This document shows positions 1 through 64,000 of a stretch of DNA of 64,000 nucleotides, piece after piece (within the stretch, counting starts at the first letter, position 1; each line of letters begins with the position of its first letter). Made by a program: the position numbers and the translations under genes. The stretch spans positions 3,100,001 through 3,164,000 of the forward strand of contig CM038999.1 in assembly GCA_017499595.2 (NCBI GenBank), written 5' to 3'. Under the pieces are notes generated by a model. That model saw nothing but the letters and a program-made list of their open reading frames with translations. It did no database searches and was not told the origin of the DNA. This DNA comes from Psilocybe cubensis (lineage: Eukaryota).

Positions 1-2253
1 TTGCACCGTTCTGAACTTGACGGAAACTACGCCGGGCACGGCCAAACCGTCACAGTAGCTTGGTCATCACATGATCAGACATTCTATTTTTAGCTATATC
101 ATTAAGGGACTTAGTAAATGCGGCGTTGCAGCTTGCATCAAACACAAATCAAACAAGTTTGGGCCAAAATACGTCTGACCGCCTTTATTCGAGGCGTCAG
201 TATAGAATGCATGCCAAAGCGGCTAATTCTGTAACTGGGGTGTATGGGGCAATCAATGCATAAGTATTTCTCATTCAACTTTCAGATTGTGGCTGCATCC
301 TGAGGATGAATCAGATGAAGTTGGAGTCTGATATCCGTTTCGATCGCCATTTTGAACGTCGTATCATTCAAAAATCAAGCAGAACTGACAAATAAAAAAT
401 ATCAGCCAGGGCTATGATTACTCGTATATTTTGTCGACCATACTATTTAGGTCACGTTCGAGTGCAACAACTACTATTGCTTTCAAATACTTAGGTTGGC
501 TCTAGTTAGTAGTTTCCGCTGAAGTTGACTTGCGTAAAATATCCAGATCTTCAATTTTTAATCTATGGCACAAAAGCCAGAGCTTTAATTAGAGTAACAC
601 CAGTACCGTCGGACAGACGGCTCGTGTCAACCATCATCACCAAGTCAGACACTTCCCTCATGATAAGTTCTAACGTCAAAAATTCCGAGTCAGCAGCACA
701 GAGTGGTCCGGTTTATTGATGACTTGAAGAGACATTTATATTGGAATCAGTTAACCTGCTACCCACGCATAGAGTTGATAGTTCACTTGACAAAGCTTAT
801 TTCAATCTATTTCAATCAAACTCTTGAAGGTTGATATCATTTCTTGTGCTCAGCCTCCGTGTTGAGCATTCCCCTCTTTGTGGTCGAGAATCTTTTGTCA
901 GGTTTATCGGATCAAGCTCACTGTCCTTTCTCAGCAAACATACAATCTTGATAGACCATTGCTTAAATACACCTACATACCCGATACTCTTTCTCTTGTT
1001 GCAAGCTGGGAGCTTGGGGGAAGCAGCGATCATTATCTAGAAAAGACAGTTTCAAGCGACATGGATTGATATCTCCTATAGTTCAAACGAGATATGGATT
1101 CCTCCTGAACGCGTTTTAACGGTCTAAAAATTTAACCCCCCACAACATAGCGGGCGCTTAGTACTTCTCGACTTGTCATCGACGGGCCGGTCATCCCCAG
1201 TCCATATAGTACTAGACTCTGATCTCCGATTCACAGCACATAACAGAATAACAATACTGTGCATTGCCACCATTACAATGTTTGACTATTTCAGGTGCGG
1301 CCGTCATGGAAAAATTATTATCTATCAAACTTTCAAGTTTGTTGTTTGCTCGAACTTGCCCTGTGTTACAGTGACTACAGAGCGCGGTTCCATCACATTT
1401 GTCAATCCAATAACCTATCCGTTACTAAATAAGCCTGAGGGCCGTACGTTCAGTAGGGTATGGGCGCTGCCAAAAATGACCGTCTGGCGCGAGCAGGGCA
1501 GAGCATCCAAGAATTATCTCTCTTGATTGTGGGTGTCATCAATCATAGCTAATTATAGTCGAGGTTAGGCATCTGTAAACTTTGGCCTTGGAAAGTACAA
1601 CAATGCGGTTAGGCCAGTCTATAACAGTGAACATGAACCAACAACGTAAGCCAGTATGGAGCTATTGGAGTCCCACAATTACCAGGGTACCCATCAATTA
1701 TGAAAATGTATGGTGTGGTGTATGTTGTGTACTAGCGCAGACGCCATTTCAAGTACACGCATGCCTGTGTGTTCAATGTGTTCTATTATCTGTATCTTGA
1801 TGTTAAGTTGCTAGTATAGTGTTTTTCCGGGATAGTGGTGGCAAGGTCGACAAAAATGCCATGACGAGCACAGATTTAGCACTTAGCAGACTGAGTTGGG
1901 TACAAGAGATTGCGGCACAGTACAAGCATAAAAATAGAAGGTTGAGAATGTCCAAAAGAAAGTGAGGATTAAACCAAATGTACTAAAACCACCTCTGAAG
2001 TTCACCCAAAGGAATAAAAATGAAACATAAGGAATCAATAAATGACAAGCTAGGTGGCAAAAGATGACGAAGTTTGAAAGATGAGTTGGCATACACGGTG
2101 AACGGTAAAGAAAGATAGATTGTCGAGTTAAAAATGGTGTGGATCTTTTGCGTGGATCGCCTAAATCGAGATAGTTGAATTTGAAATATCACTGCCGACC
2201 TAGAGAAAAAAGAAGAAAAAGAGGACAAGGATAGAAACGAATGGAAAATTTGG

Positions 2254-4099
2254 CTAGAACAAACAAACAAAATTGCTTGGGAAGACGTTTCTGCCCTCCA
2301 CTCTTCTAGCTTCATCAAGCAGCTCACCGCTCCACCATCCATCATCAGGTGTTGCCGTCACTGCAATTACATCGCCGGCCTGGAAGTCGAATTCTTCATG
2401 GATTGTGGCGGTGTAATCGTAAAGCGCTTTCACTTTCAAGTTTCAAACCCAAGTGTGCATTGCATAAATAATTGAGAAGTTGTATTGCATTCGAGATGAG
2501 TAAAATACATACCGTAAAACAAAATTCGGTTGCCCTGTTGAGGCAGAGGCGGAGGCGGAGTCTGTGACCGTGCCGGTGCTCGAGATGTACTGTTTTGAGG
2601 GAGCATAGGCAACGAGTCTCGATGATTGGATTTTGGAGCAACAGCTGGTGAAGGAGTTGTAGTAGTAGCAGGAGTGGGACGCGATGATGACGAGGATGAT
2701 GCAGCCACAGCTGAGGCTGCTTCTGGAACCGGCGGTATAGGTTGGTTGGGAGGGCTCGTTATCGGAGGGGAGGCCTTTTGACTAGTATACGAGAGGGTAT
2801 CGTCATATGGAGAATCTGTTCTACCATTTATATCATTCGTCGAACGATGGGTGCTGCTAGCGTCTGTTGATGTCGAGGTTGGGTGATTGTTGGTGAGGGC
2901 GGCAGCATCGGAATGGTATGCAGGAGCCGCTCGCCGAGTGACCCGTTGATAATCGACTGCTCGTATGACGGGTGAGTCAGGGAGTTGTGGGTCAAGATGT
3001 CCATTGCTGGGTGTAAATTCTGCGGGTGTTGCGATAGAATTGCCAGTGCCGTATTCGTTCACAAAATTCTCTACATCCTTTTCTGGTTCAAGTTGATCAA
3101 GCGCAGTGCGAATTCGTTCGCAGGACTATCAAAGCTCAAGAAATTACAGAGCAGCCAACAAATATGCAAAATAAATGACGCACCTGATCATCAGAAACGC
3201 AGACTATGGAAATGTCGTTTGCATAGGCCCAAATTATGTCCTTCATGAAATCGATACGTTCTTCCTCCAAGTCCTGACAGGAATCACAGAAATCTTTCCA
3301 TTCCTTCTCCCAGGTTCGAAGCATTTCCGACAGTTCCTTCGTGAATTTGGCAAAATCCCGCTCGTTTCCTTGCATAGTCTGTTTTGTTCGAATAAGCTTT
3401 TGCTGCACTTTTTGCAGATCTGAGCCCTGCATGTATGTCGCCTGTTGTGCATATGAGTTTATACGCAGACAGTCGGCTTCGTACTTCTCCCTGGATTTCT
3501 TGACATACGATTCCTGAACTTGTTTTTCCTTGAATTTGCGCTCCAGAGGCGCTTGAATCGTTCGTCGATGATTAACTTGCTTTTGATGAAATTGGGCAGT
3601 GGGACCTTCGAGATCAAGACGCATTTGTTGGGCTAGCTCAAGATGACTCTCTGCCAGTTTCTCTGTTTCGATCCGTAGAGTATCGAGTGAATTACGAAGC
3701 TCTCTGTAACGAAAAGTTAGTGATACGATAAACACGAACCGGAGAAGACTTGCCCAATTTCGTCGCCTCCAATGGGCGCTTTCGCCAGTTTCGCTAGCCG
3801 GTTAGCATACTCCTCCTCAATGATGCTTCTATTAAACAAAATTTGATCGTGTGCTTAGCCCGATTTAAAGGCTCAGAGAAGAGGGACTCCTACCTCTCAT
3901 TCCAAAAATTTCTGAGCTCATCCGTGGTTTTCGAAGCGCCCCGCATTCGGGCAAACATGATGTTTGGCCCAGCATCACTAAGGCCCCAGAAGGAATTGCA
4001 GTAATCCCTTGATGTACTTCCGTTGAACAAATCGATATCGGGCTGCTTCGCGGTGGCATATCGCTGGAGTGAGGTTGCAGAGTGACCGCGGGCGGCCAT
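2254..4099 (-). CDS. F-BAR (FCH) + C-terminal SH3 protein, Cdc15/Imp2/Hof1 (PCH) family; multi-exon
   Basis: N-terminal FCH motif YCNSFWG...GPNIMFARMRGASKTTDELRNFWNER, coiled-coil F-BAR exon (3136-3735, CQDLEEERIDFMK), Pro/Ser linker, SH3 VKALYDYTA...FDFQAGDVI...DDGWWSG...FPSNFV; GT-AG introns between ORF pieces. Confidence 0.9.
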
Positions 4100-4631
4100 G
4101 GTGGATAATGGTTAGTAGAAGAAAAAGCAGAGATGCGTGTGCGGAAAAGAGGAAGAAAGCAAGGAGATGTTAGATGACAGATGGGTCGTGATGATGATGA
4201 GACGAATTTGGTTAGGGAATGTAATTCATCCAAGACGGAAACAGGACCGACCGACTACGAAACCGGAGGCTGAAGCCATTCCTGATTCGCTACGGCCGGC
4301 GGTGACAGATCTGGCCGAAATCTCCAGAACTGACTAGTCATTCTCGCGGAAATCTCTGACTTTGTAGATGCCTCTTAATTATACTTTCACGTGGACTTTT
4401 CTTTATCGTTGCGATGGCGATGAATACTTCAGTCTGCAAATTTCACACTCGCCGTCTGGCGTGCCCAGGTCTTTCCAGCTTCGCTACAACTTTGTCACAA
4501 TTACAAAGTCCAAAGCGCGCCTACCGCTTGGTCACCGTGTATCAATATGCAGATCCAAATTCTCATTGGTCCGCATTCGGTTTTAAAGGCCCCACATAAC
4601 CGCCCTAATTTGCTTTCTTCGGCGCTGTTTC

Positions 4632-7600
4632 TCATTGTAAATCCAGCAGATTGACGCGCCAGTCCTTCGACCGAGACACGTCAGGCTTGGGAATCTTGTC
4701 CAAAAGATTAGTAGCCTTGTTTTTCTCTCTCTCAGCCATCCTCGCTGCCCATCCATCGGGGATTGCTTCCTCTTCGTCGGTGGGAGGAGGGGGAGTCCAG
4801 ATTTCATCAATGGCGGTCTTTAGTTCAACTTCAAATTCGCCAACCTTACGTTGCAATTCAATCCCTTCTTCACGGTGATCATCCGTAAATCGGAGCAAAT
4901 GAGGCAACAGGCTACGCGCCTCGCCTTGGCAAAAATCAATGTCCAATGCGATAAGCGCGGAAAAAGTCACTGAAAAACGCACCTTGTGTCGTCAGGAACC
5001 TTTCCACGAGCTTCCCAACAGACCGAAGCAGATATTCCTCTTCATCCACTGTGCCCTTTCTTCCGGAACCGACTTTCCTCTCCATCTTCCGCTTTGAACG
5101 AGAAGTGCGTCTAATCGCATTGGATTATCAATGGAATCCACGTGCATGTGAGGTGAGATGAAAACTTACCGCGAGGAGCGAGATGTCGCCGATGGTGCAG
5201 CTGTATAGCGGGTGAAAGCCGTGGCCGGCATCGAAACGTCTGTCATGACGTCTATATTGTGTAGAGCCGCGTTGTCTTCTGTGCCGTAAAATGCATCTAT
5301 GCATATCGCGTACGGAGTCACAGCCATTCACAAGACTAAAGATAAAGCGCACGAACCTGGCTCTTCTATCTTTTTGATACGAAGCTCACGAAGGCGGGCG
5401 AGCTGTTTACGAATTTGCTCTCTCATTTCTCCTATATCTTCTAAGATTTGCGCCTTTGTGTCCAACGCCGCGGGGTGGAGGATATCTTCCTGCAACTCCG
5501 GCATTGAATGCAGACTGATCTGACGAGAGTTTTCGGGAATTAGCAAACACCAAAAGGAAATGCTTTCCCAACTTACAATTCTCCGCGCCTCGGAAAATGA
5601 ATTGCCTTGCACGAGTGCAATCACAGCCTCTCTCACGTCTTTACAGTAATCCAGCAAGATTTGTGCCGCTTCGGAATGTCTCTTTTTCGACACAAGCTCC
5701 TCTGTATTAGATAGATGGTTCAATATTTAGCCAAGTCAGACGGTGAATAGACAAACCTGCAACACGGTACCCCATAGCAATAAGATCCTCTTCGTCCATT
5801 TCAGTGAGCATCGCTAGGTCAAATAGTTCCTGCCAGTCAAGCGCTTTCTCAAACGAATACAACGCTTTCTCCGTTCTCTTGGCTTCAATAAAAACTAGAT
5901 AACCGTTCAGAACGGCCATGGTATCACACACAATTGAGCGTAACGTCACCTGTCGCCGCCTGCCTGAATTCTCGCCTTTCATACAGCCAATCTCCATAGG
6001 AATTGAGGACCTCCTGAAAATTACATATAAAATGTTGGTAAAAAGCATGAAACGATTGACATTGTGTATAATTGGACTGACAGGGTATTCGTCCTTTCCT
6101 TTCCAGATTAATAGGGCTGAATTGTAGAGACGATGAAGTTCTACGTAAGCAAGGGCTTCTTCAAATCGTTCAGGCCCTACCAAACGGAACGCGTAGTAAG
6201 CCAACAAATCCATACGAAGAAGTACTCAACACACCAGCTAGACTCAAATTCTTGAGTGCTTTTTCATGCCGTTTCAGGTGATCGTCAATGCGGAATCTTT
6301 GGTAGTATGTATCGAGAGCGCGAAGTTCGCGTAGGAACGGAAGATACTCTCGGGGATCCTAAAAAAACGAATCAGTTTGGTAATCCTCAAAAACAACATC
6401 CGTGAATCAGGAACGCAAATTTCTTGCACAAGTAAGGTATCTCGGGGGTACAACTGTGAAAGAACGGGGGTTCAAGGAGAATGAAACATAAATCACCTTT
6501 TGGGCGTGCTGAGCAATCATGATCACGAGGGAGAAATCGTACATCCCAAGAGCAGTGTCAAACAGTTGATTCGCATCAACGAGGAAGATGATATATTTCA
6601 CCGCTTCCTCGACAACGCTGGGGTCGGTCTCTGCGGGCGAAATTGACAGAATGCGTAAGTATTAAGAAAACGTGGTCGAATGATCCGTTCCACTAGTACG
6701 TACCTCGCAATCGGAGAAGGAGCGCTAATCCAGCCTCATGATCCGGAGGCGTTTTGACTACATGTGCCGTCAATATTGAGTTGACGTATTTCGTTAGATC
6801 TCTCTTCTCGAGCTCAGCACGGAAGGAGTCACAAATTTTGGCGATAAATTCAGGCGTGTTATTACCGCGGCTGAAGAACAATTATTAGGTCCCGAGTAGT
6901 ACAGTAATGAATTGGTACAAAAATGGTGCTCACCCGATGAGAGCCAGGAAAAGATTGAGATGCTCAACCTCAGGGATTTGGTCTACGAAAGATGGAATTT
7001 TCTCGAGCAGTCTATCTGGGTTATGGTCCACGATGACATTCAGGTCTATGCGATGTTTACGGCAAGCAAAGAATGCTTTGCGGTAGTTTCCGCTGTTCCC
7101 AATATAACTGAGTAAAGCGTCACGAGAAGGAAAACGAAACTCACGCCTCTAAATCTTGTTTGACGACCTCCATGACCAACGGTCGCGGGTTGATAGTTTC
7201 AAGATTGCCTCTGGGCATCTGTAAGACCAGGCTCATCGAGCTCGGTACAGCTACAACAATTCTTGATCCTCTCTCCACCTTCCTCACAGCCCAGTCTGCA
7301 GGAATCTCCTTGGCTGCTGCGCCCTCTTCTTGTTCAAATAGCTTGGACAATGATGTAGTGGGGACAAACGTCGCTTCATGTGAAGTCGATGTGAAGATCA
7401 CAAACCCAGAGGCAATAGTAAAAGAGGTAGCGTTGGTGGCTATTGTCCGAACATCCTCATCCGATTTCGACACGTACAATTTACCTGACTTTGCAAGACC
7501 GACGTAGAACACTTGCTCGGAACCCTCAGATGATACGGCTATCTGATGTGCATTCACGCAAAATTCAGAGAATTTGGCAACCGGAGTAGAGATTTCTTCC

Positions 7601-9866
7601 TCTGGAGAATCTAAAAAACATTATTAGAGCATGTTAAAATATACGATAGGATGGCTCACATTGGAAGATATCACCCTCTGCACTTTGGTATACACCTTCC
7701 ACCGCTCCATTCACCAGTCGGCAATTTCTGAAAGGCAGATCGAATATCGTTTGTACAGAGGCAGTACCATTATCAATAGTTACCCTGGAGATAACGTCTC
7801 TGTGGTTGGTTGGATCCGTCCCGAGTGTAACAAAAGTGTACGATCCATCGAACTTTACAGAGAGTTGCCGCCAGTGGATGTGAATCTTATCGCTAACACT
7901 TCCGGCATAGATCTTGGATGGATCCATGATTTTTCCAGGTCCTGGAATAAGCCTCATTTTCAGATCCCATAGCTCGATGTATCCGTGCTCCCAAAGAATC
8001 GCCATGGCATCATTCTGAGGTGAAAATGTGACATAGATCGGTATGGATGCAGGGGGTGCGTCTGGGGAGTATTTTGGATCAGGGGAGGCAGATAGCTGAT
8101 AAGATGACATGGGAGGTGGGACATTTTGGCTTCGGAACGGCGTCAAGAGTATTGACGCTGCGACGTGAGTTAGAACAAAATATGAACGTCAGATGATATG
8201 TGCGCATACAGGCATCAAGTACGGCAACTGCGCCGGAGTCATTGGGAGCCACAGATTGAGAGATGTACGTGTCCCAGGAGTAAATTCTTTGCATCATATG
8301 CGCTATACACCGTCAAGACGTGCACAATAAAATGTAGACAGATAAACCTTACTGGTAGTTGTCAATGTCAAATGTAAAGCCAATTCAGGATGCCAATGCA
8401 ACGACGAAAATCGTCCAGGTTCATTGGGAGATGTCGATGGTGCAGCAATCTCGTGCTTCAGATACCTGAAAATCTTCATCAGAGATAGGACTGTGATAAA
8501 GAAGGTATGCTCACCAGTGATAGTTTCCTGTCGTCCAAAACTGAACTATAAAAAGGGGTTAAAACACTTCAGCTGGTGCTAGACATGGACGGACCTACCG
8601 ATATCACCCTTGTCTCCTTCTATCCAGATAGCGAGGATCGTCGAGTCAGAGTTCCAAGATAAATCTCGTACTCGATACCCCCATTTTCTATCTTTGCCAC
8701 CCTCACCTCGTATAGGTATCTTATCCGCATCCAAACTGAACTCTCCGTGTCGAAGTCCATTACGCTCAAAGAAGATGACATCATGACGTCCTTCCCGACC
8801 GGCCCCTCCACCCTCAAACCCAAATCGTTGAGTGCCAACAATCAAGTTTCCTGACGGCCGCCAGACAAGCGTATGCTCCAGCCCAGCCACCTCCTCCGAC
8901 GTCGACTGTAGCGCGCCCTGACGATCATACACGCGCAGCGTCCTGTGTGGATCCTCACCCGGGGACAACGACGACACGACAAAGTAACTTCCGTCACCTC
9001 TCCAGCTAATCCGCGGTAGGATGTCATCGTCTGGGCTGATCCCTACTTTTATTTTTGGCGCGGCTTGGGCAGCTGCTTTACCCAAAGATCCATGGAATTG
9101 CGTCTGCTTCGATCCCCAACCCACGTTGATAGGTGCATCTAGAAAGGTCTCAACACATTGGGTTGTGGAAGATGTAGTAGCCTATGAACGCGAGACTCAC
9201 CCTCTCCAAACTCTGTTACATACATGGGTTTTTCTGATAACACATCGAAAGTCGAGGTCAAGATTAACAGTTTGTGTTCGCCTTGCAGAATAGTCAGCTT
9301 TGTGGAAAGACTTTGGGTATTGAGAATGGCCTCACCTGTGACGATAGCGACAACAGATTCATCTGGATTCCATGACGCAGCCAATATTCCTGAATCAAAG
9401 GTTCCTTCCACCTCAAACTAGATAAAATTAACATCTGAAAGACAAAACTTGAAGATCTGGCGTACCGGCGCGCCAGGCTCCTCAATAGAGATCATCACAA
9501 CATCTCCGCCCCTCATAATGGCACAAATCTGCCGTGTCTCTGCCAGAAATCGGAGCGCAACAGTCTGAGAGGCGTTGGGTACATTGGAAGCAGCTACTGC
9601 ACGAAATTTTGCCGCCGGTTCTGGCGTTGACTGTACATTACGTTAACACCAGGGTTATGGAAGATTCGAAAAATCGGCCGTACTGGAGGTTTACTGAATC
9701 CCTGGGACTGGTCGATTTTCCAAAGCTCGACCTCGATTTCTCCGTCGAGAGCATCGCGTTCGGATGAAACATAGATTACATTTTCGTCAAGATCAAAAGT
9801 TGTTGCGGTGATATTTGCAGATGGAATATACGAGGCCCATGATGATATGAGCGATAAATTCCTCAT
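4632..9866 (-). CDS. ELP1: Elongator complex subunit 1 (IKI3 family); many introns
   Basis: MRNL start at 9866; IKI3 motifs VGWGSKQTQFHGSLGK, ISWRGDG, WRPSGNLI, FFERNGLRHGEF, LQMPRGNLETINPR, ALGMYDF...AQHAQKDPREYLPFL. Confidence 0.95.
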
Positions 9867-10079
9867 AGTAAAAAAAGGATAAGGATAGTGTGAAATGTAA
9901 AAAGATCTATGTTTTGCGGTCCCAACAGTCGAGTCTCGCTTGACTCCAAAACGCGATGATCCAGATTGGCCAACATTGTTTGCACTAGCCGTGCCAGCCA
10001 AACTTTGGTTATTCTTGGCTCACTTTCCTTTTTCTTCAGGGACGCCTTCGACCATACCCAACTCGAATTCCTTGTCATC

Positions 10080-10989
10080 ATGCCTCCCACGCGTACATCG
10101 AACAAAAATGCGGAAGCTTCATCTTCTTCCTCCAAACCAGACGCAAAATCAAAACGACAATACCAGCGAAGGACACAGGAACACGATTCGAACGCCGTGC
10201 CAGGCGTCCAGAAAGTTAAAGCTGCGCTGCGACAGGCCAGAAGACTTCTTGCCAAGGTCGATAGGGTTGCTTGAATACAAATGGATTTTTAATCTGATCC
10301 ATTCATTTAGGACAAGCTAGCAGCAGATGTTCGAGTCGAGACGGAAAGACGGATAAAAGCCTTGGAAGCAGAGCTAAATCAAGCAGAGGCGGCGAAGAAG
10401 GAAAGAGCATTCGCAGTGCGATATCATAAGATAAAATTCTTTGGTGTGTTTACTAGATTTCTTTCCCTTTACACATCTGATATTTCTTTAGAGCGCCAAA
10501 AGGTAACACGGAAACTCAGACAAACCAAAAAAGGACTGGAAGCTGCTAGCAATGACGCCGAAAAGAAGAAGCTATCATCGGAACTACAGGACTTGCGCGT
10601 CGATCTGAACTATATCCTAGTACGGCTTTGCAATCATCCATAGATGAGGCGTTGAACTGACATTTGACCAGCATTATCCCAAAATGAAGAAATACATATC
10701 ATTATTCCCTCCTGAAGTCAGAAAAGGCGAAGCTGTATCCGCTGCCAGCGAAGCCGAAAAGAAAAAGACAGACAAGGAGCGTGCTGAAGTGCGAAAATGG
10801 ATACGAGAACAAATGGAGCAAGGTGATTTACCCGGGGAGCCAGAAATCGAGCTAGGTTCACAGCATGGCAAGTCTCGTGCACAAAAGTGGCCGCAGGAAA
10901 AGAATGCTGCGAGTGCTCCATCGATGTCGAAAGAAGAGGTGGAAGAGCGGGATGAGTTCTTTGATGACGATGATGAAGATTCAAGTTGA
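10080..10989 (+). CDS. EFG1: rRNA-processing protein Efg1 (18S/40S biogenesis); 3 introns
   Basis: PGVQKVKAALRQARRLLAK, VRYHKIKFFERQKVTRK, RVDLNYILHYPKMKKYISLFP, acidic tail DEFFDDDDE. Confidence 0.88.
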
Positions 10990-11161
10990 TTCTGGTTTCT
11001 CTGTTGCATTTGCTTTCTTCTCTCTCATGTGTATTACTATTGTCAACATACTTTCTGAGAACAAAATCTATTGAAATGAAGCGACTCCCAAAATAGAAAA
11101 GATAGACCCAATTAAGGAAATTTTGCGTGCCATAAGGTTAGGGTTAGAAGAAAGAAAAGTC

Positions 11162-11344
11162 AAAAAAGAGAGCCTGCCCAGCCAGAGTGGCCGAAGCAGG
11201 ACAGGAAAATATTGAGACGGTGCATGAGCCTAAGCCCATACAAACCGCAGACACCCCCTGAGGACATGGTCGCCGTGCTATGGGGGATTTCCACGGCCCA
11301 CAAACCCAGGTACTTGAAGGGGCTTATGCCATCAAGGTAAGTAT
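11162..11344 (-). ncRNA. U1-like small RNA gene, copy 1 (intact, with promoter); non-canonical internal loops
   Basis: Minus strand starts ATACTTACCT (the U1 5' end). nt ~10-24 can pair with ~115-133 closing a multi-helix domain, then a single-stranded AATATTTTC (Sm-site-like), a 3' stem-loop CCTGTCC...GGGCAGG and a T6 run. Body identical to the copy at 24326-24508 while flanks diverge. Confidence 0.7.
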
Positions 11345-11404
11345 GAGTTGTTCGGATGTCGAGGCATCGCTTATATATCATTCAGCCGTGCACGGACCAT
11401 TTGA
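11345..11404 (-). promoter_or_regulatory. snRNA-type promoter: upstream element TCAAATGGTCCGTGCAC (-60..-44), TATA (-34..-27), conserved -17..-1 block
   Basis: The same blocks at the same spacing recur at 31053-31112 with diverged spacers. Confidence 0.7.
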
Positions 11405-12457
11405 TGTCGAGCTCGCATCCTAAGCGAAAGGTCACTTGATCGTCGCGACTTGGCGTCTCCCTTTTGCTTCATTGACACTCGCTCGGCATTCCATCGTTCG
11501 TCTCTACTCCATTCCAAAGGTCTTCACTACAATCAGAAGCCGTTAAGAGCTATCCAAGTCAATGCAAGCAAATGGCTCAACTCGGACCAACCTACTATGA
11601 AGAGCAAGCAGGGGTATACTCGGCGGCCATAGTGGATCATAAGGTGGTTTACCGCGAACAACCATACCAACTCCTGAACGCTTGACTGATTTCCTGGATC
11701 CGAGAGCCGACTTTGTTCTCACCATCTCCTACATTTTCCTCAGTGGCTGTCATTTCCAATCCTTCTGAAAGGTCTGGCTTTGTGACCGATTTGTCTCTAC
11801 TTCTGGCGTCGAGCCTATCCGTTCCCATAGGCATCCTCAACGTGTTCGGCTTCTGTAATGGAACACTAATGTTGGGCGCCCTTTTCTTCATTGCTCAGGA
11901 CGACGAACGGGCGCAGTAACAAGCAGTGCCACTTTGCTCCCGAGCCCGTTGTTGGATTGCCCGATCCACCAGTACTACGGATCATGCATCATGCCTGATA
12001 CTCGTCTACCGTTGAAAGGTAGTATTACCAGGGGCACAAATAGTGCCCAAGTTTGTTGGCGTCCCAAACACAAATTAATATCTATGTTGTTGCTACTTGG
12101 AATATCTCGAAACCTTTGCTTAACATTGTTCAAGATAAGGGCAGTGCGTTAGCTGTTACGGGACAAAAGCACGGAGAACGTGAGAGATGGGTGGTGGCGT
12201 TTTAGTTCTCACTTGGTGTTCTATACTCCGAAGTGTGCTTTGCCATGACGTGCAAGCGAAACGCAGTTAGTTCTACCGCAAACCCACCATGATAAGAGAC
12301 AGTACCTTCCGCAGACCAGACGCAGGAAAATCTACGACGTGTCGCAAGCAATGAGTTTGAAACGCGATACAACCGTTCCTCTTCTGGCCGTGTTCACATA
12401 CGGATTTCGTTATTCCAGAAGTACTAGCGCACTGCGCTATGCCTCGAATTTAGGAGA

Positions 12458-12467
12458 CTTGGTTGCT

Positions 12468-12473
<6 letters not shown>
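12458..12473. repeat. Left target-site duplication of LINE (cttggttgctgctctt)
   Basis: Identical 16-mer at 20603-20618; last TT is ambiguous with the poly(T) run 12472-12503. Confidence 0.92.
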
Positions 12474-12504
<31 letters not shown>

Positions 12505-12706
12505 GTGGAGCGTTGATGTTACTGTTGTAACACCAGTCCTTTCGTGCGCGACTTTTCGACACTCAGGACCCGCTAGTTGATTTCAAGGACAATTGACCTT
12601 AACGAAAATATCCAGACCGTATTCACCCTGGGGAAATGCGTTTAAGCACTTTGTGTGGGACTCAAGACTAAACCGTTGATGGATCCTCCTGCGTGCCCCC
12701 CCATAC

Positions 12707-15700
12707 TTACCTTCCACGCCTCCTTCCATCAATCCTTCGCGGTTCAATACCCACTAAAACCCCAAAACTGCCTACCCAATCTTTGGGTAGGTTCTCCTCA
12801 TCCCGGAGCGTGCCTCGCCACGTGTTAAATACCAGCTTTTTTCGCAAGGCTTTCTTACCGTATTTGGCTCGCGTCAGTACGGAGTCCAATTCTAACCTCA
12901 GGTTAATGGTTTTCACCCATCTATTATGGACTTCGATTCCTGATACCGGTATCCCGTCCTCATTCTGGATTACTGCTTCGCAACGTAGTTTCCATATTAG
13001 ATATGCTGATTCCGTCATCAAGATTCGGAGCAGCCTTGCTTCCCCCTCAGCATTGTCCACCCGTTTGCCTTTTTTCTTATCACGTTTCATCGGTCTTGTG
13101 CTTAATATTATCTCTTCTAGAGTTGGTTCCGGCCAGGGGCTGCTAGTCCTCATACCCCAGAGTTCCCTCGCTAGGTTCCATATTTGGGCTCGTCCCGATG
13201 TCGGACACTTCTCAATGATGTGAGTCATCGACTCCGTCTCTCTTCCACATTGTTTGCATACGCTACGTTCCTGGAATTCTAGCCCAAAACCTGGTTTTCT
13301 CCAGTTATTTCCTATCATATAACCATCGTGAATCACCATCCATAGGAAGTTACGGATTGTTCTTGTTACATCCTTGTTCCTAATAGCCTTCCAGATTAGG
13401 CTGGTTTTATAATCCAGTTCCTGATTTTCTTTGGCAGCCGCCTCAATTTTTGTCAGGTTAGTCCGTGTTTGGTGTCGTTCCTCATAGTTTCTCATCTTGT
13501 GCTTACGGACTAGCTTGTATGCTTCCGATTGTGTCAGATTTGCTATGTCCGCTCCGGATAGATTCCACCCATTCATGATTTGTGTGTCTGGTTCAGCAAC
13601 TACTCCTTGGAGGACTCCAATGTCAGCTAGTTTTTCAGCATCCTTATCTCGTTGGTTTGGTTCACGATTTTGTTTCCACAGTATAATAGGTTCACAGCTC
13701 AGATGTCGCAGACTAGCAATTGTCGCTCGGACAAGTTTCGCGTCGGGCACTCCAAGGTAATCTCTTCGTTCATTTTTCATTGCATCAATTGTCAAATCCT
13801 TGACTGTGCCAATAGAATCAATTTCTACTGTTAGTTTTTCAGAGCTCGCTGTGCGGTCCGCAAGCAGTTTGATTGCGGTCAGTTCGCCTATTCTATCACT
13901 TTGTTCTGGGCTTGTTGACAGTTTGAGTGATAGGTTTTTTGGGCTACCGTCGCTAACAAACACACCGATTCCGGTTGTTTGTGTCTCCTTGAATGAGATA
14001 GTACTTATTGTTGCATGTATCGTGGTTATCTCCCCCTCGAATTTAGCTTGTATCTTTGGTAATGTATTGTTCGGCTCTCCCTCTGTGAATACTCTGAAGA
14101 TATTTGCAAGCGATCCACTAGTTTCAATGGTCCTACTAAATGGATATTTTGTAATGGGTTTGTCCTCGTTTGCGTATTGTTCACCTATCGGACGAGTTTG
14201 TGGGTGCCATTTTATGGTAAGCGTTTCTAGCAGTTCTTTTGCCTTTTCAAAACATTTATTTGGGTTTTCACATCCTAGTGTATTGCGTGCTGTGGTGCAT
14301 TCGTTGCATTCGCACCAGCTATCTCTTGTGTGGTCCACACTTTCAAGTACGTTGCGGATCCTTTCAATTTGTCCAACACTGATTGCATTATGGTTGTTTC
14401 TTATGCATTTACTGGCACCACTGTGATTCAGCCGTCGCAGCCTTGGAGCCGCTGCCTTATGGTACCACAAAGGCATTTCTCGTCTTATGTCTGACGACAC
14501 TTCAAGGCATTCAATGCGGGTATTATATTCCGCTGCAATTTTGATAAGCCTTCTTACACTGGGCGCTGCCTCCGTCCCTTGCATGGTTGTCCATGATTGC
14601 AGAAAAATATTTACATGCGCTTCAGGCGGTACATTTTTCTCCGTTTTTGGTACTTGTTTTGACATCAGGGCATCCGCAACAACTGCCCATGTTGGTCTGT
14701 CTGGTCCAAAGCTCAGGTACGACTTTAGCCACATCAGCTCAATAGCCTTGTTTCGAGCGTTAATATCCAGGACTGCCCTTCCTCCAGCGGTGATTGGCGA
14801 GTATATAGTTTTTTCATTTACTGGTATTAATTTCCGATTGTCCCAGAAAAACTGGCGCACACGTTTTGTTATACGTCTTTCAACCTCCACAGGCATACCT
14901 TGGACTGTTGTCAGGTACTGTGTCATCCCGCCTATTACCATCTGTATAATTAGGCGTCTGCCTTCCATCGTTGGGTGACTTTTCTCCCACCGTTCAAGAT
15001 TCTTGTCGATCTTTTCTAATACGGGTGCCCAGACATCTACCGTGTCAACATTATTACCTACCCATGCTCCCAGGATCCGGACGGCTTCGCCATCTTCTGC
15101 TATATGCATATTTGCTGGTATAGGTTCCCCATTTTGTTTTGTCGTACGTGTTTCTATTACCCTTGCTCTGTATTCCGATGTTCCTATTGGGATGATTTCG
15201 GTTTTCTGAATATTAAACTTGGCCAGTGATGCTTTACACCATTCATCAAGTATAGCTTGTAGGTCATTGAAGTCATCTTTCTCCGACAAGAAGGTTGTCG
15301 TATCGTCTGCAAACAGGTTGGCAATTAGTTTTTCTGTATTATTGGGGATCTTATATCCCTCTAGGTGTGATTCTCGCAGTCGGGCAGCTAAAGGTTCAAT
15401 TGCCAGATCAAAGAGCAGACACGACATAGGATCTCCTTGTCGCACACCCCTAGTCACATCAAAGCACGAGCTAAGGTATCCATTCACCATTACTTTTGTT
15501 TTTGCATGCTGATAGAGCGATTGAATAGTTGTAATAAATTTTTCCGGGATATTGTAGGTGCGTAGTGTTTTCCATAAGTATTCATGGTCTATCTTATCAT
15601 ATGCCTTTTCCTGATCTAGGGCTATTATCAGGCCATTCTGCTCTGTCGCCTCGGCATACTCGATCATCATCTCAATCAGTTTTGTTTGATCTGCTATTTT

Positions 15701-18040
15701 TCTGCCAGGTACAAAGCCAGCCTGGCTTTTATGTAGTAGGTTGGGTGCTACCTGGGCAAGTCTCATTGCTAGTACTTTTGTGAAGATTTTGTAATCTGTG
15801 TTGAGTATTGTTATTGGTCTATAGTTAGATATCTCATTGCGATCGTTCTTTTTATATAGTGGGCACATCCACCCATCCGAAAAACCGGTTGACGAGTCAA
15901 CTCCGTGTTCTTCTATATCGTTAAAGACGGCGGTTAGTAGTCCCACTATATTGAATTTTTGAGGGCTCATATCTTCTTTGTCAACATTCACTTTGTCAGT
16001 TTCATTTTGACGCTTAGCTTCTGTTTCCAGGTATGTTGCATTTAGCTTTTTCCACAGCTCATAAGTAATTCCGTCGGTTCCCGCAGCTTTGCGTAGCTGA
16101 CCTTTTGAAAGTGCCATGCTAACTTCAGCGGCATCAATTTTTTTCTCAAGGTCGCTGACTTGATCGCGTCTCACTCTTGTTGTGATGGCTCCGAGGACTT
16201 TGTCTGTACTAGCCTCCCTAAGTCTTGGATCCACATCGGTGCCTAGGTTCTGTAGGTTTTCGTGGTAATCCCTTGCCAGCTCTGCCATCTTTGGAGAGTG
16301 TTTTTCGTATGGGTCGCCAATCATTGTGGCATGTGCACCTTCCGCTTGTGCAACTGGCTTTCGTAGTGCTCGTATTACATCTCTGGGTTTGTTCTCTTTA
16401 TTAATGTTTGACCAGTATGTACTGATTGTTTCCCCTTCCAGTCTATTCAAAGCTGCAACATTGGTTCGTCGTTTTTGGTGGCGGCTAACCTCCAGTTTTT
16501 TAATTCTGGTTCGTATCTCCGATGCCTTTCTGTTTCGTGTTTCTTCGTGTTCATCACTATTATTAACCCTATCAAGCTCTGTTTCTAGATCTCGTAGTTG
16601 ATTAACAACTTTAGGCACTATGGCCCTGTCTCTGCTTCTTGCTTTTTCCATGATATCCTTTTTGAACGATGCAAACAGTCTCTGGACATTTTTTGTGTCT
16701 GTCCTTTGGTGTGAAATAGCTTCTGCTCGTTTCATTGTTTCTAAACCTTTCTTGTCAATATAGTCCAGAAGGATCCTATCCTTTAGCAGATATGAGGGTA
16801 ATGCCCATCTCCCTTTGCCTACTTCTGGTGTATTTTCGTTAACAACCTTGACTGACACCATGCGGTGGTCAGCATTGGGAACACCACTCGTACAGATTGT
16901 CCATTCTCGTGCCGTTTCCAAGATTCTTTGCTTGACATAGATGCGGTCAATTCGTGACTGTGATGCCCGACCATTCTGTTGTTGGAATGTATAGGCCTTA
17001 GAGTCCGGGTATGTGTCTCTCCATCCATCGTGGAGTCTTGCCAGCGTTTTGAGCTCATCAAACGCCTCTTGTATAGTATTAGTATCTCTATCACTTTTCA
17101 TAGGGCATCGGTCTATCTCACTTTCCACCATGTTAAAATCTCCCAACATTATGTCAGGGTACGCAGATGGGTGTTGTTCTAGGTACCTCTTTATTTCTAC
17201 CCAGAAGGGGCCATTTTCTGGAGTCTCGCATGGAGCATAGACGGCCAATATAGTAAGCTCATCCTCTCCATGCCACTTAATTTTGACGCTCAGAGCCCTT
17301 CCTTTAGTTATTTCAGTTGATTTAGCATGTGTTGCCTCGATTAGTTGTTTGTTGATTACTATTGCTACCCCGCCCTTTCCAGTTGGGTTCTGTGGGTCCG
17401 AGCTATAGAAAATTTTCAGTCGACGGCCAAATTGTCTCTCAATCTCCCGACATTTTGCTTCGTCCATGTGGGTCTCTTGTAGGGCCAAGATTGCGATTTT
17501 ACGTTCACGCATCTCCTGATTTATGTGTAGCCATTTATTATTCGGATGATTTGAGTTAGCACTTCCAAATCCCTTCATATTTAGCGACGCTATACCAATA
17601 GCGGCTTTTTTGAATGCTCTATCTGCATTCCGGCGTGCTCTACGGTTTAGACCATTTATATTAGCTACCATCTGGGTAGTTGCTTGAGACGGGCGCTCAT
17701 GGCGGTCCCCATCTTGAGCCATATCCATAGGCTCCCCCACAGTCTGTGGGTTGTGCTGAGAACTTGTCCTCAGGCTTTGCGCAGTCTGCGCTACCAGGTA
17801 TGCATCTGGGTTTTGTGTAGGTCCGTTTTGGTTCCCACCATCGCCCCTGTTCTCAGTCAGGCGATCTGTCACAGTCTGTGAGTCAACGGTGGATGATCCA
17901 CCTCTAGGTATCCGCTGATCATAATCTGGGTGCCCAGTAGTCGTCTGGCTGCACATCCCAGACTCCCTTTGGCTCCCTAGAACTCCATTTCCATAAACTG
18001 CCGCCCGATCCCTAAGGATGGGCCCAATGGAGGAGGCCAC
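12707..18040 (-). CDS. LINE ORF2: AP endonuclease, reverse transcriptase, degenerate RNase H, CCHC zinc finger (first ATG at 17956)
   Basis: APE motifs IASLNMKG, LALQETH, LGDFN, SRIDRIY, ADH; RT motifs NYRPITILNTDYKIF, LDQEKAYD, GVRQGDPMS, LFADD, ILG; Zn finger CKQC..ETESMTHIIEKC. Confidence 0.95.
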   Translation of the reverse strand: MASSIGPILRDRAAVYGNGVLGSQRESGMCSQTTTGHPDYDQRIPRGGSSTVDSQTVTDRLTENRGDGGNQNGPTQNPDAYLVAQTAQSLRTSSQHNPQTVGEPMDMAQDGDRHERPSQATTQMVANINGLNRRARRNADRAFKKAAIGIASLNMKGFGSANSNHPNNKWLHINQEMRERKIAILALQETHMDEAKCREIERQFGRRLKIFYSSDPQNPTGKGGVAIVINKQLIEATHAKSTEITKGRALSVKIKWHGEDELTILAVYAPCETPENGPFWVEIKRYLEQHPSAYPDIMLGDFNMVESEIDRCPMKSDRDTNTIQEAFDELKTLARLHDGWRDTYPDSKAYTFQQQNGRASQSRIDRIYVKQRILETAREWTICTSGVPNADHRMVSVKVVNENTPEVGKGRWALPSYLLKDRILLDYIDKKGLETMKRAEAISHQRTDTKNVQRLFASFKKDIMEKARSRDRAIVPKVVNQLRDLETELDRVNNSDEHEETRNRKASEIRTRIKKLEVSRHQKRRTNVAALNRLEGETISTYWSNINKENKPRDVIRALRKPVAQAEGAHATMIGDPYEKHSPKMAELARDYHENLQNLGTDVDPRLREASTDKVLGAITTRVRRDQVSDLEKKIDAAEVSMALSKGQLRKAAGTDGITYELWKKLNATYLETEAKRQNETDKVNVDKEDMSPQKFNIVGLLTAVFNDIEEHGVDSSTGFSDGWMCPLYKKNDRNEISNYRPITILNTDYKIFTKVLAMRLAQVAPNLLHKSQAGFVPGRKIADQTKLIEMMIEYAEATEQNGLIIALDQEKAYDKIDHEYLWKTLRTYNIPEKFITTIQSLYQHAKTKVMVNGYLSSCFDVTRGVRQGDPMSCLLFDLAIEPLAARLRESHLEGYKIPNNTEKLIANLFADDTTTFLSEKDDFNDLQAILDEWCKASLAKFNIQKTEIIPIGTSEYRARVIETRTTKQNGEPIPANMHIAEDGEAVRILGAWVGNNVDTVDVWAPVLEKIDKNLERWEKSHPTMEGRRLIIQMVIGGMTQYLTTVQGMPVEVERRITKRVRQFFWDNRKLIPVNEKTIYSPITAGGRAVLDINARNKAIELMWLKSYLSFGPDRPTWAVVADALMSKQVPKTEKNVPPEAHVNIFLQSWTTMQGTEAAPSVRRLIKIAAEYNTRIECLEVSSDIRREMPLWYHKAAAPRLRRLNHSGASKCIRNNHNAISVGQIERIRNVLESVDHTRDSWCECNECTTARNTLGCENPNKCFEKAKELLETLTIKWHPQTRPIGEQYANEDKPITKYPFSRTIETSGSLANIFRVFTEGEPNNTLPKIQAKFEGEITTIHATISTISFKETQTTGIGVFVSDGSPKNLSLKLSTSPEQSDRIGELTAIKLLADRTASSEKLTVEIDSIGTVKDLTIDAMKNERRDYLGVPDAKLVRATIASLRHLSCEPIILWKQNREPNQRDKDAEKLADIGVLQGVVAEPDTQIMNGWNLSGADIANLTQSEAYKLVRKHKMRNYEERHQTRTNLTKIEAAAKENQELDYKTSLIWKAIRNKDVTRTIRNFLWMVIHDGYMIGNNWRKPGFGLEFQERSVCKQCGRETESMTHIIEKCPTSGRAQIWNLARELWGMRTSSPWPEPTLEEIILSTRPMKRDKKKGKRVDNAEGEARLLRILMTESAYLIWKLRCEAVIQNEDGIPVSGIEVHNRWVKTINLRLELDSVLTRAKYGKKALRKKLVFNTWRGTLRDEENLPKDWVGSFGVLVGIEPRRIDGRRRGR

Positions 18041-18505
18041 ATCCTCTCCTGGTGCGACAGCCCGAGGTCCATTTCTCCAGCATCCTTGGGGTCTACCTAA
18101 GAGGGTAGTGTCTAATCCTGTATTGTTAGTAGGGTTAGTTGCACAAATAAAAGTTACCTAGAGAGGACAGGCCAAGCCCAGTCCAGGTCTGATGGTTTCC
18201 CGACGTCTCCGAGGTGTTGTAGAACACTACTCTTCAACGTAAGGATTGCCTGTATGTCCGGCGCGACCCCATCAGTAGCCTTGACTCTTCTTTTAAAATG
18301 CCTTCGACTTTCCTGTTCTAAGCAGTAAATTCGGTGTCCGGCGTTTGCAGAGGCTACTCTATATTTAGTGCAGACTCCTCCGACTTCTTCTAAATCTACA
18401 TTTAGGCCCAGACTGGGTTTTCAGCTCTTTGACAAGCATTAAGATGGATGACACAATTTATTAACATCACTATTGAGACATATTATACATGTACGAGGAC
18501 ATATG

Positions 18506-19846
18506 CTAGCCCCGGCGTTTGCTCACAGGTACCTTGGTCCAACCTCCACCAGAGCTTTCTCTGTTGCTTCCTCGCTGGTGGGGCGGCTTGCCTCGTCCCC
18601 GACCACCGCGACTCGGTCCAGAACCTCCGGCACTGGTTGCCTCTGCTCCCCATTCTTCCTCCTTTTCAACCTTTGCATTGTTTTTGGGGCCGAGCCAGTC
18701 TTCAATTGCTGGAAAAGGGCATTTATGGGCAGGGTGGGTGTCGGCCTTGCACCAGATACAACCAACAAAGGTGCGGTTTACGATGAGCTTGTGGCCGTCC
18801 GGGGTAACAAAGGGCTGCGCTTTCTTGATGGAAACAGGTTTTGCTTTCCCTTTGTTGGTGACTTGTACCGATGCTTGACCCGGTGCCCGCATGCAGGAGA
18901 GGAGGATCTTGTGGTCTCGAATATTTGCTGTCGCAGGCTTGCCTGTCAGCTGGAAGATGGGATTTGGTCGACCCTGAGCATCCAGCGCGTCGATGAAGGT
19001 GAGTTCGAGTGTCGAGGTGATTTTGTCGACCTGCGCACCCACAGAGAGGCTAGCGTTGCCGGCTGCCGCAATGTGGCGGCTAATCTCTGAGCGAACGTTC
19101 AGCTCTTCCCAGAAGCGCTTCTTGATAGTCCCCATGACTTGCTGTCGAGCACGCTTGGTATCTTCAACGGCATCCCCGGTAATATTCATGATAACCCAGC
19201 TCTGAACGGATGTGTCAAAGGCAATTGCATTGAACGTGATGACAGGGGAGATTGCGAAGGTTTGTTGCCATAGGAGGAAGCTGCGCATCTCTGCACTCGC
19301 CCGCTTGAGGATCATTGGCCATGGTCCTTCGAAGCGACGCCTCTTAGAAGATTCGTTTCGAGGGATTGGTTTCGCCAACTGGATTTCATCGTTGCCTTCA
19401 AAGCCCAACGATTTTAGGAAGGCCACTATCTCGCGATTGCATGTTGGGTTCTGATCGTAGTACCACTTCCCGGCGCCAAAGGGGACGATAGCTATGTGAT
19501 TCGCGGGATCCCTACTGATTTGCTCCACCTGTTCCTCAGCCATATTGTGCACAAGTTGTTCATAAGGGATTACAACCCTTGGGAAGTGAGCTCTCGTGTA
19601 TTGAGCACTGAGAGTGGGGGGGAGCGTGGGGATTTCGCCTCTGCCAGCAAGCTGGAAATGTGGATTCATTTCACGCTCAGCGGGGGGCGTATCAACGTCG
19701 AATGGGTCGGGGAAGGTAAATGGTGCGGGCAGGGTGCCGTTCAACATCTCTTCATCTACTTCTTCTTCCGATGCCCCGCTACCTCTGCGCCGTCTTTTCC
19801 TGCGCTGGGCTTCTTCCTCGTTAGAGGGGGTACGGTCGTTCTTCAA
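18506..19846 (-). CDS. LINE ORF1 nucleic-acid-binding protein (track start is TTG; first ATG at 19747)
   Basis: Basic NLS-like RRKRRRR, zinc knuckle CIWCKADTHPAHKC (CX2CX4HX4C), RGG-rich tail; lies upstream of ORF2 inside the TSD-bounded element. Confidence 0.85.
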   Translation of the reverse strand: MKNDRTPSNEEEAQRRKRRRRGSGASEEEVDEEMLNGTLPAPFTFPDPFDVDTPPAEREMNPHFQLAGRGEIPTLPPTLSAQYTRAHFPRVVIPYEQLVHNMAEEQVEQISRDPANHIAIVPFGAGKWYYDQNPTCNREIVAFLKSLGFEGNDEIQLAKPIPRNESSKRRRFEGPWPMILKRASAEMRSFLLWQQTFAISPVITFNAIAFDTSVQSWVIMNITGDAVEDTKRARQQVMGTIKKRFWEELNVRSEISRHIAAAGNASLSVGAQVDKITSTLELTFIDALDAQGRPNPIFQLTGKPATANIRDHKILLSCMRAPGQASVQVTNKGKAKPVSIKKAQPFVTPDGHKLIVNRTFVGCIWCKADTHPAHKCPFPAIEDWLGPKNNAKVEKEEEWGAEATSAGGSGPSRGGRGRGKPPHQRGSNRESSGGGWTKVPVSKRRG

Positions 19847-20498
19847 ATTCGACAGTTTGGAAGGGTGAGTGTGCCACTACTATGACACAGGGCAGTCAAG
19901 ATATGGGGAGATTCGTGGGCGGGGGCGTGATTGGGGATCTTTTATATGCCTATTTGGTGCCACTCAGTGAAAGGGCCGTACGAGTCTTTGTAACTATTGC
20001 TTTGCTCGCCTTTGTTCCATCTGATTCGGTTGTGACTTAATACTAAGTGCCACCGTGGCATACCTCCAACTTCGTATTCCAGTGGCACACGGTGTCTGGG
20101 TCGGGGGCGCATAGCCCGCCTTCTGCGATGGTTCCGAGGCTGGGTTTCGCAATGTTGAGCTTGAGGGGAGCAGTAACGAAGTCGTTGGTGTCACCAAGCT
20201 CGGTTCGTTAGTCATTGTTTACACGTGGGTTTACCGCGTACAGTTCTCGTGCGGAGACCACTGTCCACTGTCCACTGCAATAATCATAGCATAACGTGGT
20301 GTATTCAAGTTCGCGAATAATACACAGATAGTATATAGTTTGCGGTATGCGTGGACTAATAACGTCTATATGGCTCTGCGCCACTTTCTGCACGATTCCT
20401 CAGGATATCGACAGAGGCCACAGACTGTGGCCGGGTCTGCCTGAGGCAGTCCCGTTACATCGCAGTCTGCGATGGTTTAACCTCACACTGAAGTAGAG

Positions 20499-20602
20499 GA
20501 CGTCCATTGGCTTCCCTTGTCAGAGACAAGGTACTAGTCCCTTGAGCCACGGAGAGGCTGGACGCCGGGCCACCATAGATGATGGTGGTCCTTGTTCAAG
20601 GG
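20499..20602 (-). ncRNA. HDV-like (delta-like) ribozyme fold at the LINE 5' terminus (putative)
   Basis: P1 CCCTTGA/TCAAGGG, P2 GGCGTCCA/TGGACGTC, P3 GCC/GGC with L3 TCTCCGT, P4 CCTTGTC/GACAAGG, J4/2 GCCAA, all in HDV nested-pseudoknot order. Confidence 0.6.
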
Positions 20603-20618
20603 CTTGGTTGCTGCTCTT
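20603..20618. repeat. Right target-site duplication of LINE
   Basis: Identical to 12458-12473. Confidence 0.92.
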
Positions 20619-21079
20619 GAGCATGATCCCTTGCCGACTTGTTGACAGTAATATACCAATAATGTCAGATTGACACACAACCACTGATGCCGCAACAGCG
20701 CGACCAACTAAAAATCATGGAGACGGTAACCATTGCGTTGAGCGACTTCTCTGGTTTTGAGAGCACACAACGTTCGAGGAGGAGAGTCGAGGGAGAAGCG
20801 GTGGGGCAGTAAAAAAGCGTACAAATCCCATGTCAGAGTATAAGATTCATTTCGCAAAGACTGTAAGGCCAAGGAGATGTGTTTTGATGGGGGACTGCGC
20901 CAACTGATCGATTTATGGATGTCCCTGTTCAGTAGAAGAGCTGAGTAGACGGAAATAGCCGACACTGGGAACGTCTATTGAATTATTCTTGGACGTTGAC
21001 CAACTCAAGTCTTTCCCTCTTTCCGTCCTATCAAACTGGCTTTCTCTACATCCCCAGCAGCGCGCACCCATTATTTTTC

Positions 21080-23436
21080 ATGAGCAACGGATCAGCGACT
21101 GCCTTTTTGCTCTGGGCCATACTATCATGCATCGTGCGTACTCAGAGATGCCACTACGATCATTTAACTGCCCATGCTGACCAGATTGTGCTCTCCACCA
21201 GTTTCTCGCGTTTTTGCTGCTTCATCTGTGGGCGTATGATCGATTCAAATGTTTGAGATGGGACGCGGGGAGACAGCCAGGAGCGTTCAAGCGAGTAATG
21301 ACGTATGTCTGATCCATTCTACTTGCGAAGGGTGGTCCGCATGCTTCATTCTCACCGATTCATGTGCAACCATTTAGGTACTCGTACATCGCCACACTTC
21401 CCCTCTTGGTCGTCTTTAGTTTGGCCATGACGGCGCTTAAATTCATGGAAGGTGTGCTAGCCTTCATTCTCATTCATTTTTCATCAAATAACACTTGCAC
21501 GAAGGATTTTGGGTGACCCCGGATGGCCAGAGTAAGCGCCCTCAGATCGTTAGTGAAGCACTTCGCGTTTACATACCTATCCAGTCATCCCTCGACCGTT
21601 AGCCTTTTGGGCCCCGCATCATAGGCACTGGTTGCTTCCCTTGTATTTTGTTCTTAGCATTGCATGGTCACTTGAACTGTACGCGTATGATGGTTATCGT
21701 TTTCTATGCTTCGCTTACGCGTTCTCTGTCTCGCTTTAGTGTAACACATCTTGAAGGTATGAATTGAAATCGTCTGTTGTCCCTTGGCCATGCTCATTAT
21801 GAATGTAGAGCTCGCTTTCTGGCTATTTCTTTTGCATCAGGGTCCCGGTAAACGCGAATGGTTTCATAGTTGGGAATTTAGGTCTTGGTATTACGGTGCG
21901 AATGGATTCATTTCATATCTTCCATTGTACTTATCATCATCTGACTTCCAGGAAGTATTGTGGCCATTCTGGGAATGCCTCTAACTACTCTAGTGTCGAG
22001 GAGAGAGATTGAGAAGGTCCATTGCTTCATCGCGTCCTCCCCCTTTCCATCGCTCATGTCTAGACCCTTCTTCACAGACTCAAGGTTGGATATTCTTGGT
22101 GGGAGCGAGCGCAAGCACAACGACAACGCTGGCATTTCTCTATGTTCTTGCGCGTTTCCCAGGATTTATTCGTTACGTCAAGGAAGGGGGAGCAGAACCT
22201 GACGTTGTCATTCGATTGGCTACGTTTTACTCTCTAAATGTGAGCATAAACGATTGTTTGATATTGTAGCCATCTGACCTGGTCATTCGCACGATCTCAG
22301 CGAATCCGCGTTATGTTTCGTTTCCTGTTCACGGTGCCTCTCCTTATCATAGGCATCGACGCAGTTAAGCCGCCTTTCCCAGTAATAAACGATCCGTGAG
22401 TTTTTGTGTGTCCCCTTTAATAAGCAAACATTAACGGTTACGCGGATAGGTTTGCTGTGGGTATGTAGCGGCGCCCAGCCTATTTTCTCATTAGATACAG
22501 CGTTCAAATTTCACTCGTAGATTTTCTTATAATGATGGGAGGAATTGGGTGTTTTATCTCTTCCGCAATAACACTCTTAGTAAGGCACTTTTTTTTTTGC
22601 TTTTCTGGAAAGATCACTCAACGCCTCCATTAGATTTTCTTTCCCCGGTCCATTACGCGCGAATCTGGCTACAAAGCTAAAATTGTCACACCCCACAATA
22701 CCAAAGCGCCAAGCGTTGGCGCGCCGCTCCCCCATTACTATCATCCTCATGACCAGGAGCCCTCATCTCCCAAGACGCATACTGTAGCAACTCCCGTTTC
22801 AGCCACCCACATGAGTTCATTCCGGTTTCCAAACGAACAGCGGAGTCCTCGAGAGGTACAATCCACAAATTCCCAGGCAGGTTATCCCCGACGTTCTGCC
22901 GAGAGTGAGACTTCACCGGGATATGAATCGGATGCCGAGAGTATAGCACTGGCGTCGCCGTCAGCTGTACACTTCCAGTCGATGACGCCGCGGCAGGAGA
23001 GCTCTCAGACAGCGACATTGCGACCTACGTCTGGAGGCAGGTCAGACGATACTGTATGGGAGCGGCATGACGATTATTCGTCTACTACCCGACGGCAGCA
23101 CGCCGACGGTCCGTTTGTGTATAATCGCCAGGGTGTGATTGTGGCTACAATCCCAGCAAGCGGGCCCGCTTCCGAGGAGGAGGAACAGAGGTCAAATGAC
23201 CGTGAGCGTGCGGCCACTCCATCTCTACTCCATCCATATGTGAGTTTTGGCTTTTTGACTCGTGTCTTGTTTATGTCAGTGTCCAAGTGCAGTTGACTGA
23301 TGCAAACTATATTTTTATTTCCCTTTCCTTACAGCTGGTCAACTTCACGTCTCCTATTGATCTACTCGATACCCCTCACGCAGAACGGCCGCCGCTGCAT
23401 CCACATATATCCCCGGGACATGCACATATGGTGTAA
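21080..23436 (+). CDS. Uncharacterised multi-pass membrane protein (paralog of 61069-63170); many short exons
   Basis: MSNGSATAFLLWAILSCI | FLLLHLWAYDRFKCLRW..PGAFKRVMT; further hydrophobic exons; C-terminal NFTSPID; exons align with the second copy. Confidence 0.8.
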
Positions 23437-24325
23437 AACCTGGAAGACAAAAAAAAATACAGCAACCTCTTTCGCATTCACTCACTGCGATTTGTATCTT
23501 TTTTATATCTTGATACCATTTCACACTTTGCTTTGTTTTATTTTTTTTTGCAGTGTTGACATAGTATTCTATACCCCACCAAGTAACGACCCACATACGC
23601 ATATCGACGACACCTTCTACCGACATCATTCCCCCACATCCTGTCATTCCCACTACCTTTATACCTAATATTTCCAACTGTTCATTTACCTATTCCCACT
23701 GCACATTTCATATCCGATATATCCTACCCAATTTTACCCCCACAAAAATCCACCCGTGTATTCTTTATCCATCTTCTGTTTTTCCTTTGATTTTCGACAT
23801 GTATACGACGTGCGCGTAACATGTATTTTTTAGTTTTGTGTACCATATGTTTACTCTACCTCGCGCCGGCTTGCTCCAACCGTGGATAGATGTGTTTTTG
23901 TTATGTAGTGTCGGGCCCATTACCGCTGTTCCATCCCCGTTTTCTTGTGTCACTACTACCAAAAACCTTGACTTCTCTTGAACATTTTTACTTTTGTAAA
24001 TTATTGATAATACTCTATCTAGTTACGCATTAAAATCGCAGTAATTGAATGGAATTGACCTTGACTGGTGACTGAATTGTTATCGCAGAAAGTGGATTTG
24101 CGAAGATACAGTATTTGCTCCTTCTGGCAGTTGTGTACTCCCACACATTACACGCCACCTGAACAGTGTGCATCTTAACATTTGGTACCGAACTGGATGC
24201 ATTAAGGCAGCCTATTTATTATTTCACACGAAATGCACACAAATTTGTAGTTGTTTTACCAAAAAAAGATATATTTGTAGCCAATAAATGTGTACATAGG
24301 GTTAGGGTTAAAAGAAAGAAAAGTC

Positions 24326-24508
24326 AAAAAAGAGAGCCTGCCCAGCCAGAGTGGCCGAAGCAGGACAGGAAAATATTGAGACGGTGCATGAGCCTAAGCC
24401 CATACAAACCGCAGACACCCCCTGAGGACATGGTCGCCGTGCTATGGGGGATTTCCACGGCCCACAAACCCAGGTACTTGAAGGGGCTTATGCCATCAAG
24501 GTAAGTAT
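24326..24508 (-). ncRNA. U1-like small RNA gene, copy 2 (body intact, separated from its promoter by the Ngaro insertion)
   Basis: Identical to 11162-11344; its upstream sequence resumes at 31053. Confidence 0.7.
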
Positions 24509-24813
24509 AAGATATATTTCGCTCGGATTAAATTGCACTTTTTCGGAATGTGCTAAATTTGAGTAGAAGTGAAAGGAGGAGAAGGTGACAGAATATCCGA
24601 GTTATCTGATATTCCGTGGGTGCGTAGGGCTTTGGCGGGTGGTCAGGAAAGACCAAGTGAAGGTCACGAGAAATGACCGGATTCGAAGTGAGACACGCAA
24701 AGCGCGAGTCGTGAGGAAACGAAAGCGAGGAGAAAGGTTTAGCCGCCAAAGGCCTGAGCGCTTGGATCGAACCACGTGGAAATCGCAAACGAGAACCAAC
24801 GGTGGCAGTACCA
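24507..24813 (-). repeat. Ngaro split direct repeat B2
   Basis: Identical to 25152-25458. Confidence 0.95.
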
Positions 24814-24851
24814 AACACTGGAAAAAGGAAAGAAAAGGGAGAGGAGGGTGG

Positions 24852-25153
24852 GCTCAAAAGAAAAATCGGAGGCGAGTCGAGGGGAAAGACGAGATGAGAC
24901 TGGACGAGTCTGAAGACGAGCCGGTAGGGGAGAAAAATACGAGGACAACTTTTATTATATAGATGTACAGAAATTAAAGAATCAACAGAAGAGACTGGGG
25001 AGGTATGACAGGTGAGACCTGACAAGTGTCAGGTTCAGGAACCGGAAGACGTTAAGACGATCATTAAAACAGAGAAGACAAAACTCAAATAAGCAATCGT
25101 CATCCTCGCTGCTATCTTATCCATAGATGAGTGCTACGCACTCATCGTGGAAT
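24852..25153 (-). repeat. Ngaro split direct repeat A2
   Basis: Identical to 30751-31052; abuts B1 through the shared AT (25152-25153). Confidence 0.95.
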
Positions 25154-25458
25154 AAGATATATTTCGCTCGGATTAAATTGCACTTTTTCGGAATGTGCTA
25201 AATTTGAGTAGAAGTGAAAGGAGGAGAAGGTGACAGAATATCCGAGTTATCTGATATTCCGTGGGTGCGTAGGGCTTTGGCGGGTGGTCAGGAAAGACCA
25301 AGTGAAGGTCACGAGAAATGACCGGATTCGAAGTGAGACACGCAAAGCGCGAGTCGTGAGGAAACGAAAGCGAGGAGAAAGGTTTAGCCGCCAAAGGCCT
25401 GAGCGCTTGGATCGAACCACGTGGAAATCGCAAACGAGAACCAACGGTGGCAGTACCA
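25152..25458 (-). repeat. Ngaro split direct repeat B1
   Basis: Identical to 24507-24813. Confidence 0.95.
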
Positions 25459-25682
25459 GACGGAGCGCAAGCTCACCACCAACGCCGTGGGTTCTCGGGC
25501 CACAAGGAAGACCCAAGCAGAGCTGAGCACCAATGTTAGAAGAGGACGGACGTTGATATCAAACCAGATGTCAAGAAAATAAGCATGATTTAATTGAGTG
25601 AACACAGGATAAGTTTATACCGGAATAAAGTAGCGAGAAGGGAAATATTGCAGCAGAGAGTAGGTAAATAAAGTACAATGGT

Positions 25683-27557
25683 CTATAAGTTGAGAGAAGC
25701 AGCATTGGAGAGCGAGGATTGCGAGATGTTACAGTTGATGCGGAATTGTTCGACAGAAGCGGAAACATTATCTAGGTTTGATTTGGAATATGCAGCAGAT
25801 GTACAGGATGGGATGATTTCAGCCATACGGCGCCAATAAAGAAGGAAAGCGAGCGAGGTCCAGCCACCGGTGGCGGCCACAACCTGGAGAGAAAGAGATA
25901 AGAGATATGAAGGGAAGGAGATGAAGAGAAATACCTCAGGAGGGACACCGGCAAGGAGGAGGGTAACCGCACCACCAATGCGGAAGGAGTGGCCGGATAT
26001 GTGAGCGAGGTTAAGACGGTCCCACACTTTGCACACAAATTGCAGAAAAGTGTGTTTGTACAAGTGGGCCCAACCCCCATTGTTGGTGCGGTAAGCGAAG
26101 AGAGATGATAAGGGAGGAGGATTTCTGTTGATAATCATATGGTTGAGAAGAGCAGAGACAGGGCACAGAGCATCTCTGCGGGCAGTGATGATGATATCTG
26201 CGCCCTCCTCGTGTGTGGTTTTGGTCCAGGGGATGTGGAAACTAGCCGAGACGGCAGAACCATTGATATAGCGAAAGTTTATGAGAGAGTCGGAGGCGCA
26301 AACGTTGAGCAGTGGAGAGAAGGAGGAGGCAGACTTGACAGTGGTTTCCCCAAGACGACGACAGCCGAAAAAGGTAACAAGGGCACAAGCCCAAACTGCC
26401 GCATCGAAGGGTTTTGAGATGTCGATGGAATTGCGGAGGGCAAGAAGATGTTCGATGGAAACCGGAGCACGCGGAGGACGCTTGAAGGCTACACCAGCCT
26501 TACTGGCTGCTTTCCGTGCAAGAGACAGCCATTCGTTGTCTCCGTGCCAATCAGCCCCTTTGAGGACATGCCAAGCTCTGACACCGGCAAGCCAGGATTT
26601 GACTGTATTGCCAGAAACGCGACCGGAGGCCCAGTCAACAAAGGCAGTAAGGGTAACGATGGATGCGGGCATGCGGGAAGGCTCGGAGATGGAAGATTCG
26701 TCGCAGAATTCATGAAAACGTTTGAGACCTGCCGCATAGGTGGATTTTGAATTATCAGCGAGGGCCCGTGCCACGAGGTCGTAAGCCCGGTCCACTACAG
26801 CTGGGGGATGAGATGAGGACAGGTCCATTCTGTGAGACTGATCAAAAGAGGAAGTCCAAGAAGTGAGGCGAGCAGCAGCAGGAACGTTGGGGCGGAAAGG
26901 ATGAGATGATGATAAAGGGTTTGATGAAACAGGAGGAAGGTTATTTAACACGGGAGGTGAAGAGACCTTAGCTAACGAAGGGGAACAGGATGGTGAGGGA
27001 AGGGGTTGTGAAACTGGAGAAAGTACTGGAATCTGAGGGTTTAAATAAGAAGAAGGGGATCCGGGGGGAAGCAGGAAAGGAACAGGGCGAGGGTGAAACT
27101 TTTTGGAAGAAGATAGAATTGGAAGTGAAGAAACTTTAGAAGGGAAAGAAGAAGAAGAGCGGCTACGACGAGGTTTACTAGAACGTACAATTTTAGAAGA
27201 AGGGGGGTCAGAAAGCAAAGAGGAAAAGGGATGAGATTGGAACTGTGAAATGGGGATGTTTGATAGCGACACGCGGCGCGGAAGGGAAGTCGAGGAAGCG
27301 GACTCCCCACACGTGGAGCATCGGCCTTCCCGAGGCCCTTTATGCGAACAATGCATTGGGCAGGAAAGAGGAGCGGAGCTCGCCAGGCAGCGAGAAGCGA
27401 ACCTCCAATTCAAAGCCGAGAGGACCACCCAATCCGCGCGAGAGGGGGTCAGCAGGATTCTCTTTGGAAGCAACGTAGGATAATTCTGGAACAATATAAA
27501 TGGAAGAGAGGACAGCACAAGAACGACGGATGGAGAGGTTGATGTGAGGGTTAGCAC
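25683..27557 (-). CDS. Tyrosine recombinase of the Ngaro element (start uncertain; 51-nt intron 25884-25934)
   Basis: SAM-like N-domain ALADNSKSTYAAGLKRF; catalytic motifs FFGCRRLGE, IPWTKT, GHSFRIGG, GGW, LLYWR. Confidence 0.92.
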   Translation of the reverse strand: MLTLTSTSPSVVLVLSSLPFILFQNYPTLLPKRILLTPSRADWVVLSALNWRFASRCLASSAPLSCPMHCSHKGPREGRCSTCGESASSTSLPRRVSLSNIPISQFQSHPFSSLLSDPPSSKIVRSSKPRRSRSSSSFPSKVSSLPILSSSKKFHPRPVPFLLPPGSPSSYLNPQIPVLSPVSQPLPSPSCSPSLAKVSSPPVLNNLPPVSSNPLSSSHPFRPNVPAAARLTSWTSSFDQSHRMDLSSSHPPAVVDRAYDLVARALADNSKSTYAAGLKRFHEFCDESSISEPSRMPASIVTLTAFVDWASGRVSGNTVKSWLAGVRAWHVLKGADWHGDNEWLSLARKAASKAGVAFKRPPRAPVSIEHLLALRNSIDISKPFDAAVWACALVTFFGCRRLGETTVKSASSFSPLLNVCASDSLINFRYINGSAVSASFHIPWTKTTHEEGADIIITARRDALCPVSALLNHMIINRNPPPLSSLFAYRTNNGGWAHLYKHTFLQFVCKVWDRLNLAHISGHSFRIGGAVTLLLAGVPPEVFLFISFPSYLLSLSLQVVAATGGWTSLAFLLYWRRMAEIIPSCTSAAYSKSNLDNVSASVEQFRINCNISQSSLSNAASLNL

Positions 27558-30500
27558 TGCGGCCCTTGGTAAAGGCGCCTATAGTGCCTTGATTATCTGA
27601 GTGAATCAGGAGGCGGATGTTGGATAGAGGTAAGCCCTCAATGATGTAGATGAGGAGTTCAATAGCGATGGTTTCCAGCCAACAGATGTCGCGTCGGCCA
27701 ACCTTCCAGGAAGAGGACAACTGGAAGGCCGCCCATTTCCCATCAATAACAATACCAATGCCCCAGGAGGTGCTGGCGTCCACGAAGATCTGTCGATCAA
27801 CGACGGGACCAAGCGGTGAAAGGAGACGGGTGATGCCCACAGAGGATAAAATGGGAATCCACCAACTGACGTCTGTCAAAACCGATGGAGGGGGGTAACG
27901 GCTTGCGTATTCATTGTCATTAAAGGAGGCAGCGAAGTTAGAGAGGGAAGGGAGGTGTGAACGACCAAGGGGATATACAATGGTAATGTAGCAGAGAGAA
28001 CCGTGCAAACTCTCCACCTGACTGAGTCGACACCGATGGCCACTGAAATTGTCAAGGAAGTGACGAGCGCGGGCGAGGAATTTTAGGCGCTTAGGATCGG
28101 CCAACGCAACTGTGTGGTTGGCAAAGTCCCAGACCAGGCCCAAAAAGATAGTGGAGGAGGAGAAAGTGCGAGTGCCCTTGGTGGGATGCCAAGGGACACC
28201 TAGGTCACTGACATGCGACATCATTGAGTCCCAATCGTAGTCGTAGCGGAAGGCTCCGTCCACAAAGGGGCCAGAGAGGGAGGGGCTGCGAAGGATGTTG
28301 AGGTCATCCTCGTACTTCAGGATAGGCTTGACGCCAGATGCAATCCAGATATCAACTAGAGCATTGGCAATCATGCCTGCATTGGAACTGGCGCAAGCAG
28401 CACCGAAGGGATGAACATGATCGATGTAGAACTCGTCTTCCCCAAGACCTTGAACAACAAGCCATGGCTTGTGGTCTGGGAAGACAGGGCATGTGCGGTG
28501 GAATTTTTCAATGTCTACCGTCACCGCCTGAGTGCCCGGGGGGGCCATAGCAACCTGAAGAAGGTATCAGAGAGGAAGAGGGAAAGTCAAGATAAGATGA
28601 AGTAGGAAGGGAAGCAAAGAGATGAGGGAGTGCATTGTGCGGATAGAGGAGAAAGGGAAAGGTGGAGGAGGAGGGAGGGGAGGAGAAAAGGAAGGGATGA
28701 AGGGAGGGGAGGGGATGAAAGGAGAAGGAGGGGATGGAGGAGAGGAGGATAGACGTACGATGTCAGCCACGCGGACGGCAGTGTCAAAGCGTGTCGGAAA
28801 ATCGGATTTACGGATGAAAGAGTTCACCGATGGAACTTGGGAGGTAGCCTTGGAGAGATTGCGACAAATACGAATTTTGTCGGGCTCTCCAGGAGCTTGA
28901 GGTTGGATTGCAACAATGAGAGGGGAGGATTGGAAAGGTCCGCGGAGGATTTTTTCAATGAGATCTCTGGGGAAAGGACCAGTCATACGACCAGCAGAAA
29001 CCTCGTCATTGATGTAGGCCGAAACCTCCGCAGGAAAGAGAGAACAAGAGGGATGGTTTTTTAGGATGTGGGTGGAGGAGAGAGGAGGCATGGGACCAAG
29101 AGGAAAGCCGGATGAAAGGTTGCGAACAAGGAGTGGGTAAGTTGAGGAGAGGTTGAATTTTTTGAGAGCGGAATGAAAGGCAGCGGGTGAGTAGGGAGTG
29201 ACAATGCGCGAAAAGATATTGGGGAGAGTGTGTAAAGAAGGAGAGAATGGGGGGCGGACATGAATGCGAGAGGAAAAGTCGGGATAAAAAAGGCGGGGAG
29301 GAGAAGAGAAGAAAGATGAATTAGTTGTAGGCAGGTCTTGCCCGACAGGTGAAGGAGAAAGCGTGATGGGATTTAGAACCACAGAAGCAGCAGATGTGGG
29401 AACGGGCAGTGCCGTGTCCGCATGGGGTAGGGTTGTTGGGGCCCCTGATGTTAAAGGAAAGACAGATTTCTCTGTTGTCAGGAGCAAGGAGTTTCCCATC
29501 TTGGGAGTGGGCCCAGGCATTCTTACCATCTGGGAACTTAGCCGGGACTTTGTCTTTGGGATGGGAGCCGAGGGAGTGACCGACCTCTGCACAAAGGAGG
29601 CAGATAGGTGGGCCGGTAGATGACCTATTGCCTGATTGAAAAAGAGTGTTGGAGGAGGAATTGCCAGAGCGGCGATTAGAGGAGAAGGATTTGAAACGAG
29701 ATACGGACTCTTCGAGTGAAGCAAGTTTGGAGGAGAGGGCTGCCACCTGAGATTGTGCAGCCTGGGCCTGTCTGTACTCCGAGATAGCATGGTTAAACGC
29801 GGTCTCGTAGTCAAGAACAGAGAAACGTTGAAGGAAAGTGTGAGTATCACGACGCAATTTGAACTCTGCCACCTTCCATGCCGGATAAAGGGCGACAGAA
29901 TCAGGGCGAGAGCTCCAGAAAGAAAAATGACCAGTCCAAATGGAAATCCACTCATCATCAGAAGCGCGCTCCCTCTGAAAGCGGGTATATTGATCGGCAG
30001 CTTGCATGAAAGAACCAAAATCAAGGGAAAGCTCTTCCCCCAATTTGGCGGTAAGCTTTTCGATGTCGAGGATGTAGAGAGCTTTCGAGTCTGGAGAAAT
30101 TGAATTGGACTTCTTGATAGGAAGGCTGGCAAGGTTGTCAATGATGTAACGGAGACTTTTTTGAGTGAAAAAGGGAAGAGGGAGATTAGCCTGAGCTTTT
30201 TCCGTCTGGAACATGATTTCTGGAAAAGCAATGACGGTAGGAGCCATCGGATCACGAATAGAAAGGGACGAGCCTTGCATGCATCTGCGCTTGGCAATTC
30301 TGTCCTCAGCAGAGGAAGGGAGGTCTTTGATGGAAGAGTCCTCGATAGATCTTTTCTGTTCTCTGGCAAGGGAGTCCTGTTCAGAGAGCCAGGCAATGAG
30401 ATAATCAGGGATTTCATCTTTATCCAGATATTTTTTAGCAATAGCAGGAATTCTGAGCTGAGCCTCGTCATCGGGTGAAAGAGAGATAACGGAGGCCTCG

Positions 30501-30582
30501 GGGGATCCGGGCATAGGAAAAGCCGCGGGATCCAGACTATGATTAGCAGTTTTGGTGATGCGCTCGAGATTTTTTGCCACAA
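27340..30582 (-). CDS. Reverse transcriptase/RNase H of the Ngaro element (conserved part starts ~29240; 204-nt intron 28555-28758; start uncertain)
   Basis: GPFQSSPL, KIRICRNLS, VDIEKFHR, HPFG, YEDD, FLG; RNase H FVDAS, WLE, HSDN, NPADPLSRG. Confidence 0.9.
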
Positions 30583-30745
30583 TGGCCTTGTTGCGAGCCA
30601 GTTTCAGAGGCAGAGGCAGAGATTTTAAGACAGCATAAGCAGCGGGAACAGCACGGGTAATGTGCGCTCTGGGAGGATTAGCAGGCGGCGCTGGGACGGG
30701 AGACGGTGCGCGAGAGTCGTGAACGGATTGGCCGGCTTCAGACAT
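29321..30745 (-). CDS. Gag-like ORF1 of the Ngaro element
   Basis: ATG just inside of repeat A1; coiled coil followed by Cys/His motifs CLLCAEVGHSLGSH and C..FN...C.H....HICCFCGSKSH. Confidence 0.85.
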   Translation of the reverse strand: MSEAGQSVHDSRAPSPVPAPPANPPRAHITRAVPAAYAVLKSLPLPLKLARNKAIVAKNLERITKTANHSLDPAAFPMPGSPEASVISLSPDDEAQLRIPAIAKKYLDKDEIPDYLIAWLSEQDSLAREQKRSIEDSSIKDLPSSAEDRIAKRRCMQGSSLSIRDPMAPTVIAFPEIMFQTEKAQANLPLPFFTQKSLRYIIDNLASLPIKKSNSISPDSKALYILDIEKLTAKLGEELSLDFGSFMQAADQYTRFQRERASDDEWISIWTGHFSFWSSRPDSVALYPAWKVAEFKLRRDTHTFLQRFSVLDYETAFNHAISEYRQAQAAQSQVAALSSKLASLEESVSRFKSFSSNRRSGNSSSNTLFQSGNRSSTGPPICLLCAEVGHSLGSHPKDKVPAKFPDGKNAWAHSQDGKLLAPDNREICLSFNIRGPNNPTPCGHGTARSHICCFCGSKSHHAFSFTCRARPAYN

Positions 30746-30750
30746 GGCGA

Positions 30751-31052
30751 GCTCAAAAGAAAAATCGGAGGCGAGTCGAGGGGAAAGACGAGATGAGACT
30801 GGACGAGTCTGAAGACGAGCCGGTAGGGGAGAAAAATACGAGGACAACTTTTATTATATAGATGTACAGAAATTAAAGAATCAACAGAAGAGACTGGGGA
30901 GGTATGACAGGTGAGACCTGACAAGTGTCAGGTTCAGGAACCGGAAGACGTTAAGACGATCATTAAAACAGAGAAGACAAAACTCAAATAAGCAATCGTC
31001 ATCCTCGCTGCTATCTTATCCATAGATGAGTGCTACGCACTCATCGTGGAAT
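30751..31052 (-). repeat. Ngaro split direct repeat A1 (5' end of element)
   Basis: Identical to 24852-25153. Confidence 0.95.
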
Positions 31053-31112
31053 GAGTTGTTCGGATGTCGGTGCGATGTATTTATACTGGCTATCTGTGCA
31101 CGGACCATTTGA
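31053..31112 (-). promoter_or_regulatory. Displaced promoter of U1-like RNA copy 2, now directly upstream of the Ngaro element
   Basis: TCAAATGGTCCGTGCAC at -60..-44, TATAAATA at -33..-26, CGACATCCGAACAACTC at -17..-1; matches 11345-11404. Confidence 0.75.
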
Positions 31113-31313
31113 GCTTGTTTACACATCTTTTTGATCTCGTGCCTCGCCTTCGGTACCGATTCTTGACCACTTCTAAAAGCTTCTAACTCGAATAGTCGTT
31201 GAGGACCTGATGCATGGCTTACAAAATTGATATATATGAAGTTTCTTTTCACCTATGTACAGTTCAGCTTGCCAAATTGTAGTCGCAGATCTCCCACGGC
31301 GACTGTTGGCCAA

Positions 31314-32672
31314 TCATTGAATTTTAACTCGGTGAGTGGCCGGTTTCTCGTCCTCTTCTTCGTACAAGTTAATATCCCAAACAGGATCACACGTAGTATA
31401 GGGGATGTTAAATCTGCACAACAGTTATTGGTGTTGTCAATTTACACGCAAAGTACGCTTACCTAGTGCGATTGCCCTCGACGATACTGGAGACCTTTGC
31501 ATAGTCTTCTGGACTTAGCTCGATCTGCTGGAAGTTGGACAAGATGCGGTGTTCCTGTACGCTCTTTGGGATGACCGAATATCCCCGCGCTGCCCCCCAT
31601 GCTATCAATACTTGTGCTGGCGTGGCATTCAACTTCGAGGCTGTCTCTATAATGACATCATGGTCTGTCAACTTTGGTTTTCCGAGCACTGTGTACAACG
31701 GGTGTCAGTAAATGCAAACTTTCATATGAAATATTGCTCTCACGCACCGTTGTTTCCAAGAGGACTGTACGCGGTGATGTGGATGTTCTTTTCTTTGCAA
31801 TATTCAACCAAGTCGTCTTGAGGAAGGAGAGGGTGTGCTTCGATTTGGTTCACGATCTGCACGACAGATTAGTATTCGCTTCATTGCGTTGACGAAGTGG
31901 GCATTAAGAAAGCCGTCTTACTGGAACAACGCCTGTCGCATTGATAATCGCTTCCAAATGTTCAATAGTGAAATTCGACACTCCCAAAGATCTGACCTGT
32001 TCGGTATGTTACAATTTTTCTCTGGACTCGTGTTGATTTGATGCACCTACTTTCGACTTGGGGATTTTAATCATCGCTTTCCATGTATCGACCAAACTTG
32101 TTTCAGTATCCAATTCGACTTGTCCTTCCTTCGTGGGGTGAGGAGGGAAGAGTCCTCTTCCAGAGGCAAATGCAACTGGCCAATGAACAACTACGGATTG
32201 TCGAGATGTCAGTATTAACACAGTGTGGCGCACTTCCACAGCCGCAGCTGTCATTGCTATGTCTAAAATGGGGCACTTACGATATAGGTCCAAATACTCG
32301 AGTCCGAGCTGGGTGAGTGTCTCGTTGAGCTCCTTCTCGACCTCTTGCGGCTGATGTGCAGAGTTCCAGAGCTTCGATGTAATGAAAAGCTCTTCGCGCT
32401 TGACGACAGAGGGGATGACTTTCTTGAGCGCAGCACCAACTTCGTCTTGATTGCGATACACCATCGCGAGATCAAGGTGTCGGTACCCATTTCTTACGGC
32501 AATCTCAACCTAGGGACATAGGCGATCGATGAGCATCGTTTACAATGTTTGACATCATATCTATCCAACGCACCGCTTTCTCGACTTCATGAGGTTTGGA
32601 CAACCATGTCCCTAGTCCGATCTGAGGAATCTTCGAACCGTCAGAGAGGGTGATCGTCTTTCCAAACGACAT
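31314..32672 (-). CDS. Aldo-keto reductase (AKR1/Gcy1-like); multi-exon
   Basis: [71 protein letters not shown] at ~32760. Confidence 0.95.
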
Positions 32673-33430
32673 AATGTTATCGATAAAGTTAATACGTTGG
32701 TGGTAAGTAGGCGGAGCTTCGAGGGAAATCCCTTTGCATATTGAGGTGACTCTCGGACCCTTATAAAGAACACTTCCCATCCCGGAGTCTCGGTCCGCCA
32801 AAACCGGCCCGTGCGACAACAAAGATGGTCACTGGTCGTCGTTTTCCGTGTCTACCAACCCGTACCAGTCCAAAGCCTCGGGATAGAAGCTTACCGTTTT
32901 TGGCATACAATTTCCCGAATGCATTATACACCATTGTGGTTGTATGATGGCGCATATGATCGATAGAGAAACACCATTACCTCTGCTGTACTAGATAAGT
33001 GAATCGATATCTTTAAAAATCTCAGATTGTGTCAATCAGTGCCAGAATAGACGAGTACTGTAAGTTGGGAAGCTGTCGGAAACTGATTGAAGCCATGATA
33101 AGAGTCGGGAGAGTGCTTACTGCCAAGCGGTGAAAATCATTCCCCGAGTGGGGTTGCTGGCTTTTTATGTGGCCGACGGGCGCTTATTCGCCTAACGCGC
33201 TTAACATAACTCGTAATATAGGAGATCGCGCAAAGAATACAAAAGGAACTTGGCTAATGATGGGGAGAGACTATCCTTCCTACTACTACTACATACGAAG
33301 ATTTACTAGAGATGCGAAACGGCGATTTGTCCAATCAAACACCAGGGTACTACTGTTGTGCTACTTGTTATGGTCCAATTCTGAATCAGAAATTCGATGT
33401 ATGCTGACTGCCAAAAACCACCAAATGTGG

Positions 33431-34709
33431 TCAGCTGCTTGGGTATACTAGATTGTCCTCTGGATCTAAGTCGGGGATAAATATCATCCCAAGTACAATA
33501 ACCAGTGTAGTGCACACGAAGATTGTGCACGCGATCCCTACGACATGGGGGAGCCGCTCCCAGACATTACACACAATTCCGAGCAAGCTGAAGACGAAAC
33601 CAAGTAGCGTAAGTATGACGCATAGGACGTGAAAGCGTTGAAGGAGCTTTGTGGGGAGGGGATGGAGTTTGCGGCCTGGAAGGTCGTTGACCGTCGCCTG
33701 GCCAGATCCTGACCCACGAGTAGTAGCTCCGGCACCCGAAGTTACCCTGTTGTGGTTAGATGAATATACACTTGGATACTCCTTGAGCACCCAGATTGAT
33801 CTGCGCCTGCTGCGTTTGCGTGGGCTTTCCGTGAGACTTGGTGGAGGGCGCGTGAAGCAAAAATGGGAAGTCGAGTCAGCGGAAGCTTCTTGTACTCGGT
33901 GCTGGGTTGTCATCATTGGCTGTGCGTATTGATATTGAGGAATTCCACTCATGTTTCCGGTGGCCGTGTAAAGCTTCCCAGCGCCGCCTACGCCGAGGTC
34001 AATATCAGAGCGCTCTGCGGCGGTGGGGGAGGGGAAGAATGCATCGGTGCTGCCAGAGCCAGAGCCGTGATTTCTTCTCATGATGACTGTATCTTGCTCG
34101 ACTTTAGCCCACATGATGCGGTATTTAATCAGAAAGAAGCCTCCCAGAAATGATATAAATGCTATAGCATAAATATGTGTTATAGAGATCCATAGGTCTT
34201 TCGAAACATAGACGCACCTGCTAGGATGTGAAGAAGCAGCCCCCCTGTGAGGCCAACGTTCGCGGCTTGGGATGCAATAGAAAGGTCTGGATTGTATTGG
34301 TCTTGCGGCATCGTAATGCTCAGGAGCGTCGCCTCAGTGGAAGCGAAGAATATTGCCTAAAATAGGCAGAGCGTGGAAGGTCATTGTGGATCAACGTCAA
34401 TTACCGTGAAGATCATGAGAAGCTTGAATACATACGAGAACGCTGATCAATTGGAGTCGATCCATCCACGATTCGAGTAGGCGTCGCACGGCTCGTTCCT
34501 CTTCTTCCACAATTTGTGAATCTTGGTATAAAACAGGAATCTGATCATCACAGATGGTCAGGAAAAGCGCATCACCTACCATGGCTGGGACTCGCGGTAG
34601 GCGACTCCGTAGGTGTACAAAGAACTGGGGAGAAGGTACTTGAGTCCCCATTGGTGACTCCATGGGTTAGATTTAAAAGACCAAGTTTCCGACGATCTGA
34701 GGATGCCAT
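33431..34709 (-). CDS. Uncharacterised membrane protein (about 4-5 TM segments)
   Basis: Spliced reading MASSDRR...WMDRLQLISVL | AIFFASTEATLL...GLLLHILA | AFISFLGGFFLI...VLCVILTLLGFVFSLLGIVC; TATA at ~34765. Confidence 0.7.
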
Positions 34710-36099
34710 ACCGGATAACTGGGAAATGTGTATACATTTGCATCGAAAAACTGGAAACTCCTTATATAACAGCGATTGGGAAAGGCGATGCATATCCTAG
34801 TAGTGTACAAGAAATACAGAGTACCTTGGCTATTTGTTTACTCAGCATGTATCCGTTTCCGAATACTATACCCTGAACATTATGGTCACTTGGCGGTGGT
34901 GGTGGTGGGTCTAAAGTTTTGTAACCTCAACAAAAGCTATATTCTTAGAGTCAAGAAATGGCTTGGCCATTTGGACGGTGGTTGTCAGGATCATCATGTG
35001 CATTTTATATCACTGACAAGCAAAATCCTGTCAGATGCATGAGCACTTCACCCCCGGCGGCATAGGATCTTTGCTGGAAGCTTAGACATGCCAACACGAA
35101 CCTCTGCAAAAATTCCGCAGGCATAACGAACAAGACGCAAACAACTAGCCAACATTGTGATGTCGCTATGTTCATATCGCGCACGCCCTCAGGTTGACCA
35201 CGATATGGAGTTACTATCTAAGATACCCTGCGAAGGTGTATAAGTGCTAAAGGCGATACCAACTTCAAGTCATTTCAATCCATTCTTTTCTTGGCGATTT
35301 TTGCTTTCTTCCATTCCGTTGAAGTGGCTTAAAAAAACATGGATTTATTTTATTTAGCTATAAGTATATTTTACCGCGGAGTTGCTGTATGATTAGGACT
35401 CGGACTTGCGTGTACACTGATGAAAACCCATTCAAATACCGCTGCACGACACTAATAGAAACGAATTACATGATACATCGTTTGCTTGCGAATGACCCAG
35501 CGATGAAATGTAAACGGACTACTTATGGATCAAAAATAATTTGATGCGCTCTTTGAGCTTCCTCTCTGTCTCCAATTGTATTTCTTCGTGATTGTGGGGG
35601 CATTTTGGCAGTGTTTGCAGTAGATCTTATTACTAGGGGTAACATAACAATAGACGGATAGTTGTCAGGAATGAAAAGATTGGGTGTATTCTGGACGGTG
35701 AAACCATTCTGCTGTGGAGAAATACCCAGAGCCAAGGTTCAAGAAACTTGAAGACTGGGTGAAGGACCAACAACAGAGTCACTGAAAAGGTTAGTCATAA
35801 GAGTATTGTCAGGATCAAGAAGGCATTTGTTTGTTTGGTTGTAAAGGGCTAGGCAGACAAAGACGTGTTGCGCCGAGAGAGTTGTGCGCGGAACAGGGGA
35901 GCTTCTTCGAGTTGTCTAATCGCAGTCGACAAGTCTTTACCGACTTTGTTGACAAAAGTTCTCACTTCTATATCACCCTGGCTTCTCGTCCAGATAATAC
36001 TGCTTCCCACCTCTACCCGTCCTCCACACTATATAAAGCGAGCTCACCGTAGCGCGTCTTCATTTCCATTTCATATTCACGTTTTGTACAACTAGTACT

Positions 36100-40069
<3,970 letters not shown>

Positions 40070-40220
40070 GTGGGTTGGGTTGGGTGTATTGGGTTAATGG
40101 TATGGTATGGCATGGTATGGGATAATGGGATGGGGGGATTTACGTGTATGGTATCGACGACGAACGAACGGACGGACGGACGGATGGATGGATGGATGAC
40201 ACAGACGACAGACGACAAGC
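40070..40220. repeat. Compound microsatellites (GGTT, ATGGT, GAAC/GGAC/GGAT) in the PMR1 3' region
   Basis: Direct reading of tandem short units. Confidence 0.8.
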
Positions 40221-42190
40221 ACCACTTGCGTGTTCTAAAAATTAACAAAGCGCTTTTCTGTTTTTGTTTTTTTGTTTTACGTATATATTTATATAGTACG
40301 TCGGGGTAACAGGTTTTGTTTTTTTGTTTTTTTAGTATGATACTTTGGAATACCTTAATTTATACCACATTTTCTATTCCTAGTCCTAGTTCTAGTTCTA
40401 TTCCTCCTCCTCCTTCTCGATCTCCTTCTGCTGTTGTCGTTGCTCTCCATCCGTCCGCCGAAAATTAAAACAGATGCTTGTGTATTGTAGTGATTATCAA
40501 GTTACAGTATGTGTCTACCTGGGTTGGTTCCTCTTCTATTGAAGACGACTTCGTGTTTTCTTTTTTTTTTTCGTTTTTTTCGTTGTTCGTTTGGTATTTT
40601 GTGAGTTTCATTTCACTGTACTGTGATAATGTAATAATTTGTTGTCGGAGGTGGGACGGAAGGGTACTCGAGTCCTGTTTGATAGGTTTGATCCGGCGGG
40701 GTATGTAAATTGTTTGAAGGCTGCGGAGGATCACCTCCGAGGTCTCCTCAGATCGTTTCCCCGCACACCCCCACAGGTACTATGTATATCTGTATATACA
40801 TATATCTATACGTATGTGTAGATTGTCGGTTCATCTCGGAGGGATTTATGTATTGCTAGTACCTGTAGACAAGGTTTCTGTTTTATTTAGAACATCTTGA
40901 TTTTTTTAGTGCATTTACTTTACTTACAATATTGACACCGGCTTTTCATTTTCAGTTTGATTGTCATTGTCATCGGTATGTTCGAAATAGACGAATACTT
41001 AGATCGACCTTGGATTGCTTCTAGCCTGTGGTGACGATGCATAACTAGTTCTAAGTTATGTCAAAATTTTGTAAAACAAAACAATCAGCTCCAAGTCGAC
41101 GTGTACGCTACGTGGATTAGCCCTAGGTTTTCCCGGGCGCGTTGAATACACTTTGAATAGGATGTTGACCTGTAAATGTGCTGTGTTGTGGAGTTTGGAT
41201 AGTCAAGTTGGACCGGGGCTGAATGGAATAGAATGCGGAGTGCGGAGGCGGTTCGGTGCTTTTGTTTTGCCTCTTTGGATGGTTTTAGGTAGGTATAAGC
41301 ACTGCTTGAGAGGAATTGTCGGAGAAATTGGACCTTGTAGCTTGTTAGATTGTAGTAGGCGCTACCTCTGTATATGGATATTGGAGGATCACCGGAGACA
41401 GTCCGGCTCCGATGCGTTTCTTTTTTTTACTGGAGTTTGGGTATATGGATAGTGGTAATAGGCGCCGAATTTTTGGAGTGGTTGTGGATTTTAATTGTAT
41501 TCGAAGTCGAAGTCGAAGATGGCAATTTTGGATAATTAATTGAATGGGACTTGTGAGCGGGGTTTGTGTGTTTTTGCTTGGCCTGGGTTGGATAATGAGA
41601 GCACCGCAGTCACCGGTGGACGGGTGATAAATTGCAGTAGCATATATCACTGACATCATTGCAATAGCGCCCACGAGTCTATCTTGGCACATTCACAGAG
41701 CTCTCGATGAGAGCCGGGAGGGCGAGGACCGTACCAGGACCGGGAACCTAAGAAGACGGACATCAAGGATGGATTTGAGCCGTTGCGCCAAAGACATATT
41801 TTAGATGAGATAGATGCTCAAGATAGCAAGCAAATAGTAGGCATGAGTATCCTTGCTATTTCTGTTGGTTATCGCGTCAATTTATCACGACGGGGCCGGT
41901 GGAGTAGTTACGCTGCGGTTTTGGCATGTGGAATTTGCCAGCGAGGTCTAGGAGGGACACATGGTGGGGACAGAGTGCATGTGAGAATCATGTGTGAATA
42001 GCAACAAGGCGGACTAAACATGGAGGAAAGACGGGAAGTCCTGCCAAGAATAGGCTGCGCGTGATCGGTACTGTGTTGACGCTCGCAAGAAACTCGTCTT
42101 CACCATCTCATCCAACTCAACGCCTTGTTCTGCTCTAGGTCATCGTCGTTGTCCAGCGCTTATTCGGTTGGCGACTTACTTTGTATTATT

Positions 42191-45100
42191 ATGGAGGACA
42201 CGGTCGCTTCTGCAGGGACCACCACTCCTTCCAACTCGCACTCGATCCCTCACTCGCCTCGTTCTGTCCGCGTGCATCCGAGTCCCTCTCCTCTCTCTTC
42301 TTCTTCACAACTACCACCACCAACTCTCCCAGTCCGTTCTCCCCTCCGTCCACCTGCCCGTTCCATTTCCAACAACTCCGCCACCCCCACACTAGACTCA
42401 GACGCCCCTCTGTCGCCCAAGACACCCCCAGGAACAGACGAGCAGGATCAGACAGTCACTCTCCCCATGACCACTCACCCCATGCCGTCCACACCGGCCC
42501 TGCGCATCCAGATGCGCGATAGGGAGAGAGAAAGAGAACGAGAAAAGGACAGAGACAGGGACAGAGAGAACGCCTATCCGTACCTCAACGAACTCATCGA
42601 CCCACTCCTAGCTACCATCGACAGCTTTAGTGTCGACCTCTTGCCTGCTAAACAAGAGAGAGAACGAGAAAAGGACCGGAATGCAGTCAAAGAGTTCGCT
42701 CCACGAGAAAGAGAAAGGGAGATTGAAAAAGAACTTCCTGAAAGACCAGAGACGCCACTTAGCATAGACCTCGAAGCAGAAGACGATTCTTCGCATTCAC
42801 ATTCCCAACACCCAGAAAATGACCAGGACGACGCTTTAGCAAACCCTACCAATTTCACAACCTCCGCCTCCGCTGCTGCCTACATGTCCAGCTACATGTC
42901 CTCTTTAGCGTCCACATCCACCTCCTCGCCATCTACCTCAACATCAACATCGATATCCTCCTCCTCCCGGTCCTCAGCGCCCACATCCATCACATCCTTA
43001 TCCTCCGTGTCCGAGCCTCAGCCCCAACCTCGGCCGCAAAAACATGATACTACCGCTACCACCACTACAAAACCACCACAAGCCATGTCGAAACGATACC
43101 ATGCAATGCACGAGCTGCTCTCCTCCGAGCGCGCGTATGCGTCCGATCTAGCTCTCATTAGGGAGGTACACATCCCATTGGCGTTAGGTGCGTTTCATCT
43201 TTTATTTTCTCATTTTTTCTTTCTTTTCTCTTCTTTCATTCCATGACTTTCTTTCGTTTTCTTTCCTTTCACTACCTTTCATTACTCTTTTGGCGTGTGG
43301 CTGGAGGCATGGGGTTTGGCACATTGCACACTGCACATTGCACATCGCACATCGGTACTATAGAGTCCGTGTACTTTTGTACGTACACACGTCCGTCCGT
43401 ACGGTACGTTCGGTACGTGCAGCCGTACAACGCGCTGTTCTTCAGCTCAGCAGCTTTCTGCACAACACGCACCATACCCTGCGCAACGGGGAGCTGCGCC
43501 GAACAAATCCTCGGGTGTCTTTCTCCGAGAACGGTTCGAGAAAACGGAACGATCGGTATTCTGGTCGTGTCCGTGTCTTGTTCTCCTTGGAAGGTGGAAA
43601 CGCAACGTGCGATGTGCGATGTTAGGAGCCACTACCTCGGATTTACTCTTGGAGCATGCTCTTGTCTTTTTTCGTTGGAGCAATTCACAGATTTGGGAAC
43701 GATGGACTTTTTGCTCTGATCGATTATTTTCGCTTTTGCTTGCTTGCATGACGTTATCCTTTTTTCTTCCTTTCACATCTTTTGCAATGCTTTACGGCTT
43801 ATGGGAACGACCATTTCCGTTCGCATTCAAATTTCGTTTTGGCTAGTAGTATGCCGTTGAGGCGGCGATGGTATCCATTTGATTTTATGTACTTCCCCTC
43901 CCCCTCACTCCCGCTCTACCCCACTCGGCATACGCTTGGGATAGAACGGGTTTTTGCTGCCTCTAGACTCCCTAGACTGGTGCTTCTTGGTTGCTGGTTT
44001 GGTTGTTGGTTAGATTAGCTTTGGGAGGTCTAGTCCGCGGTAGAGTGTAGCCTTGAGCCACTCTGACAGCCTACACTACTCTCCGCGCCGCCCTTCCTCC
44101 ATTCCTCCGCCACTTACTTTCTTTCCTGGACTTCTCGCGCACTCCGCTTTCGCGCTATACGTTACTATACCAAACTCTACTTTTCACTTTCACTTTTCTT
44201 TTTCGCTTCTCTTTTTAATTAATTTTTTTTTCTTATGATCCACTTGTGGAGATGAAACTAAAAACTAATTTTTCTTTGGATTCTAGGCCAGACGCCAATG
44301 CTGCAAAACATACCTCTATCCCCGCCGCCCGCCTCCGGGTCTTCCTTCGCGCCGGCGTCCACTCCCAACTTGACATCCGCGTCGTCAACATCAGCATCAG
44401 CATTCACGTCAACAACTACGACGACATCTAACCCGACCTCGGGCTCCTCGTCCACCCGCACGCTCTCCACGGCCTCTGACTCGTCGACTGCGTCGCTGGG
44501 ACCGGCGATGGCGCCTGAGGATGTCAAGGTTATCTTTGGCAATGTTGAAGAGCTGGCGCTGCTGAGCGATGCGTTTGCGGATCGGCTCGAGGTTGCGCTG
44601 GGTAGCGTGTTGGACGGAGGAGCCGAAGGGGACGATACTATCGGTGCACTGTTCCTGGAATGCGTGCGTATTTATTTCTTTTTTTACTTTTCAGGCTTTA
44701 TTCAAATCTTTTGGGTAGGTCCCGATGTGGGAGCGGCCGTACAAGCAATATATTACGCGGCATCCAAGCGCGCTGCAGCACCTGCAGAATCTACCACAGA
44801 CACCCGCGCTGACGGCGTATCTTGCGTACACGCAGCGCGTCGCGTCCGCGCTTACGCACGCGTGGGATCTCGCGTCGCTGCTCATCAAGCCCGTGCAGCG
44901 GCTGCTCAAGTACCCGCTGCTCCTGCACACGATCATCGACGAGACGCCGGATTCGCATCCGGACAAGGAGAACCTCAAGGCTGCGAAAGAGCGTATTGAG
45001 GAGCTGGCAAGGAATGTGAATGAGGGGAGAAGGCGCGCGGAGGTGGTGAAGGATGTGTTGACGAGTAAAGGGGTAAAGAAGCCTAGTGCGCCCGTGGGTG

Positions 45101-47616
45101 TGAGTGCGGGTGTGAGTCTGAGTAAAGTGAAGAGTCTGCGGCACGGCGGGGTGACGGCGGCGACGATGCGCGTGGGCAGCAGCGACGCGCTGGACGGCAG
45201 CCGGCCCGGAGGTACAGGTGGGGGCAGCGAAGCGGCGCTGGTGGACGCGCTGCAGGGCGAGCTGAAGCAGATCGAGGTGTTTGCGCAGCAGTTTGCGAGG
45301 AATGTGGTGGATTGGGGTAAGATGATGTCCAATATGATGCTCGCGCTGCGCACGTGGGCGTTGTCCTTTGCCAAAGTTATTGGGCTTGCGCTTGACCCTC
45401 ATGCGGCGTCTGATGCGGCGGGCCAGCAGCAGCACTCGGAGGCATTCGACGCGTTCGTCGCGGTCATCCGCGAGAAACTTATGCCTCTTTCTGCGGACCT
45501 CGAAGCAGCGATCAACGAACGGCTGCTCAAGGACCTCGCGCACCTCCTCGGGACGATGACGCAGCCGCTCAAGCTTCTCGCGTCGATGGGCGAGCAGGAG
45601 CCGTACCACTACCACCTCCTCACGATGCCCCTCTCCGCCAAGAACCGACCCCCCGCCGCGCTCCTCGCCGCATCGACCAACTACCTCGCGCTGCGCGGCC
45701 AGCTCGCCGCGGAACTGCCGACGTACCTGCAGCTGCTGCACCGCGGGTTCAGCGTGCTCATCCGGCGGCTCGCCGAGTTGCAGACGCGGTTCTGGCGCGA
45801 TGTGAAGGAGCACTGGGCGGAGCTGTGGGATATGCTCCGCGTGGAGAGTGAGTTGAATGTAGGGTGGGAGGAGACGTGTGCGGTGTGGTGTGCGCGCTGG
45901 GCGGATGTGGATGAGGTCGTCAAGACGCTCGCGATCACGGGCCCTGTGCCGCATTTGCAGCCTACGCCGCGGACGTACTTTTATACGTACCAGCTTCCGC
46001 CTTCGGGGGCTGCCACGCCTGCTGCTGCTGCTGCGGTTGTGGCGAGCCCGCTGGTCGCTCAGCAGCAACAGCAGCAGCAGCCAACGGAGCTCGCGGAGTA
46101 TTTTGCGTATCCTAATTTTTATATGCCGATGGTACCTGCGCCTGCGACGCCCAAGGACCGACGCGAGAGTGGGAGCAGTGGGAATAGTAACAGTAAGCTG
46201 GAGAAACACAACTCGAAATCTAGCGGGCACAGCGGCAAGGGTGCGCATAACAGCAATGGCAACAACAAGGATAACGCCGCCGCCGCTGCGACAGTACAAT
46301 CCATGTTCGCCGCGCTCGAACCGGCACATTCGCCTGTTCACCACAAAAAATCGACGATCAACAGTTCCTCATTCGCATCCTCGCCAGCACCAGCACCCGC
46401 GCCCGCGACCGCATCGAGCTCGACGGCCAACGTCGCCTCGCCGTCGGGTGGCTTCGTGCCGTCGATGGTCAGCAGCTCCTTGTTTGGCGGCGGAGCGTCG
46501 ATGTACAGCGTCTCGGGCCCGTTGCCCTTAGGCTCTGTGCCTGTCCCGCGTGATAAAAAGGAGAAAGAGCGAGATAGCAGAGGCCGCGGCCGCGGCGCGA
46601 GTGATGCCAGCTCCAACAAGGCGGGATACGGTACGAGCGGGCGACGACCCGCCTCGCAGGACCGCCAGTACCCTCATTACCCGCAATCTCCACCACCTCC
46701 GCCGCCGTTGCCCCAGCAGCACATGGCACGTTCGCCGCCGCCCCAGTCGCCGCCGATCCCTGCGCGGAGGCGTACCCAAGGCCATGTAGCCCTCGCGGAT
46801 GAGTTTGCGGAGTATGTTGCCATGCATGGCGGGGCGCTGCCGCCGCCGTATGAGGGTGCGCGGGAGTACCCGTATTCGCCCCCGTCTGGGAGTGGTGGTA
46901 ATGGCACCGCGAGTTCTAGGCAGGGTATTTCGCGGATGAAGTCTATGCCTGTGAGCTTGGGCGGGCACGGAAACGGACATGTGCAGGTTGATGAGCGCGA
47001 GGAAAGGGTGTATCGCCAGGAGCCTGAGTGGGAGGAGTATGACGCTTATGCGCCACAGCATCAGCAACTGCGGCCCCAGGAGCGCGGGCGAGATGCCAGG
47101 GAGCACGAGCAGCAGAGGGACCGCGAGTTCGATGGAAAGCGGCTGACGAAAAGTCCAAAGAGGCGGTCGAAGGAGCAGACGCACTCGCGGAAGCGCTCAG
47201 GGTCCGTCAAGTCCATCACGGCTTTCTTCACTTCGTCCAACCCCAACATCTCCTCCACCGCTGCCGCCGCTGCCTCTGCTGCTGCCGCGCCCCAAACCAC
47301 TGCCTCGTCGGACCCACAACCGCTCACCTCGGCACAGCGCGACTCGTGGGCATCCAAACCCGCGAAATACTTCTGTCAAGTGATCCATCCATGCAAACCG
47401 CCGCCGTCGATATCGTACTACTCCTTCCCGTTCTTCACGCTGCGCGAGGGCGAGCTGTATGAGGTGCTCCAGGAGGCCGGGCACCCGAGCATCCACCCAA
47501 AGTTGCCGCTGTATGTTGACGATGGCGAGGATTGCTTGTTGCTGTGTCGGGACGGGCGGGGTGTGGTTGGATGGGCGCTGGCGAGCTTTTTGGAGCCGGT
47601 TGATATTGTCGGGTGA
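42191..47616 (+). CDS. Rho guanine-nucleotide exchange factor (DH domain, probable BAR-like helical region, C-terminal SH3-like segment)
   Basis: HELLSSERAYASDL, IFGNVEEL, WDLASLLIKPVQRLLKYPLLL..I...TP..HPD, NVNEGRR; introns at 43188-44286 and ~44664-44719. Confidence 0.88.
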
Positions 47617-49492
47617 AGTTTTTGGTGATAGGTATGAATTGTCATCGGTGAAAGCGAGGGGGGGAATGTTGAGGTTTTTTTTTTTTGTGTCATTGCTGAT
47701 TTGGTTTTGATTTTTTTTTTCTCTTTGCAGTTTTTTGTTCTCTGCTTTTTCTTTATTTTTTGTTCTTTTGTCTCCTGTGCCATATGTTCTCTTTTTCTCT
47801 CTCCTTTTGTCGGACTCTTGTGCTGTGATGTTTGATCCTAATGTAATATGTTGTATATCGCCCCTTGTATTCTATTGTACTGCATTGTACTTGTGTTTTC
47901 CCCATCTCTTGCTCTCTTCCGCTCCTCCACCCATCTATCCATCTACATCATTACTATCCGCACTCTCCTTTTCTTTTCTTTTCTCCATCTCCACTATCAT
48001 TCTATCTCATCCTCCATTCTCATTGCATTGCATCTCCATCTTCACACATCCCAGCACCGCTGCACGCTACTATCCCTCGGAATTGGAATCGGAAAACCGA
48101 TACACACAACACACAACACACACATCCCTATCTATACAACAACATTGCATCGTCTTGTAACTCAAACTGTCAACCGACACCCATCTCATTCTTTTTTCTT
48201 GGATAACTGTTGTCTCTTTCTCTCTCCTTGTCAACTCATCTCTGGTCTCTCCTTCTCTCTCTCTATTTTCTGTTCTGAGTTCATCCACCATCCACTCCTT
48301 TTTCTACCCTTTTTTGTTTTGGTTCACAGACAGACAGGTAGACTTTTGTTTGGTCTTCATGGAATCTGGAACCAGGTTTGGGTTGTATGGTTTCTGTAGG
48401 TTGTAGATGTGTACCCTGTAAGTAGCGTAGCTGTTCACAAAAACATGATATAATTATTGAGATTAAGGTTTGGGGGCGAGTTTGTTGCATATATTGAGGG
48501 CCCTATGTGGTGCAAGTGCAGATAGAAGAGAGTAAAACGTACATCGATAGATCAGGTCATCAGAGGTAACACAAAAAATAGAAAACACCTTCTCCGTCCA
48601 TTCAAAGCAGCCTATGAAAGCGCTAAAACACTCGAGGCTAGCCTGGCCCATCTTGTAGTCGACATACTAATAACTTTCGAATATTTACATTCCGAAGTCG
48701 GTATTTTATTCCTGCGGTAGTTTGAAGACATGCGTATGTGTATGCGAGAGGTGAAAGATAAGGTGTGATCAATCTGGTTGTATCATACTATCATATCACC
48801 CGTGACATTCCAAACGATCTATGACACGGGCAAGCTGCCGCTAAAATTTTAGTACTCATCTCCAATCCCTTGACAGAATAGAGATATGTTATGGTTGAAG
48901 ATATTATGGATATCCGCAAATAAAACACAGAAAATATAACCAAAATGTGTATGAAGAAAAGGTATAAAAGGAGGGGAGAGCATCGTAGTATATCCCCAGC
49001 AAAATAACTCGTCTACTGTTGTGAGCTACCTGCTCCTTTTTAGCCATTCCATTCAACTAATTTCAAATCGTCATACTTGGGATAGATTCTGAACAAGTGT
49101 ATGCACATTCTACATCCATGGATGTGAACCACCAACGACTGACGAATGTCCTACCAGAATGAAATTCTTCATCGTTCTCAGCGCCCTCCTCGCCAGCGCC
49201 ACTACCGTACTCGCCTCTCCAGTCGAGGACAATGCATCAGCGGAAAAGGTTTTTTTCAGTAGTACACACCTATATTACAGTAGACACCGTAGTAACCACA
49301 CTTTCCAGTAGCCTTTTTTGCACTTAGTAGCCTTACATAACATCATTATCTAATATATTTTCATTACATAGGTTTAATACATTGTATTCACAATATACAG
49401 TAATTTATGGAAACTATATAATCAAGGCCCATGCAACATACAGTAGTACTTACAATATACTTATAGACTTTGTAGTCTGCGAGCGAAATAAA

Positions 49493-49564
49493 TGGCCTGC
49501 TCAAGGATTGAACCGTCAACCTTAGCCAAAAATAGACTGTCCTTAACCAGTAGACCATAAGACT
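49493..49564 (-). other. Degenerate tRNA-like unit (Pol III A/B boxes) inside the TIR element
   Basis: TGGTCTACTGGTTAAGGACA (A box/D arm) ... GGTTCAATCC (B box) ... GGCCA; stems partly broken. Confidence 0.65.
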
Positions 49565-49749
49565 TTACAAAACAATATGGACTATAGCATAAATGTCAAT
49601 TGAGTTATGGGATTTTATGATATGGAATTAGATGGAATAGAATAAGTGGAATAACAACAATACTAATGTCAATGTTAACAAACACAACACAGAGTCCAAA
49701 TAATGGATTCAATAGTGGATATTGACATATAACTCTCAATCTATTTATA

Positions 49750-49820
49750 GGTCATATAGCTCAGTGGTAAAGTATTGGCAACATACTTGGGAGTCATTGG
49801 TTCGATTCTAGTCCTAACCA
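49750..49820 (+). other. Degenerate tRNA-like unit (Pol III A/B boxes) inside the TIR element
   Basis: GGTCATA TAGCTCAGTGGTAAAGT ... ATTGG TTCGATT CTAGT CCTAACCA followed by TTTT; anticodon arm does not pair well. Confidence 0.7.
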
Positions 49821-52220
49821 TATCTTTTCTGTTGTTATTTACTTAACAGATTCTGATAGTAGACAAGTTGAAGAGAGTTAGATAGAGGTATAATATATTG
49901 TTAGACTGGATGGAGGCTTACTATCCAAAGTCAGCTAATTGGACGGAGTAGAATGGCTAATAAAGATATTAATGATACCAACTGTCCTATTAATGATTTT
50001 TACTCAATATTAAATTGCGCATAAAAATATATAGTTAGCAATGTAGTACCTATAGATTAATATTATACTATTTATTAAAATTACAGAAGACTACAAAAGC
50101 TACATATATGACTAAGAAATCTACAGAATCTACTGACTTTTGGTAGGAAGCTACAGGAGCAATAAAATAGGAGGGCAGTCAACAAGACTACCCAGCCTAT
50201 TATACAACCATAGCACTACTGAATTTTTTCTTTTTCTGCAGATGTGTTTCCTCCCTTCAATTCGCGCAGGACGGTCCCGCACCGGACGGCTGCTACTAGG
50301 AGGGCGCAGCCCCCTTCTGCGGTGCAAGCTCGTGCACCCAAGGATATACCGAGATCGACCGTGGCAATTGCGGCGACGGCGCCTGCTGCTGGACCGGCAC
50401 CAAGACGCTCTGCTGCACCAAGGCTGCCACTGCCGCTGCAAAGAAGAAGATCACTCATCCCCAGCAAATTTAAAACATTCTAAATTCGATGGAGCATATC
50501 GTACACACAGTTATGTACCCATTTTATCAAATGTTTACGCTGTCAAGAGAAGAGTTTTTCAATGTTGGCACTGTTGCCTTCCTTCCATAGCCTGAGTTAT
50601 TTTGGTCCATTCAAATTAGGCGCCTTGATGAGTCATGACCATCAAGCCTTTAGTCCGGCAAATTGCGAAGCCAAGAAAAATTCATGAAAATACCATATTT
50701 GCGACTTGTTGTAAAGATGATAAGTGAGATATACTTGTATAAATCACCGTGTATTCTATTGTATTGCATTGTTGCAAATCCTCCCTCAGAGGATCGTCTC
50801 TTATAAGGCACCAGTCCTGTAAGGATTGCCCCCTTTTTTAGCCGGCATCAATCGGCTTCACTTTGACTGCGGTATTTTTGCTGGTGATTGCAGTCCAGAC
50901 ATTGTCCGGCGGGAATGCCGAGTGATTGCCGGGGAATCCGAACCAGCACTGGGTCACGTTTCCCTATTTCTTGTTTTCCTCTGCTCCTTTTCTTTTCTCT
51001 TCCACTCTCATTCTAAATCTCTTTGCATATGGCATAGCCTGCATTTATACACATGAAGCATTACTGCACGATGTTGTCCTTCGGAATTGGAATCGGGAAT
51101 CCAACACACTCTCAATACCACTTATCATAATATGGGCCTTGCATCATCATGAAACTCGTATTGTCAACCGACACCCATCTCATTTTTCTTTCTTCTTGGA
51201 TGAACATACTCTCTCTCTCTCTCTCTTTATCACCCTTCTGCACTCATCTTTTACCTCTCACTGTTTTTTCTTTTGTTTTCGCTCTCTTTCTTGCCACCCT
51301 TTCGTTTTGGTTCACGGAAGGACGAATGGACTTGTTTGGTCCTCTGGAATCAGAATTAGGCTGTAGGTGTATACTCTATGAAAGCGCATAGGTATCCCCA
51401 AAATCATGGTATAATGATCGTAATCAAGCCTTGGACACGAGTTTGTAGTAGCAATTCGTGTGTTTGACACGTAAAGACGCAAACACAGAGATCGCCTCAT
51501 CCAAGCATTTAATGGGATTCAAATACATAGTAAGCCTTTATGTCATGTGGATGGAGACGCTAAAATTCTGTTGCATGATTTTACACACGTTAATATAGTT
51601 CCAAGTTTAGTCCTCAATGCGTCCAGCTCATAACTTAAGACGCCTTGGAGCAAGTCCTATGCCCCCAAATAGTAAACATCGGCCTTCTCTGTCAATCAAA
51701 GGCTATCCTATCAAAACACTAAAACAATTGCTAGCTTGAAGTCGATGCACTATTAACTTACAAATCTGTAAATTTGGGACTTAAGTTTTGCTGTGGTTTG
51801 AAGGCAGACGCATGGGTATTCAAGAGGTGAAAGATAAGGGGGCTATAGCATATCTCCCTTGCTATTCCACGCAATCTGCGACAAAGGTAAGTGCTACTAA
51901 ATATTTAGTACTCATCACAGATCCCCTTACAGAATAGAGGTATCGTAATGTTGAAGAAACTACGGAATAATCGCAACAAAAAGCAGAAAAACCGGTAGAA
52001 ATTTGCTTGGAGAAAAGGTATAAAGGAGAGGCATGGATCGTGGAATATCCTCAGCGAAGTATCTCGTTTACTATTGTAAGCCACCTGCACTCTTCCAACC
52101 ATTCTATTCAACTGATTTCAAATCATCATTATACTTGGGATAGATTGCGAACAAGCGTAAGTACATTCTGCAGCCGTGGATGTGATCCACCAAACACTGA
52201 CAACTTTACACTCTAATAGA

Positions 52221-52520
52221 ATGAAATTCTTCATCGTCTTCAGCGCCCTCCTCGCCAGCGCCTCTACCGTGCTCGCCTCTCCTGCCGAGGACACAACCTC
52301 CTCCCTTCAATTCGCGCAGGACGGCACGGCACCCAACGGATGCCACTGGGAGGGCACTGCACCCTTCTGTGCAGGTTCGTGCGCCCAAGGGTATACCGAG
52401 ATCGATCGTGGCGGGTGCGGCGACGGCGCCTGCTGCATCACTGGAATCAAGACACTGTGCTGCACTCAGGCTGCCGCTGCCGCTGCAAAGAAGAAGATTG
52501 CTAACGCCAAGCCAATTTAA
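52221..52520 (+). CDS. Small secreted cysteine-rich protein (99 aa, 8 Cys), intact copy
   Basis: Signal peptide MKFFIVFSALLASASTVLA; CHWEGTAPFCAGSC...CGDGACC...TLCC; TATA at ~52019 and a probable 5'-UTR intron ending just before the ATG. Confidence 0.88.
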   Translation: MKFFIVFSALLASASTVLASPAEDTTSSLQFAQDGTAPNGCHWEGTAPFCAGSCAQGYTEIDRGGCGDGACCITGIKTLCCTQAAAAAAKKKIANAKPI

Positions 52521-52974
52521 AACACTTCAAGTAGACACTCGTTTCCCAAACGTTACATGTAGTGGCATGCGTCATCAACAGAATGTTTTCCAATTCAACT
52601 TCGGTCCACATTTGAATTAGACGCCTTGATGACATCACACATGTGCTCCCAAAATCGCCGTGGTGGTGTAAATCGTTGATTGCCTGCTATGCTATGGGAA
52701 GGTAAAACCATATTATTATTCTCGCCTGGTTATCCAAAATGTATATATGGAAGTAAGTATCCGTGACATGGGATAAAGAGGGTTTTGATCCTGTGAATAA
52801 CTACGAACCCAAAAAATCAAAAAAATTCCACGAATACGACGTGTTACAAAGATGAGTGAGATTCACAAACAATAGATGAGTATATGCGTGCCAAAATACC
52901 AGATTTGGCGTCCTCTTTGAGTCGTAAAATAGATCGTTGGCGTCAACTGGCGACGAAAATTTGAGCCACCATAT

Positions 52975-55740
52975 CTAGGTGAAGATTTTTCGCTTTTGTC
53001 CCCGAACAGAAGTTGTCAGAAACTCTGGCGTGGGAGGCTCATGTGTCTGAGGTTCCACGATCTCCCCCTCAGCATCGAGAGGCCAAAAGGAATTCTTGAA
53101 TAGGTTCTTCGGATCATAGAAGCCTTTGATCTCACACAGACGTGACCAGTTTGCCCCGAAGCATGCTTTGACACGCTCTGCAGGTTCATGACGACCGAGA
53201 AACTATCGAAAAGGCAAGAATCAGCACCAAAGACGTAAAAACACTGCGTTCAGATTGTCGTAGTGTGGATATTAAGTGGAGGTAACTTACACTCGGGAGA
53301 GGTCCACCTACGTGAACTGGTTTGAGAGTTCCTGCAATCCACTGCCGAAAGGAAGTCAGTTAGCAACAGGGACCAACTCCGTGATATGAACAGTAATGGA
53401 AAAATCACAAAGACGAAGAGGTGAAAGTAAAGACTTACTTCTTCCGCCGAATCTATGCAACGGTCGTCGTCTATGTCCATTTCCCACTGATGAAGAGCAG
53501 CAATTGTGAAAGAAGCCTCGCGCTGAGACTTAGGTATACATGTATTTTCGAAGTCACTGATGGCACCACCAGCTAATTCGAAAAGCCAGGCTATTGTTTG
53601 TGGGGAATGTTATCGTATGCAAAGGGCGAGGCACGACAAAGGACCACTCACTGCAACCAACAGGAGTATCTGCAAACTGTAAAACGGTCTCATTGATGAT
53701 GTCATCAGGTAGAGAAGAAATCAAGGCAGAGCGAATGAACCACTGTCTCCCAGCTGAAAAAATAAATACTTTTAGTTTCCAAGTGAGTCAGAAGAAACAT
53801 ACACGGTGCACCTTTTCCACGAAGGACTTGGGCGACGCTGTCTTGTTGGTGCAAGAAACTTTTTTCGTTGACTTCATTCAACAAGCAACTTTCTCCATTC
53901 CACGACGATAGAGCCTGAAGATACTCCTTTCCCTTGTCTTCAGGGCCAACATAACACATTTGTATGACTACCAAGGAGTCTTTGCCTGCTGGCCCAGCAG
54001 TAAGAAGAACATTGGCATAGAGCTCACGAGGGGCACCTTTGACACAGTCCCTGAAATGCTTAATGAGAGATGGGGCAGTTGCTTTGTTGAAACGGCTATA
54101 AGAATTATATGAGGTTATGATCAAGATGCTAAACTCAATTATATGGGGACGAACTATAAGAGATTGCCCGCGAAAACGACGGGGACGGGGTATGCTTTGG
54201 CCTTGTACCGGGTGGCTATTCCGAAGCAAGAACCAGCTCCCCGGACAGCATAGAAAAGATCTTTATGGCCCTATGAGTCTACGATCTATTCTCAGATACA
54301 TGGATTCGGCGCACCAGTGTATTCATCTTCACTTGCAACCACAATGCGACCATCGGCTAACACCATTTCCACCTCAACGAGGTTGTCAACGCTCAATCCG
54401 TGTAGGCGGCTCAGGAAGCCGAAACCTCCCAAAAGCATGATGGAAGATCCCACAGGATGCGCCGCACTGAATATAACGCAAGTTAGTCTGGCAGAACCAC
54501 ATGAATTTAAATTAAGGCACTCATTTACTCACAATGGAACGTGATAGGGAATTCCGTCTCCACTACCCGTAATATATCTGGCCTCCAATTTCTGTCGGGC
54601 AGTGTAAGTATCAATTTCTTTTTGTCTCATTCCTGCCCCAAAAGTGACATATGCGTGCGGGTAGATAGGTTCAACCTCAGCTGGAATTTGCATCTGGGCA
54701 TCCCCAAAGCTAAATGGGCCATTGGAAATCAAAGAATCTGACGGGGTACCCCAGGAAGACATCACCGGAAGAGAATTATACGAAGATGGTAAAACGGTCG
54801 GTGGAGGAATTGAGGGGAAATTATTTGTCGTGTCAAGATAGCCGAAAGGGTTGGCTCCCGGTGGGGCACCGATACTTGGAGGTAAATACAGTGCATTTGC
54901 ACCATTACCCGAGGTTGCACAATCTTCTGGAGGTGGTGATGGAGTTGTGCCAACAGTAGAAGAGGATTGCTCGCGAAAGTCTGAACCAGAATTGGACGAG
55001 CCAGAGGATGTCTGAGAAATTACAGGTGCGGGAGACAAAGAAGATGAAGATGATTCGTGATGATCAATGCGTCTTCGAACGCTTGGGGACGGACCATCTT
55101 CCTGCTTCGAGGAACGCGGCGGGAAAGCTGGGCCACGTAAAAACGAAGCGACTGCGAGAGATGCAGAATCGTAATGGCGAAGATTAGCGTCCTCTTCTCT
55201 GCGTCGTTTCCCAGAGCTAGCCACAGAGAGATTAGACTGTACTTTTTTCCCTTTGCTGTTGACAGATGCGACATCACGTAGACTGGTGAAGGTGCCGTCC
55301 TCGTTGGGTGGTTCGATCTCCACCTCCGCAAGCTTGCTGAGATCTATGATTATATCGCCTCCAATGGCCCAGCCTGCGGTACCGTATCCACCAGCCTTGA
55401 CCGATGGTGACAAGGAGTGCTTAACGCAAAATAGTACAATTCTAATGATTTGTTAGTGAGCTATTATTCCGAATTGTTAAACCGAACAATGTGTACTTGC
55501 TGACATCCTCTGCATCCAAAGGGCAGACAACTGCCTTGGAGGCACTTACTACATTCCCATTGAATATAGTCGAGTAATCGGCGAACCTAACGTTCGATTA
55601 TATGTGTTACTCAAGGCAAATTAGCAGTGTGGACGCAAAAAGTCTCACCCAGGTTCGTCTCTCCGATAGACTTGACCGCGAACAGAAGATCCAAGCTCCT
55701 CGTAGAGCTCTTTGGAGAGCGGTTCAACGGTTGGAGGCAT
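52975..55740 (-). CDS. FAD-linked oxidoreductase (VAO/berberine-bridge-enzyme-like) with a long low-complexity insertion
   Basis: MPPTVEPL...IFNGNV...AVVCPLDAEDVS...SVKAGGYG...IIIDLS; GGFGFLSRLHGLSVDNLVEVEMVLADG; C-terminal FGANWSRLCEIKGFYDPKNLF. Confidence 0.88.
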
Positions 55741-58700
55741 TGCGAGATGGATGTGAAGGAGGGAAATGCATTGGGTTTTTATAAGAAGAGGTCGGCTCTT
55801 ACTGTCACGTTAGGGTACTCCAAGGCACCCAGAACGATCAATTCATATTGACAATTACCGAATCGGGCGAGGTCGATCTCGGACTTCCAATCGCAGTTTT
55901 AAGCCATCCTCGAAACTCTGAGCTATTCAACTCACTTCAAATTCTACTCAGTTGCTTCGGTTTTTCTACAGGAAGCTTTACCTCTTCGGATTCTTTCATT
56001 CTCACCTTAAATGTGCAGCATCCAATCCACCCACTTCTCTCTCAAAAGAGATAGCAGTGATCAATCTCTGGTAGTGAAACCTTGGACCGTGACTGCCGCA
56101 GGTTCGGGACATTAACTGGTACATACTATCTTAACTTTCTGTGAGTATTTCCGTTCATCTTCCTTTGATTGCCTGGTAATGCTTGAGTTCCTTCAACGCA
56201 TGTACTACGGAGTCTTCGGCCTATTTCGTTTACCCATTCCGTGTATGAACTTCATGAAGTGGCACGCTCCCTTTCTCTGTGGTATATGAAGTAATTCCAT
56301 TTCGTAAGCTTGCAGTTTTTTTTGCTTCTGGCATTCCACGATCTGCTCTGGGACAATGATACTATTGTCGTGTCCGAAGTTATGAGAGGAAAATTTACGG
56401 GAGATTCCCATGACTTAATCGAAAGGGAAGGTTTGACAAGGACATAAAGCGCTGGGTTTGAATATCCTCCACCTGAGAATCACACTCTCGTTACTTGCAC
56501 ATCAATCGAACCCTTAGAACCCTGTACATCTCTTTATATTCTCATAGTCTCAATTTATCATCTGTTTTTAGTATATCAACAGTTTTGCAGCTACTCCCGA
56601 AAGTACGTATACTAATTAGTAATAAATTACAATTGATCTTGTTTGAAGCCGTAGTCGGCGTCGTTAATCTAAAAAATTCTGCAGTATTCTGCAGGGACAT
56701 GAGGTCCTTCTGGTAGATATGGCAGCAGATAAACCTAATAATGATCATTGAGCGAGTGAATAAAATTTGGACGTAACTATATCCATTTCGTAGAGCCATA
56801 TTACGGGGTGAAATTTGTTTTACAATACCTCGTTGCTTCTTTTAACTTCGAAACACATCAGATGACGTTCACCAGCAACACGCTTCGCGGAGAACACAAA
56901 AGAATGCGATATATTTTAAGGAGCATATCATAAAGGCCATTCGTGGACCTCTTCTTATCACCCCGTGCACTAAATATCCAAGTATCTAATCACAGGATAT
57001 TCGAAGCATGGGTCTGCTTCAGAAACGTTATCAAATTGCCGGTATGTAGTTTTTTTTTTGCGCTGAACTCGTCCTTAATGCCGTATAGACACGTGTGTTA
57101 TTATGTTCACACAGGCCGTCCAAGCCGAAAGGCACCTCTTGTTTTATAAATGCTCTTGGAGTCCCAGTTTACTGTTAACAATTTATTCTAAATTAATGTA
57201 TTTCTTTGCGTGCGGTTTCGACGGGTATCTCTTGCAAAGTTACACGCTTGATCTTGTCTTATTTGAATTTTTTCTACAAATACATTTGGCGGTCAAACTT
57301 TAGTTATTTTCAAAAACTACGCAGCAGTCGCAGTGGTGCCATATACAAATTGGACCATTGGAACGACGGAGTTCTCAGAGAATAGTATCTTTTCCGAACC
57401 TTCCGGTGTCCTTGTAGTGAAGCATGTATCCCTCTAGTCGAATAAATTTGGCCTAGTAGGGAATGGGTACCAATTCCGACTCAGAGAAGGGCAGAGAAGC
57501 TTGACAAGCTGCTAGTCCTGTGATGGAACTTCATCGGTTCGTCATTAAGGCTCAGACACCACACTTTCCCCATGCTTCGGTTGACTCCAGTTACTGGGTA
57601 CACGAAGATTCTTTGACAAAATTAAAGAGCTGGAGCGGTATTCTCTTGTAAGTTCGCAGGGGATGTCTAATGCTCGTGTGACTATCTCTATTCGAGTTAT
57701 TCACAAATGAATATAAAATCAGGGTCGAAACTGAGGCATAGGATGTCAAGTAAGATAAAAATGCAGGCGTACGGACCAAGAGTACGTTATTGCTGCCGGA
57801 TACAACCGTCCCAGTGTACACTGTCTAGCATGGCAGGCTTGAGGACATCTTCACCAGTATAGCTAACAGTGAATTCAGGTTCTTACACACCAAAGTCTTG
57901 GCGTATAGATCTGCTACTCCCGCAAAAATGTCTAATTAACTTGAAACTCGTGGGGAGCATCTCGTTAAACTTCATTCGGCTGTCGCCGTCTTGAGAAATA
58001 TCAGTTAGTAAACGAAGTCAAAAGGGAATTCACCGGAAGCAACCTTAACCTACGCGCTGCGAGACATTCGTGAAGAAGTAGTCATAACTTGGAAGTTAGG
58101 AGAGATATTTTGTTGTGTTAAGATTGCCTTTAATATTGAGCGCTTAGTGAACGGAGCTCCTTAGAGACAGTACCACTTTAAGTGGGAATTCCGTAAAAAT
58201 GCATTGATCGTTGATGCCATCATGAATTTGCCGGTGTTGTCGGGACAAGGGCCGGGAAAAAGCAAAAGGGGCTACGTAGTACGGGCTAACGTTACGAAGG
58301 TTGGCGACGGACGCAGAATGCAAGAATGAATGTTTGCTGAGAGGCGTGCAATACATTCAATCAATACATTGTCAGAATTTGAAAATTATTCAGGTCCAGT
58401 TGAAATTATCCGTTGAACAGCCGCTCCACGAAATCGACTTGATGTTGGCAGGTAAAATGCACGATGTCCTAGGCAGTCGCTGTACTTGAGAGCACATGGA
58501 ATTTCACGGTCTGGACAGTGGATAGATCATTGACCCCAAATTCCGTGCGCATATTGTCACTTCGTACTCGTAGGCTCACTGACGAGTAAATTTACATCAA
58601 ATAATTTGGATTTGAAACCTACGCGTACATGTTTCATTGGACGGTCCGAGGGTTGTTTTGTTGAGGCTATGACGAACGGAGTACTCTGGACATAAGCTCA

Positions 58701-59785
58701 TTAGTTCTATCGTGGCCTCCCATTATGAACGTGCCTAAACTTCACAGCAACATTCGGGACAAAATCCGGGCCTTGCAGCTTCATCATGAAGAATTATGTG
58801 GGTGCATCGAGCCTTATATCTGCCAGACACGCTTCAAAGTTCGTTGGCGACAGCCCAAATACCCTCAGTAGTGATCAATTGTACCGCCCTAGTTGTACTA
58901 TGTTTAGTGGCAAGCATGGTCGGGGATTTGCAGTATAATCTGAAAGATTCAAAAAAGAGGTAAGATCTGCATTGGATTCTTTGCCTGGAGCTCCATATGA
59001 GCGTCGGAAAACGTCAAAGGATTCGTGATACATACAGCCTTTTCATGCCTCGGTATGGGGCCAGAATGCTCCAGGACTCACAAGAGACCAGGACCACCGG
59101 TTCGATTGTGGCGTTGTCATTCCATAAGAAGATGTATGCACTGATTGAAAATGAAGTAAATCACAACTTCTTCGTCCCGATATCCCTTTGATATATATTG
59201 CCATCTGGGTGGTATGGCAATCCACGTCTGAAGGTCGATAGTGGAGGCTTAGGCTGATGGATCCATCACCTCGTCGAGAGATTTTGGTTGGAGAAGCCTG
59301 AACCAACCAACCATCTCTGTCGCATCGAATTTTTATGCTGCCTACTGTAACAGCTGATCTTGAAATCAGGAGATCGGGGAGACAGGTTAATAACAATGAA
59401 AGCGGATGAAGAGTAGGTACTTTGTAGAAGGTTGGCTGGTGGGTAACGAAATGATTTTCTGTCAAAACACAAGCTTGTTGAAAGTGTCGGAAACGCAGCT
59501 TGTCGAGATGTAAATTCAGAAAAGGCTAGCCAAAACCATGTGCTTATACCTTGAGTGGGAAAGAAGCCCACAGGGCATTAAAGTTGCGTCCAAAGGATGT
59601 GATATTTATACGCTGGATCCCACCACGATACATCGAATATCAGAAAACAGGACAGAACGGGATAGATAACGACTTTGAATGTGATTCGAAGCCAAGTACC
59701 CTGTTCGGATACAAGATTAGATTGTCATCTGGTGGATTTTAGGTAAAATACGCCACTTCTTGTGCTTTCTTTCTTTTGGGGACGG

Positions 59786-60440
59786 TCATGACACGGAAGC
59801 TTCAGACGCGGCGTTGGGTGTTGACCCCGAAATCGTCATTTTGGCGATCTGGCCGTCGGCGTCCTCAATTTCCACCTCTATCTCGCGGTTGGACCTATCC
59901 TCAGTGTCGAGTGTAGCCTCCTCTTCCTCTTTTGATCCTTCTGATTCAAGGTTCATAACTTCAACGAACCACTTAGCACCTTCATCCCAACCCGCGATTT
60001 CAGCTTCGCCCAGAGGTGATAGTCCGGCGTTGTTTTTTATATCAATGAGATCGCGCCCAGGACCACCATCGAATAGGACAAGTTTTTTTGCAATATCGAG
60101 ATGGGTGTTGAGGGCCGCCCAGTGCAGAGGCGTTGAGCCCGAAACATTTTGGGCCGACAGCAATTCGGATGAAACAAGAGGGAGAAGGTAACTCAAGAGG
60201 TCTACAATTTATCCTGTAGCTATCAGAATGTTTTTCCATCTCAGTTATCGGCTGGAGTCCCTCACCAAGATGCCCGTTTGCACATATCATATGCAAAATA
60301 GTGTTTTTGTTTTCATCTCGAACATCGGTCAGCGACGGGGCTCCAAACTTGTTCACATAATCCTGAACATCCTCCAGATCGCCGTATCTACAGGAGAGGA
60401 GGACTTCAGATTTGTCGTCATCAGAGGGATTTGAGGACAT
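59786..60440 (-). CDS. YAR1: Ankyrin-repeat protein, Yar1-like (Rps3 chaperone); one intron
   Basis: LLSCRYGDLEDV, NTILHMICANGHL, GSTPLHWAALNTHL, IKNNAGLSPLGEAE, acidic tail. Confidence 0.8.
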
Positions 60441-61068
60441 TGAAGGCGGTGCAGAGAGCGATTGATAGTTAGTTAGTTTCGGACTTGAAATTTCACATGG
60501 CCCAATCGAACATCACAAAATTTCATTTTCTCTGCATGACGGACCTTCCAAGTTCCAACTTTGCCACTACGCAACTCATATACTTCCCCACACTCTTCTG
60601 TATCTCATGGCATCCCGTTCCCGCTTTAAACACAGCATGTCAATGTCGCATCTGGTACTACCAGAGGCACCGGTCATTCATCCTCCGTGGTATCAAAAAT
60701 AGCAGATTTGTAACAGGGAAATTCACGAACAACAAGTATACACATCTACGCAACTCATATCGTCCGACCGGCGACGGGACATTATATCCATCAAACGAAC
60801 CGCCGTTGTGCATGTGGTACTATTGATGGTGCCGAGTGCATTGCAAACGAAACGCGACACATGGACTTGGAGGGACTTGGCTGTTATTAGATACGCGAGC
60901 CTCTCCAAATTCAGTTTGGGAATGAAGCTGTTACCACCAAGTTGCATATATACCGAGATGCGATCCAAAGCCTCCGGTTTCTCTTTCCATCGACCGCTTT
61001 TTGCGTAGACACTGGGAGTTGTCCCCTCCTCCATCCCTCTCCGGTTCCAGTCTGTTGACTCTTGAGCC

Positions 61069-63170
61069 ATGTCCCATTCGTCGCCAGCAAGCTACCTAGT
61101 ATGGACATTGCTCATTGCAATGGTGAGCAACGCGCCCCAAAAGGTCGACAACTTAACCAATCCATAATTCTATAGCTTGGATCGTTCCTTTTGTTCCATC
61201 TGTGGTCATTCGACCGCTTCAGATGCCTTAAGTAGGACACAACATTCCTCCGATACCGAATAATTGCATATGTATTCATGATTCTGGTTTAGATGGAATA
61301 GCGGGGCATCCTCAGGAGCATTCAAACGGGTTATGACTGTATGTATCCATTCGCATTTAAGCATGACCTGTATTAATCGTTGTATAGTACTCATATCTAT
61401 TAACCATACCGTTAATATTTGTGTACGCGCTGGGAAACATGTGTATCAAGTATCATGAAGGCTTCATCTTCTTGCCTGAGCATGGGGGTCAGTCTTTCTT
61501 CAATTTCCCGCCCCTAAGACGATCCTGAAGATTATTTGCCTGTCAGTCATCGCCAAGCCTTATCAACTTTGGGAGCCATTTGCCAGGAGTACTATTTTCC
61601 CCTTCATGTTGATTTTCTCCATCGGGTGGAGTCTTGAAATGTAAGGGCAAACTTGTACCAATATATGTCAAAGCGCTAATTTTAACATTGCCACTTTTTT
61701 CAAGGGTCACCCATCTGGAAGGTGGGTCAATGTCAAGGTCGAATTTCTGAGCGATAGAAGCTGATGGACTTCACAGAGTTATGTTTTTGGCTGTTCCTGG
61801 TCAACTCAGGCTCCGCGCAGCAGAACTGGTTCCAGAGCCTTTATTTCAAGGTGTGGATTGGGGGTTCAACAATCGCCGTCATCTACATGCCCCTGGTGAC
61901 AATCTTCACTAGGCACGACCCACTCAAAGTACGTTAGCAAGTAAACCATTCCCCCTGCGCTACTAACCTGACCTTCGATTTCAGAGTGAGGCATTTACAT
62001 TTTTAGCTGGGAGCCTGGGTAGTCTTTCATTGACCTTGTGGTTTACCCCCGTTCTGTGTGTAACCCTGATATTTTTTTAAACTTCTGATATATTCATGCT
62101 CAATTGAATTGGTTACAGATGGACTTTCCCTAGCTTCCTAAACAACTTGGTATGTCGTCACGACGTCATTCTGTCGAAATTGTTCAGAATGCTAATCCAT
62201 CACACAGAGAGCCGAAGGAGTTGACACTGAAACCATCGTTAGGCTGACTAAATTTTCTGAACTTAATGTATGTCAAACTCACTTGAGTTGTTGATCTTCA
62301 GGACTGAACCATTTATCAGTTGATTCGCGTTGTCTTCCGATTCTTGTTCACTGTTCCATTGCTGATCTTGGGAGTCGATGGCGTTCGTCCACACAATCAC
62401 GTAAACGAAAGCATGCTATGGACAGGTTCGTAATGCCGATTAATGGTTGTGGAAAACAAAAATCTTCTAACGCTCAATTTTATAGATTTCTTGACCACCG
62501 TTGCGGGTCTTGGCTGCTGCATTTCCTCCGGTATCACACTTGTTGTATGTCACGCTCCTTGAATGGATCCTTCCTTCATAACCTTATCCATGATTTCAGA
62601 TTTTCTTCCCCAGGTCCATCGAGGGTGAAATTGCGGCGCGCGACGCTGCGAAGGAACGCAAGCGAACCCGATCAGCTGGGTACTCGGCCAGTGCGGCGGA
62701 CATGGATTCACTACACAGGCAACCGACCACCTTCCAAAATAATCAGGTTTCTACCGGCGGCACTTACCTGCTCACCTCGTCGCCAGTCAAGCAGACGCTG
62801 AGTCTCGATGGACATCATGATCAAAGCAACGACATTGCCTTCCATATTGGTCATAACACCTGGGACAACTTCGACGAAGAGCGTGATATCCCTGCGGCTT
62901 TGCCTGCAATGAAACCCCTTCGGAAGAAACAAGGTCATGACATAGAAATGAGCACCGTGGATACGTTGTCAGAGAGCAACCTCTCTGCCCACAACTTGAG
63001 AGTGTCAGGTGTCAATCCTATGATTTCGAACTTTAGGTCACCAATTGGTCAGTCTTTGATTAACGATGATTGCTGTTGCTAGTTATTAAACAGGCCTTTT
63101 TATAGACTTCCGTGGGGTTGATGCAAGCGGAAACAATTCGCGTTTGACCTTCTCGAGTCGCAAGACATAA
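61069..63170 (+). CDS. Uncharacterised multi-pass membrane protein (paralog of 21080-23436)
   Basis: MSHSSPASYLVWTLLIAM | LGSFLLFHLWSFDRFRCL; SGAFKRVMT; IRVVFRFLFTVPLLILGVDG; IFFPRSI; NFRSPID. Confidence 0.8.
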
Positions 63171-63662
63171 AATAGATCGTCGAAATTATTAACGGTTCAA
63201 AACTATTTACCATCACATCACAATGTCTATTTCTATGTTTCTCTACAAACTGCTGTCAGTCTCGCGCCTGGGAATGTAGCTACTACTATCACTACTGTCA
63301 CAACTTGACAATCGTACACTCCTTATCAAATACGTTTTTGTATTTCTACCATATACCATTGCATATTTACTTTATCGTTGAATTTATTTGTTGTCCCTTT
63401 TTATACCTACCCCAGGTTCCTTCGAAGCATGTGTGATTTTTTATCTCGATTGTTACCTATGACGTTGTAGCCCATTTGTTAGCACAGCGTCCAACGTCCA
63501 AGCCTTCCATGGAATGAGAGTCTACGGATGACCGGGCCGGTTCTCCGGACTTCCTAGAATCTTCAAGACTGTACTTCGACCATACCGACAACATAACAGA
63601 CTCCTAACCGATCTTTAATCGTCCCTATTCTTTCGTCGCCGATCCTTGGTTAAAACAATACT

Positions 63663-64000
63663 ATGTGGTAAGTATAGTTCTACTGCTTTTCTCTCTCTGC
63701 CTCTCCTACAAAGTTCATCAGCTGGATTCTCCCAGTACCAGCGTGATTGAACCATTTCACAACTAGCTGATGCGAACCTTCACAGCAAACACATCTTGAA
63801 CGCCCAGGTGTCCATTCGAGCACCATGTTGCAAACAGTGGTATGACTGTCCTGAATGCCACGCCGAATCTCAGTCGCATAAACTGGCAAAGACCACCGAG
63901 ATGGTGTTCATGTGCAAGAAATGCAAAAAGGCCTTTAGAAAGGACATGACTGTGTACGAAGAGAGCGACGAATTTTGTCCACATTGCGATAATCACTACG
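63663..64000 (+). CDS. CHY zinc-finger protein (3' truncated by the window edge); 5-nt first exon
   Basis: ATGTG|gtaagt...cag|C gives MCKHILNAQVSIRAPCCKQWYDCPECH...CKKCKKAFRKD...CPHCDNHY. Confidence 0.9.

Follow-up and report, generated by a model that had tools for sequence, protein, structure and literature searches.

Introduction

What kind of RNA is encoded by two identical units that begin like U1 small nuclear RNA (snRNA) and lack the canonical loops for U1-70K and U1A? The pair lies on the minus strand of the window (the whole 64-kb stretch of DNA analysed here), and the original prediction left the answer between a very divergent U1 and an undescribed U1 variant that would bind 5' splice sites with other proteins. 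We integrated covariance-model searches with structure prediction, a survey of relatives in metagenome contigs and an analysis of the DNA flanking both copies. We consider it very probable that the units are U1 spliceosomal snRNA genes of a basidiomycete fungus, encoding a diverged but orthologous U1. The locus is a real, selected and abundant RNA gene that holds the divergent U1 of its lineage and represents no new RNA class.

Two gene copies and a full-length match to U1

The sequence ATACTTACCT occurs three times in the 64-kb window, against 0.07 occurrences expected, and two of the three are the heads of minus-strand units whose RNA bodies span 11344..11162 (copy A) and 24508..24326 (copy B). 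A family profile run with nhmmer recovered these two copies and no others in the window. Both begin with AUACUUACCU, exact at 11344-11335 and 24508-24499; RNA position p in copy A is 11345 minus the coordinate. The predicted pair of identical units with a U1-like start was thus confirmed on the minus strand at 100% identity, which sets in about 2 nt ahead of the first A, covers the T6 run (11167-11162, minus strand, in copy A) and persists for about 35 nt past it. The third ATACTTACCT (12703, plus strand) was rejected as U1; a LINE ORF (12707..18157, minus strand) with RVT_1 and Exo_endo_phos domains has a perfect AGGTAAGTAT at its end, and the match is the antisense of it. The LINE itself is poly(A)-tailed, lies between the copies (~19900..12472, minus strand), 1.07 kb upstream of copy A, and touches neither gene.

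Searched as 187 nt, copy A aligned end to end with the Rfam U1 family RF00003 (clan CL00005), model positions 1-166 of 166 falling on 11172-11344 of the minus strand. The alignment places the 5' end, all helices (H and SL1-SL4), the SL1 and SL2 loop positions and the Sm position. The original prediction had held that a strong full-length match to ordinary U1 would make the RNA nothing new; the match is full-length and significant (E 2e-5), but at 27.1 bits against a gathering score of 69.5 bits it is not strong. At gathering score Rfam returned no match in the whole window, canonical U1 included, and none was obtained at E up to 10 with a 351-nt stretch. We regard these earlier blanks as filter or threshold effects, because the U1 match emerged only with 187 nt searched. 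Among 15 loci of relatives (see below), RF00003 reports three, at 33.6-40.2 bits, all of them forms with the canonical SL2 heptamer CAUUGCAC (AUUGCAC); no canonical U1 was found in these 15 loci at E up to 10, the loci having been picked for the present family.

Features common to this RNA and RF00003 are AUACUUACCU at the 5' end, helix H together with SL1-SL3 in a four-way junction, the U-rich strand of Sm type, the terminal SL4 and a size of ~173 nt. A fungal U1 so divergent that it needed its own model has a counterpart in U1_yeast, the Rfam model of the enlarged budding-yeast U1; unlike that RNA, the present one is still compact with a four-way junction. No Rfam scan of the window or the relatives reported U1_yeast, which is weak evidence since clan overlaps were reduced to the best match. 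In the literature within scope (most subscription journals lay outside it), Lopez et al. 2008 was the one source found for U1 of basidiomycetes or Agaricomycetes, and no description of the present U1 form turned up; that paper mentions a yeast-specific U1 model.

Relatives and presence in RNA libraries

Relatives were sought in metagenome contigs with a 20-base pattern taken from the least variable stretch of the RNA (the Sm region), and the pattern matched at least 120 metagenome stretches. Among the matches listed, 102 of 120 have ATACTTACC at the spacing expected, 13 run into a contig end and 5 are without it. Full units came from 97 loci among the matches listed; 82 of these units are distinct, with 80.5-96.0% identity to the window copy. 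Two matches in unrelated GC-rich DNA (L049 and L095) were set aside as chance occurrences of the pattern. Two others (L064 and L079) hold only an internal piece of U1 embedded in foreign DNA, and one unit (L021) has a deletion that runs from the promoter box to +10. A neighbouring RhoGEF ORF in the window, whose nearest Atlas clusters are most often Basidiomycota, is the sole basis of the basidiomycete assignment in this analysis.

Six RNA-library runs contain parts of the unit. A soil metatranscriptome (X15) has 482 contigs that fall on 11162-11337, and likeness is 99% or more in 74 of these; the contigs give neither ends nor strand, and they indicate presence in an RNA library and are not proof of transcription. 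DNA runs of two related organisms (X12 and X13) each hold several diverged copies with 7-22 differences, spanning 11128-11359. The X15 contigs leave 11050-11161 and 11338-11500 uncovered, and the X12 and X13 DNA contigs reach 11128-11359; given a single RNA study and species-specific flanks, we draw nothing from this. A further run (X10, labelled 'RNA?', its library type guessed) has an exact contig over 11162-11318 that continues into a different 3' flank with the box described below, and was used neither for expression nor for read-through. The possibility that the units are just a repeat, with no conservation and no transcript, had been raised from the outset; instead, conservation was found across 82 distinct relatives, together with presence in RNA libraries.

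Structure and covariation

Folded as a single sequence, the RNA at minimum free energy leaves its 5' end unpaired; a closing helix then encloses three hairpins, and a U-rich single strand leads to a 3' stem-loop. The fold energy is -70.2 kcal/mol (z -2.9), and one of 200 shuffled sequences folds as well. In copy A numbering, the 5'-splice-site-binding end occupies RNA positions 1-10 and helix H pairs 12-16 with 125-129. The junction carries SL1 (17-25/38-46, with loop 26-37 reading CUUCAAGUACCU), SL2 (47-62/87-102, with loop 63-86 and AUAGCAC at the loop start) and SL3 (103-111/116-124). The Sm-like single strand (AAUAUUUUCC) follows at 130-142, and the terminal stem-loop SL4 pairs 143-156 with 162-173.

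For comparative evidence, the window copy and its 82 distinct relatives were combined into an alignment of 83 sequences (A2). RNAalifold returned the same architecture with 53 pairs, 19 of which show compensatory changes, so that the covariation check called for by the original prediction supports both the U1 four-way junction and SL4; together with the single-sequence fold, the consensus also bears out the predicted U1-like layout. In the consensus structure 98.6% of alignment cells are paired, and none of 500 shuffles matched the observed value for any of five measures. When the 3' partners were slid by 1-3 columns as a control, pairing fell to 32-52.5%. Compensatory pairs are found in four of the six helices counted: SL1 (6/9), SL2 (8/14), SL3 (1/8) and SL4 (4/12). 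Helix H never varies and has no compensatory pair, and a small hairpin predicted within the SL2 loop has no pair altered on both sides; both are hence uninformative. One detail of the predicted layout did not survive: the proposed hairpin between GCCGTG and CACGGC is not the conserved pairing, as covariation pairs GCCGUG with the 3' strand of the long SL2 and CACGGC belongs to the invariant SL2 loop.

All 83 aligned sequences agree in their first 18 nt; positions 122-143 are invariant by construction, being the search pattern used for the relatives. The very divergent U1 of the original prediction is supported on four sides: the sub-threshold but full-length RF00003 alignment, the covariation, the invariant 5' end and a conserved snRNA-type promoter (described below). 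We suggest that the RNA acts as U1 does, its invariant 5' end AUACUUACCU base-pairing with 5' splice sites of the GUAAGU type and an Sm ring assembling on the U-rich strand, while lineage-adapted U1-70K-like and U1A-like proteins would bind SL1 and SL2. From the analysis as a whole we infer that the RNA would bind Sm and U1 proteins, would be transcribed by Pol II and would serve as the main U1 of the cell.

Divergent loops and Sm strand

The features that made the RNA look foreign to U1 are its SL1 loop, SL2 loop and Sm strand. The unit contains neither the U1-70K loop sequence GATCANGAAG, even at 2 mismatches, nor an exact ATTGCAC (the U1A loop), and the literal absences noted at the outset are therefore confirmed. 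A lack of the U1A loop as such is another matter: the exact heptamer is missing, but ATAGCAC, one mismatch away, stands exactly at the start of the SL2 loop (11275-11281 and 24439-24445, minus strand). Across A2 this position reads CAUAGCAC (AUAGCAC) in 70 of 83 sequences, the canonical CAUUGCAC in 10 and other single changes in 3. The RF00003 model has the canonical heptamer plus 3 nt, whereas the present RNA has its AUAGCAC form plus a 16-nt insertion; this extension is near-invariant and brings the conserved part of the loop to ~20 nt, beyond what a U1A site requires.

The SL1 loop is aligned by the covariance model with the position of the U1-70K loop. It reads CUUCAAGUACC (aligned as U--UCAAGUACc) against GAUCAaGAAG in the model, with the UCA core and one later A in common and clear differences otherwise. 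Across A2 the loop has an invariant CUUC, a next A that is nearly so, three freely varying positions and then A followed by CC-like bases (CUUCAnnUACC). The SL1 and SL2 loops occupy the U1-70K and U1A sites and, judged by sequence and position, appear to be lineage-specific variants of those sites.

The Sm-type strand (AAUAUUUUCCUG) is U-rich, stands at the expected place and aligns to the Sm region of the model (AUAAUUUgUGgUAG, AAUUUgUGg). It is atypical, as had been predicted, in being without the usual G of that consensus. The strand is conserved in the relatives, but it lies inside the search pattern, so that this conservation is not independent; no variant of it is listed in reads placed at 80% likeness.

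The same deviations could instead mark a U1-variant snRNA that coexists with a canonical U1, keeping the 5' end and engaging different proteins, for example a lineage-specific protein on the 20-nt SL2 loop. We consider this unlikely. Its attraction lies in the departures of the SL1 loop and Sm site from the Rfam consensus, in the 16-nt extension beyond the U1A-type heptamer, in the sub-threshold Rfam score and in the diverged extra copies in the DNA runs X12 and X13. The family is nevertheless very widespread in the metagenome stretches, in 82 distinct forms, and always comes with a complete snRNA gene apparatus. The RNA aligns to every U1 element, the presence of the canonical heptamer in 10 of 83 sequences indicates that the SL2 site drifts inside the family, and neither the window nor the 15 relatives' loci (picked for the family) yielded a canonical U1. 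The more specific proposal of an undescribed variant with other proteins found no positive support, the SL2 loop being one base off the U1A heptamer and the SL1 loop being aligned at the U1-70K position. Animal genomes provide a point of reference in their variant U1 (vU1) genes and U1 pseudogenes, which are multicopy and diverged extra copies in one genome. The present family resembles them in being multicopy, with diverged extra copies in one genome (X12 and X13), but differs in that the whole family, including promoter and 3' box, is a conserved form in many species and, as far as tested, no minority variant beside a canonical gene.

Gene architecture and a telomere-repeat 3' box

Conserved gene signals were found on both sides of the RNA body. 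Upstream of copy A stand a PSE-like element (TGGTCCGTGCAC, 11388..11399, minus strand, about -55 to -44) and the TATA box TATATAA (11371..11377, minus strand, about -33 to -27). Among the relatives, all 81 distinct upstream flanks have GGYCCGTG (mostly ATGGTCCGTGCGC) at -58..-54, and a regular expression detected a TATA-like box at -35..-30 in 67 of the 81, the remaining 14 having TTATAAG in the same place. In all relatives ~24 bp separate the PSE-like box GGTCCGTG (near -56) from the TATA (near -33). Twenty other GGTCCGTG sites in 725 kb of loci plus the window look like chance or like the displaced promoter of copy B (see below), and no other snRNA-type unit (a promoter box followed by a 3' box) besides U1 was found in the same DNA.

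Downstream, a T-run follows SL4 directly in 82 of 82 distinct flanks (longest stretch 4-18 T, at least 5 in 80 of the 82). Beyond it lies a second conserved element: of 82 distinct downstream flanks, 81 contain AACCCTAACC, which in 80 cases lies 16-18 nt past the T-run. In copy A the conserved 3' flank (11131..11161, minus strand) consists of a pyrimidine-rich spacer and then CTAACCCTAACC (11147-11136); the 3' flank of copy B (24290..24325, minus strand) has its box, TTAACCCTAACC, at 24311-24300. The 3' box CTAACCCTAACC amounts to two and a half telomere-type repeats (CCCTAA x 2.5, CTAACCCTAACCYTA). An RNA that runs through CUAACCCUAACC as a telomerase-RNA-like template was considered and rejected, as the box follows dozens of distinct U1 genes.

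Copy A carries all of these elements (PSE-like box, TATA, T6 and 3' box) and is an intact gene (11400..11131), a compact unit of ~290 bp. What the two genes in the window share is restricted to ~-65 to +220, which is the functional unit. With a conserved promoter and 3' signal outside the RNA body, the unit reads, at the level of DNA sequence, as a Pol II-type snRNA gene, and this conserved architecture provides strong independent evidence for a functional snRNA gene. One feature fits less well: a T-run right behind SL4 is not what a Pol II snRNA gene usually has, and it counts against reading the unit as a U1 gene.

That T-run, found directly after SL4 in every flank, and the strict spacing of PSE-like box and TATA would suit a U1 orthologue transcribed by Pol III, with a type-3-like promoter and termination at the T-run. 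We regard this as quite improbable. With termination at the T-run, the strongly conserved element 16-18 nt downstream of it would have no purpose. A TATA box is a normal part of fungal snRNA genes transcribed by Pol II, and snRNAs of the Sm class normally need a Pol II cap for maturation, both of which speak against Pol III.

For a diverged U1 transcribed by Pol II, the analysis leads us to infer that the 3' box may help to form the 3' end of the RNA. We hypothesize that a putative TTAGGG-binding Myb protein (of the Tbf1/Teb1/Tay1 type) sits on the box and halts Pol II at the point where the RNA-DNA hybrid contains the U-tract, which would define the snRNA 3' end. A conserved element set closely and at constant spacing behind the mature 3' end is a trait shared with the metazoan and plant 3' box and with the roadblock-assisted termination of yeast sn(o)RNA genes; unlike those 3' boxes and the Reb1/Rap1 sites, the present element is a telomere-type repeat. 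In Roy et al. 2016 (PMC5052057), the major SNR8 termination peak is 12 bp upstream of a Reb1 site, the Pol II active site is 12 bp behind the leading edge of the polymerase, and the interval in which roadblocks are scored is 5-25 bp upstream of the factor on the DNA. The geometry of the proposed stalling is consistent with these values, because the T-run ends 16-18 nt before AACCCTAACC. The same study reports budding-yeast Tbf1 sites, which contain TTAGGG, without detectable Pol II pausing, which argues against a simple transfer of the roadblock model. Alternatively, the box might act within the precursor RNA, like the animal 3' box, or as a position-independent activator site. No description of a CCCTAA/TTAGGG element behind snRNA genes was found in the literature within scope, most subscription journals lying outside it.

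A second U1 gene split by a retroelement

Copy B has an RNA body 100% identical to that of copy A and no promoter directly upstream; beyond the identical stretch, the upstream sequences of the two copies are unrelated. The missing promoter was located at 31051..31110 (minus strand), with a PSE-like AAATGGTCCGTGCAC (31107-31096), TATAAATA (31085-31078) and CGACATCCGAACAACTCAT. Its similarity to the promoter of copy A begins at ~-65, and its last 20 nt (CGACATCCGAACAACTCAT) equal -18..+2 of copy A. Between promoter and body lies a 6.5-kb retroelement (24509..31050, minus strand), inserted at the AT of positions +1/+2. If the element is excised together with one AT of the flanking pair, the sequence reads AACTC-AT-ACTTACC and is exactly that of copy A, which identifies copy B as a second U1 gene split at +2 by the retroelement. 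The split copy is probably silenced or aberrantly expressed. No similar insertion was found among 81 distinct upstream flanks of relatives, so that there is no sign of the element targeting U1 genes.

The element has split direct repeats, A1 (31052-30751) being equal to A2 (25153-24852) and B1 (25458-25152) to B2 (24813-24507), both at 100% identity. An RT-like ORF (28566-27340) has RVT_1 (reverse transcriptase) clusters as its nearest in Atlas (score 0.96-0.97). A second ORF (27578-25683) has a tyrosine-recombinase-like C-terminus, with an H-x-x-R ... Y-type motif read by eye and a weak Phage_int_SAM_1 match (E 0.15). At the default cut-off Pfam gave no RT or integrase match for the ORFs of the element, and a PDB sequence search with them returned nothing. 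In its repeat order (A1 ... B1-A2-B2), its RT-like ORF and its C-terminal ORF with the weak SAM-like match and the recombinase-type motif, the element presumably resembles the Ngaro/DIRS-type tyrosine-recombinase retrotransposons; it differs from them in that its RT is supported by Atlas features and not by Pfam, and we treat the assignment as a lead only.

The insertion bears on an argument of the original prediction, that identical bodies with diverged flanks point to a selected RNA. Flank divergence does not hold on the 3' side, where ~35 nt are common to both copies; it holds for the 5' flank of copy B, which diverged because the retroelement was inserted and whose true promoter (31110..31051) matches that of copy A. 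With this flank being a transposon insertion, the argument for selection is weakened, and selection is far better shown by the 82 distinct relatives. A dispersed repeat or retro-pseudogene family without function of its own, as the promoterless copy B, the LINE between the copies, the truncated fragments in foreign contexts (L064, L079) and the unit with a deletion (L021) might suggest, has a negligible probability in view of the compensatory changes in four of six helices, the conservation of promoter and 3' box beyond the transcribed body, the insertion that explains the missing promoter of copy B and the presence of the sequence in RNA libraries.

Implications

The finding is largely ordinary biology, of which the telomere-repeat 3' box is the most interesting by-product, and the conserved promoter and the split copy B are also worthwhile ones. 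A broader proposition, put forward tentatively and rather doubtful at present, is that a large basidiomycete clade remodelled both its U1 RNA (the SL1 loop, the Sm strand and the 20-nt SL2 loop) and its U1 genes (a T-run plus a telomere-repeat 3' signal on which a Myb protein would stall Pol II). If this is true, the remodelled loops and Sm strand would imply a changed protein-RNA interface in the U1 snRNP.

Neither in the window nor in the 15 scanned loci of relatives does RF00003 recover the family at its gathering score, and U1 in these fungi would be expected to escape annotation pipelines that apply this cut-off as well. A clade-specific model could be seeded from A2, whose 83 aligned sequences come with a structure backed by covariation. 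The promoter and terminator elements are concrete and testable for snRNA expression in mushroom-forming fungi, and the gene unit may serve as a compact Pol II cassette for small-RNA expression. The family also illustrates how much drift the U1-70K, U1A and Sm sites tolerate under a frozen 5' end, a natural experiment in RNA-protein co-evolution.

The U1 genes of this family share an upstream arrangement in which a conserved promoter box, (A)TGGTCCGTGCRC, spans roughly -58 to -47 and a TATA box follows near -33. Among the listed metagenome matches to a 20-base pattern from the Sm region (L001-L120), the (A)TGGTCCGTGCRC box was present in 81/81 distinct upstream flanks of relatives. In the window it occupies 11388-11399 upstream of the intact copy A and 31096-31107 upstream of the interrupted copy B, both on the minus strand. 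In these fungi, the snRNA promoter probably uses this box as its proximal element. Three family members are defective and may be pseudogenes or assembly chimeras: L021, with its promoter box joined directly to position +11, and L064 and L079, which retain internal U1 pieces (about positions 22-145) within unrelated flanks.

Copy B is interrupted at +2, with AT at either side of the insertion point, by a 6.5-kb minus-strand retroelement (24509-31050) that resembles Ngaro/DIRS elements and carries split direct repeats, one RT-like ORF and another ORF similar to a tyrosine recombinase. Its two repeat pairs, arranged A1 ... B1-A2-B2, are 100% identical, and this identity suggests that the insertion is recent. 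Near the start of the A repeat, a perfect 9-bp hairpin, GATGAGTGC-GTA-GCACTCATC (31011-31041 and 25115-25145, minus strand), may serve as a recombination or priming site. Strong strand asymmetry at 24001-32000 (plus-strand GC skew about +0.25, AT skew +0.11 to +0.26) coincides with the retroelement.

The window also carries a non-LTR (LINE) retrotransposon at about 12472-19900 on the minus strand, whose poly(A) tail is roughly 34 nt long (12505-12472, minus strand). Its ORF2 (12707..18157, minus strand) is 1816 aa in length and contains endonuclease, RT and zf-RVT domains, and a 456-aa ORF lies upstream on the same strand (18506..19876). Where the ORF2 frame ends, the minus strand reads AGGTAAGTAT (12703-12712), a perfect 5' splice-site consensus that could be a chance occurrence or an intron donor. 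Farther along, an open frame of 965 aa that includes a RhoGEF domain spans 44719-47616 on the plus strand; Basidiomycota were the commonest taxon among its nearest Atlas clusters.

Downstream, nearly every U1 gene of the family carries a telomere-type box, CTAACCCTAACCYTA, 16-18 nt past the T-run that directly follows SL4. It was found in 81 of the 82 distinct downstream flanks among the same listed matches, and the box regions of the window's two copies lie at 11131-11161 and 24290-24325 (minus strand). This telomere-type box may be a so far undescribed signal for the snRNA 3' end, or else a site for a Myb protein.

What the first reader, a model, noticed from the sequence alone, without database searches (positions are those of the whole stretch)
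20499..20604. HDV-like self-cleaving ribozyme fold at the exact 5' end of a fungal L1-clade LINE
Seen (minus strand): CCCTTGA-[hairpin CCACCAT/ATGGTGG]-GGCGTCCA-GCC-TCTCCGT-GGC-TCAAGGG-ACT-AG-TA-CCTTGTC-TCT-GACAAGG-GAA-GCCAA-TGGACGTC. This is HDV order with a candidate catalytic C at 20510, a conserved L3 U..G, and a possible P1.1 of CT/AG. It begins at the TSD boundary. Known: HDV-like ribozymes process 5' ends of R2, RTE and L1Tc elements; I do not know of one in basidiomycete L1s. Caveat: P1 is non-canonical (10-nt 3' strand) and G+1 is missing or supplied by the flank.
Basis: partly seen in the sequence, partly recalled or inferred. Interest (0 to 1): 0.8.

Follow-up and report, generated by a model that had tools for sequence, protein, structure and literature searches.

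The report
Self-cleaving ribozyme fold starting a mushroom LINE
The first 104 bases of an intact jumping gene (a LINE) in a mushroom-type fungus fold on paper into a hepatitis-delta-type self-cutting RNA whose predicted cut site is exactly the element's first base, a known trick of such elements that appears unreported for this group.

Summary
Observation confirmed. On the minus strand an 8.1-kb LINE runs from C20602 to a 32-nt poly(A) tail and is flanked by a perfect 14-16-bp target duplication. Its first 104 nt (20602-20499) have the full HDV order: P1 of 7 Watson-Crick bp, a J1/2 hairpin (P1.2), P2 of 8 bp, a GC-only P3, a 7-nt L3 with U and G at the HDV positions, P4 of 7 bp, and C20510 followed by C-A-A next to P2.

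With a pairing-strict descriptor it is the only hit in 128 kb. The three catalytic-base decoys give 0 hits, and 100 shuffles give 0.01 hits each. It starts on the element's first base.

New here:
- P4 is flanked by AGUA/GAA, a loop-E (sarcin-ricin) motif.
- The cleavage-site pair is C-G.

Both are marks of the validated fungal HDV variants of Li and Breaker 2017.

Not shown: cleavage and covariation, because no fungal DNA collection was reachable. No Rfam model matches.

Verdict: very probably a genuine HDV-family 5'-end processing ribozyme and a new member of a known kind.

The parts
12472..20602 (-). Full-length non-LTR retrotransposon (LINE), 8131 bp including the poly(A) tail
   Evidence: The 5' end is set by the target-site duplication and the 3' end by a 32-nt poly(A) tail. 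ORF2 carries Exo_endo_phos, RVT_1 and zf-RVT domains.
20603..20616 (-). 5' copy of the target-site duplication (14 bp, or 16 bp if two preceding A are counted)
   Evidence: It is identical to 12458-12471.
12458..12471 (-). 3' copy of the target-site duplication, directly after the poly(A) tail
12472..12503 (-). Poly(A) tail, 32 A
20596..20602 (-). P1 5' strand (n1-7). The predicted cleavage is 5' of C20602, which is the element's first base.
   Evidence: It forms 7 Watson-Crick pairs with 20539-20545. The P1 duplex energy is -9.5 kcal/mol.
20567..20595 (-). J1/2: a 4-nt linker plus the P1.2 hairpin. The hairpin core is 7 bp (20588-20582 with 20576-20570), extended by 2 pairs across a 1x1 internal loop.
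   Evidence: Base-paired J1/2 domains activate large HDV-like ribozymes (PMC4908430, Results read).
20559..20566 (-). P2 5' strand (n37-44)
   Evidence: It forms 8 bp with one G-U with 20499-20506. The duplex energy is -11.8 kcal/mol.
20546..20558 (-). P3 (3 G-C pairs: 20558-20556 with 20548-20546) enclosing L3 (20555-20549, 7 nt, U at position 1 and G at position 6)
   Evidence: A conserved L3 G pairs with an L3 U in a reverse wobble (PMC3774820, passages).
20539..20545 (-). P1 3' strand (n58-64), directly after P3 with no spacer
20536..20538 (-). J1/4 (n65-67). A65 can pair with U50 of L3 to give a one-pair P1.1. U67 can close the loop-E motif by pairing with G92.
   Evidence: Read from the sequence. 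The 1-bp P1.1 rule is met. The pairings are my inference.
20512..20535 (-). P4 hairpin (7 bp, 3-nt loop, 20531-20515) flanked by AGUA (20535-20532) and GAA (20514-20512), a loop-E / sarcin-ricin motif at the base of P4
   Evidence: Two of 1333 hairpins in the window carry this flank, against 0.09 expected. AGUA/GAA is a classical sarcin-ricin sequence (PMC1865062, passages).
20507..20511 (-). G92, then J4/2: candidate catalytic C93 (20510) followed by C-A-A, directly before the P2 3' strand
   Evidence: The catalytic C is the first position of J4/2 in HDV-like ribozymes (PMC10879173, passages).
20499..20506 (-). P2 3' strand (n97-104), the 3' end of the ribozyme domain
18506..19747 (-). ORF1 (413 aa from the first ATG), with a C-terminal CX2CX4HX4C zinc knuckle and no Pfam match
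   Evidence: The knuckle is my reading of the translation.
12707..17956 (-). ORF2 (1749 aa from the first ATG; the frame is open from 18040): AP endonuclease, reverse transcriptase and a zinc-binding domain

Best explanation
The first 104 nt of this LINE RNA form an HDV-family self-cleaving ribozyme, a nested double pseudoknot.

Inferred mechanism:
1. Transcription starts upstream of the element, by read-through from neighbouring sequence, or the start site is imprecise.
2. The ribozyme folds co-transcriptionally. P1 pairs the element's first 7 nt with n58-64. P2 stacks on P3. P4 is extended by a loop-E motif.
3. C93 (20510) acts as the general acid/base and the RNA is cut 5' of C20602. This leaves a 5'-OH transcript that begins with the element's own first base.
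4. Reverse transcription of that RNA to its end reproduces the ribozyme in every full-length daughter copy. This would explain why the insertion junction here coincides with the predicted cleavage site.

Shown: the sequence and pairing pattern, its rarity, its position, and the match to published variant features.

Inferred: folding into the pseudoknot, catalysis, and its use in vivo. A combined internal-promoter and ribozyme role, as in L1Tc Pr77, is possible but untested.
For: 1. All HDV helices are present with zero-length P2/P3 and P3/P1 junctions, and C-C-A-A abuts P2.

2. It is the only pairing-strict descriptor hit in the window. The catalytic-base decoys give 0, 0 and 0, and 100 shuffles give 0.01 hits per 128 kb.

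3. The hit starts on the first base after the target duplication of an element with intact ORFs and a 32-nt poly(A) tail.

4. Four features lie outside that strict descriptor. P2 is 8 bp rather than 6. P4 is 7 bp. P1.2 is a 7-bp hairpin. AGUA/GAA flanks P4, which is true of 2 of 1333 hairpins against 0.09 expected.

5. Two of the three marks of the experimentally validated fungal HDV variants are present: a C-G cleavage-site pair and a loop E in P4 (PMC5640933). C1 and a single-pair P1.1 also occur in active L1Tc/ingi ribozymes (PMC3185411 and PMC4035085).

6. When the P1 strands are blocked, the best nested fold is exactly P1.2 + P2 + P3 + P4, at -36.0 kcal/mol. Adding the P1 duplex (-9.5) gives about -45.5, against -38.4 for the best pseudoknot-free fold. 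No pseudoknot penalty is included.

7. [quoted passage not shown]
Against: - No Rfam family reaches its gathering score. No HDV-type model reaches E<=10 on the 401-nt region.
- The nested fold energy is unremarkable: z = -1.85, and 6 of 200 shuffles fold at least as well.
- P1.1 in the canonical register is a single A-U pair. The second position is a C/C mismatch.
- The cleavage-site pair is C-G, not the G-U wobble of HDV itself.
- The third fungal-variant mark, an extra nucleotide between P2 and P3, is absent as I read the pairing.
- The 5-nt words CCUUG and CAAGG recur five times in the domain. They allow competing pairings, and the nested MFE pairs the P1 3' strand with the P4 5' strand.
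- The upstream flank at this locus can also pair with the P1 5' strand.
- The G-U-tolerant descriptor finds decoy hits at the same rate as real ones.
- My thresholds were set after seeing the candidate.
- No related copy could be obtained, so there is no covariation evidence at all.
- The 5' UTR is about 855 nt long with several upstream ATGs, so an IRES-like role directly at ORF1 is not evident.
Confidence: 0.75

Rival explanations
1. The fold is a real, selected RNA structure at the LINE 5' end, but it does not cleave, or no longer cleaves. It could serve as part of an internal promoter, as a binding site for the element's proteins, or as a 5'-end protective or translation element. Alternatively this copy carries a decayed ribozyme.
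For: - P1.1 is weak, with one A-U pair.
- The cleavage-site pair is C-G.
- J1/2 is long.
- Alternative pairings compete with the ribozyme fold.
- In L1Tc the same 77 nt act as promoter and ribozyme, and downstream sequence attenuates cleavage (PMC3185411, abstract and passages).
- R2 protein binds its ribozyme region (PMC6765202).
Against: - The catalytic C, the C-N-R-A junction, the L3 U and G, and the loop-E flank are all intact. All are specific to the catalytic architecture.
- The ORFs, target duplication and poly(A) tail indicate a young copy with little time to decay.
- C1 with a 1-bp P1.1 is active in trypanosomatid ribozymes.
Confidence: 0.15
2. Chance resemblance. A GC-rich, repeat-containing 5' UTR happens to satisfy a permissive HDV topology, and the element's 5' end is set by an ordinary transcription start.
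For: - Permissive descriptors hit about 5 times per 128 kb in both real and shuffled sequence.
- Decoy motifs with A or G at the catalytic position hit as often as C.
- There is no Rfam match.
- The fold z-score is only -1.85.
- The descriptor was tuned after the fact.
Against: - With pairing quality enforced, the expected count is 0.01 per 128 kb and the decoys give none.
- The hit coincides to the nucleotide with the LINE 5' junction.
- The independent AGUA/GAA flank has a per-hairpin chance of about 7e-5 from composition, or 1 in 1332 empirically.
Confidence: 0.07
3. The copy is 5'-truncated or carries extra 5' bases, so the true element start, and any true processing site, lies elsewhere. 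The coincidence with the junction would then be misleading.
For: - LINE insertions are often 5'-truncated.
- The last G of the target duplication could in principle be shared by microhomology (R2 junction variation, PMC3774820).
- Only one copy is available.
Against: A random truncation point landing exactly on the first base of P1 of the window's only strict HDV-descriptor hit is less likely than a genuine end. An 855-nt UTR and both ORFs are present.
Confidence: 0.03

Closest known systems
Fungal HDV ribozyme variants of Li and Breaker 2017 (PMC5640933): 230 representatives in 26 fungal species, with cleavage shown for Penicillium chrysogenum and Aspergillus niger constructs
   Same: Both have a C-G pair at the cleavage site and a loop-E motif associated with P4. 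The overall HDV double-pseudoknot order is the same, and the host is fungal (section 7 read).
   Different: No extra nucleotide lies between P2 and P3 as I read the pairing. A full 7-bp P4 is retained above the loop E. J1/2 is 29 nt with a P1.2 hairpin. The paper reports 'widely variable gene associations', and its main text contains no word beginning with 'transpos' or 'repeat'. Here the ribozyme is the 5' end of a LINE. The consensus figure, alignments and species list were not visible because supplements are closed, so whether basidiomycetes or LINE ends are among the 230 is unknown to me.
L1TcRz / Pr77-hallmark ribozymes of the trypanosomatid L1Tc/ingi LINE clade (PMC3185411, PMC4035085)
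   Same: The ribozyme occupies the first nucleotides of a LINE with cleavage at +1. The +1 nucleotide is C, paired with G. GC pairs at the base of P1 have the C on the 5' strand. P1.1 is a single pair.
   Different: L1TcRz is 77 nt and this domain is 104 nt with a P1.2 insertion. A loop E is not mentioned for L1TcRz in the texts I read. The LINE clade and the host supergroup differ. Promoter activity is shown for Pr77 and untested here. I could not compare sequences because none was available from a tool.
R2, RTE and baggins HDV-like ribozymes of animals
   Same: All are 5'-terminal HDV-like ribozymes that free a non-LTR element RNA from a co-transcript. P1 is 6-7 bp, P2 at least 5 bp, P3 3 bp, with a conserved L3 G and a catalytic C (PMC3774820 section 16; PMC6765202).
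   Different: According to PMC4035085, the animal and HDV ribozymes have the opposite orientation of the GC pairs in P1. R2 is site-specific in rDNA and is co-transcribed by Pol I. The primary paper on RTE and baggins (Ruminski 2011) is not held and I did not read it.
drz-Agam-2 type large HDV-like ribozymes with a structured J1/2 (P1.2) domain (PMC4908430)
   Same: A base-paired peripheral hairpin lies in J1/2, between P1 and an extended P2.
   Different: P2 is 8 bp here against 12 bp in Agam-2. The host and the sequence differ.

Membership tests
HDV-like self-cleaving ribozymes | Nested double-pseudoknot strand order: P1, J1/2, P2, P3, L3, P3', P1', J1/4, P4, J4/2, P2' | tested here: met
   All strands are found in this order, with zero-length P2/P3 and P3/P1 junctions.
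HDV-like self-cleaving ribozymes | P1 of 6-7 bp beginning at the cleavage site, P2 of at least 5 bp, and P3 of 3 bp | tested here: met
   P1 is 7 Watson-Crick bp, P2 is 8 bp with one G-U, and P3 is 3 G-C pairs. The criteria come from PMC3774820 section 16.
HDV-like self-cleaving ribozymes | L3 of 7-8 nt with the conserved U and G that form a reverse wobble | tested here: met
   L3 is 7 nt with U at position 1 and G at position 6. The criterion comes from PMC3774820.
HDV-like self-cleaving ribozymes | Catalytic C as the first nucleotide of J4/2 | tested here: met
   C93 (20510) follows G92 at the closed base of the P4/loop-E stack and is followed by C-A-A and then P2. The criterion comes from PMC10879173. 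Its catalytic role cannot be tested here.
HDV-like self-cleaving ribozymes | P1.1 of 1-2 bp between L3 and the nucleotides directly after the P1 3' strand | tested here: inconclusive
   Only one pair, U50-A65, fits the canonical register. The neighbouring position is C/C. A one-pair P1.1 is active in L1TcRz.
HDV-like self-cleaving ribozymes | Purine-pyrimidine pair at the cleavage site (G-U in HDV) | tested here: not met
   The pair is C1-G64. This is the typical state of the fungal variants and of the L1Tc/ingi ribozymes, so it does not exclude membership of the wider family.
HDV-like self-cleaving ribozymes | Match to a curated covariance model | tested here: not met
   There is no Rfam hit at gathering score and no HDV-type hit at E<=10. 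Covariance models do not score pseudoknot pairs. By my recollection the Rfam HDV-type models are narrow.
HDV-like self-cleaving ribozymes | Mg2+-dependent site-specific self-cleavage that is abolished by mutating the catalytic C | not testable with these tools
   This needs a bench assay.
HDV-like self-cleaving ribozymes | Covariation of P1, P2 and P4 among homologues | not testable with these tools
   There is no second copy in the window. The only open DNA collection is prokaryotic. It gave 3 loci, none with a usable homologous 5' end.
Fungal HDV variant (Li and Breaker 2017) | C-G base pair at the cleavage site | tested here: met
   The pair is C1-G64.
Fungal HDV variant (Li and Breaker 2017) | P4 partly replaced by a loop-E motif | tested here: met
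   AGUA and GAA flank P4 in the orientation of a sarcin-ricin motif, closed by U67-G92. I could not see the paper's figure, so the exact placement in their consensus is unverified.
Fungal HDV variant (Li and Breaker 2017) | One extra nucleotide, usually C, between P2 and P3 | tested here: not met
   A44 pairs with U97 and P3 follows directly. The feature would be met only if A44 were left unpaired.
5'-terminal processing ribozymes of non-LTR retrotransposons | The cleavage site coincides with the first nucleotide of the element | tested here: met
   P1 starts at C20602, the base after the target duplication.
L1-clade LINE | AP endonuclease + RT ORF2 and a zinc-knuckle ORF1, grouping with L1/Tx1 in an RT phylogeny | tested here: inconclusive
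   The domains are present. The best PDB match is human L1 ORF2p at E 7.7e-53, against R2 at 3.6e-23. Some relatives are named 'Transposon TX1' by their sources. I made no phylogeny with Tad1, I or other clades.

The most novel reading that the evidence does not exclude
The loop-E, C+1 type of HDV ribozyme may be the general 5'-end module of fungal LINEs. If so, the 230 'orphan' fungal HDV variants of Li and Breaker are LINE or SINE 5' ends. The module would also be shared by descent or transfer with the Pr77 promoter-ribozyme of the trypanosomatid L1Tc/ingi elements. That would mean an ancient, combined promoter-plus-ribozyme cassette defining LINE 5' ends across eukaryotic supergroups, including L1-type elements that are usually thought to rely on a promoter alone.
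Probability: 0.25. Interest if true: 0.7.

Novelty: new member of a known kind. Interest (0 to 1): 0.5.

Why it matters
HDV-like ribozymes are the known way for promoter-less or read-through-transcribed non-LTR elements such as R2, RTE and L1Tc to define their own 5' end.

- **Wider reach.** A well-formed example at the first base of an intact L1/Tx1-like LINE of a mushroom-forming fungus would extend this strategy to a new host group and LINE lineage.
- **A genomic context for known variants.** It would place the fungal loop-E HDV variants at retrotransposon 5' ends. They were published with 'widely variable gene associations'.
- **A link between lineages.** Through the shared C+1, it would connect them with the trypanosomatid promoter-ribozyme module.
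- **Annotation.** It offers a sequence-independent marker for full-length LINE 5' ends in fungal genomes.

Tried and rejected
1. Rfam. The whole window at gathering score gave 0 matches. The 401-nt region at E<=10 gave only two weak, unrelated hits, nhaA-II at E=1 and mir-673 at E=5.9. Both were rejected as chance.

2. Nested folding alone gave z = -1.85 and is not discriminating.

3. G-U-tolerant descriptors.
- Twelve hits with L3 of 6-9 nt.
- Five distinct hits against 4.9 in shuffles.
- Decoy counts equal to real counts.
- I rejected these as evidence on their own and replaced them with the pairing-strict version.

4. Other copies in the window: no repeat family overlaps 12472-20602.

5. 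Related DNA.
- L001 holds a 5'-truncated RT fragment at the end of a chimeric high-GC contig.
- L002 is a 1.9-kb fragment.
- L003 is a 25%-identical LINE whose 5' end is tandem repeats with no HDV-like match there.
- None was usable for covariation.

7. G20603 would face A65 and cannot extend P1, and C+1 is normal in the two closest families.

8. Papers.
- Webb 2009, Webb and Luptak 2011 and Ruminski 2011 are not held.
- One literature search was badly framed and uninformative.
- Searches for self-cleaving + non-LTR + Basidiomycota, and for HDV + ribozyme + Tad1, returned 0 papers.
- The search for HDV-like ribozyme + fungal returned 4 papers. By title and abstract none concerns a basidiomycete LINE, and I read only PMC5640933.
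- The supplements of PMC5640933 (alignments and species list) could bear on novelty and were not seen.

Full report
**The element**

On the minus strand a non-LTR retrotransposon runs from C20602 to a 32-nt poly(A) tail at 12503-12472. It is flanked by a perfect 14-bp target-site duplication at 20616-20603 and 12471-12458, or 16 bp if two A are counted.

ORF1 spans 19747-18506 and encodes 413 aa from the first ATG. It has no Pfam match but ends in a CX2CX4HX4C knuckle, which is my reading of the translation. ORF2 spans 17956-12707 and the frame is open from 18040. It has Exo_endo_phos, RVT_1 and zf-RVT domains.

A search with ORF2 residues 600-1300 found 1039 proteins at E<=0.001 among 8000 scored candidates. 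Of the best 120 listed, every one that a source names comes from an Agaricomycete: Tricholomella, Tetrapyrgos, Psilocybe, Pleurotus, Hypsizygus, Rhodofomes, Phanerochaete and others. Some are labelled 'Transposon TX1'. Identity is 58% at most over nearly the full region, and up to 65% over 75% of it.

The best solved-structure match is human LINE-1 ORF2p at E 7.7e-53, ahead of the R2 proteins at 3.6e-23. 'Fungal (agaricomycete-type), L1/Tx1-like LINE' is therefore reasonable, but I made no clade phylogeny. Intact ORFs, a pure poly(A) tail and a perfect duplication indicate a young insertion.

**The observation**

I number the RNA from +1 = C20602. The first 104 nt contain the following:
- P1: n1-7 with n58-64, seven Watson-Crick pairs.
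- J1/2: 29 nt holding a 7-bp hairpin (P1.2), which the MFE extends by two pairs so that only a 4-nt linker is left.
- P2: n37-44 with n97-104, 8 bp with one G-U.
- P3: three G-C pairs, directly following P2.
- L3: 7 nt with U at position 1 and G at position 6.
- P1 3' strand: directly after P3.
- J1/4: three nucleotides.
- P4: 7 bp with a 3-nt loop.
- G92, then C93 (20510), followed by C-A-A directly before the P2 3' strand.

This is the HDV order with the HDV spacings.

**Is it more than chance?**

Topology alone is not rare. A G-U-tolerant descriptor finds 12 hits with L3 of 6-9 nt. With L3 of 7-8 nt it finds 5 distinct hits, against 4.9 +/- 2.4 in 60 dinucleotide shuffles.

Adding the L3 U....G rule leaves only the candidate, against 0.25 per shuffle. 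Following the decoy idea of PMC10879173, I replaced the catalytic C. Motifs with A or G there also hit once each, and T not at all. Those decoy hits have 3-6 G-U pairs per helix and a U-G-containing P3.

When pairing quality is required (at most one G-U in P1 and in P2, P3 Watson-Crick only), the candidate is the only hit. The decoys give 0, 0 and 0, and 100 shuffles give 0.01 hits per 128 kb.

This one hit begins on the first base of the only full-length LINE in the window. I set the thresholds after seeing the candidate, so the numbers are indicative only. The positional coincidence does not depend on those thresholds.

The nested MFE alone is unremarkable, with z = -1.85 and 6 of 200 shuffles folding as well. 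If the two P1 strands are blocked, the best nested fold is exactly P1.2 + P2 + P3 + P4 at -36.0 kcal/mol. Adding the P1 duplex (-9.5) gives about -45.5, against -38.4 for the best pseudoknot-free fold. No pseudoknot penalty is included.

P4 is flanked 5' by AGUA and 3' by GAA, in the antiparallel arrangement of a sarcin-ricin (loop-E) motif, and U67-G92 can close it. AGUA/GAA is a classical sarcin-ricin sequence (PMC1865062, passages). Of the 1333 hairpins in the window, 2 have this flank against 0.09 expected. One is this P4 and the other is an unrelated G-U-rich hairpin at 40777.

Li and Breaker (PMC5640933, section 7 read in full) described 230 HDV ribozyme variants in 26 fungal species and showed cleavage for two of them. 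These variants differ from the general consensus in three ways:
- (i) a C-G pair at the cleavage site;
- (ii) a loop E partly replacing P4;
- (iii) an extra nucleotide between P2 and P3.

The candidate has (i) and (ii) but not (iii). The active L1Tc/ingi ribozymes of trypanosomatid LINEs also begin at C1, have the same orientation of GC pairs in P1, and have a one-pair P1.1 (PMC3185411 and PMC4035085, passages).

A structured J1/2 hairpin is a known activating feature of large HDV-like ribozymes (PMC4908430, Results).

**Mechanism**

The mechanism is inferred. Transcripts that start upstream of the element fold co-transcriptionally and are cut 5' of C20602 by C93-mediated catalysis. This gives a 5'-OH RNA that begins with the ribozyme, which is therefore inherited by full-length daughter copies. 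The junction seen here fits that picture.

A repeat-flanked element with ORFs on the same strand lies about 3.7 kb upstream. Read-through from such neighbours is how RTE and baggins are said to be transcribed (PMC6765202). This is only a possibility here.

The 855-nt UTR has several upstream ATGs, which argues against a simple IRES-at-the-ORF role.

**Against, and limits**

- No Rfam model matches.
- P1.1 is weak.
- The words CCUUG and CAAGG recur five times and allow competing folds.
- At this locus the upstream flank can pair with the P1 5' strand.
- There is no covariation evidence. The window holds no second copy. The only open DNA collection is prokaryotic and gave nothing usable. The metagenome and viral collections and paper supplements were closed.

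**Novelty**

HDV-like ribozymes at LINE 5' ends and HDV variants in fungi are both published. In the held library I found no paper linking self-cleaving ribozymes with non-LTR elements of Basidiomycota or with Tad1. The main text of Li and Breaker contains no word beginning with 'transpos' or 'repeat'. Their species list and alignments, and the papers of Webb 2009 and Ruminski 2011, were not available to me.

I therefore class this as a new member of a known kind. One useful extra is that it places a loop-E fungal HDV variant at the first base of a LINE.

Noticed in passing
window 24295-31112 and 11131-11404: A mobile element of about 6.5 kb is flanked by direct repeats: 24507-24806 equals 25152-25451 at 100%, and 24847-25146 equals 30746-31045 at 99%. 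It has four long minus-strand ORFs (557, 402, 634 and 474 aa), none with a Pfam match. At 11131-11404 the sequences that flank this element lie next to each other (99% and 74% identity), like an empty-site paralogue.
   Followed up: partly
window 48053-52524: A roughly 3-kb segment is duplicated in tandem at 75-90% identity. It includes a short ORF that starts at about 49159 and 52221 with a hydrophobic, signal-peptide-like N-terminus. This may be a duplicated small secreted protein gene.
   Followed up: no
L001 1-12532: This contig is filed under an Actinomycetota MAG. GC drops from about 0.62 to about 0.47 near 9000, and the contig ends in a 5'-truncated LINE reverse-transcriptase ORF that is 40% identical to the window's ORF2. 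This looks like a chimeric assembly or eukaryotic contamination. Short ACGTGTC-type repeats lie near 9771.
   Followed up: partly
L003 1-300: A distant LINE (25% identity, ORF1 and ORF2 intact) lies in a contig filed under a Bacteroidetes MAG. It begins with three tandem copies of a roughly 59-bp unit. No HDV-like match lies at its 5' end.
   Followed up: partly
window 20631-20626 (minus strand, upstream flank): The flank about 25 nt upstream of the element is complementary to the P1 5' strand. In the MFE of the flanked RNA it pairs with that strand, and this could slow cleavage of read-through transcripts at this particular locus.
   Followed up: partly
window 20456-20393 (minus strand) and 20258-20277: Two adjacent GC-rich hairpins lie just downstream of the ribozyme. 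They gave only a weak nhaA-II Rfam hit at E=1, which I take as chance. A 7-nt unit is repeated 2.9 times further into the 5' UTR.
   Followed up: no
window 38066-39040 and 44725-47616: Host-gene fragments: a P-type cation ATPase / HAD hydrolase ORF and a RhoGEF-domain ORF. Both are probably exons of intron-containing genes.
   Followed up: no
window about 40777 (minus strand): This is the only other hairpin in the window flanked by AGUA and GAA. Its stem is G-U-rich and it has no HDV context.
   Followed up: no

Follow-up and report, generated by a model that had tools for sequence, protein, structure and literature searches.

The window (the whole 64,000-nt stretch of DNA analysed) carries two U1 snRNA genes and a 6.5-kb Ngaro retrotransposon (24509-31052), all on the minus strand (Table 1). 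The element lies between the body of the second U1 gene (24295-24508) and the promoter of that gene (31053-31112), and one of the two U1 genes of the window is thus occupied. The two U1 units (11131-11344 and 24295-24508) share 99.07% identity over 214 nt by self-BLAST, and the 24-mer at the U1 5' end occurs twice in the window (11321-11344 and 24485-24508, both minus; none expected). The first 10 nt of the RNA, AUACUUACCU, match exactly the invariant 5' end of U1. When 197 nt were searched alone, Rfam RF00003 was matched over its full length (1-166 of 166 model positions; 27.1 bits, E 2.1e-5), and no match in the whole window reached the gathering score of 69.5. Judged by sequence, the RNA is a divergent U1, with a full-length Rfam match that nevertheless stays below the curated cut-off. 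Its minimum free energy fold (z -2.83) contains a four-way junction made of helix H and three stem-loops, a single-stranded Sm-like stretch, AAUAUUUUCC, and a terminal 3' stem-loop. Read by eye, the Sm-like stretch deviates from the usual consensus.

Table 1. Features of the two U1 loci and of the inserted element, in window coordinates.
Feature	Position	Strand	Remarks
U1 snRNA gene, paralog 1, intact	11172-11344	-	Rfam RF00003; conserved unit 11131-11344
Putative promoter, U1 paralog 1	11345-11404	-	blocks common to 31053-31112; assigned from position and conservation only
TATA-like box TATATAAG, paralog 1 promoter	11370-11377	-	-33 to -26
U1 body, locus 2, separated from promoter	24295-24508	-	RNA-coding part ~24336-24508
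Repeat B2, 3' terminal repeat	24507-24813	-	307 nt; ends ...ATATCTTAT; 100% identical to 25152-25458 (self-BLAST of window)
Shared AT inside B2	24507-24508	-	common to every junction
A2/B2 spacer	24814-24851	-	38 nt, unique; between the repeat blocks of the self-BLAST
Repeat A2	24852-25153	-	302 nt; 100% identical to 30751-31052 (self-BLAST of window)
B1/A2 junction, predicted circle junction	25110-25162	-	imperfect palindrome
Repeat B1	25152-25458	-	100% identical to 24507-24813 (self-BLAST)
Tyrosine recombinase, core-binding and catalytic domains	25686-26828	-	read through the 51-nt intron
Recombinase intron, GT..AG	25884-25934	-	51 nt; its 17 residues missing from all 26 aligned homologs
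RT (palm, thumb) and RNase H, second exon	27340-28554	-	homologs, fold, conserved columns
Putative RT intron, GTACGT...CAG	28555-28758	-	204 nt; predicted splicing; contains one in-frame TGA, the only stop interrupting the RT frame
RT N-terminal part, first exon	28759-29290	-	open frame; overlaps end of gag frame
ORF1, gag-like	29321-30745	-	474 codons; ATG at 30745; assigned by position only
Repeat A1, 5' terminal repeat	30751-31052	-	starts AT-TCCACGATGAG; 100% identical to A2
Orphaned promoter, U1 locus 2	31053-31112	-	-1 to -17 block, TATAAATA at 31078-31085, upstream 17-mer

Upstream of the AT dinucleotide at the start of the RNA, the two U1 loci resemble each other only in blocks, namely the 17 nt that follow directly (-1 to -17), the TATA-like box at -33 to -26 and a further upstream 17-mer. 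The latter is found at 11388-11404 and 31096-31112 as two matches in the window, a number reached in 1 of 100 shuffles with three mismatches allowed. At locus 2 the promoter blocks that adjoin the element are intact. A third upstream context of U1 was observed in X7 and X10 and, together with the two copies of the window, brings the number of U1 gene copies to at least three.

The split direct repeats of the element follow the Ngaro order A1-[ORFs]-B1-A2-B2 on the minus strand. All four junction strings given in a preliminary description of this DNA are present in the window: the empty site gtaagt/AT/gagttg (11337-11350), the left junction gtaagt/AT/aagata (24501-24514), the internal junction gtgga/AT/aagata (25147-25159) and the right junction gtgga/AT/gagttg (31046-31058). 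Filled and empty sites differ only by the element and one AT, and integration thus left no target site duplication (TSD). These strings agree with the conservative integration through AT, at +1/+2 of the U1 gene, that the description had proposed, and its assignment to the Ngaro-type tyrosine recombinase (YR) retroelements is borne out by the repeat order and by the RT/RNase H and tyrosine recombinase described below. It was also right to place the element in the orientation of the RNA gene, since the element and both U1 genes lie on the minus strand.

A cut-off of E≤1e-3 left 462 homologs of the recombinase, led by Agaricales core-binding and Tyr-recombinase-domain proteins with 63-64% identity, and residues R157, K203, H280, R283, W323 and Y331 are conserved in an alignment with 26 homologs. 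Of the 27 aligned members, 17 matched Pfam PF00589, at best with E 3.6e-6. The ORF of the window itself, when read through the intron, did not match this family and gave only a weak SAM-like match (E 0.15). By these conserved residues a tyrosine recombinase takes the place of a DDE integrase, as in Ngaro elements. DNA reads of X10 omit exactly the 51 nt of the recombinase intron (10 reads, 8 starts), and these intron-less copies therefore indicate that the element passed through a spliced RNA. For the RT/RNase H protein, 422 homologs passed E≤1e-3, the best at 62%. Its AlphaFold2 model (pLDDT 84.8) is best matched in Foldseek by the RTs of XMRV, CaMV, MMLV, foamy virus and Ty3 (E 3e-8 to 6e-7), and both the columns YEDD (Y81, E82, D83, D84) and the columns DAS, E299, D320 and N366-A368-D369 are conserved. 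This protein gave no Pfam match, and neither did any member of the 28-member alignment; on its predicted fold it is an RT with RNase H, the enzyme pair of Ngaro elements. The ORFs 28567-30603 and 27340-28566 share one frame with a single stop between them, and reads without the 204-nt RT intron were absent among the reads listed. The segment between RNase H and recombinase is of Ser/Pro-rich low complexity. ORF1 matched no Pfam family and the assignment as gag thus rests on its position; Cys/His clusters were seen by eye in its C-terminal region. The four element ORFs matched no Pfam family at E≤10, the methyltransferase Dam included, apart from two weak hits. The absence of a methyltransferase is what separates Ngaro from DIRS and PAT.

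The B1/A2 junction forms an imperfect palindrome with outer arms TATCTTAT and ATAAGATA around an inner 9-bp hairpin, GATGAGTGC-GTA-GCACTCATC, and is predicted to fold with -23.9 kcal/mol. The same junction architecture was found in five metagenome relatives, the palindrome being kept in all six natural junctions found. The consensus fold predicts 24 pairs, four of which, in the inner hairpin, show compensatory changes, while the outer stem is almost invariant.

Sequences of other strains support the empty site independently. In X10 raw reads, position 11342 is joined to 31051 (14 reads, 12 starts, covering 69 nt of the locus-2 promoter), and 4 reads join 24506 to the same position; an X7 contig carries TCAAGGTAAGT directly before 31051, and in an X5 contig the U1 5' end is followed by GTGCGATG (identical to 31070-31077). 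The insertion is thus polymorphic, since other strains join the U1 5' end directly to the locus-2 promoter. Contigs of X7 and X9 lack the element over 25794-30462. In X5, the one strain concerned, the element is at about single-copy depth (21.9 in its interior versus 16-25 for single-haplotype flanking contigs). Diverged copies of the element were observed in X7 and X9 with three alternative flanks, each known for 30 nt and all non-U1, among the loose ends listed (152 more exist beyond these). By its sequence, this is a full-length and apparently functional Ngaro of an Agaricales fungus, which seems to have inserted very recently in one copy of the U1 gene.

The relatives available for comparison belong to other families (~55-64% protein identity, and ~75% nucleotide identity in coding parts only), and they consequently say little on the habits of the family to which the window element belongs. 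The U1 5' 10-mer in element orientation was found in none of 80 related metagenome loci (482,514 nt). All nine metagenomic relatives with a readable 3' flank have the same ...CTTAT end as B2, followed by nine different non-U1 sequences, U1 abutting none of these identifiable ends. Similarity searches with U1 or its promoter gave nothing better than E 0.08, no Rfam family reached its gathering score in 23 related loci (234,415 nt), and neither L018 nor L046 nor the copy in X7 has a TATA at -25 to -35 in its 5' flank.

In the standard Ngaro model the element's own promoter TATA is expected within A1. The A1 repeat does contain a TATA box, TATATAAT (30860-30853; nt 193 of A1, 108 nt upstream of the gag ATG), and a TATA-like box lies at a similar position in the relative L038 and, by eye, also in L018. 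Most likely the element would use this promoter of its own; because A1 has its own TATA box, the captured U1 promoter is not needed, and element transcripts starting from it are possible.

Several explanations of this insertion were weighed. The placement of the element beside U1 by a mis-join at a repeat would fit the 100% identity of its repeats. Since no contigs crossing the filled junctions occur among the contig pieces listed, which also suits a mis-join, the filled state rests on the window and on the 31-mers of six runs from two studies. Of the 31-mers sampled from 24200-31300, however, a fraction of 0.94-0.98 is present in these runs (the window itself may derive from four of them); furthermore, both junctions and the empty site agree to the nucleotide with a single, clean conservative exchange, and the A1-B1A2B2 layout is the expected one, so that an assembly artefact is hardly credible. 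The preliminary description had instead seen in the element a family specific for snRNA start sites, strictly confined to them, for which the multicopy U1 genes would be a safe harbour and the U1 promoter would make full-length RNA from the first base of A1. The precise position and orientation, the multicopy nature of U1 with at least three different upstream contexts and the intact promoter blocks beside the element speak for such a lineage. This proposal was not sustained and we regard it as very improbable: only one of the two U1 genes of the window is occupied, other strains lack the insertion, the element is one copy at single-copy depth whereas target-specific snRNA elements are marked by many independent insertions at one and the same target position, U1 was found neither at the nine relatives, in the 80 loci nor in the three X7/X9 alternative flanks listed, A1 has its own TATA, and the literature searched yielded no report of a YR retrotransposon in snRNA genes.

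A broader guidance, by which the recombinase or gag would be drawn, in the manner of Ty3 at Pol III starts, to the pre-initiation complex or to DNA free of nucleosomes at small-RNA genes that depend on a TATA box and are highly transcribed, with a bias to +1 that is not U1-specific, would suit the exact +1/+2 position and the shared orientation. It is also in line with the differing site preferences of Ngaro types in Cafeteria, credited by the authors to ORF1 (PMC8547959). The case consists of a single event, however, no Rfam small RNA adjoins any of the 23 related loci scanned, and the three 5' flanks without TATA named above count against it; we hold such guidance to be rather unlikely. Probably, one opportunistic conservative integration took place at an AT of an accessible region with high transcription, by a very recent element with its own A1 promoter and not by a U1-specific lineage. 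Against this reading it has to be said that a random single insertion would be very unlikely to hit the exact +1/+2 of an snRNA and also to share its orientation, that the relatives compared belong to other families, and that one 30-nt alternative 5' flank in X9 carries a TATAAT-like motif ~20-27 nt upstream of the junction, which favours guidance to start sites. In addition, three of the four other 5' junctions read ...A/TCC and not ...AT/TCC, which bears on the exact point of exchange.

The element resembles the Ngaro elements of Agaricomycotina as surveyed, within the DIRS order, by Muszewska et al. 2013 (PMC3783388) in its A-pol-B-A-B repeats, in carrying a gag-like ORF, RT, RNase H and YR without methyltransferase, and in host group, its nearest named homologs coming from Psilocybe, Panaeolus, Candolleomyces, Hebeloma, Coprinopsis and Mycena. 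In the main text of this survey the words intron, target, insertion site and promoter do not occur; the window element has two introns, one of them putative, along with an exact empty site and a palindromic junction of defined sequence. The Ngaro elements described in Cafeteria burkhardae (PMC8547959) are similar in size (~6 kb), layout (A1-[ORFs]-B1A2B2) and content (gag/RT-RH/YR), and their types can have integration-site preferences; the preference described, for endogenous virophage DNA, is based on 80 copies, and for the window element there is a single copy, inserted in an RNA gene of the host. For DIRS-1, a model in which the junction of the circle and its target have a short sequence in common has been published (PMC7192593): as proposed here, a restored circular DNA is thought to integrate, leaving a few shared bases at both ends and no TSD. 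According to the same source DIRS-1, unlike the window element, has inverted terminal repeats and an internal complementary region, with a methyltransferase in its group, and its core is a trinucleotide where that of the window element is AT. Known transposable elements specific for snRNA genes, Dada-U1, Dada-U6, Utopia and Keno (PMC3706591, PMC4640811, PMC8869645), likewise insert in multicopy snRNA genes; these belong to the DDE transposons or the non-LTR elements, are present in many copies at one fixed position within the RNA, and have TSDs. The window element, in contrast, is one copy of a YR retroelement, located at +1 and without repeated insertion.

Alongside the directly established anatomy, empty allele, protein identities and non-U1 flanks of the relatives, we propose for this opportunistic integration that the tyrosine recombinase would carry out a conservative exchange between the chromosome and a DNA intermediate of circular (or folded) form, thereby joining the two. 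The B/A junction of this intermediate would be the conserved imperfect palindrome ...TATCTT-AT-TCCACGATGAG..., and the exchange would run via the AT dinucleotide that happens to be +1/+2 of U1. An exchange through AT would leave one AT at each end and nothing duplicated. Insertion parts the U1 body from its promoter and would probably silence that copy, a loss that can be tolerated because other U1 copies exist.

In landing at the start site of a small RNA, the element, itself a retroelement, is also like Ty3. Ty3 integrates where Pol III starts transcription, no more than one or two bases from the start of small RNAs, and to our knowledge every copy does so; unlike the window element it uses a DDE integrase, depends on TFIIIB and generates TSDs. 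It is conceivable, although we judge it distinctly unlikely, that the hit is no accident and that this Ngaro lineage is guided by its recombinase or gag to the initiation complex on snRNA genes with a TATA box, with strand exchange at the first transcribed bases, so that the host promoter would yield a genomic RNA that is complete and begins with the first base of A1. If true, this would be a counterpart, with a tyrosine recombinase, to the start-site targeting of Ty3, and snRNA-directed YR retroelements would have their first example.

The sequence separating the body of the second U1 gene (24295-24508) from its promoter (31053-31112) is organized as a Ngaro retrotransposon. Read on the minus strand, this 6.5 kb element (24509-31052) displays its repeats in the order A-pol-B-A-B, the arrangement by which Ngaro elements are defined in the available text of two published accounts (PMC3783388, PMC8547959). 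Self-BLAST of the window, in agreement with repeat finding, showed that the two 302-nt A repeats are 100% identical to each other, as are the two 307-nt B repeats.

Features of the Ngaro element, of the sequence upstream of both U1 loci and of the B|A junctions (L numbers are metagenome loci with related RT/RNase H genes)
Feature	Position	Strand	Remarks
A1 / 5' repeat	31052-30751	minus	then coding region
ORF1, gag-like	ATG 30745, stop 29321	minus	gag by position only
RT frame, two parts	second part 27340-28554	minus	ORFs
Recombinase frame		minus	ORF reading
Intron, 51 nt GT..AG	25884-25934	minus	matches 17 residues missing in homologs
B1	25458-25152	minus	follows coding region
A2	25153-24852	minus	after B1
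Spacer, 38 nt	between A2 and B2	minus
B2	24813-24507	minus	last repeat
Upstream block common to both U1 loci	directly after AT		17 nt
Upstream block common to both U1 loci	-33 to -26		TATA-like box
Upstream block common to both U1 loci	-44 to -60		17-mer
Palindromic B|A junctions, 53-69 nt	window 25110-25162; L038:2428-2490; L047:3449-3517; L049:6034-6102; L051:3243-3311; L065:2957-3025

Pfam returned nothing at E ≤ 0.01 for the four element ORFs, and two weak matches at E ≤ 10. The second part of the RT frame has 422 homologs at E ≤ 1e-3 (best identity 62%), the named ones coming from Candolleomyces and Mycena and one being labelled reverse transcriptase/ribonuclease H. An AlphaFold2 model built from 28 sequences (pLDDT 84.8) was compared to the PDB with Foldseek and matched best retroviral, caulimoviral and Ty3 reverse transcriptases (E 3e-8 to 6e-7), and the alignment displays conserved YEDD, DAS, E, D and N-AD columns. 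A PDB sequence search with the RT/RNase H profile gave nothing meaningful, the best match being an unrelated protein (E 0.063). For the recombinase, 462 homologs were found; the best matches are Psilocybe cyanescens proteins (63-64%), and the names of several homologs refer to a core-binding or Tyr-recombinase domain. The alignment retains the R, K, H-x-x-R, W and Y columns, and PF00589 is detected in 17 of 27 aligned members but not in the ORF of the window as read through. No methyltransferase was found in the element. The assignment made in the preliminary description, a Ngaro YR retrotransposon, is thus borne out by the repeat order, the RT/RNase H fold, the recombinase columns and the lack of a methyltransferase. 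Apart from gag, for which ORF1 is a candidate by position, all defining Ngaro features that were tested are present, and nothing sets the element apart from ordinary Agaricomycotina Ngaros.

The recombinase ORF of the window contains 17 residues that are absent from all 26 aligned homologs and that correspond to the 51-nt intron. Exactly these 51 nt are skipped by DNA reads of sequencing run X10 (10 reads with 8 different starts), indicating that intron-less DNA copies exist in another strain, which directly demonstrates a spliced RNA stage in the family's life cycle. One in-frame TGA breaks the RT frame, lying within a 204-nt GTACGT...CAG segment (28555-28758) that by its sequence may be a second, putative intron. 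The word 'intron' does not occur in the main text of the fungal Ngaro survey PMC3783388.

The host gene was identified from a 214-nt unit present twice in the window, both times on the minus strand like the element (11131-11344 and 24295-24508, 99.07% identical by self-BLAST), and the 24-nt U1 5' end likewise has two matches in the window against none expected. Rfam reported no match in the whole window at the gathering score, nor did an E-value search of 401 nt (11050-11450) report U1. When 197 nt were searched alone, U1 (RF00003) was recovered over the whole model (1-166; 27.1 bits, E 2.1e-5), with the RNA starting at 11344. The minimum free energy fold displays a four-way junction, a single-stranded U-rich stretch and a terminal hairpin, and the RNA begins with exact AUACUUACCU. 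From this full-model alignment, fold and exact start, we accept the RNA as a divergent basidiomycete U1, though it lies under the Rfam cut-off. Upstream of the AT, similarity between the two loci is confined to blocks, a pattern that we infer to be that of a multicopy snRNA gene with a conserved, putative promoter. A third upstream sequence follows the U1 5' end at 11347 in a contig of run X7 and in 29 X10 reads, so the species has at least three U1 contexts. Both U1 copies also carry a telomere-like GGTTAGGGTTA(G) motif (11136-11147 and 24300-24310), located about 25-35 nt past the 3' end and within the conserved 214-nt unit.

The four junction strings reported in the preliminary description were all present where it had placed them. 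The sequence of the empty paralog is gtaagt-AT-gagttg. At the filled locus the two sides are gtaagt-AT-aagata and gtgga-AT-gagttg, and the internal B1|A2 junction, the predicted circle junction, is gtgga-AT-aagata. From these strings it follows that a single AT, corresponding to U1 +1 and +2, is found at each element end with no duplication, and the proposed conservative junction stands. An empty allele was recovered by comparing positions 11120-31119 of the window with contigs from three sets and raw reads from one. Raw DNA reads of X10 (14 reads, 12 distinct starts) pass without interruption from the U1 5' end to 31051 and beyond, covering 69 nt of the locus-2 promoter; the two promoters share 19 of these. 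A further 4 reads were placed as 24506 to 31051. In an X7 contig TCAAGGTAAGT directly precedes 31051, and X7 contigs have zero depth across 25794-30462. A contig of run X5 displays the U1 5' end, then the shared 17 nt, then the locus-2-specific GTGCGATG. The element interior is also present in X5, as one 5,352-nt contig with 0 differences from the window and a depth of 21.9, equal to that of the flanking contigs (16-25), some of which show about 3% difference from the window. This is most simply read as a dikaryon in which just one haplotype carries the insertion. It follows that the insertion is young and polymorphic, in keeping with its 100% identical repeats. Evidence for the filled state comes from the window itself and from the recovery of 0.94-0.98 of sampled words in six runs belonging to two studies; four of these runs may have been the source of the window. 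Among the contig pieces listed, none bridged a filled junction.

A second polymorphic insertion lies about 1.1 kb from the intact U1 gene: a non-LTR (LINE-type) retrotransposon of 8.1 kb (12458-20602, minus strand), whose 1,816-codon ORF carries endonuclease/exonuclease/phosphatase, RVT_1 and zf-RVT domains. Contigs of runs X7 and X9 lack it, with 12457 joined directly to 20603. Within 48145-52528, self-BLAST also matched a segment at about 48.1-50.5 kb to one at about 51.1-52.5 kb as diverged direct repeats with 77-82% identity.

The ends of the element resemble those of its relatives, in which B ends in ...TATCTTAT and A begins with TCC(A/G)CGATGAG-hairpin-CTCATC..GGATAAGAT. Six natural B|A junctions were found, in the window and five metagenome loci. 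Each of them folds into an imperfect palindrome that has an inner hairpin and an outer stem in which TATCTTAT pairs with ATAAGATA. The outer stem hardly varies in the consensus fold, whereas 4 inner-hairpin pairs display compensatory changes; the exchange AT constitutes the final two bases of the left outer arm. This palindrome is likely the recombination site. It may work either in duplex form, as inverted repeats, or as a single strand that folds; for DIRS-1, single-stranded cDNA intermediates are reported in the available text of PMC7192593. Comparison by eye of target arms with circle-junction arms for the window, L018 and L046 gave similarity at about chance level outside the AT. Of four other 5' junctions, three have A|TCC in place of AT|TCC, so the precise point of exchange may vary. 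The unrelated 5' flanks of related elements at L046:1-131 and at an X7 loose end at 31050 both read ...GCCAAA just before TCC, which in L046 belongs to the palindrome TTTGGCATGCCAAA.

The preliminary description had further proposed that the element targets snRNA start sites and captures the U1 promoter. The exact insertion at U1 +1 is striking, yet it is a single, recent, polymorphic event. In X5 the element has the depth of a single copy, and X7 and X9 contigs lack it. Among the loose ends listed for X7 and X9 were diverged terminal-repeat copies with other flanks, namely one 3' flank common to both runs and two differing 5' flanks. We read these as genomic flanks because none has the canonical internal-junction motif; within the 30 nt known of each, none of the three is U1 or a U1 promoter, and each had 0 matches in the window. 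We also searched 80 metagenome loci (482,514 nt in total) with related RT/RNase H, out of 231 confirmed relatives. The U1 5' 10-mer was found in none of them in element orientation and twice on the other strand, both times resembling an intron 5' splice site, and BLAST and nhmmer searches with the window U1 and both promoters gave nothing better than E 0.08. Rfam at the gathering score gave nothing in 23 loci (234,415 nt), a null that cannot exclude U1 since the window's own U1 fails the same threshold. Most metagenome contigs display no split repeats, presumably through collapse by short-read assembly; the ends were located through the conserved ...CTTAT and TCC-CGATGAG motifs, with L043, L059, L080 and the complex repeats of L049 only partly resolved. 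Nine relatives with a ...CTTAT end and a flank (L001, L005, L007, L009, L012, L018, L043, L046 and L062) have nine differing flanks, none of them U1; L002, the same copy as L001 (99.6% identical), and L059 and L033, in which similarity stops before a ...CTTAT end, were omitted from this count. From these relatives, U1 targeting is not characteristic of the clade as a whole. They belong to other families, with nucleotide identity of about 75% confined to coding parts, and leave room for such targeting in the window's own family.

Neither does the anatomy of the element lend support to targeting with promoter capture. A1 carries TATATAAT at 30860-30853, which lies 193 nt into the repeat and precedes the gag ATG by 108 nt, and a similar box occurs in L038 at nt 204 and, by eye, in L018 (TATTTAAA). 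In the standard model transcription would start inside A1 and the missing part would be restored from A2; the internal box fits this model, and a host promoter is thus not required. The U1 promoter is intact; initiation from it would fall on the first A1 base and could provide extra transcripts. Known target-specific groups named in the available text of PMC8869645 are non-LTR elements, Dada, Pokey and CryptonV; we found no snRNA-directed YR retroelement in the literature searched, and one insertion does not establish one. Strict snRNA specificity appears very improbable, and some start-site bias in integration is unlikely. One opportunistic conservative integration is the reading that we consider probable.

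If further copies sat at snRNA start sites, which the present data do not show, target-specific elements would gain a new class, one with potential interest for site-directed insertion. The locus is a clean natural example of YR retroelement integration, with filled and empty alleles resolved to the base, a 2-nt shared core without duplication and a conserved palindrome marking the likely recombination site; the intron-less DNA copies add direct evidence for RNA passage. Since Ngaro/DIRS integration has hardly been studied experimentally, according to the available text of PMC7192593, this allele pair offers ready substrates for an in vitro assay.

Follow-up and report, generated by a model that had tools for sequence, protein, structure and literature searches.

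A 1,010-bp insertion that splits a coding exon of a secreted-protein gene in Psilocybe cubensis is young, recently mobile and present in multiple copies, and is best explained, with a probability of about 0.7, as a gene-less, non-autonomous PlavakaB transposon that carries tRNA-like sequence as passive cargo. The element was located in the 64-kb stretch of DNA analysed here (the window), and its ends were set with X13, the reads of another strain, which were placed as raw reads at a likeness of at least 80%. The features on which the analysis rests are as follows.

49159..50473, plus strand: host gene for a small secreted cysteine-rich protein; the element interrupts its coding exon behind 49234
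49233..49234: left copy of the TG target-site duplication, from the X13 empty-site joint
49235..50244: non-autonomous PlavakaB-type DNA transposon, 1010 bp, non-coding; from the depth step, unmatched read ends and empty-site joint
49235..49247, plus strand: terminal repeat at the left end, CATCAGCGGAAAA, of PlavakaB type, with a T7 run and the first GTAG motif on its inner side; from a motif search
49257..49331, plus strand: left subterminal array of five GTAG-core motifs (YMRGTAGNN), with others at 49443, 49472 and 49550
49493..49564, minus strand: doubtful second tRNA relic; motifs resembling box A and box B stand at the spacing found in tRNAs, and there is no cloverleaf
49750..49820, plus strand: decayed tRNA-derived unit, from Rfam, ARAGORN, and box and cloverleaf tests
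50088..50222, minus strand: right subterminal array of seven CTAC (GTAG on the minus strand), from a motif count
50232..50244, minus strand: right terminal repeat, CATCTGCAGAAAA on that strand, sharing 11 of 13 nt with the left end; from a motif search
50245..50246: right copy of the TG target-site duplication, from the X13 empty-site joint
52221..52520, plus strand: tandem paralog of the host gene, intact (99 aa, including 8 Cys); its colinearity with the host gene extends through the insertion site

The insertion, its termini and the disrupted gene

The X13 reads break off at both ends of the element. Just before 49235, 319 reads have unmatched ends with an agreement of 0.45, and thus many different flanks lie to the left of this position. 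On the right side, unmatched ends begin just behind 50244 in 170 reads and behind 50245 in 216. Depth is ~485 in fourteen bins of the element compared with ~34 in nine single-copy flank bins, a ~14-fold difference, and 1,949 of the 4,341 placed reads are at least 99% alike. The element has about 14 copies, many of them at least 99% alike, and a blastn search revealed no further copy in the 64-kb window. X13 also contains the empty site, as a joint from 49232 to 50245 that skips 1,012 bases, has ends TG..TG with two ambiguous letters, and is supported by 28 reads with 20 start points. The empty allele reads ...GACAATG|TTTCC and contains one TG, while the filled allele has TG on either side. Because the empty site is accompanied by the ~14-fold depth and by read-end pile-ups at the termini, the element is a young insertion that duplicates 2 bp and varies in presence or absence among strains.

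These data strongly support the DNA transposon family proposed in an earlier note, including its 1,010-bp boundaries and TG duplication, and they agree with the terminal and subterminal repeats described there. With at most one mismatch, CATCWGCRGAAAA occurs in the window solely at 49235-49247 on the plus strand and at 50232-50244 on the minus strand. The terminal inverted repeat is short, since a local alignment of the 200-nt arms scored 20, no better than shuffles (18.0 ± 2.5). The left 250 nt contain 7 GTAG and 0 CTAC and the right 250 nt contain 7 CTAC, against an expectation of ~0.7 from window frequency, which bears out the inverted GTAG/CTAC arrays. An alternative placement of the ends at 49257-50221, which would give a hAT-like start, CAGTAG, and an 8-bp duplication, was rejected because the read ends fix the termini at 49235 and 50244.

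The element lies in a coding exon, not in an intron, and inactivates the secreted-protein gene. The flanks of the host gene are colinear with the uninterrupted paralog, which is located 3 kb away and is joined to the right flank of the window by X1 contig record 2. A Pfam search with the paralog protein gave nothing significant (best E = 0.37). The host gene also contains a nonsense mutation: a TAG stop codon occupies 50297-50299, and this codon is TGG in the paralog and in other strains; position 50298 is A in the window and G in the X13 reads (27/27 and 29/29).

Assignment to PlavakaB

PlavakaB elements are mushroom-specific transposons of the Agaricomycotina, belonging to a "CMCT" clade related to CACTA, Mirage and Chapaev, and their families have 2- or 3-bp target-site duplications and the ends 5′-CATCA..TGATG-3′ (PlavakaB sections of PMC12730594). 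The element begins with CATCAGCGG and ends with ...CTGCAGATG, which matches TGATG at four of five positions, and its TG is single in the empty allele and doubled in the filled one. Because these ends and the 2-bp duplication match PlavakaB, and no gene is present, we assign the element as a non-autonomous member of this group. Indeed, of the 24 PlavakaB consensus sequences listed in the supplement of PMC12730594, 23 begin with CATCA and 12 with CATCAGC, and the first 12 nt of PlavakaB-1_FoPa are identical to the left end of the element. In one consensus of this supplement, the A-run/T-run next to the terminus is the same as in the element, and the consensus ends there visibly bear family-specific short repeat arrays. 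A point against the assignment is that the right terminus reads ...AGATG rather than the ...TGATG of PlavakaB; its complement begins with CATCT, which is also the start of the PlavakaB-1_GyCo consensus in that supplement.

Thus, the element shares with PlavakaB, as described in the sections and supplement of PMC12730594 used here, the CATCA(GC) start, the 2-bp duplication, subterminal family-specific short arrays and gilled-mushroom hosts, one published family being from the same host species. However, whereas the PlavakaB consensus sequences are 6-24 kb in length, the element is 1 kb and lacks a transposase or any other gene. No ATG ORF longer than 56 aa lies wholly within it, and no transposase domain (that of Plavaka is pfam18759, according to the part of PMC8290104 used here) was found in the window ORFs scanned, 8 at first and then 41 of the 69 of at least 130 aa. 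An autonomous partner was thus not seen among these ORFs, which also counts against the assignment. PlavakaB-1_PsiCub, the sole published Psilocybe PlavakaB consensus in the material drawn on from PMC12730594, is not the partner of the element, because its ends and repeats are unlike those of the element, including the GTAG repeat motif. A metagenome scan with the terminal pattern returned 38 matches, about the chance expectation, none of which is related to the element; the best blastn match among them spans 46 nt across the pattern itself. Finally, the tRNA-derived cargo of the element has no mention in the sections of PMC12730594 on PlavakaB consulted here.

The tRNA-like cargo

The plus-strand unit is genuinely tRNA-derived and decayed. 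It has a perfect box A, a box B with one mismatch, a T stem paired at 5/5 positions, including two G-U pairs, and an acceptor stem paired at 4/7. The Rfam tRNA model aligns over its full length (1-71) with 20.8 bits and E = 0.29 over 4227 families, which is below the gathering cut-off of 29 for a tRNA gene. The unit is also the sole ARAGORN match in the window at 90% thresholds, and its cloverleaf forms 15 of 21 pairs, a count reached by 0.7% of random 72-mers. In addition, unmatched X13 read ends behind 49780 reveal a variant in other copies whose T arm and anticodon stem are cleaner.

The earlier note had placed this unit correctly, together with a second on the minus strand, 185 bp away, a distance that is likewise correct. 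Only part of the minus-strand claim stands, however. There is a box-like pair at tRNA spacing, the A-like box with two mismatches and the B-like box with one, but a 121-nt search with the tRNA model gave no match up to E 10, ARAGORN gave none at 80% thresholds, and the cloverleaf forms 12 of 21 pairs (null 9.7 ± 2.1), so that the unit does not qualify as a tRNA gene. Moreover, its "A box", CCAGTAGAC, coincides with the GTAG repeat motif of the element itself, ACAGTAGAC, found at 49280. The T-rich runs said to follow the units are present as TTTT and TTTATTT, but neither unit has a T run of 5 or longer within 30 nt downstream, the next T5 being at 49997.

Both units are a feature of the family, not of a single copy. 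The high-depth contig X1 record 3 matches 49235-49834, which comprises the left end and both units, with one difference; X9 record 16, also of high depth, covers both units over 49368-49803, again with one difference; and subfamily contigs diverged by 11-16% cover the two as well. Thus, the possibility that other copies lack the units, allowed for in the earlier note, is contradicted by these contigs. Its suggestion that each unit is a SINE in its own right is not borne out: neither is flanked by a direct repeat of at least 9 nt (one AT-rich 8-mer is present, with an estimated ~0.6 expected), and neither has an A-rich or simple-repeat tail.

What such units do is the main point on which readings diverge. 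The most likely reading, and our default, is that the tRNA-like sequence is passive cargo that probably lacks function. An unlikely alternative is that the outward-facing units are kept for TFIIIC binding and/or Pol III transcription, as a shield against silencing or a source of small RNAs. Yeast tDNAs act as chromatin barriers. SINE boundaries are established elsewhere, as described for the B2 SINE in the part of PMC8136502 used here and for TFIIIC on Alu in that of PMC7014570. The window contains only two box-A/box-B pairs at tRNA spacing, both within the element, where ~0.03 would be expected by chance, although the box consensus sequences and the thresholds were set after the minus unit was known. 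The exact box spacing, the symmetrical outward orientation and the retention in near-identical as well as diverged copies are also compatible with selection for TFIIIC binding. Against this, the minus unit is recognised by none of the tRNA models and its A box coincides with the repeat motif of the element, a fungal-type terminator of T5 or longer is missing within 30 nt of either unit, and a family this young is uninformative on selection. In addition, the apparently better preservation of boxes than of stems is partly a detection bias, because boxes are how decayed tRNAs get recognised. The element shares with tRNA-derived SINEs and tDNA/SINE boundaries (as portrayed in the parts of PMC8136502 and PMC7014570 used here) that a mobile repeat spreads TFIIIC-capable box A/box B sequence. 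In contrast to SINEs, which are tailed, create variable duplications and move via RNA with LINE enzymes, it moves as DNA, and its units are internal and divergent, with a Pol III/TFIIIC activity that is putative. It is doubtful that this divergent pair of putative TFIIIC sites serves as a portable boundary or a Pol III small-RNA source that leaves copies unmethylated and mobile.

We also consider it improbable that the tRNA-like part goes back to an independent tRNA-derived repeat, such as a SINE head, that entered the ancestor before amplification. Among the X13 reads, 146 begin to match at 49722 and have unrelated sequence before it (agreement 0.65), 113 diverge after 49780 into a better-preserved tRNA 3′ half (agreement 0.95), and the bin at 49745-49811 has the peak depth (623 compared with a mean of 485). 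These partial matches and the depth peak indicate that a few copies of the tRNA-like piece, with the 28 nt upstream of it, lie in another context. However, a Pol III SINE would begin at or near the tRNA 5′ end, whereas the shared block begins 28 nt upstream of it; the flanks hold no duplication beyond the one chance-level 8-mer and no tail; and the depth excess amounts to merely 3-4 copies. A nested repeat differs from the explanation that we prefer in the donor only.

Other classifications, history and meaning

It is very improbable that the element is a Tc1/mariner-type, TA-duplicating MITE and not a Plavaka derivative. The 2-bp length of the duplication would fit such an element, as would the unmatched-end consensus sequences, which show TA as the last two letters of the left flank at two or more other loci and as the first two of many right flanks. 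However, it is TG that is duplicated in the filled copy and present in the empty allele, about 170 of the 386 right-end reads lack an initial T, and the termini fit the PlavakaB signature. That the element is an ordinary long intron or "introner" has next to no probability and was rejected: a GT at 49249, an AG at 50241 and a pyrimidine tract near the right end are present, but 19 nt too many would remain after splicing between them, which would shift the reading frame rather than restore it, and the exon is uninterrupted in other strains (the empty site) and in the paralog.

For the PlavakaB derivative that we favor, the CATCAGC... termini, and probably also the polar GTAG subterminal repeats, would be recognised by a PlavakaB transposase whose gene presumably lies at a different genomic location. 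The 1,010-bp unit would have been excised in a cut-and-paste manner and reinserted with a 2-bp duplication, in this case into the coding exon of a small secreted cysteine-rich protein gene that belongs to a tandem pair. The ancestor of the family may have picked up a tRNA gene or a tRNA-gene pair from chromosomal DNA or another repeat, and the captured sequence would then have decayed. Mitochondrial DNA, AT-rich and with tRNAs, was also considered as a possible origin.

The Pack-CACTA and Pack-TYPE elements of plants, as presented in the parts of PMC6379663 and PMC8903248 used here, are likewise non-autonomous, CACTA-related and mobile with captured chromosomal DNA, but these carry protein-coding gene fragments, whereas the element carries a tRNA relic that was probably captured. 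The hAT and mariner derivatives of Marasmius oreades (PMC9674265, in the part used here) are, like the element, short and gene-less and found in a gilled mushroom. They have ends in common with an autonomous element and show new insertions between close strains, but belong to other superfamilies. The word "tRNA" has 0 occurrences in the main text of that paper or of the second Marasmius paper, PMC8290104, and our literature search, in which PMC12730594 was covered in part, found no report of tRNA-like units inside a TIR transposon or MITE of a fungus.

The element is a further PlavakaB-type transposon, for which a role as insulator is putative only. PlavakaB is a little-studied transposon group, with structural characterisation only in 2025. 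If the boxes do bind TFIIIC, this would be a rare DNA transposon with a boundary element of its own, comparable to the insulators that SINEs and tDNAs provide. With this element, a gene-less PlavakaB derivative that moved recently is on record, together with its exact ends, its target duplication and its natural presence or absence among strains, and the knock-out of a secreted-protein gene by such a derivative is shown. Its tRNA relic provides a clean marker for tracing the pick-up of host DNA by such elements.

Boundaries and mobility of the element

The features under discussion, in window positions, are as follows.

49235-50244: a 1010-base element with terminal inverted repeats
49159-50473, plus strand: host gene for a small secreted cysteine-rich protein, its exon split by the element
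52221-52520, plus strand: intact tandem paralog of 99 aa, with a signal peptide, 8 Cys, an alanine/lysine-rich tail and a 5'-UTR intron
49493-49564, minus strand: minus tRNA-like unit
49750-49820, plus strand: plus tRNA-like unit
12707-18157, minus strand: LINE-type open frame of 1816 aa with endonuclease, reverse transcriptase and zf-RVT domains
24500-30850, minus strand: several long open frames of 408-678 aa with no Pfam match

The window is eukaryotic DNA and contains intron-split ELP1, P-type ATPase and RhoGEF fragments. The LINE-type frame looks like an intact LINE element, and 24500-30850, which shows strongly positive GC and AT skew, is a candidate large gene or repeat.

Three contig sets and one raw-read set from another strain (X13) were aligned to 48740-50740 at a likeness of at least 80%. 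Heterogeneous unmatched X13 read ends accumulate just before 49235 (319 ends), behind 50244 (170) and behind 50245 (216). An empty-site joint from 49232 to 50245, which skips 1012 bases and has TG..TG ends with two ambiguous letters, is carried by 28 X13 reads with 20 start points; the empty allele, GACAATGTTTCC, retains a single TG. The filled site is present in assembled contigs of run X1 (records 1 and 2), which are identical to the window. Thus, the boundaries 49235-50244, the length of 1010 bp and the TG duplication put forward in the earlier note are correct, and the insertion varies between strains.

Summed X13 depth is ~34 over nine single-copy flank bins compared with ~485 over fourteen element bins, which places the element at ~14 copies, and since 1949 of the 4341 reads aligned to 48740-50740 show at least 99% likeness, many copies are very young. 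No second copy was found in the window. At two or more loci, the left flanks of other copies, seen in unmatched X13 ends, terminate in ...TA, and TA starts about half of the right-flank reads while the remainder begin otherwise; the target duplication is thus 2 bp but not strictly TA. In some family copies 49340-49486 is replaced or missing (joints 49340 to 49464 and 49340 to 49486), and 59 X13 reads depart at 49340 into a mutually consistent sequence; these copies represent a left-arm subfamily variant.

Assignment to PlavakaB

The element is AT-rich (~33% G+C) and contains no ATG-initiated open frame longer than 56 aa. Its ends are CATCAGCGGAAAA on the left and, as the complement, CATCTGCAGAAAA on the right; elsewhere in the window the terminal motif is absent, and beyond the motif the two arms align no better than shuffles. 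PlavakaB transposons of Agaricomycotina generate 2- or 3-bp duplications and have 5'-CATCA..TGATG-3' termini (PMC12730594), with 23 of the 24 consensus sequences listed in the supplement starting with CATCA and 12 with CATCAGC. The element has its first 12 bases in common with PlavakaB-1_FoPa and, like PlavakaB-2_LaDe, carries an A-run/T-run directly inside the CATCAGC terminus (PMC12730594 supplement); in the element this is GGAAAAGGTTTTTTT at 49249-49256, and the two may share a small left-end hairpin. Published PlavakaB ends also harbor short family-specific repeats just within the termini (PMC12730594 and its supplement), which are matched here by polar GTAG/CTAC arrays of 7 copies apiece within the outermost 250 nt of either side, against ~0.7 expected. 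That 49235-50244 is a transposon is very probable, and on its CATCA-type ends, 2-bp duplication and subterminal repeats it is filed as a putative non-autonomous PlavakaB derivative. PlavakaB-1_PsiCub, the sole published Psilocybe family in the part of the PMC12730594 supplement covered, was rejected as the autonomous partner because it has different ends (CATCATAAAAAG...) and TTACAA-type repeats. No partner emerged among the window open frames scanned.

Inactivation of the host gene

The element interrupts a coding exon rather than an intron. Its flanks, 48850-49231 (77.7%) and 50249-50477 (82.5%), are colinear with the uninterrupted paralog, the protein of which matches no Pfam family; run X9 contains two further variants of the paralog gene. 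Without the insert the host gene would encode 100 aa, and with it translation stops after 50 aa. Reading the element as an intron was rejected, as GT49249-AG50241 splicing would leave 19 extra bases. In addition, the window allele has an in-frame TAG at 50297-50299, a position that is TGG (G at 50298) in 56 of 56 X13 reads, an X9 contig and the paralog. The TAG is a further lesion that inactivates the allele bearing the insertion, independently of it. Given the truncation, the extra bases that such splicing would leave and the TAG, the host gene is a pseudogene in this strain.

The tRNA-like units and their origin

The plus unit is a real but decayed tRNA. The Rfam tRNA model matches it over its full length at 20.8 bits, under the 29-bit cut-off (E = 0.29 once multiplied by 4227 families), and at 90% thresholds it is the sole ARAGORN call in the whole window. 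Its cloverleaf forms 15 of 21 pairs, a level reached by 0.7% of random window 72-mers, with the T stem intact via two G-U pairs. A G at 49756 in ~40% of X13 reads restores acceptor pair 7-66, and after 49780, 113 X13 reads continue as TATATAGCCGGGAGTCACTGGTTCAATTCC, a better-preserved tRNA 3' half in which the T-arm start pairs cleanly and C replaces the window's T. For the plus unit, this agrees with the C>T decay proposed in the earlier note.

Evidence for the minus unit is much weaker. A 121-nt search returned no tRNA match at E up to 10, ARAGORN was blank at 80% thresholds, and 12 of 21 cloverleaf pairs form, compared with 9.7 +/- 2.1 by chance. What the unit does contain, at tRNA spacing, is a box-A-like motif with two mismatches (consensus TRGCNNAGTGG) and a box-B-like motif with one (consensus GGTTCRANNCC). 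At the chosen thresholds the window holds two such pairs, both within the element, against ~0.03 expected in the element and a pair in 7 of 2000 shuffled elements, these thresholds having been fixed after the minus unit had been seen. On the opposite strand its "A box" reads CCAGTAGAC, which coincides with ACAGTAGAC, the copy of the subterminal repeat at 49280. The odds that it is a true tRNA relic are near even.

Both units belong to the transposon family, as X13 depth over them (492 and 623) is at or above the element mean of 485 and high-depth contigs (X1 record 3, X9 record 16) connect both units with the left terminus, showing a single difference. Contigs diverged by 11-16% (X9 records 15 and 17; X1 records 4 and 5) also span both, so the units are carried by near-identical and diverged copies alike. 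Neither unit has a flanking duplication or tail of its own, as an independently inserted SINE would. The earlier note also favored a function for both units, as TFIIIC/Pol III insulators or sources of small RNAs, and described T-rich runs downstream. The box pairs fall within the element, and the runs amount to TTTT after the plus unit, with the next T5 run at 49997, and TTTATTT after the minus unit, on whose side the element has no T5 run. That the units would serve as TFIIIC/Pol III sites is unlikely.

The block 49722-49780, comprising 28 nt upstream and the 5' half of the plus unit, occurs in another repeated genomic context: 146 X13 reads have unrelated sequence ahead of 49722, and the 113 reads with the better-preserved 3' half diverge after 49780, indicating a small second context. 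The donor of the tRNA-like block may thus be another repeat. The literature searched, including the portion of PMC12730594 covered, yielded no description of tRNA-like cargo in either Plavaka or fungal TIR elements, and "tRNA" appears 0 times in the main text of two Marasmius papers. Non-autonomous CACTA-type elements are known to carry captured chromosomal DNA (Pack-CACTA; PMC6379663). By default, the tRNA relic would be passive captured cargo. The element's anatomy lends strong support to cut-and-paste movement, for which a PlavakaB transposase would be provided in trans, and we place the probability of the full reading, a PlavakaB cut-and-paste element with passive captured tRNA cargo, at roughly 70%.
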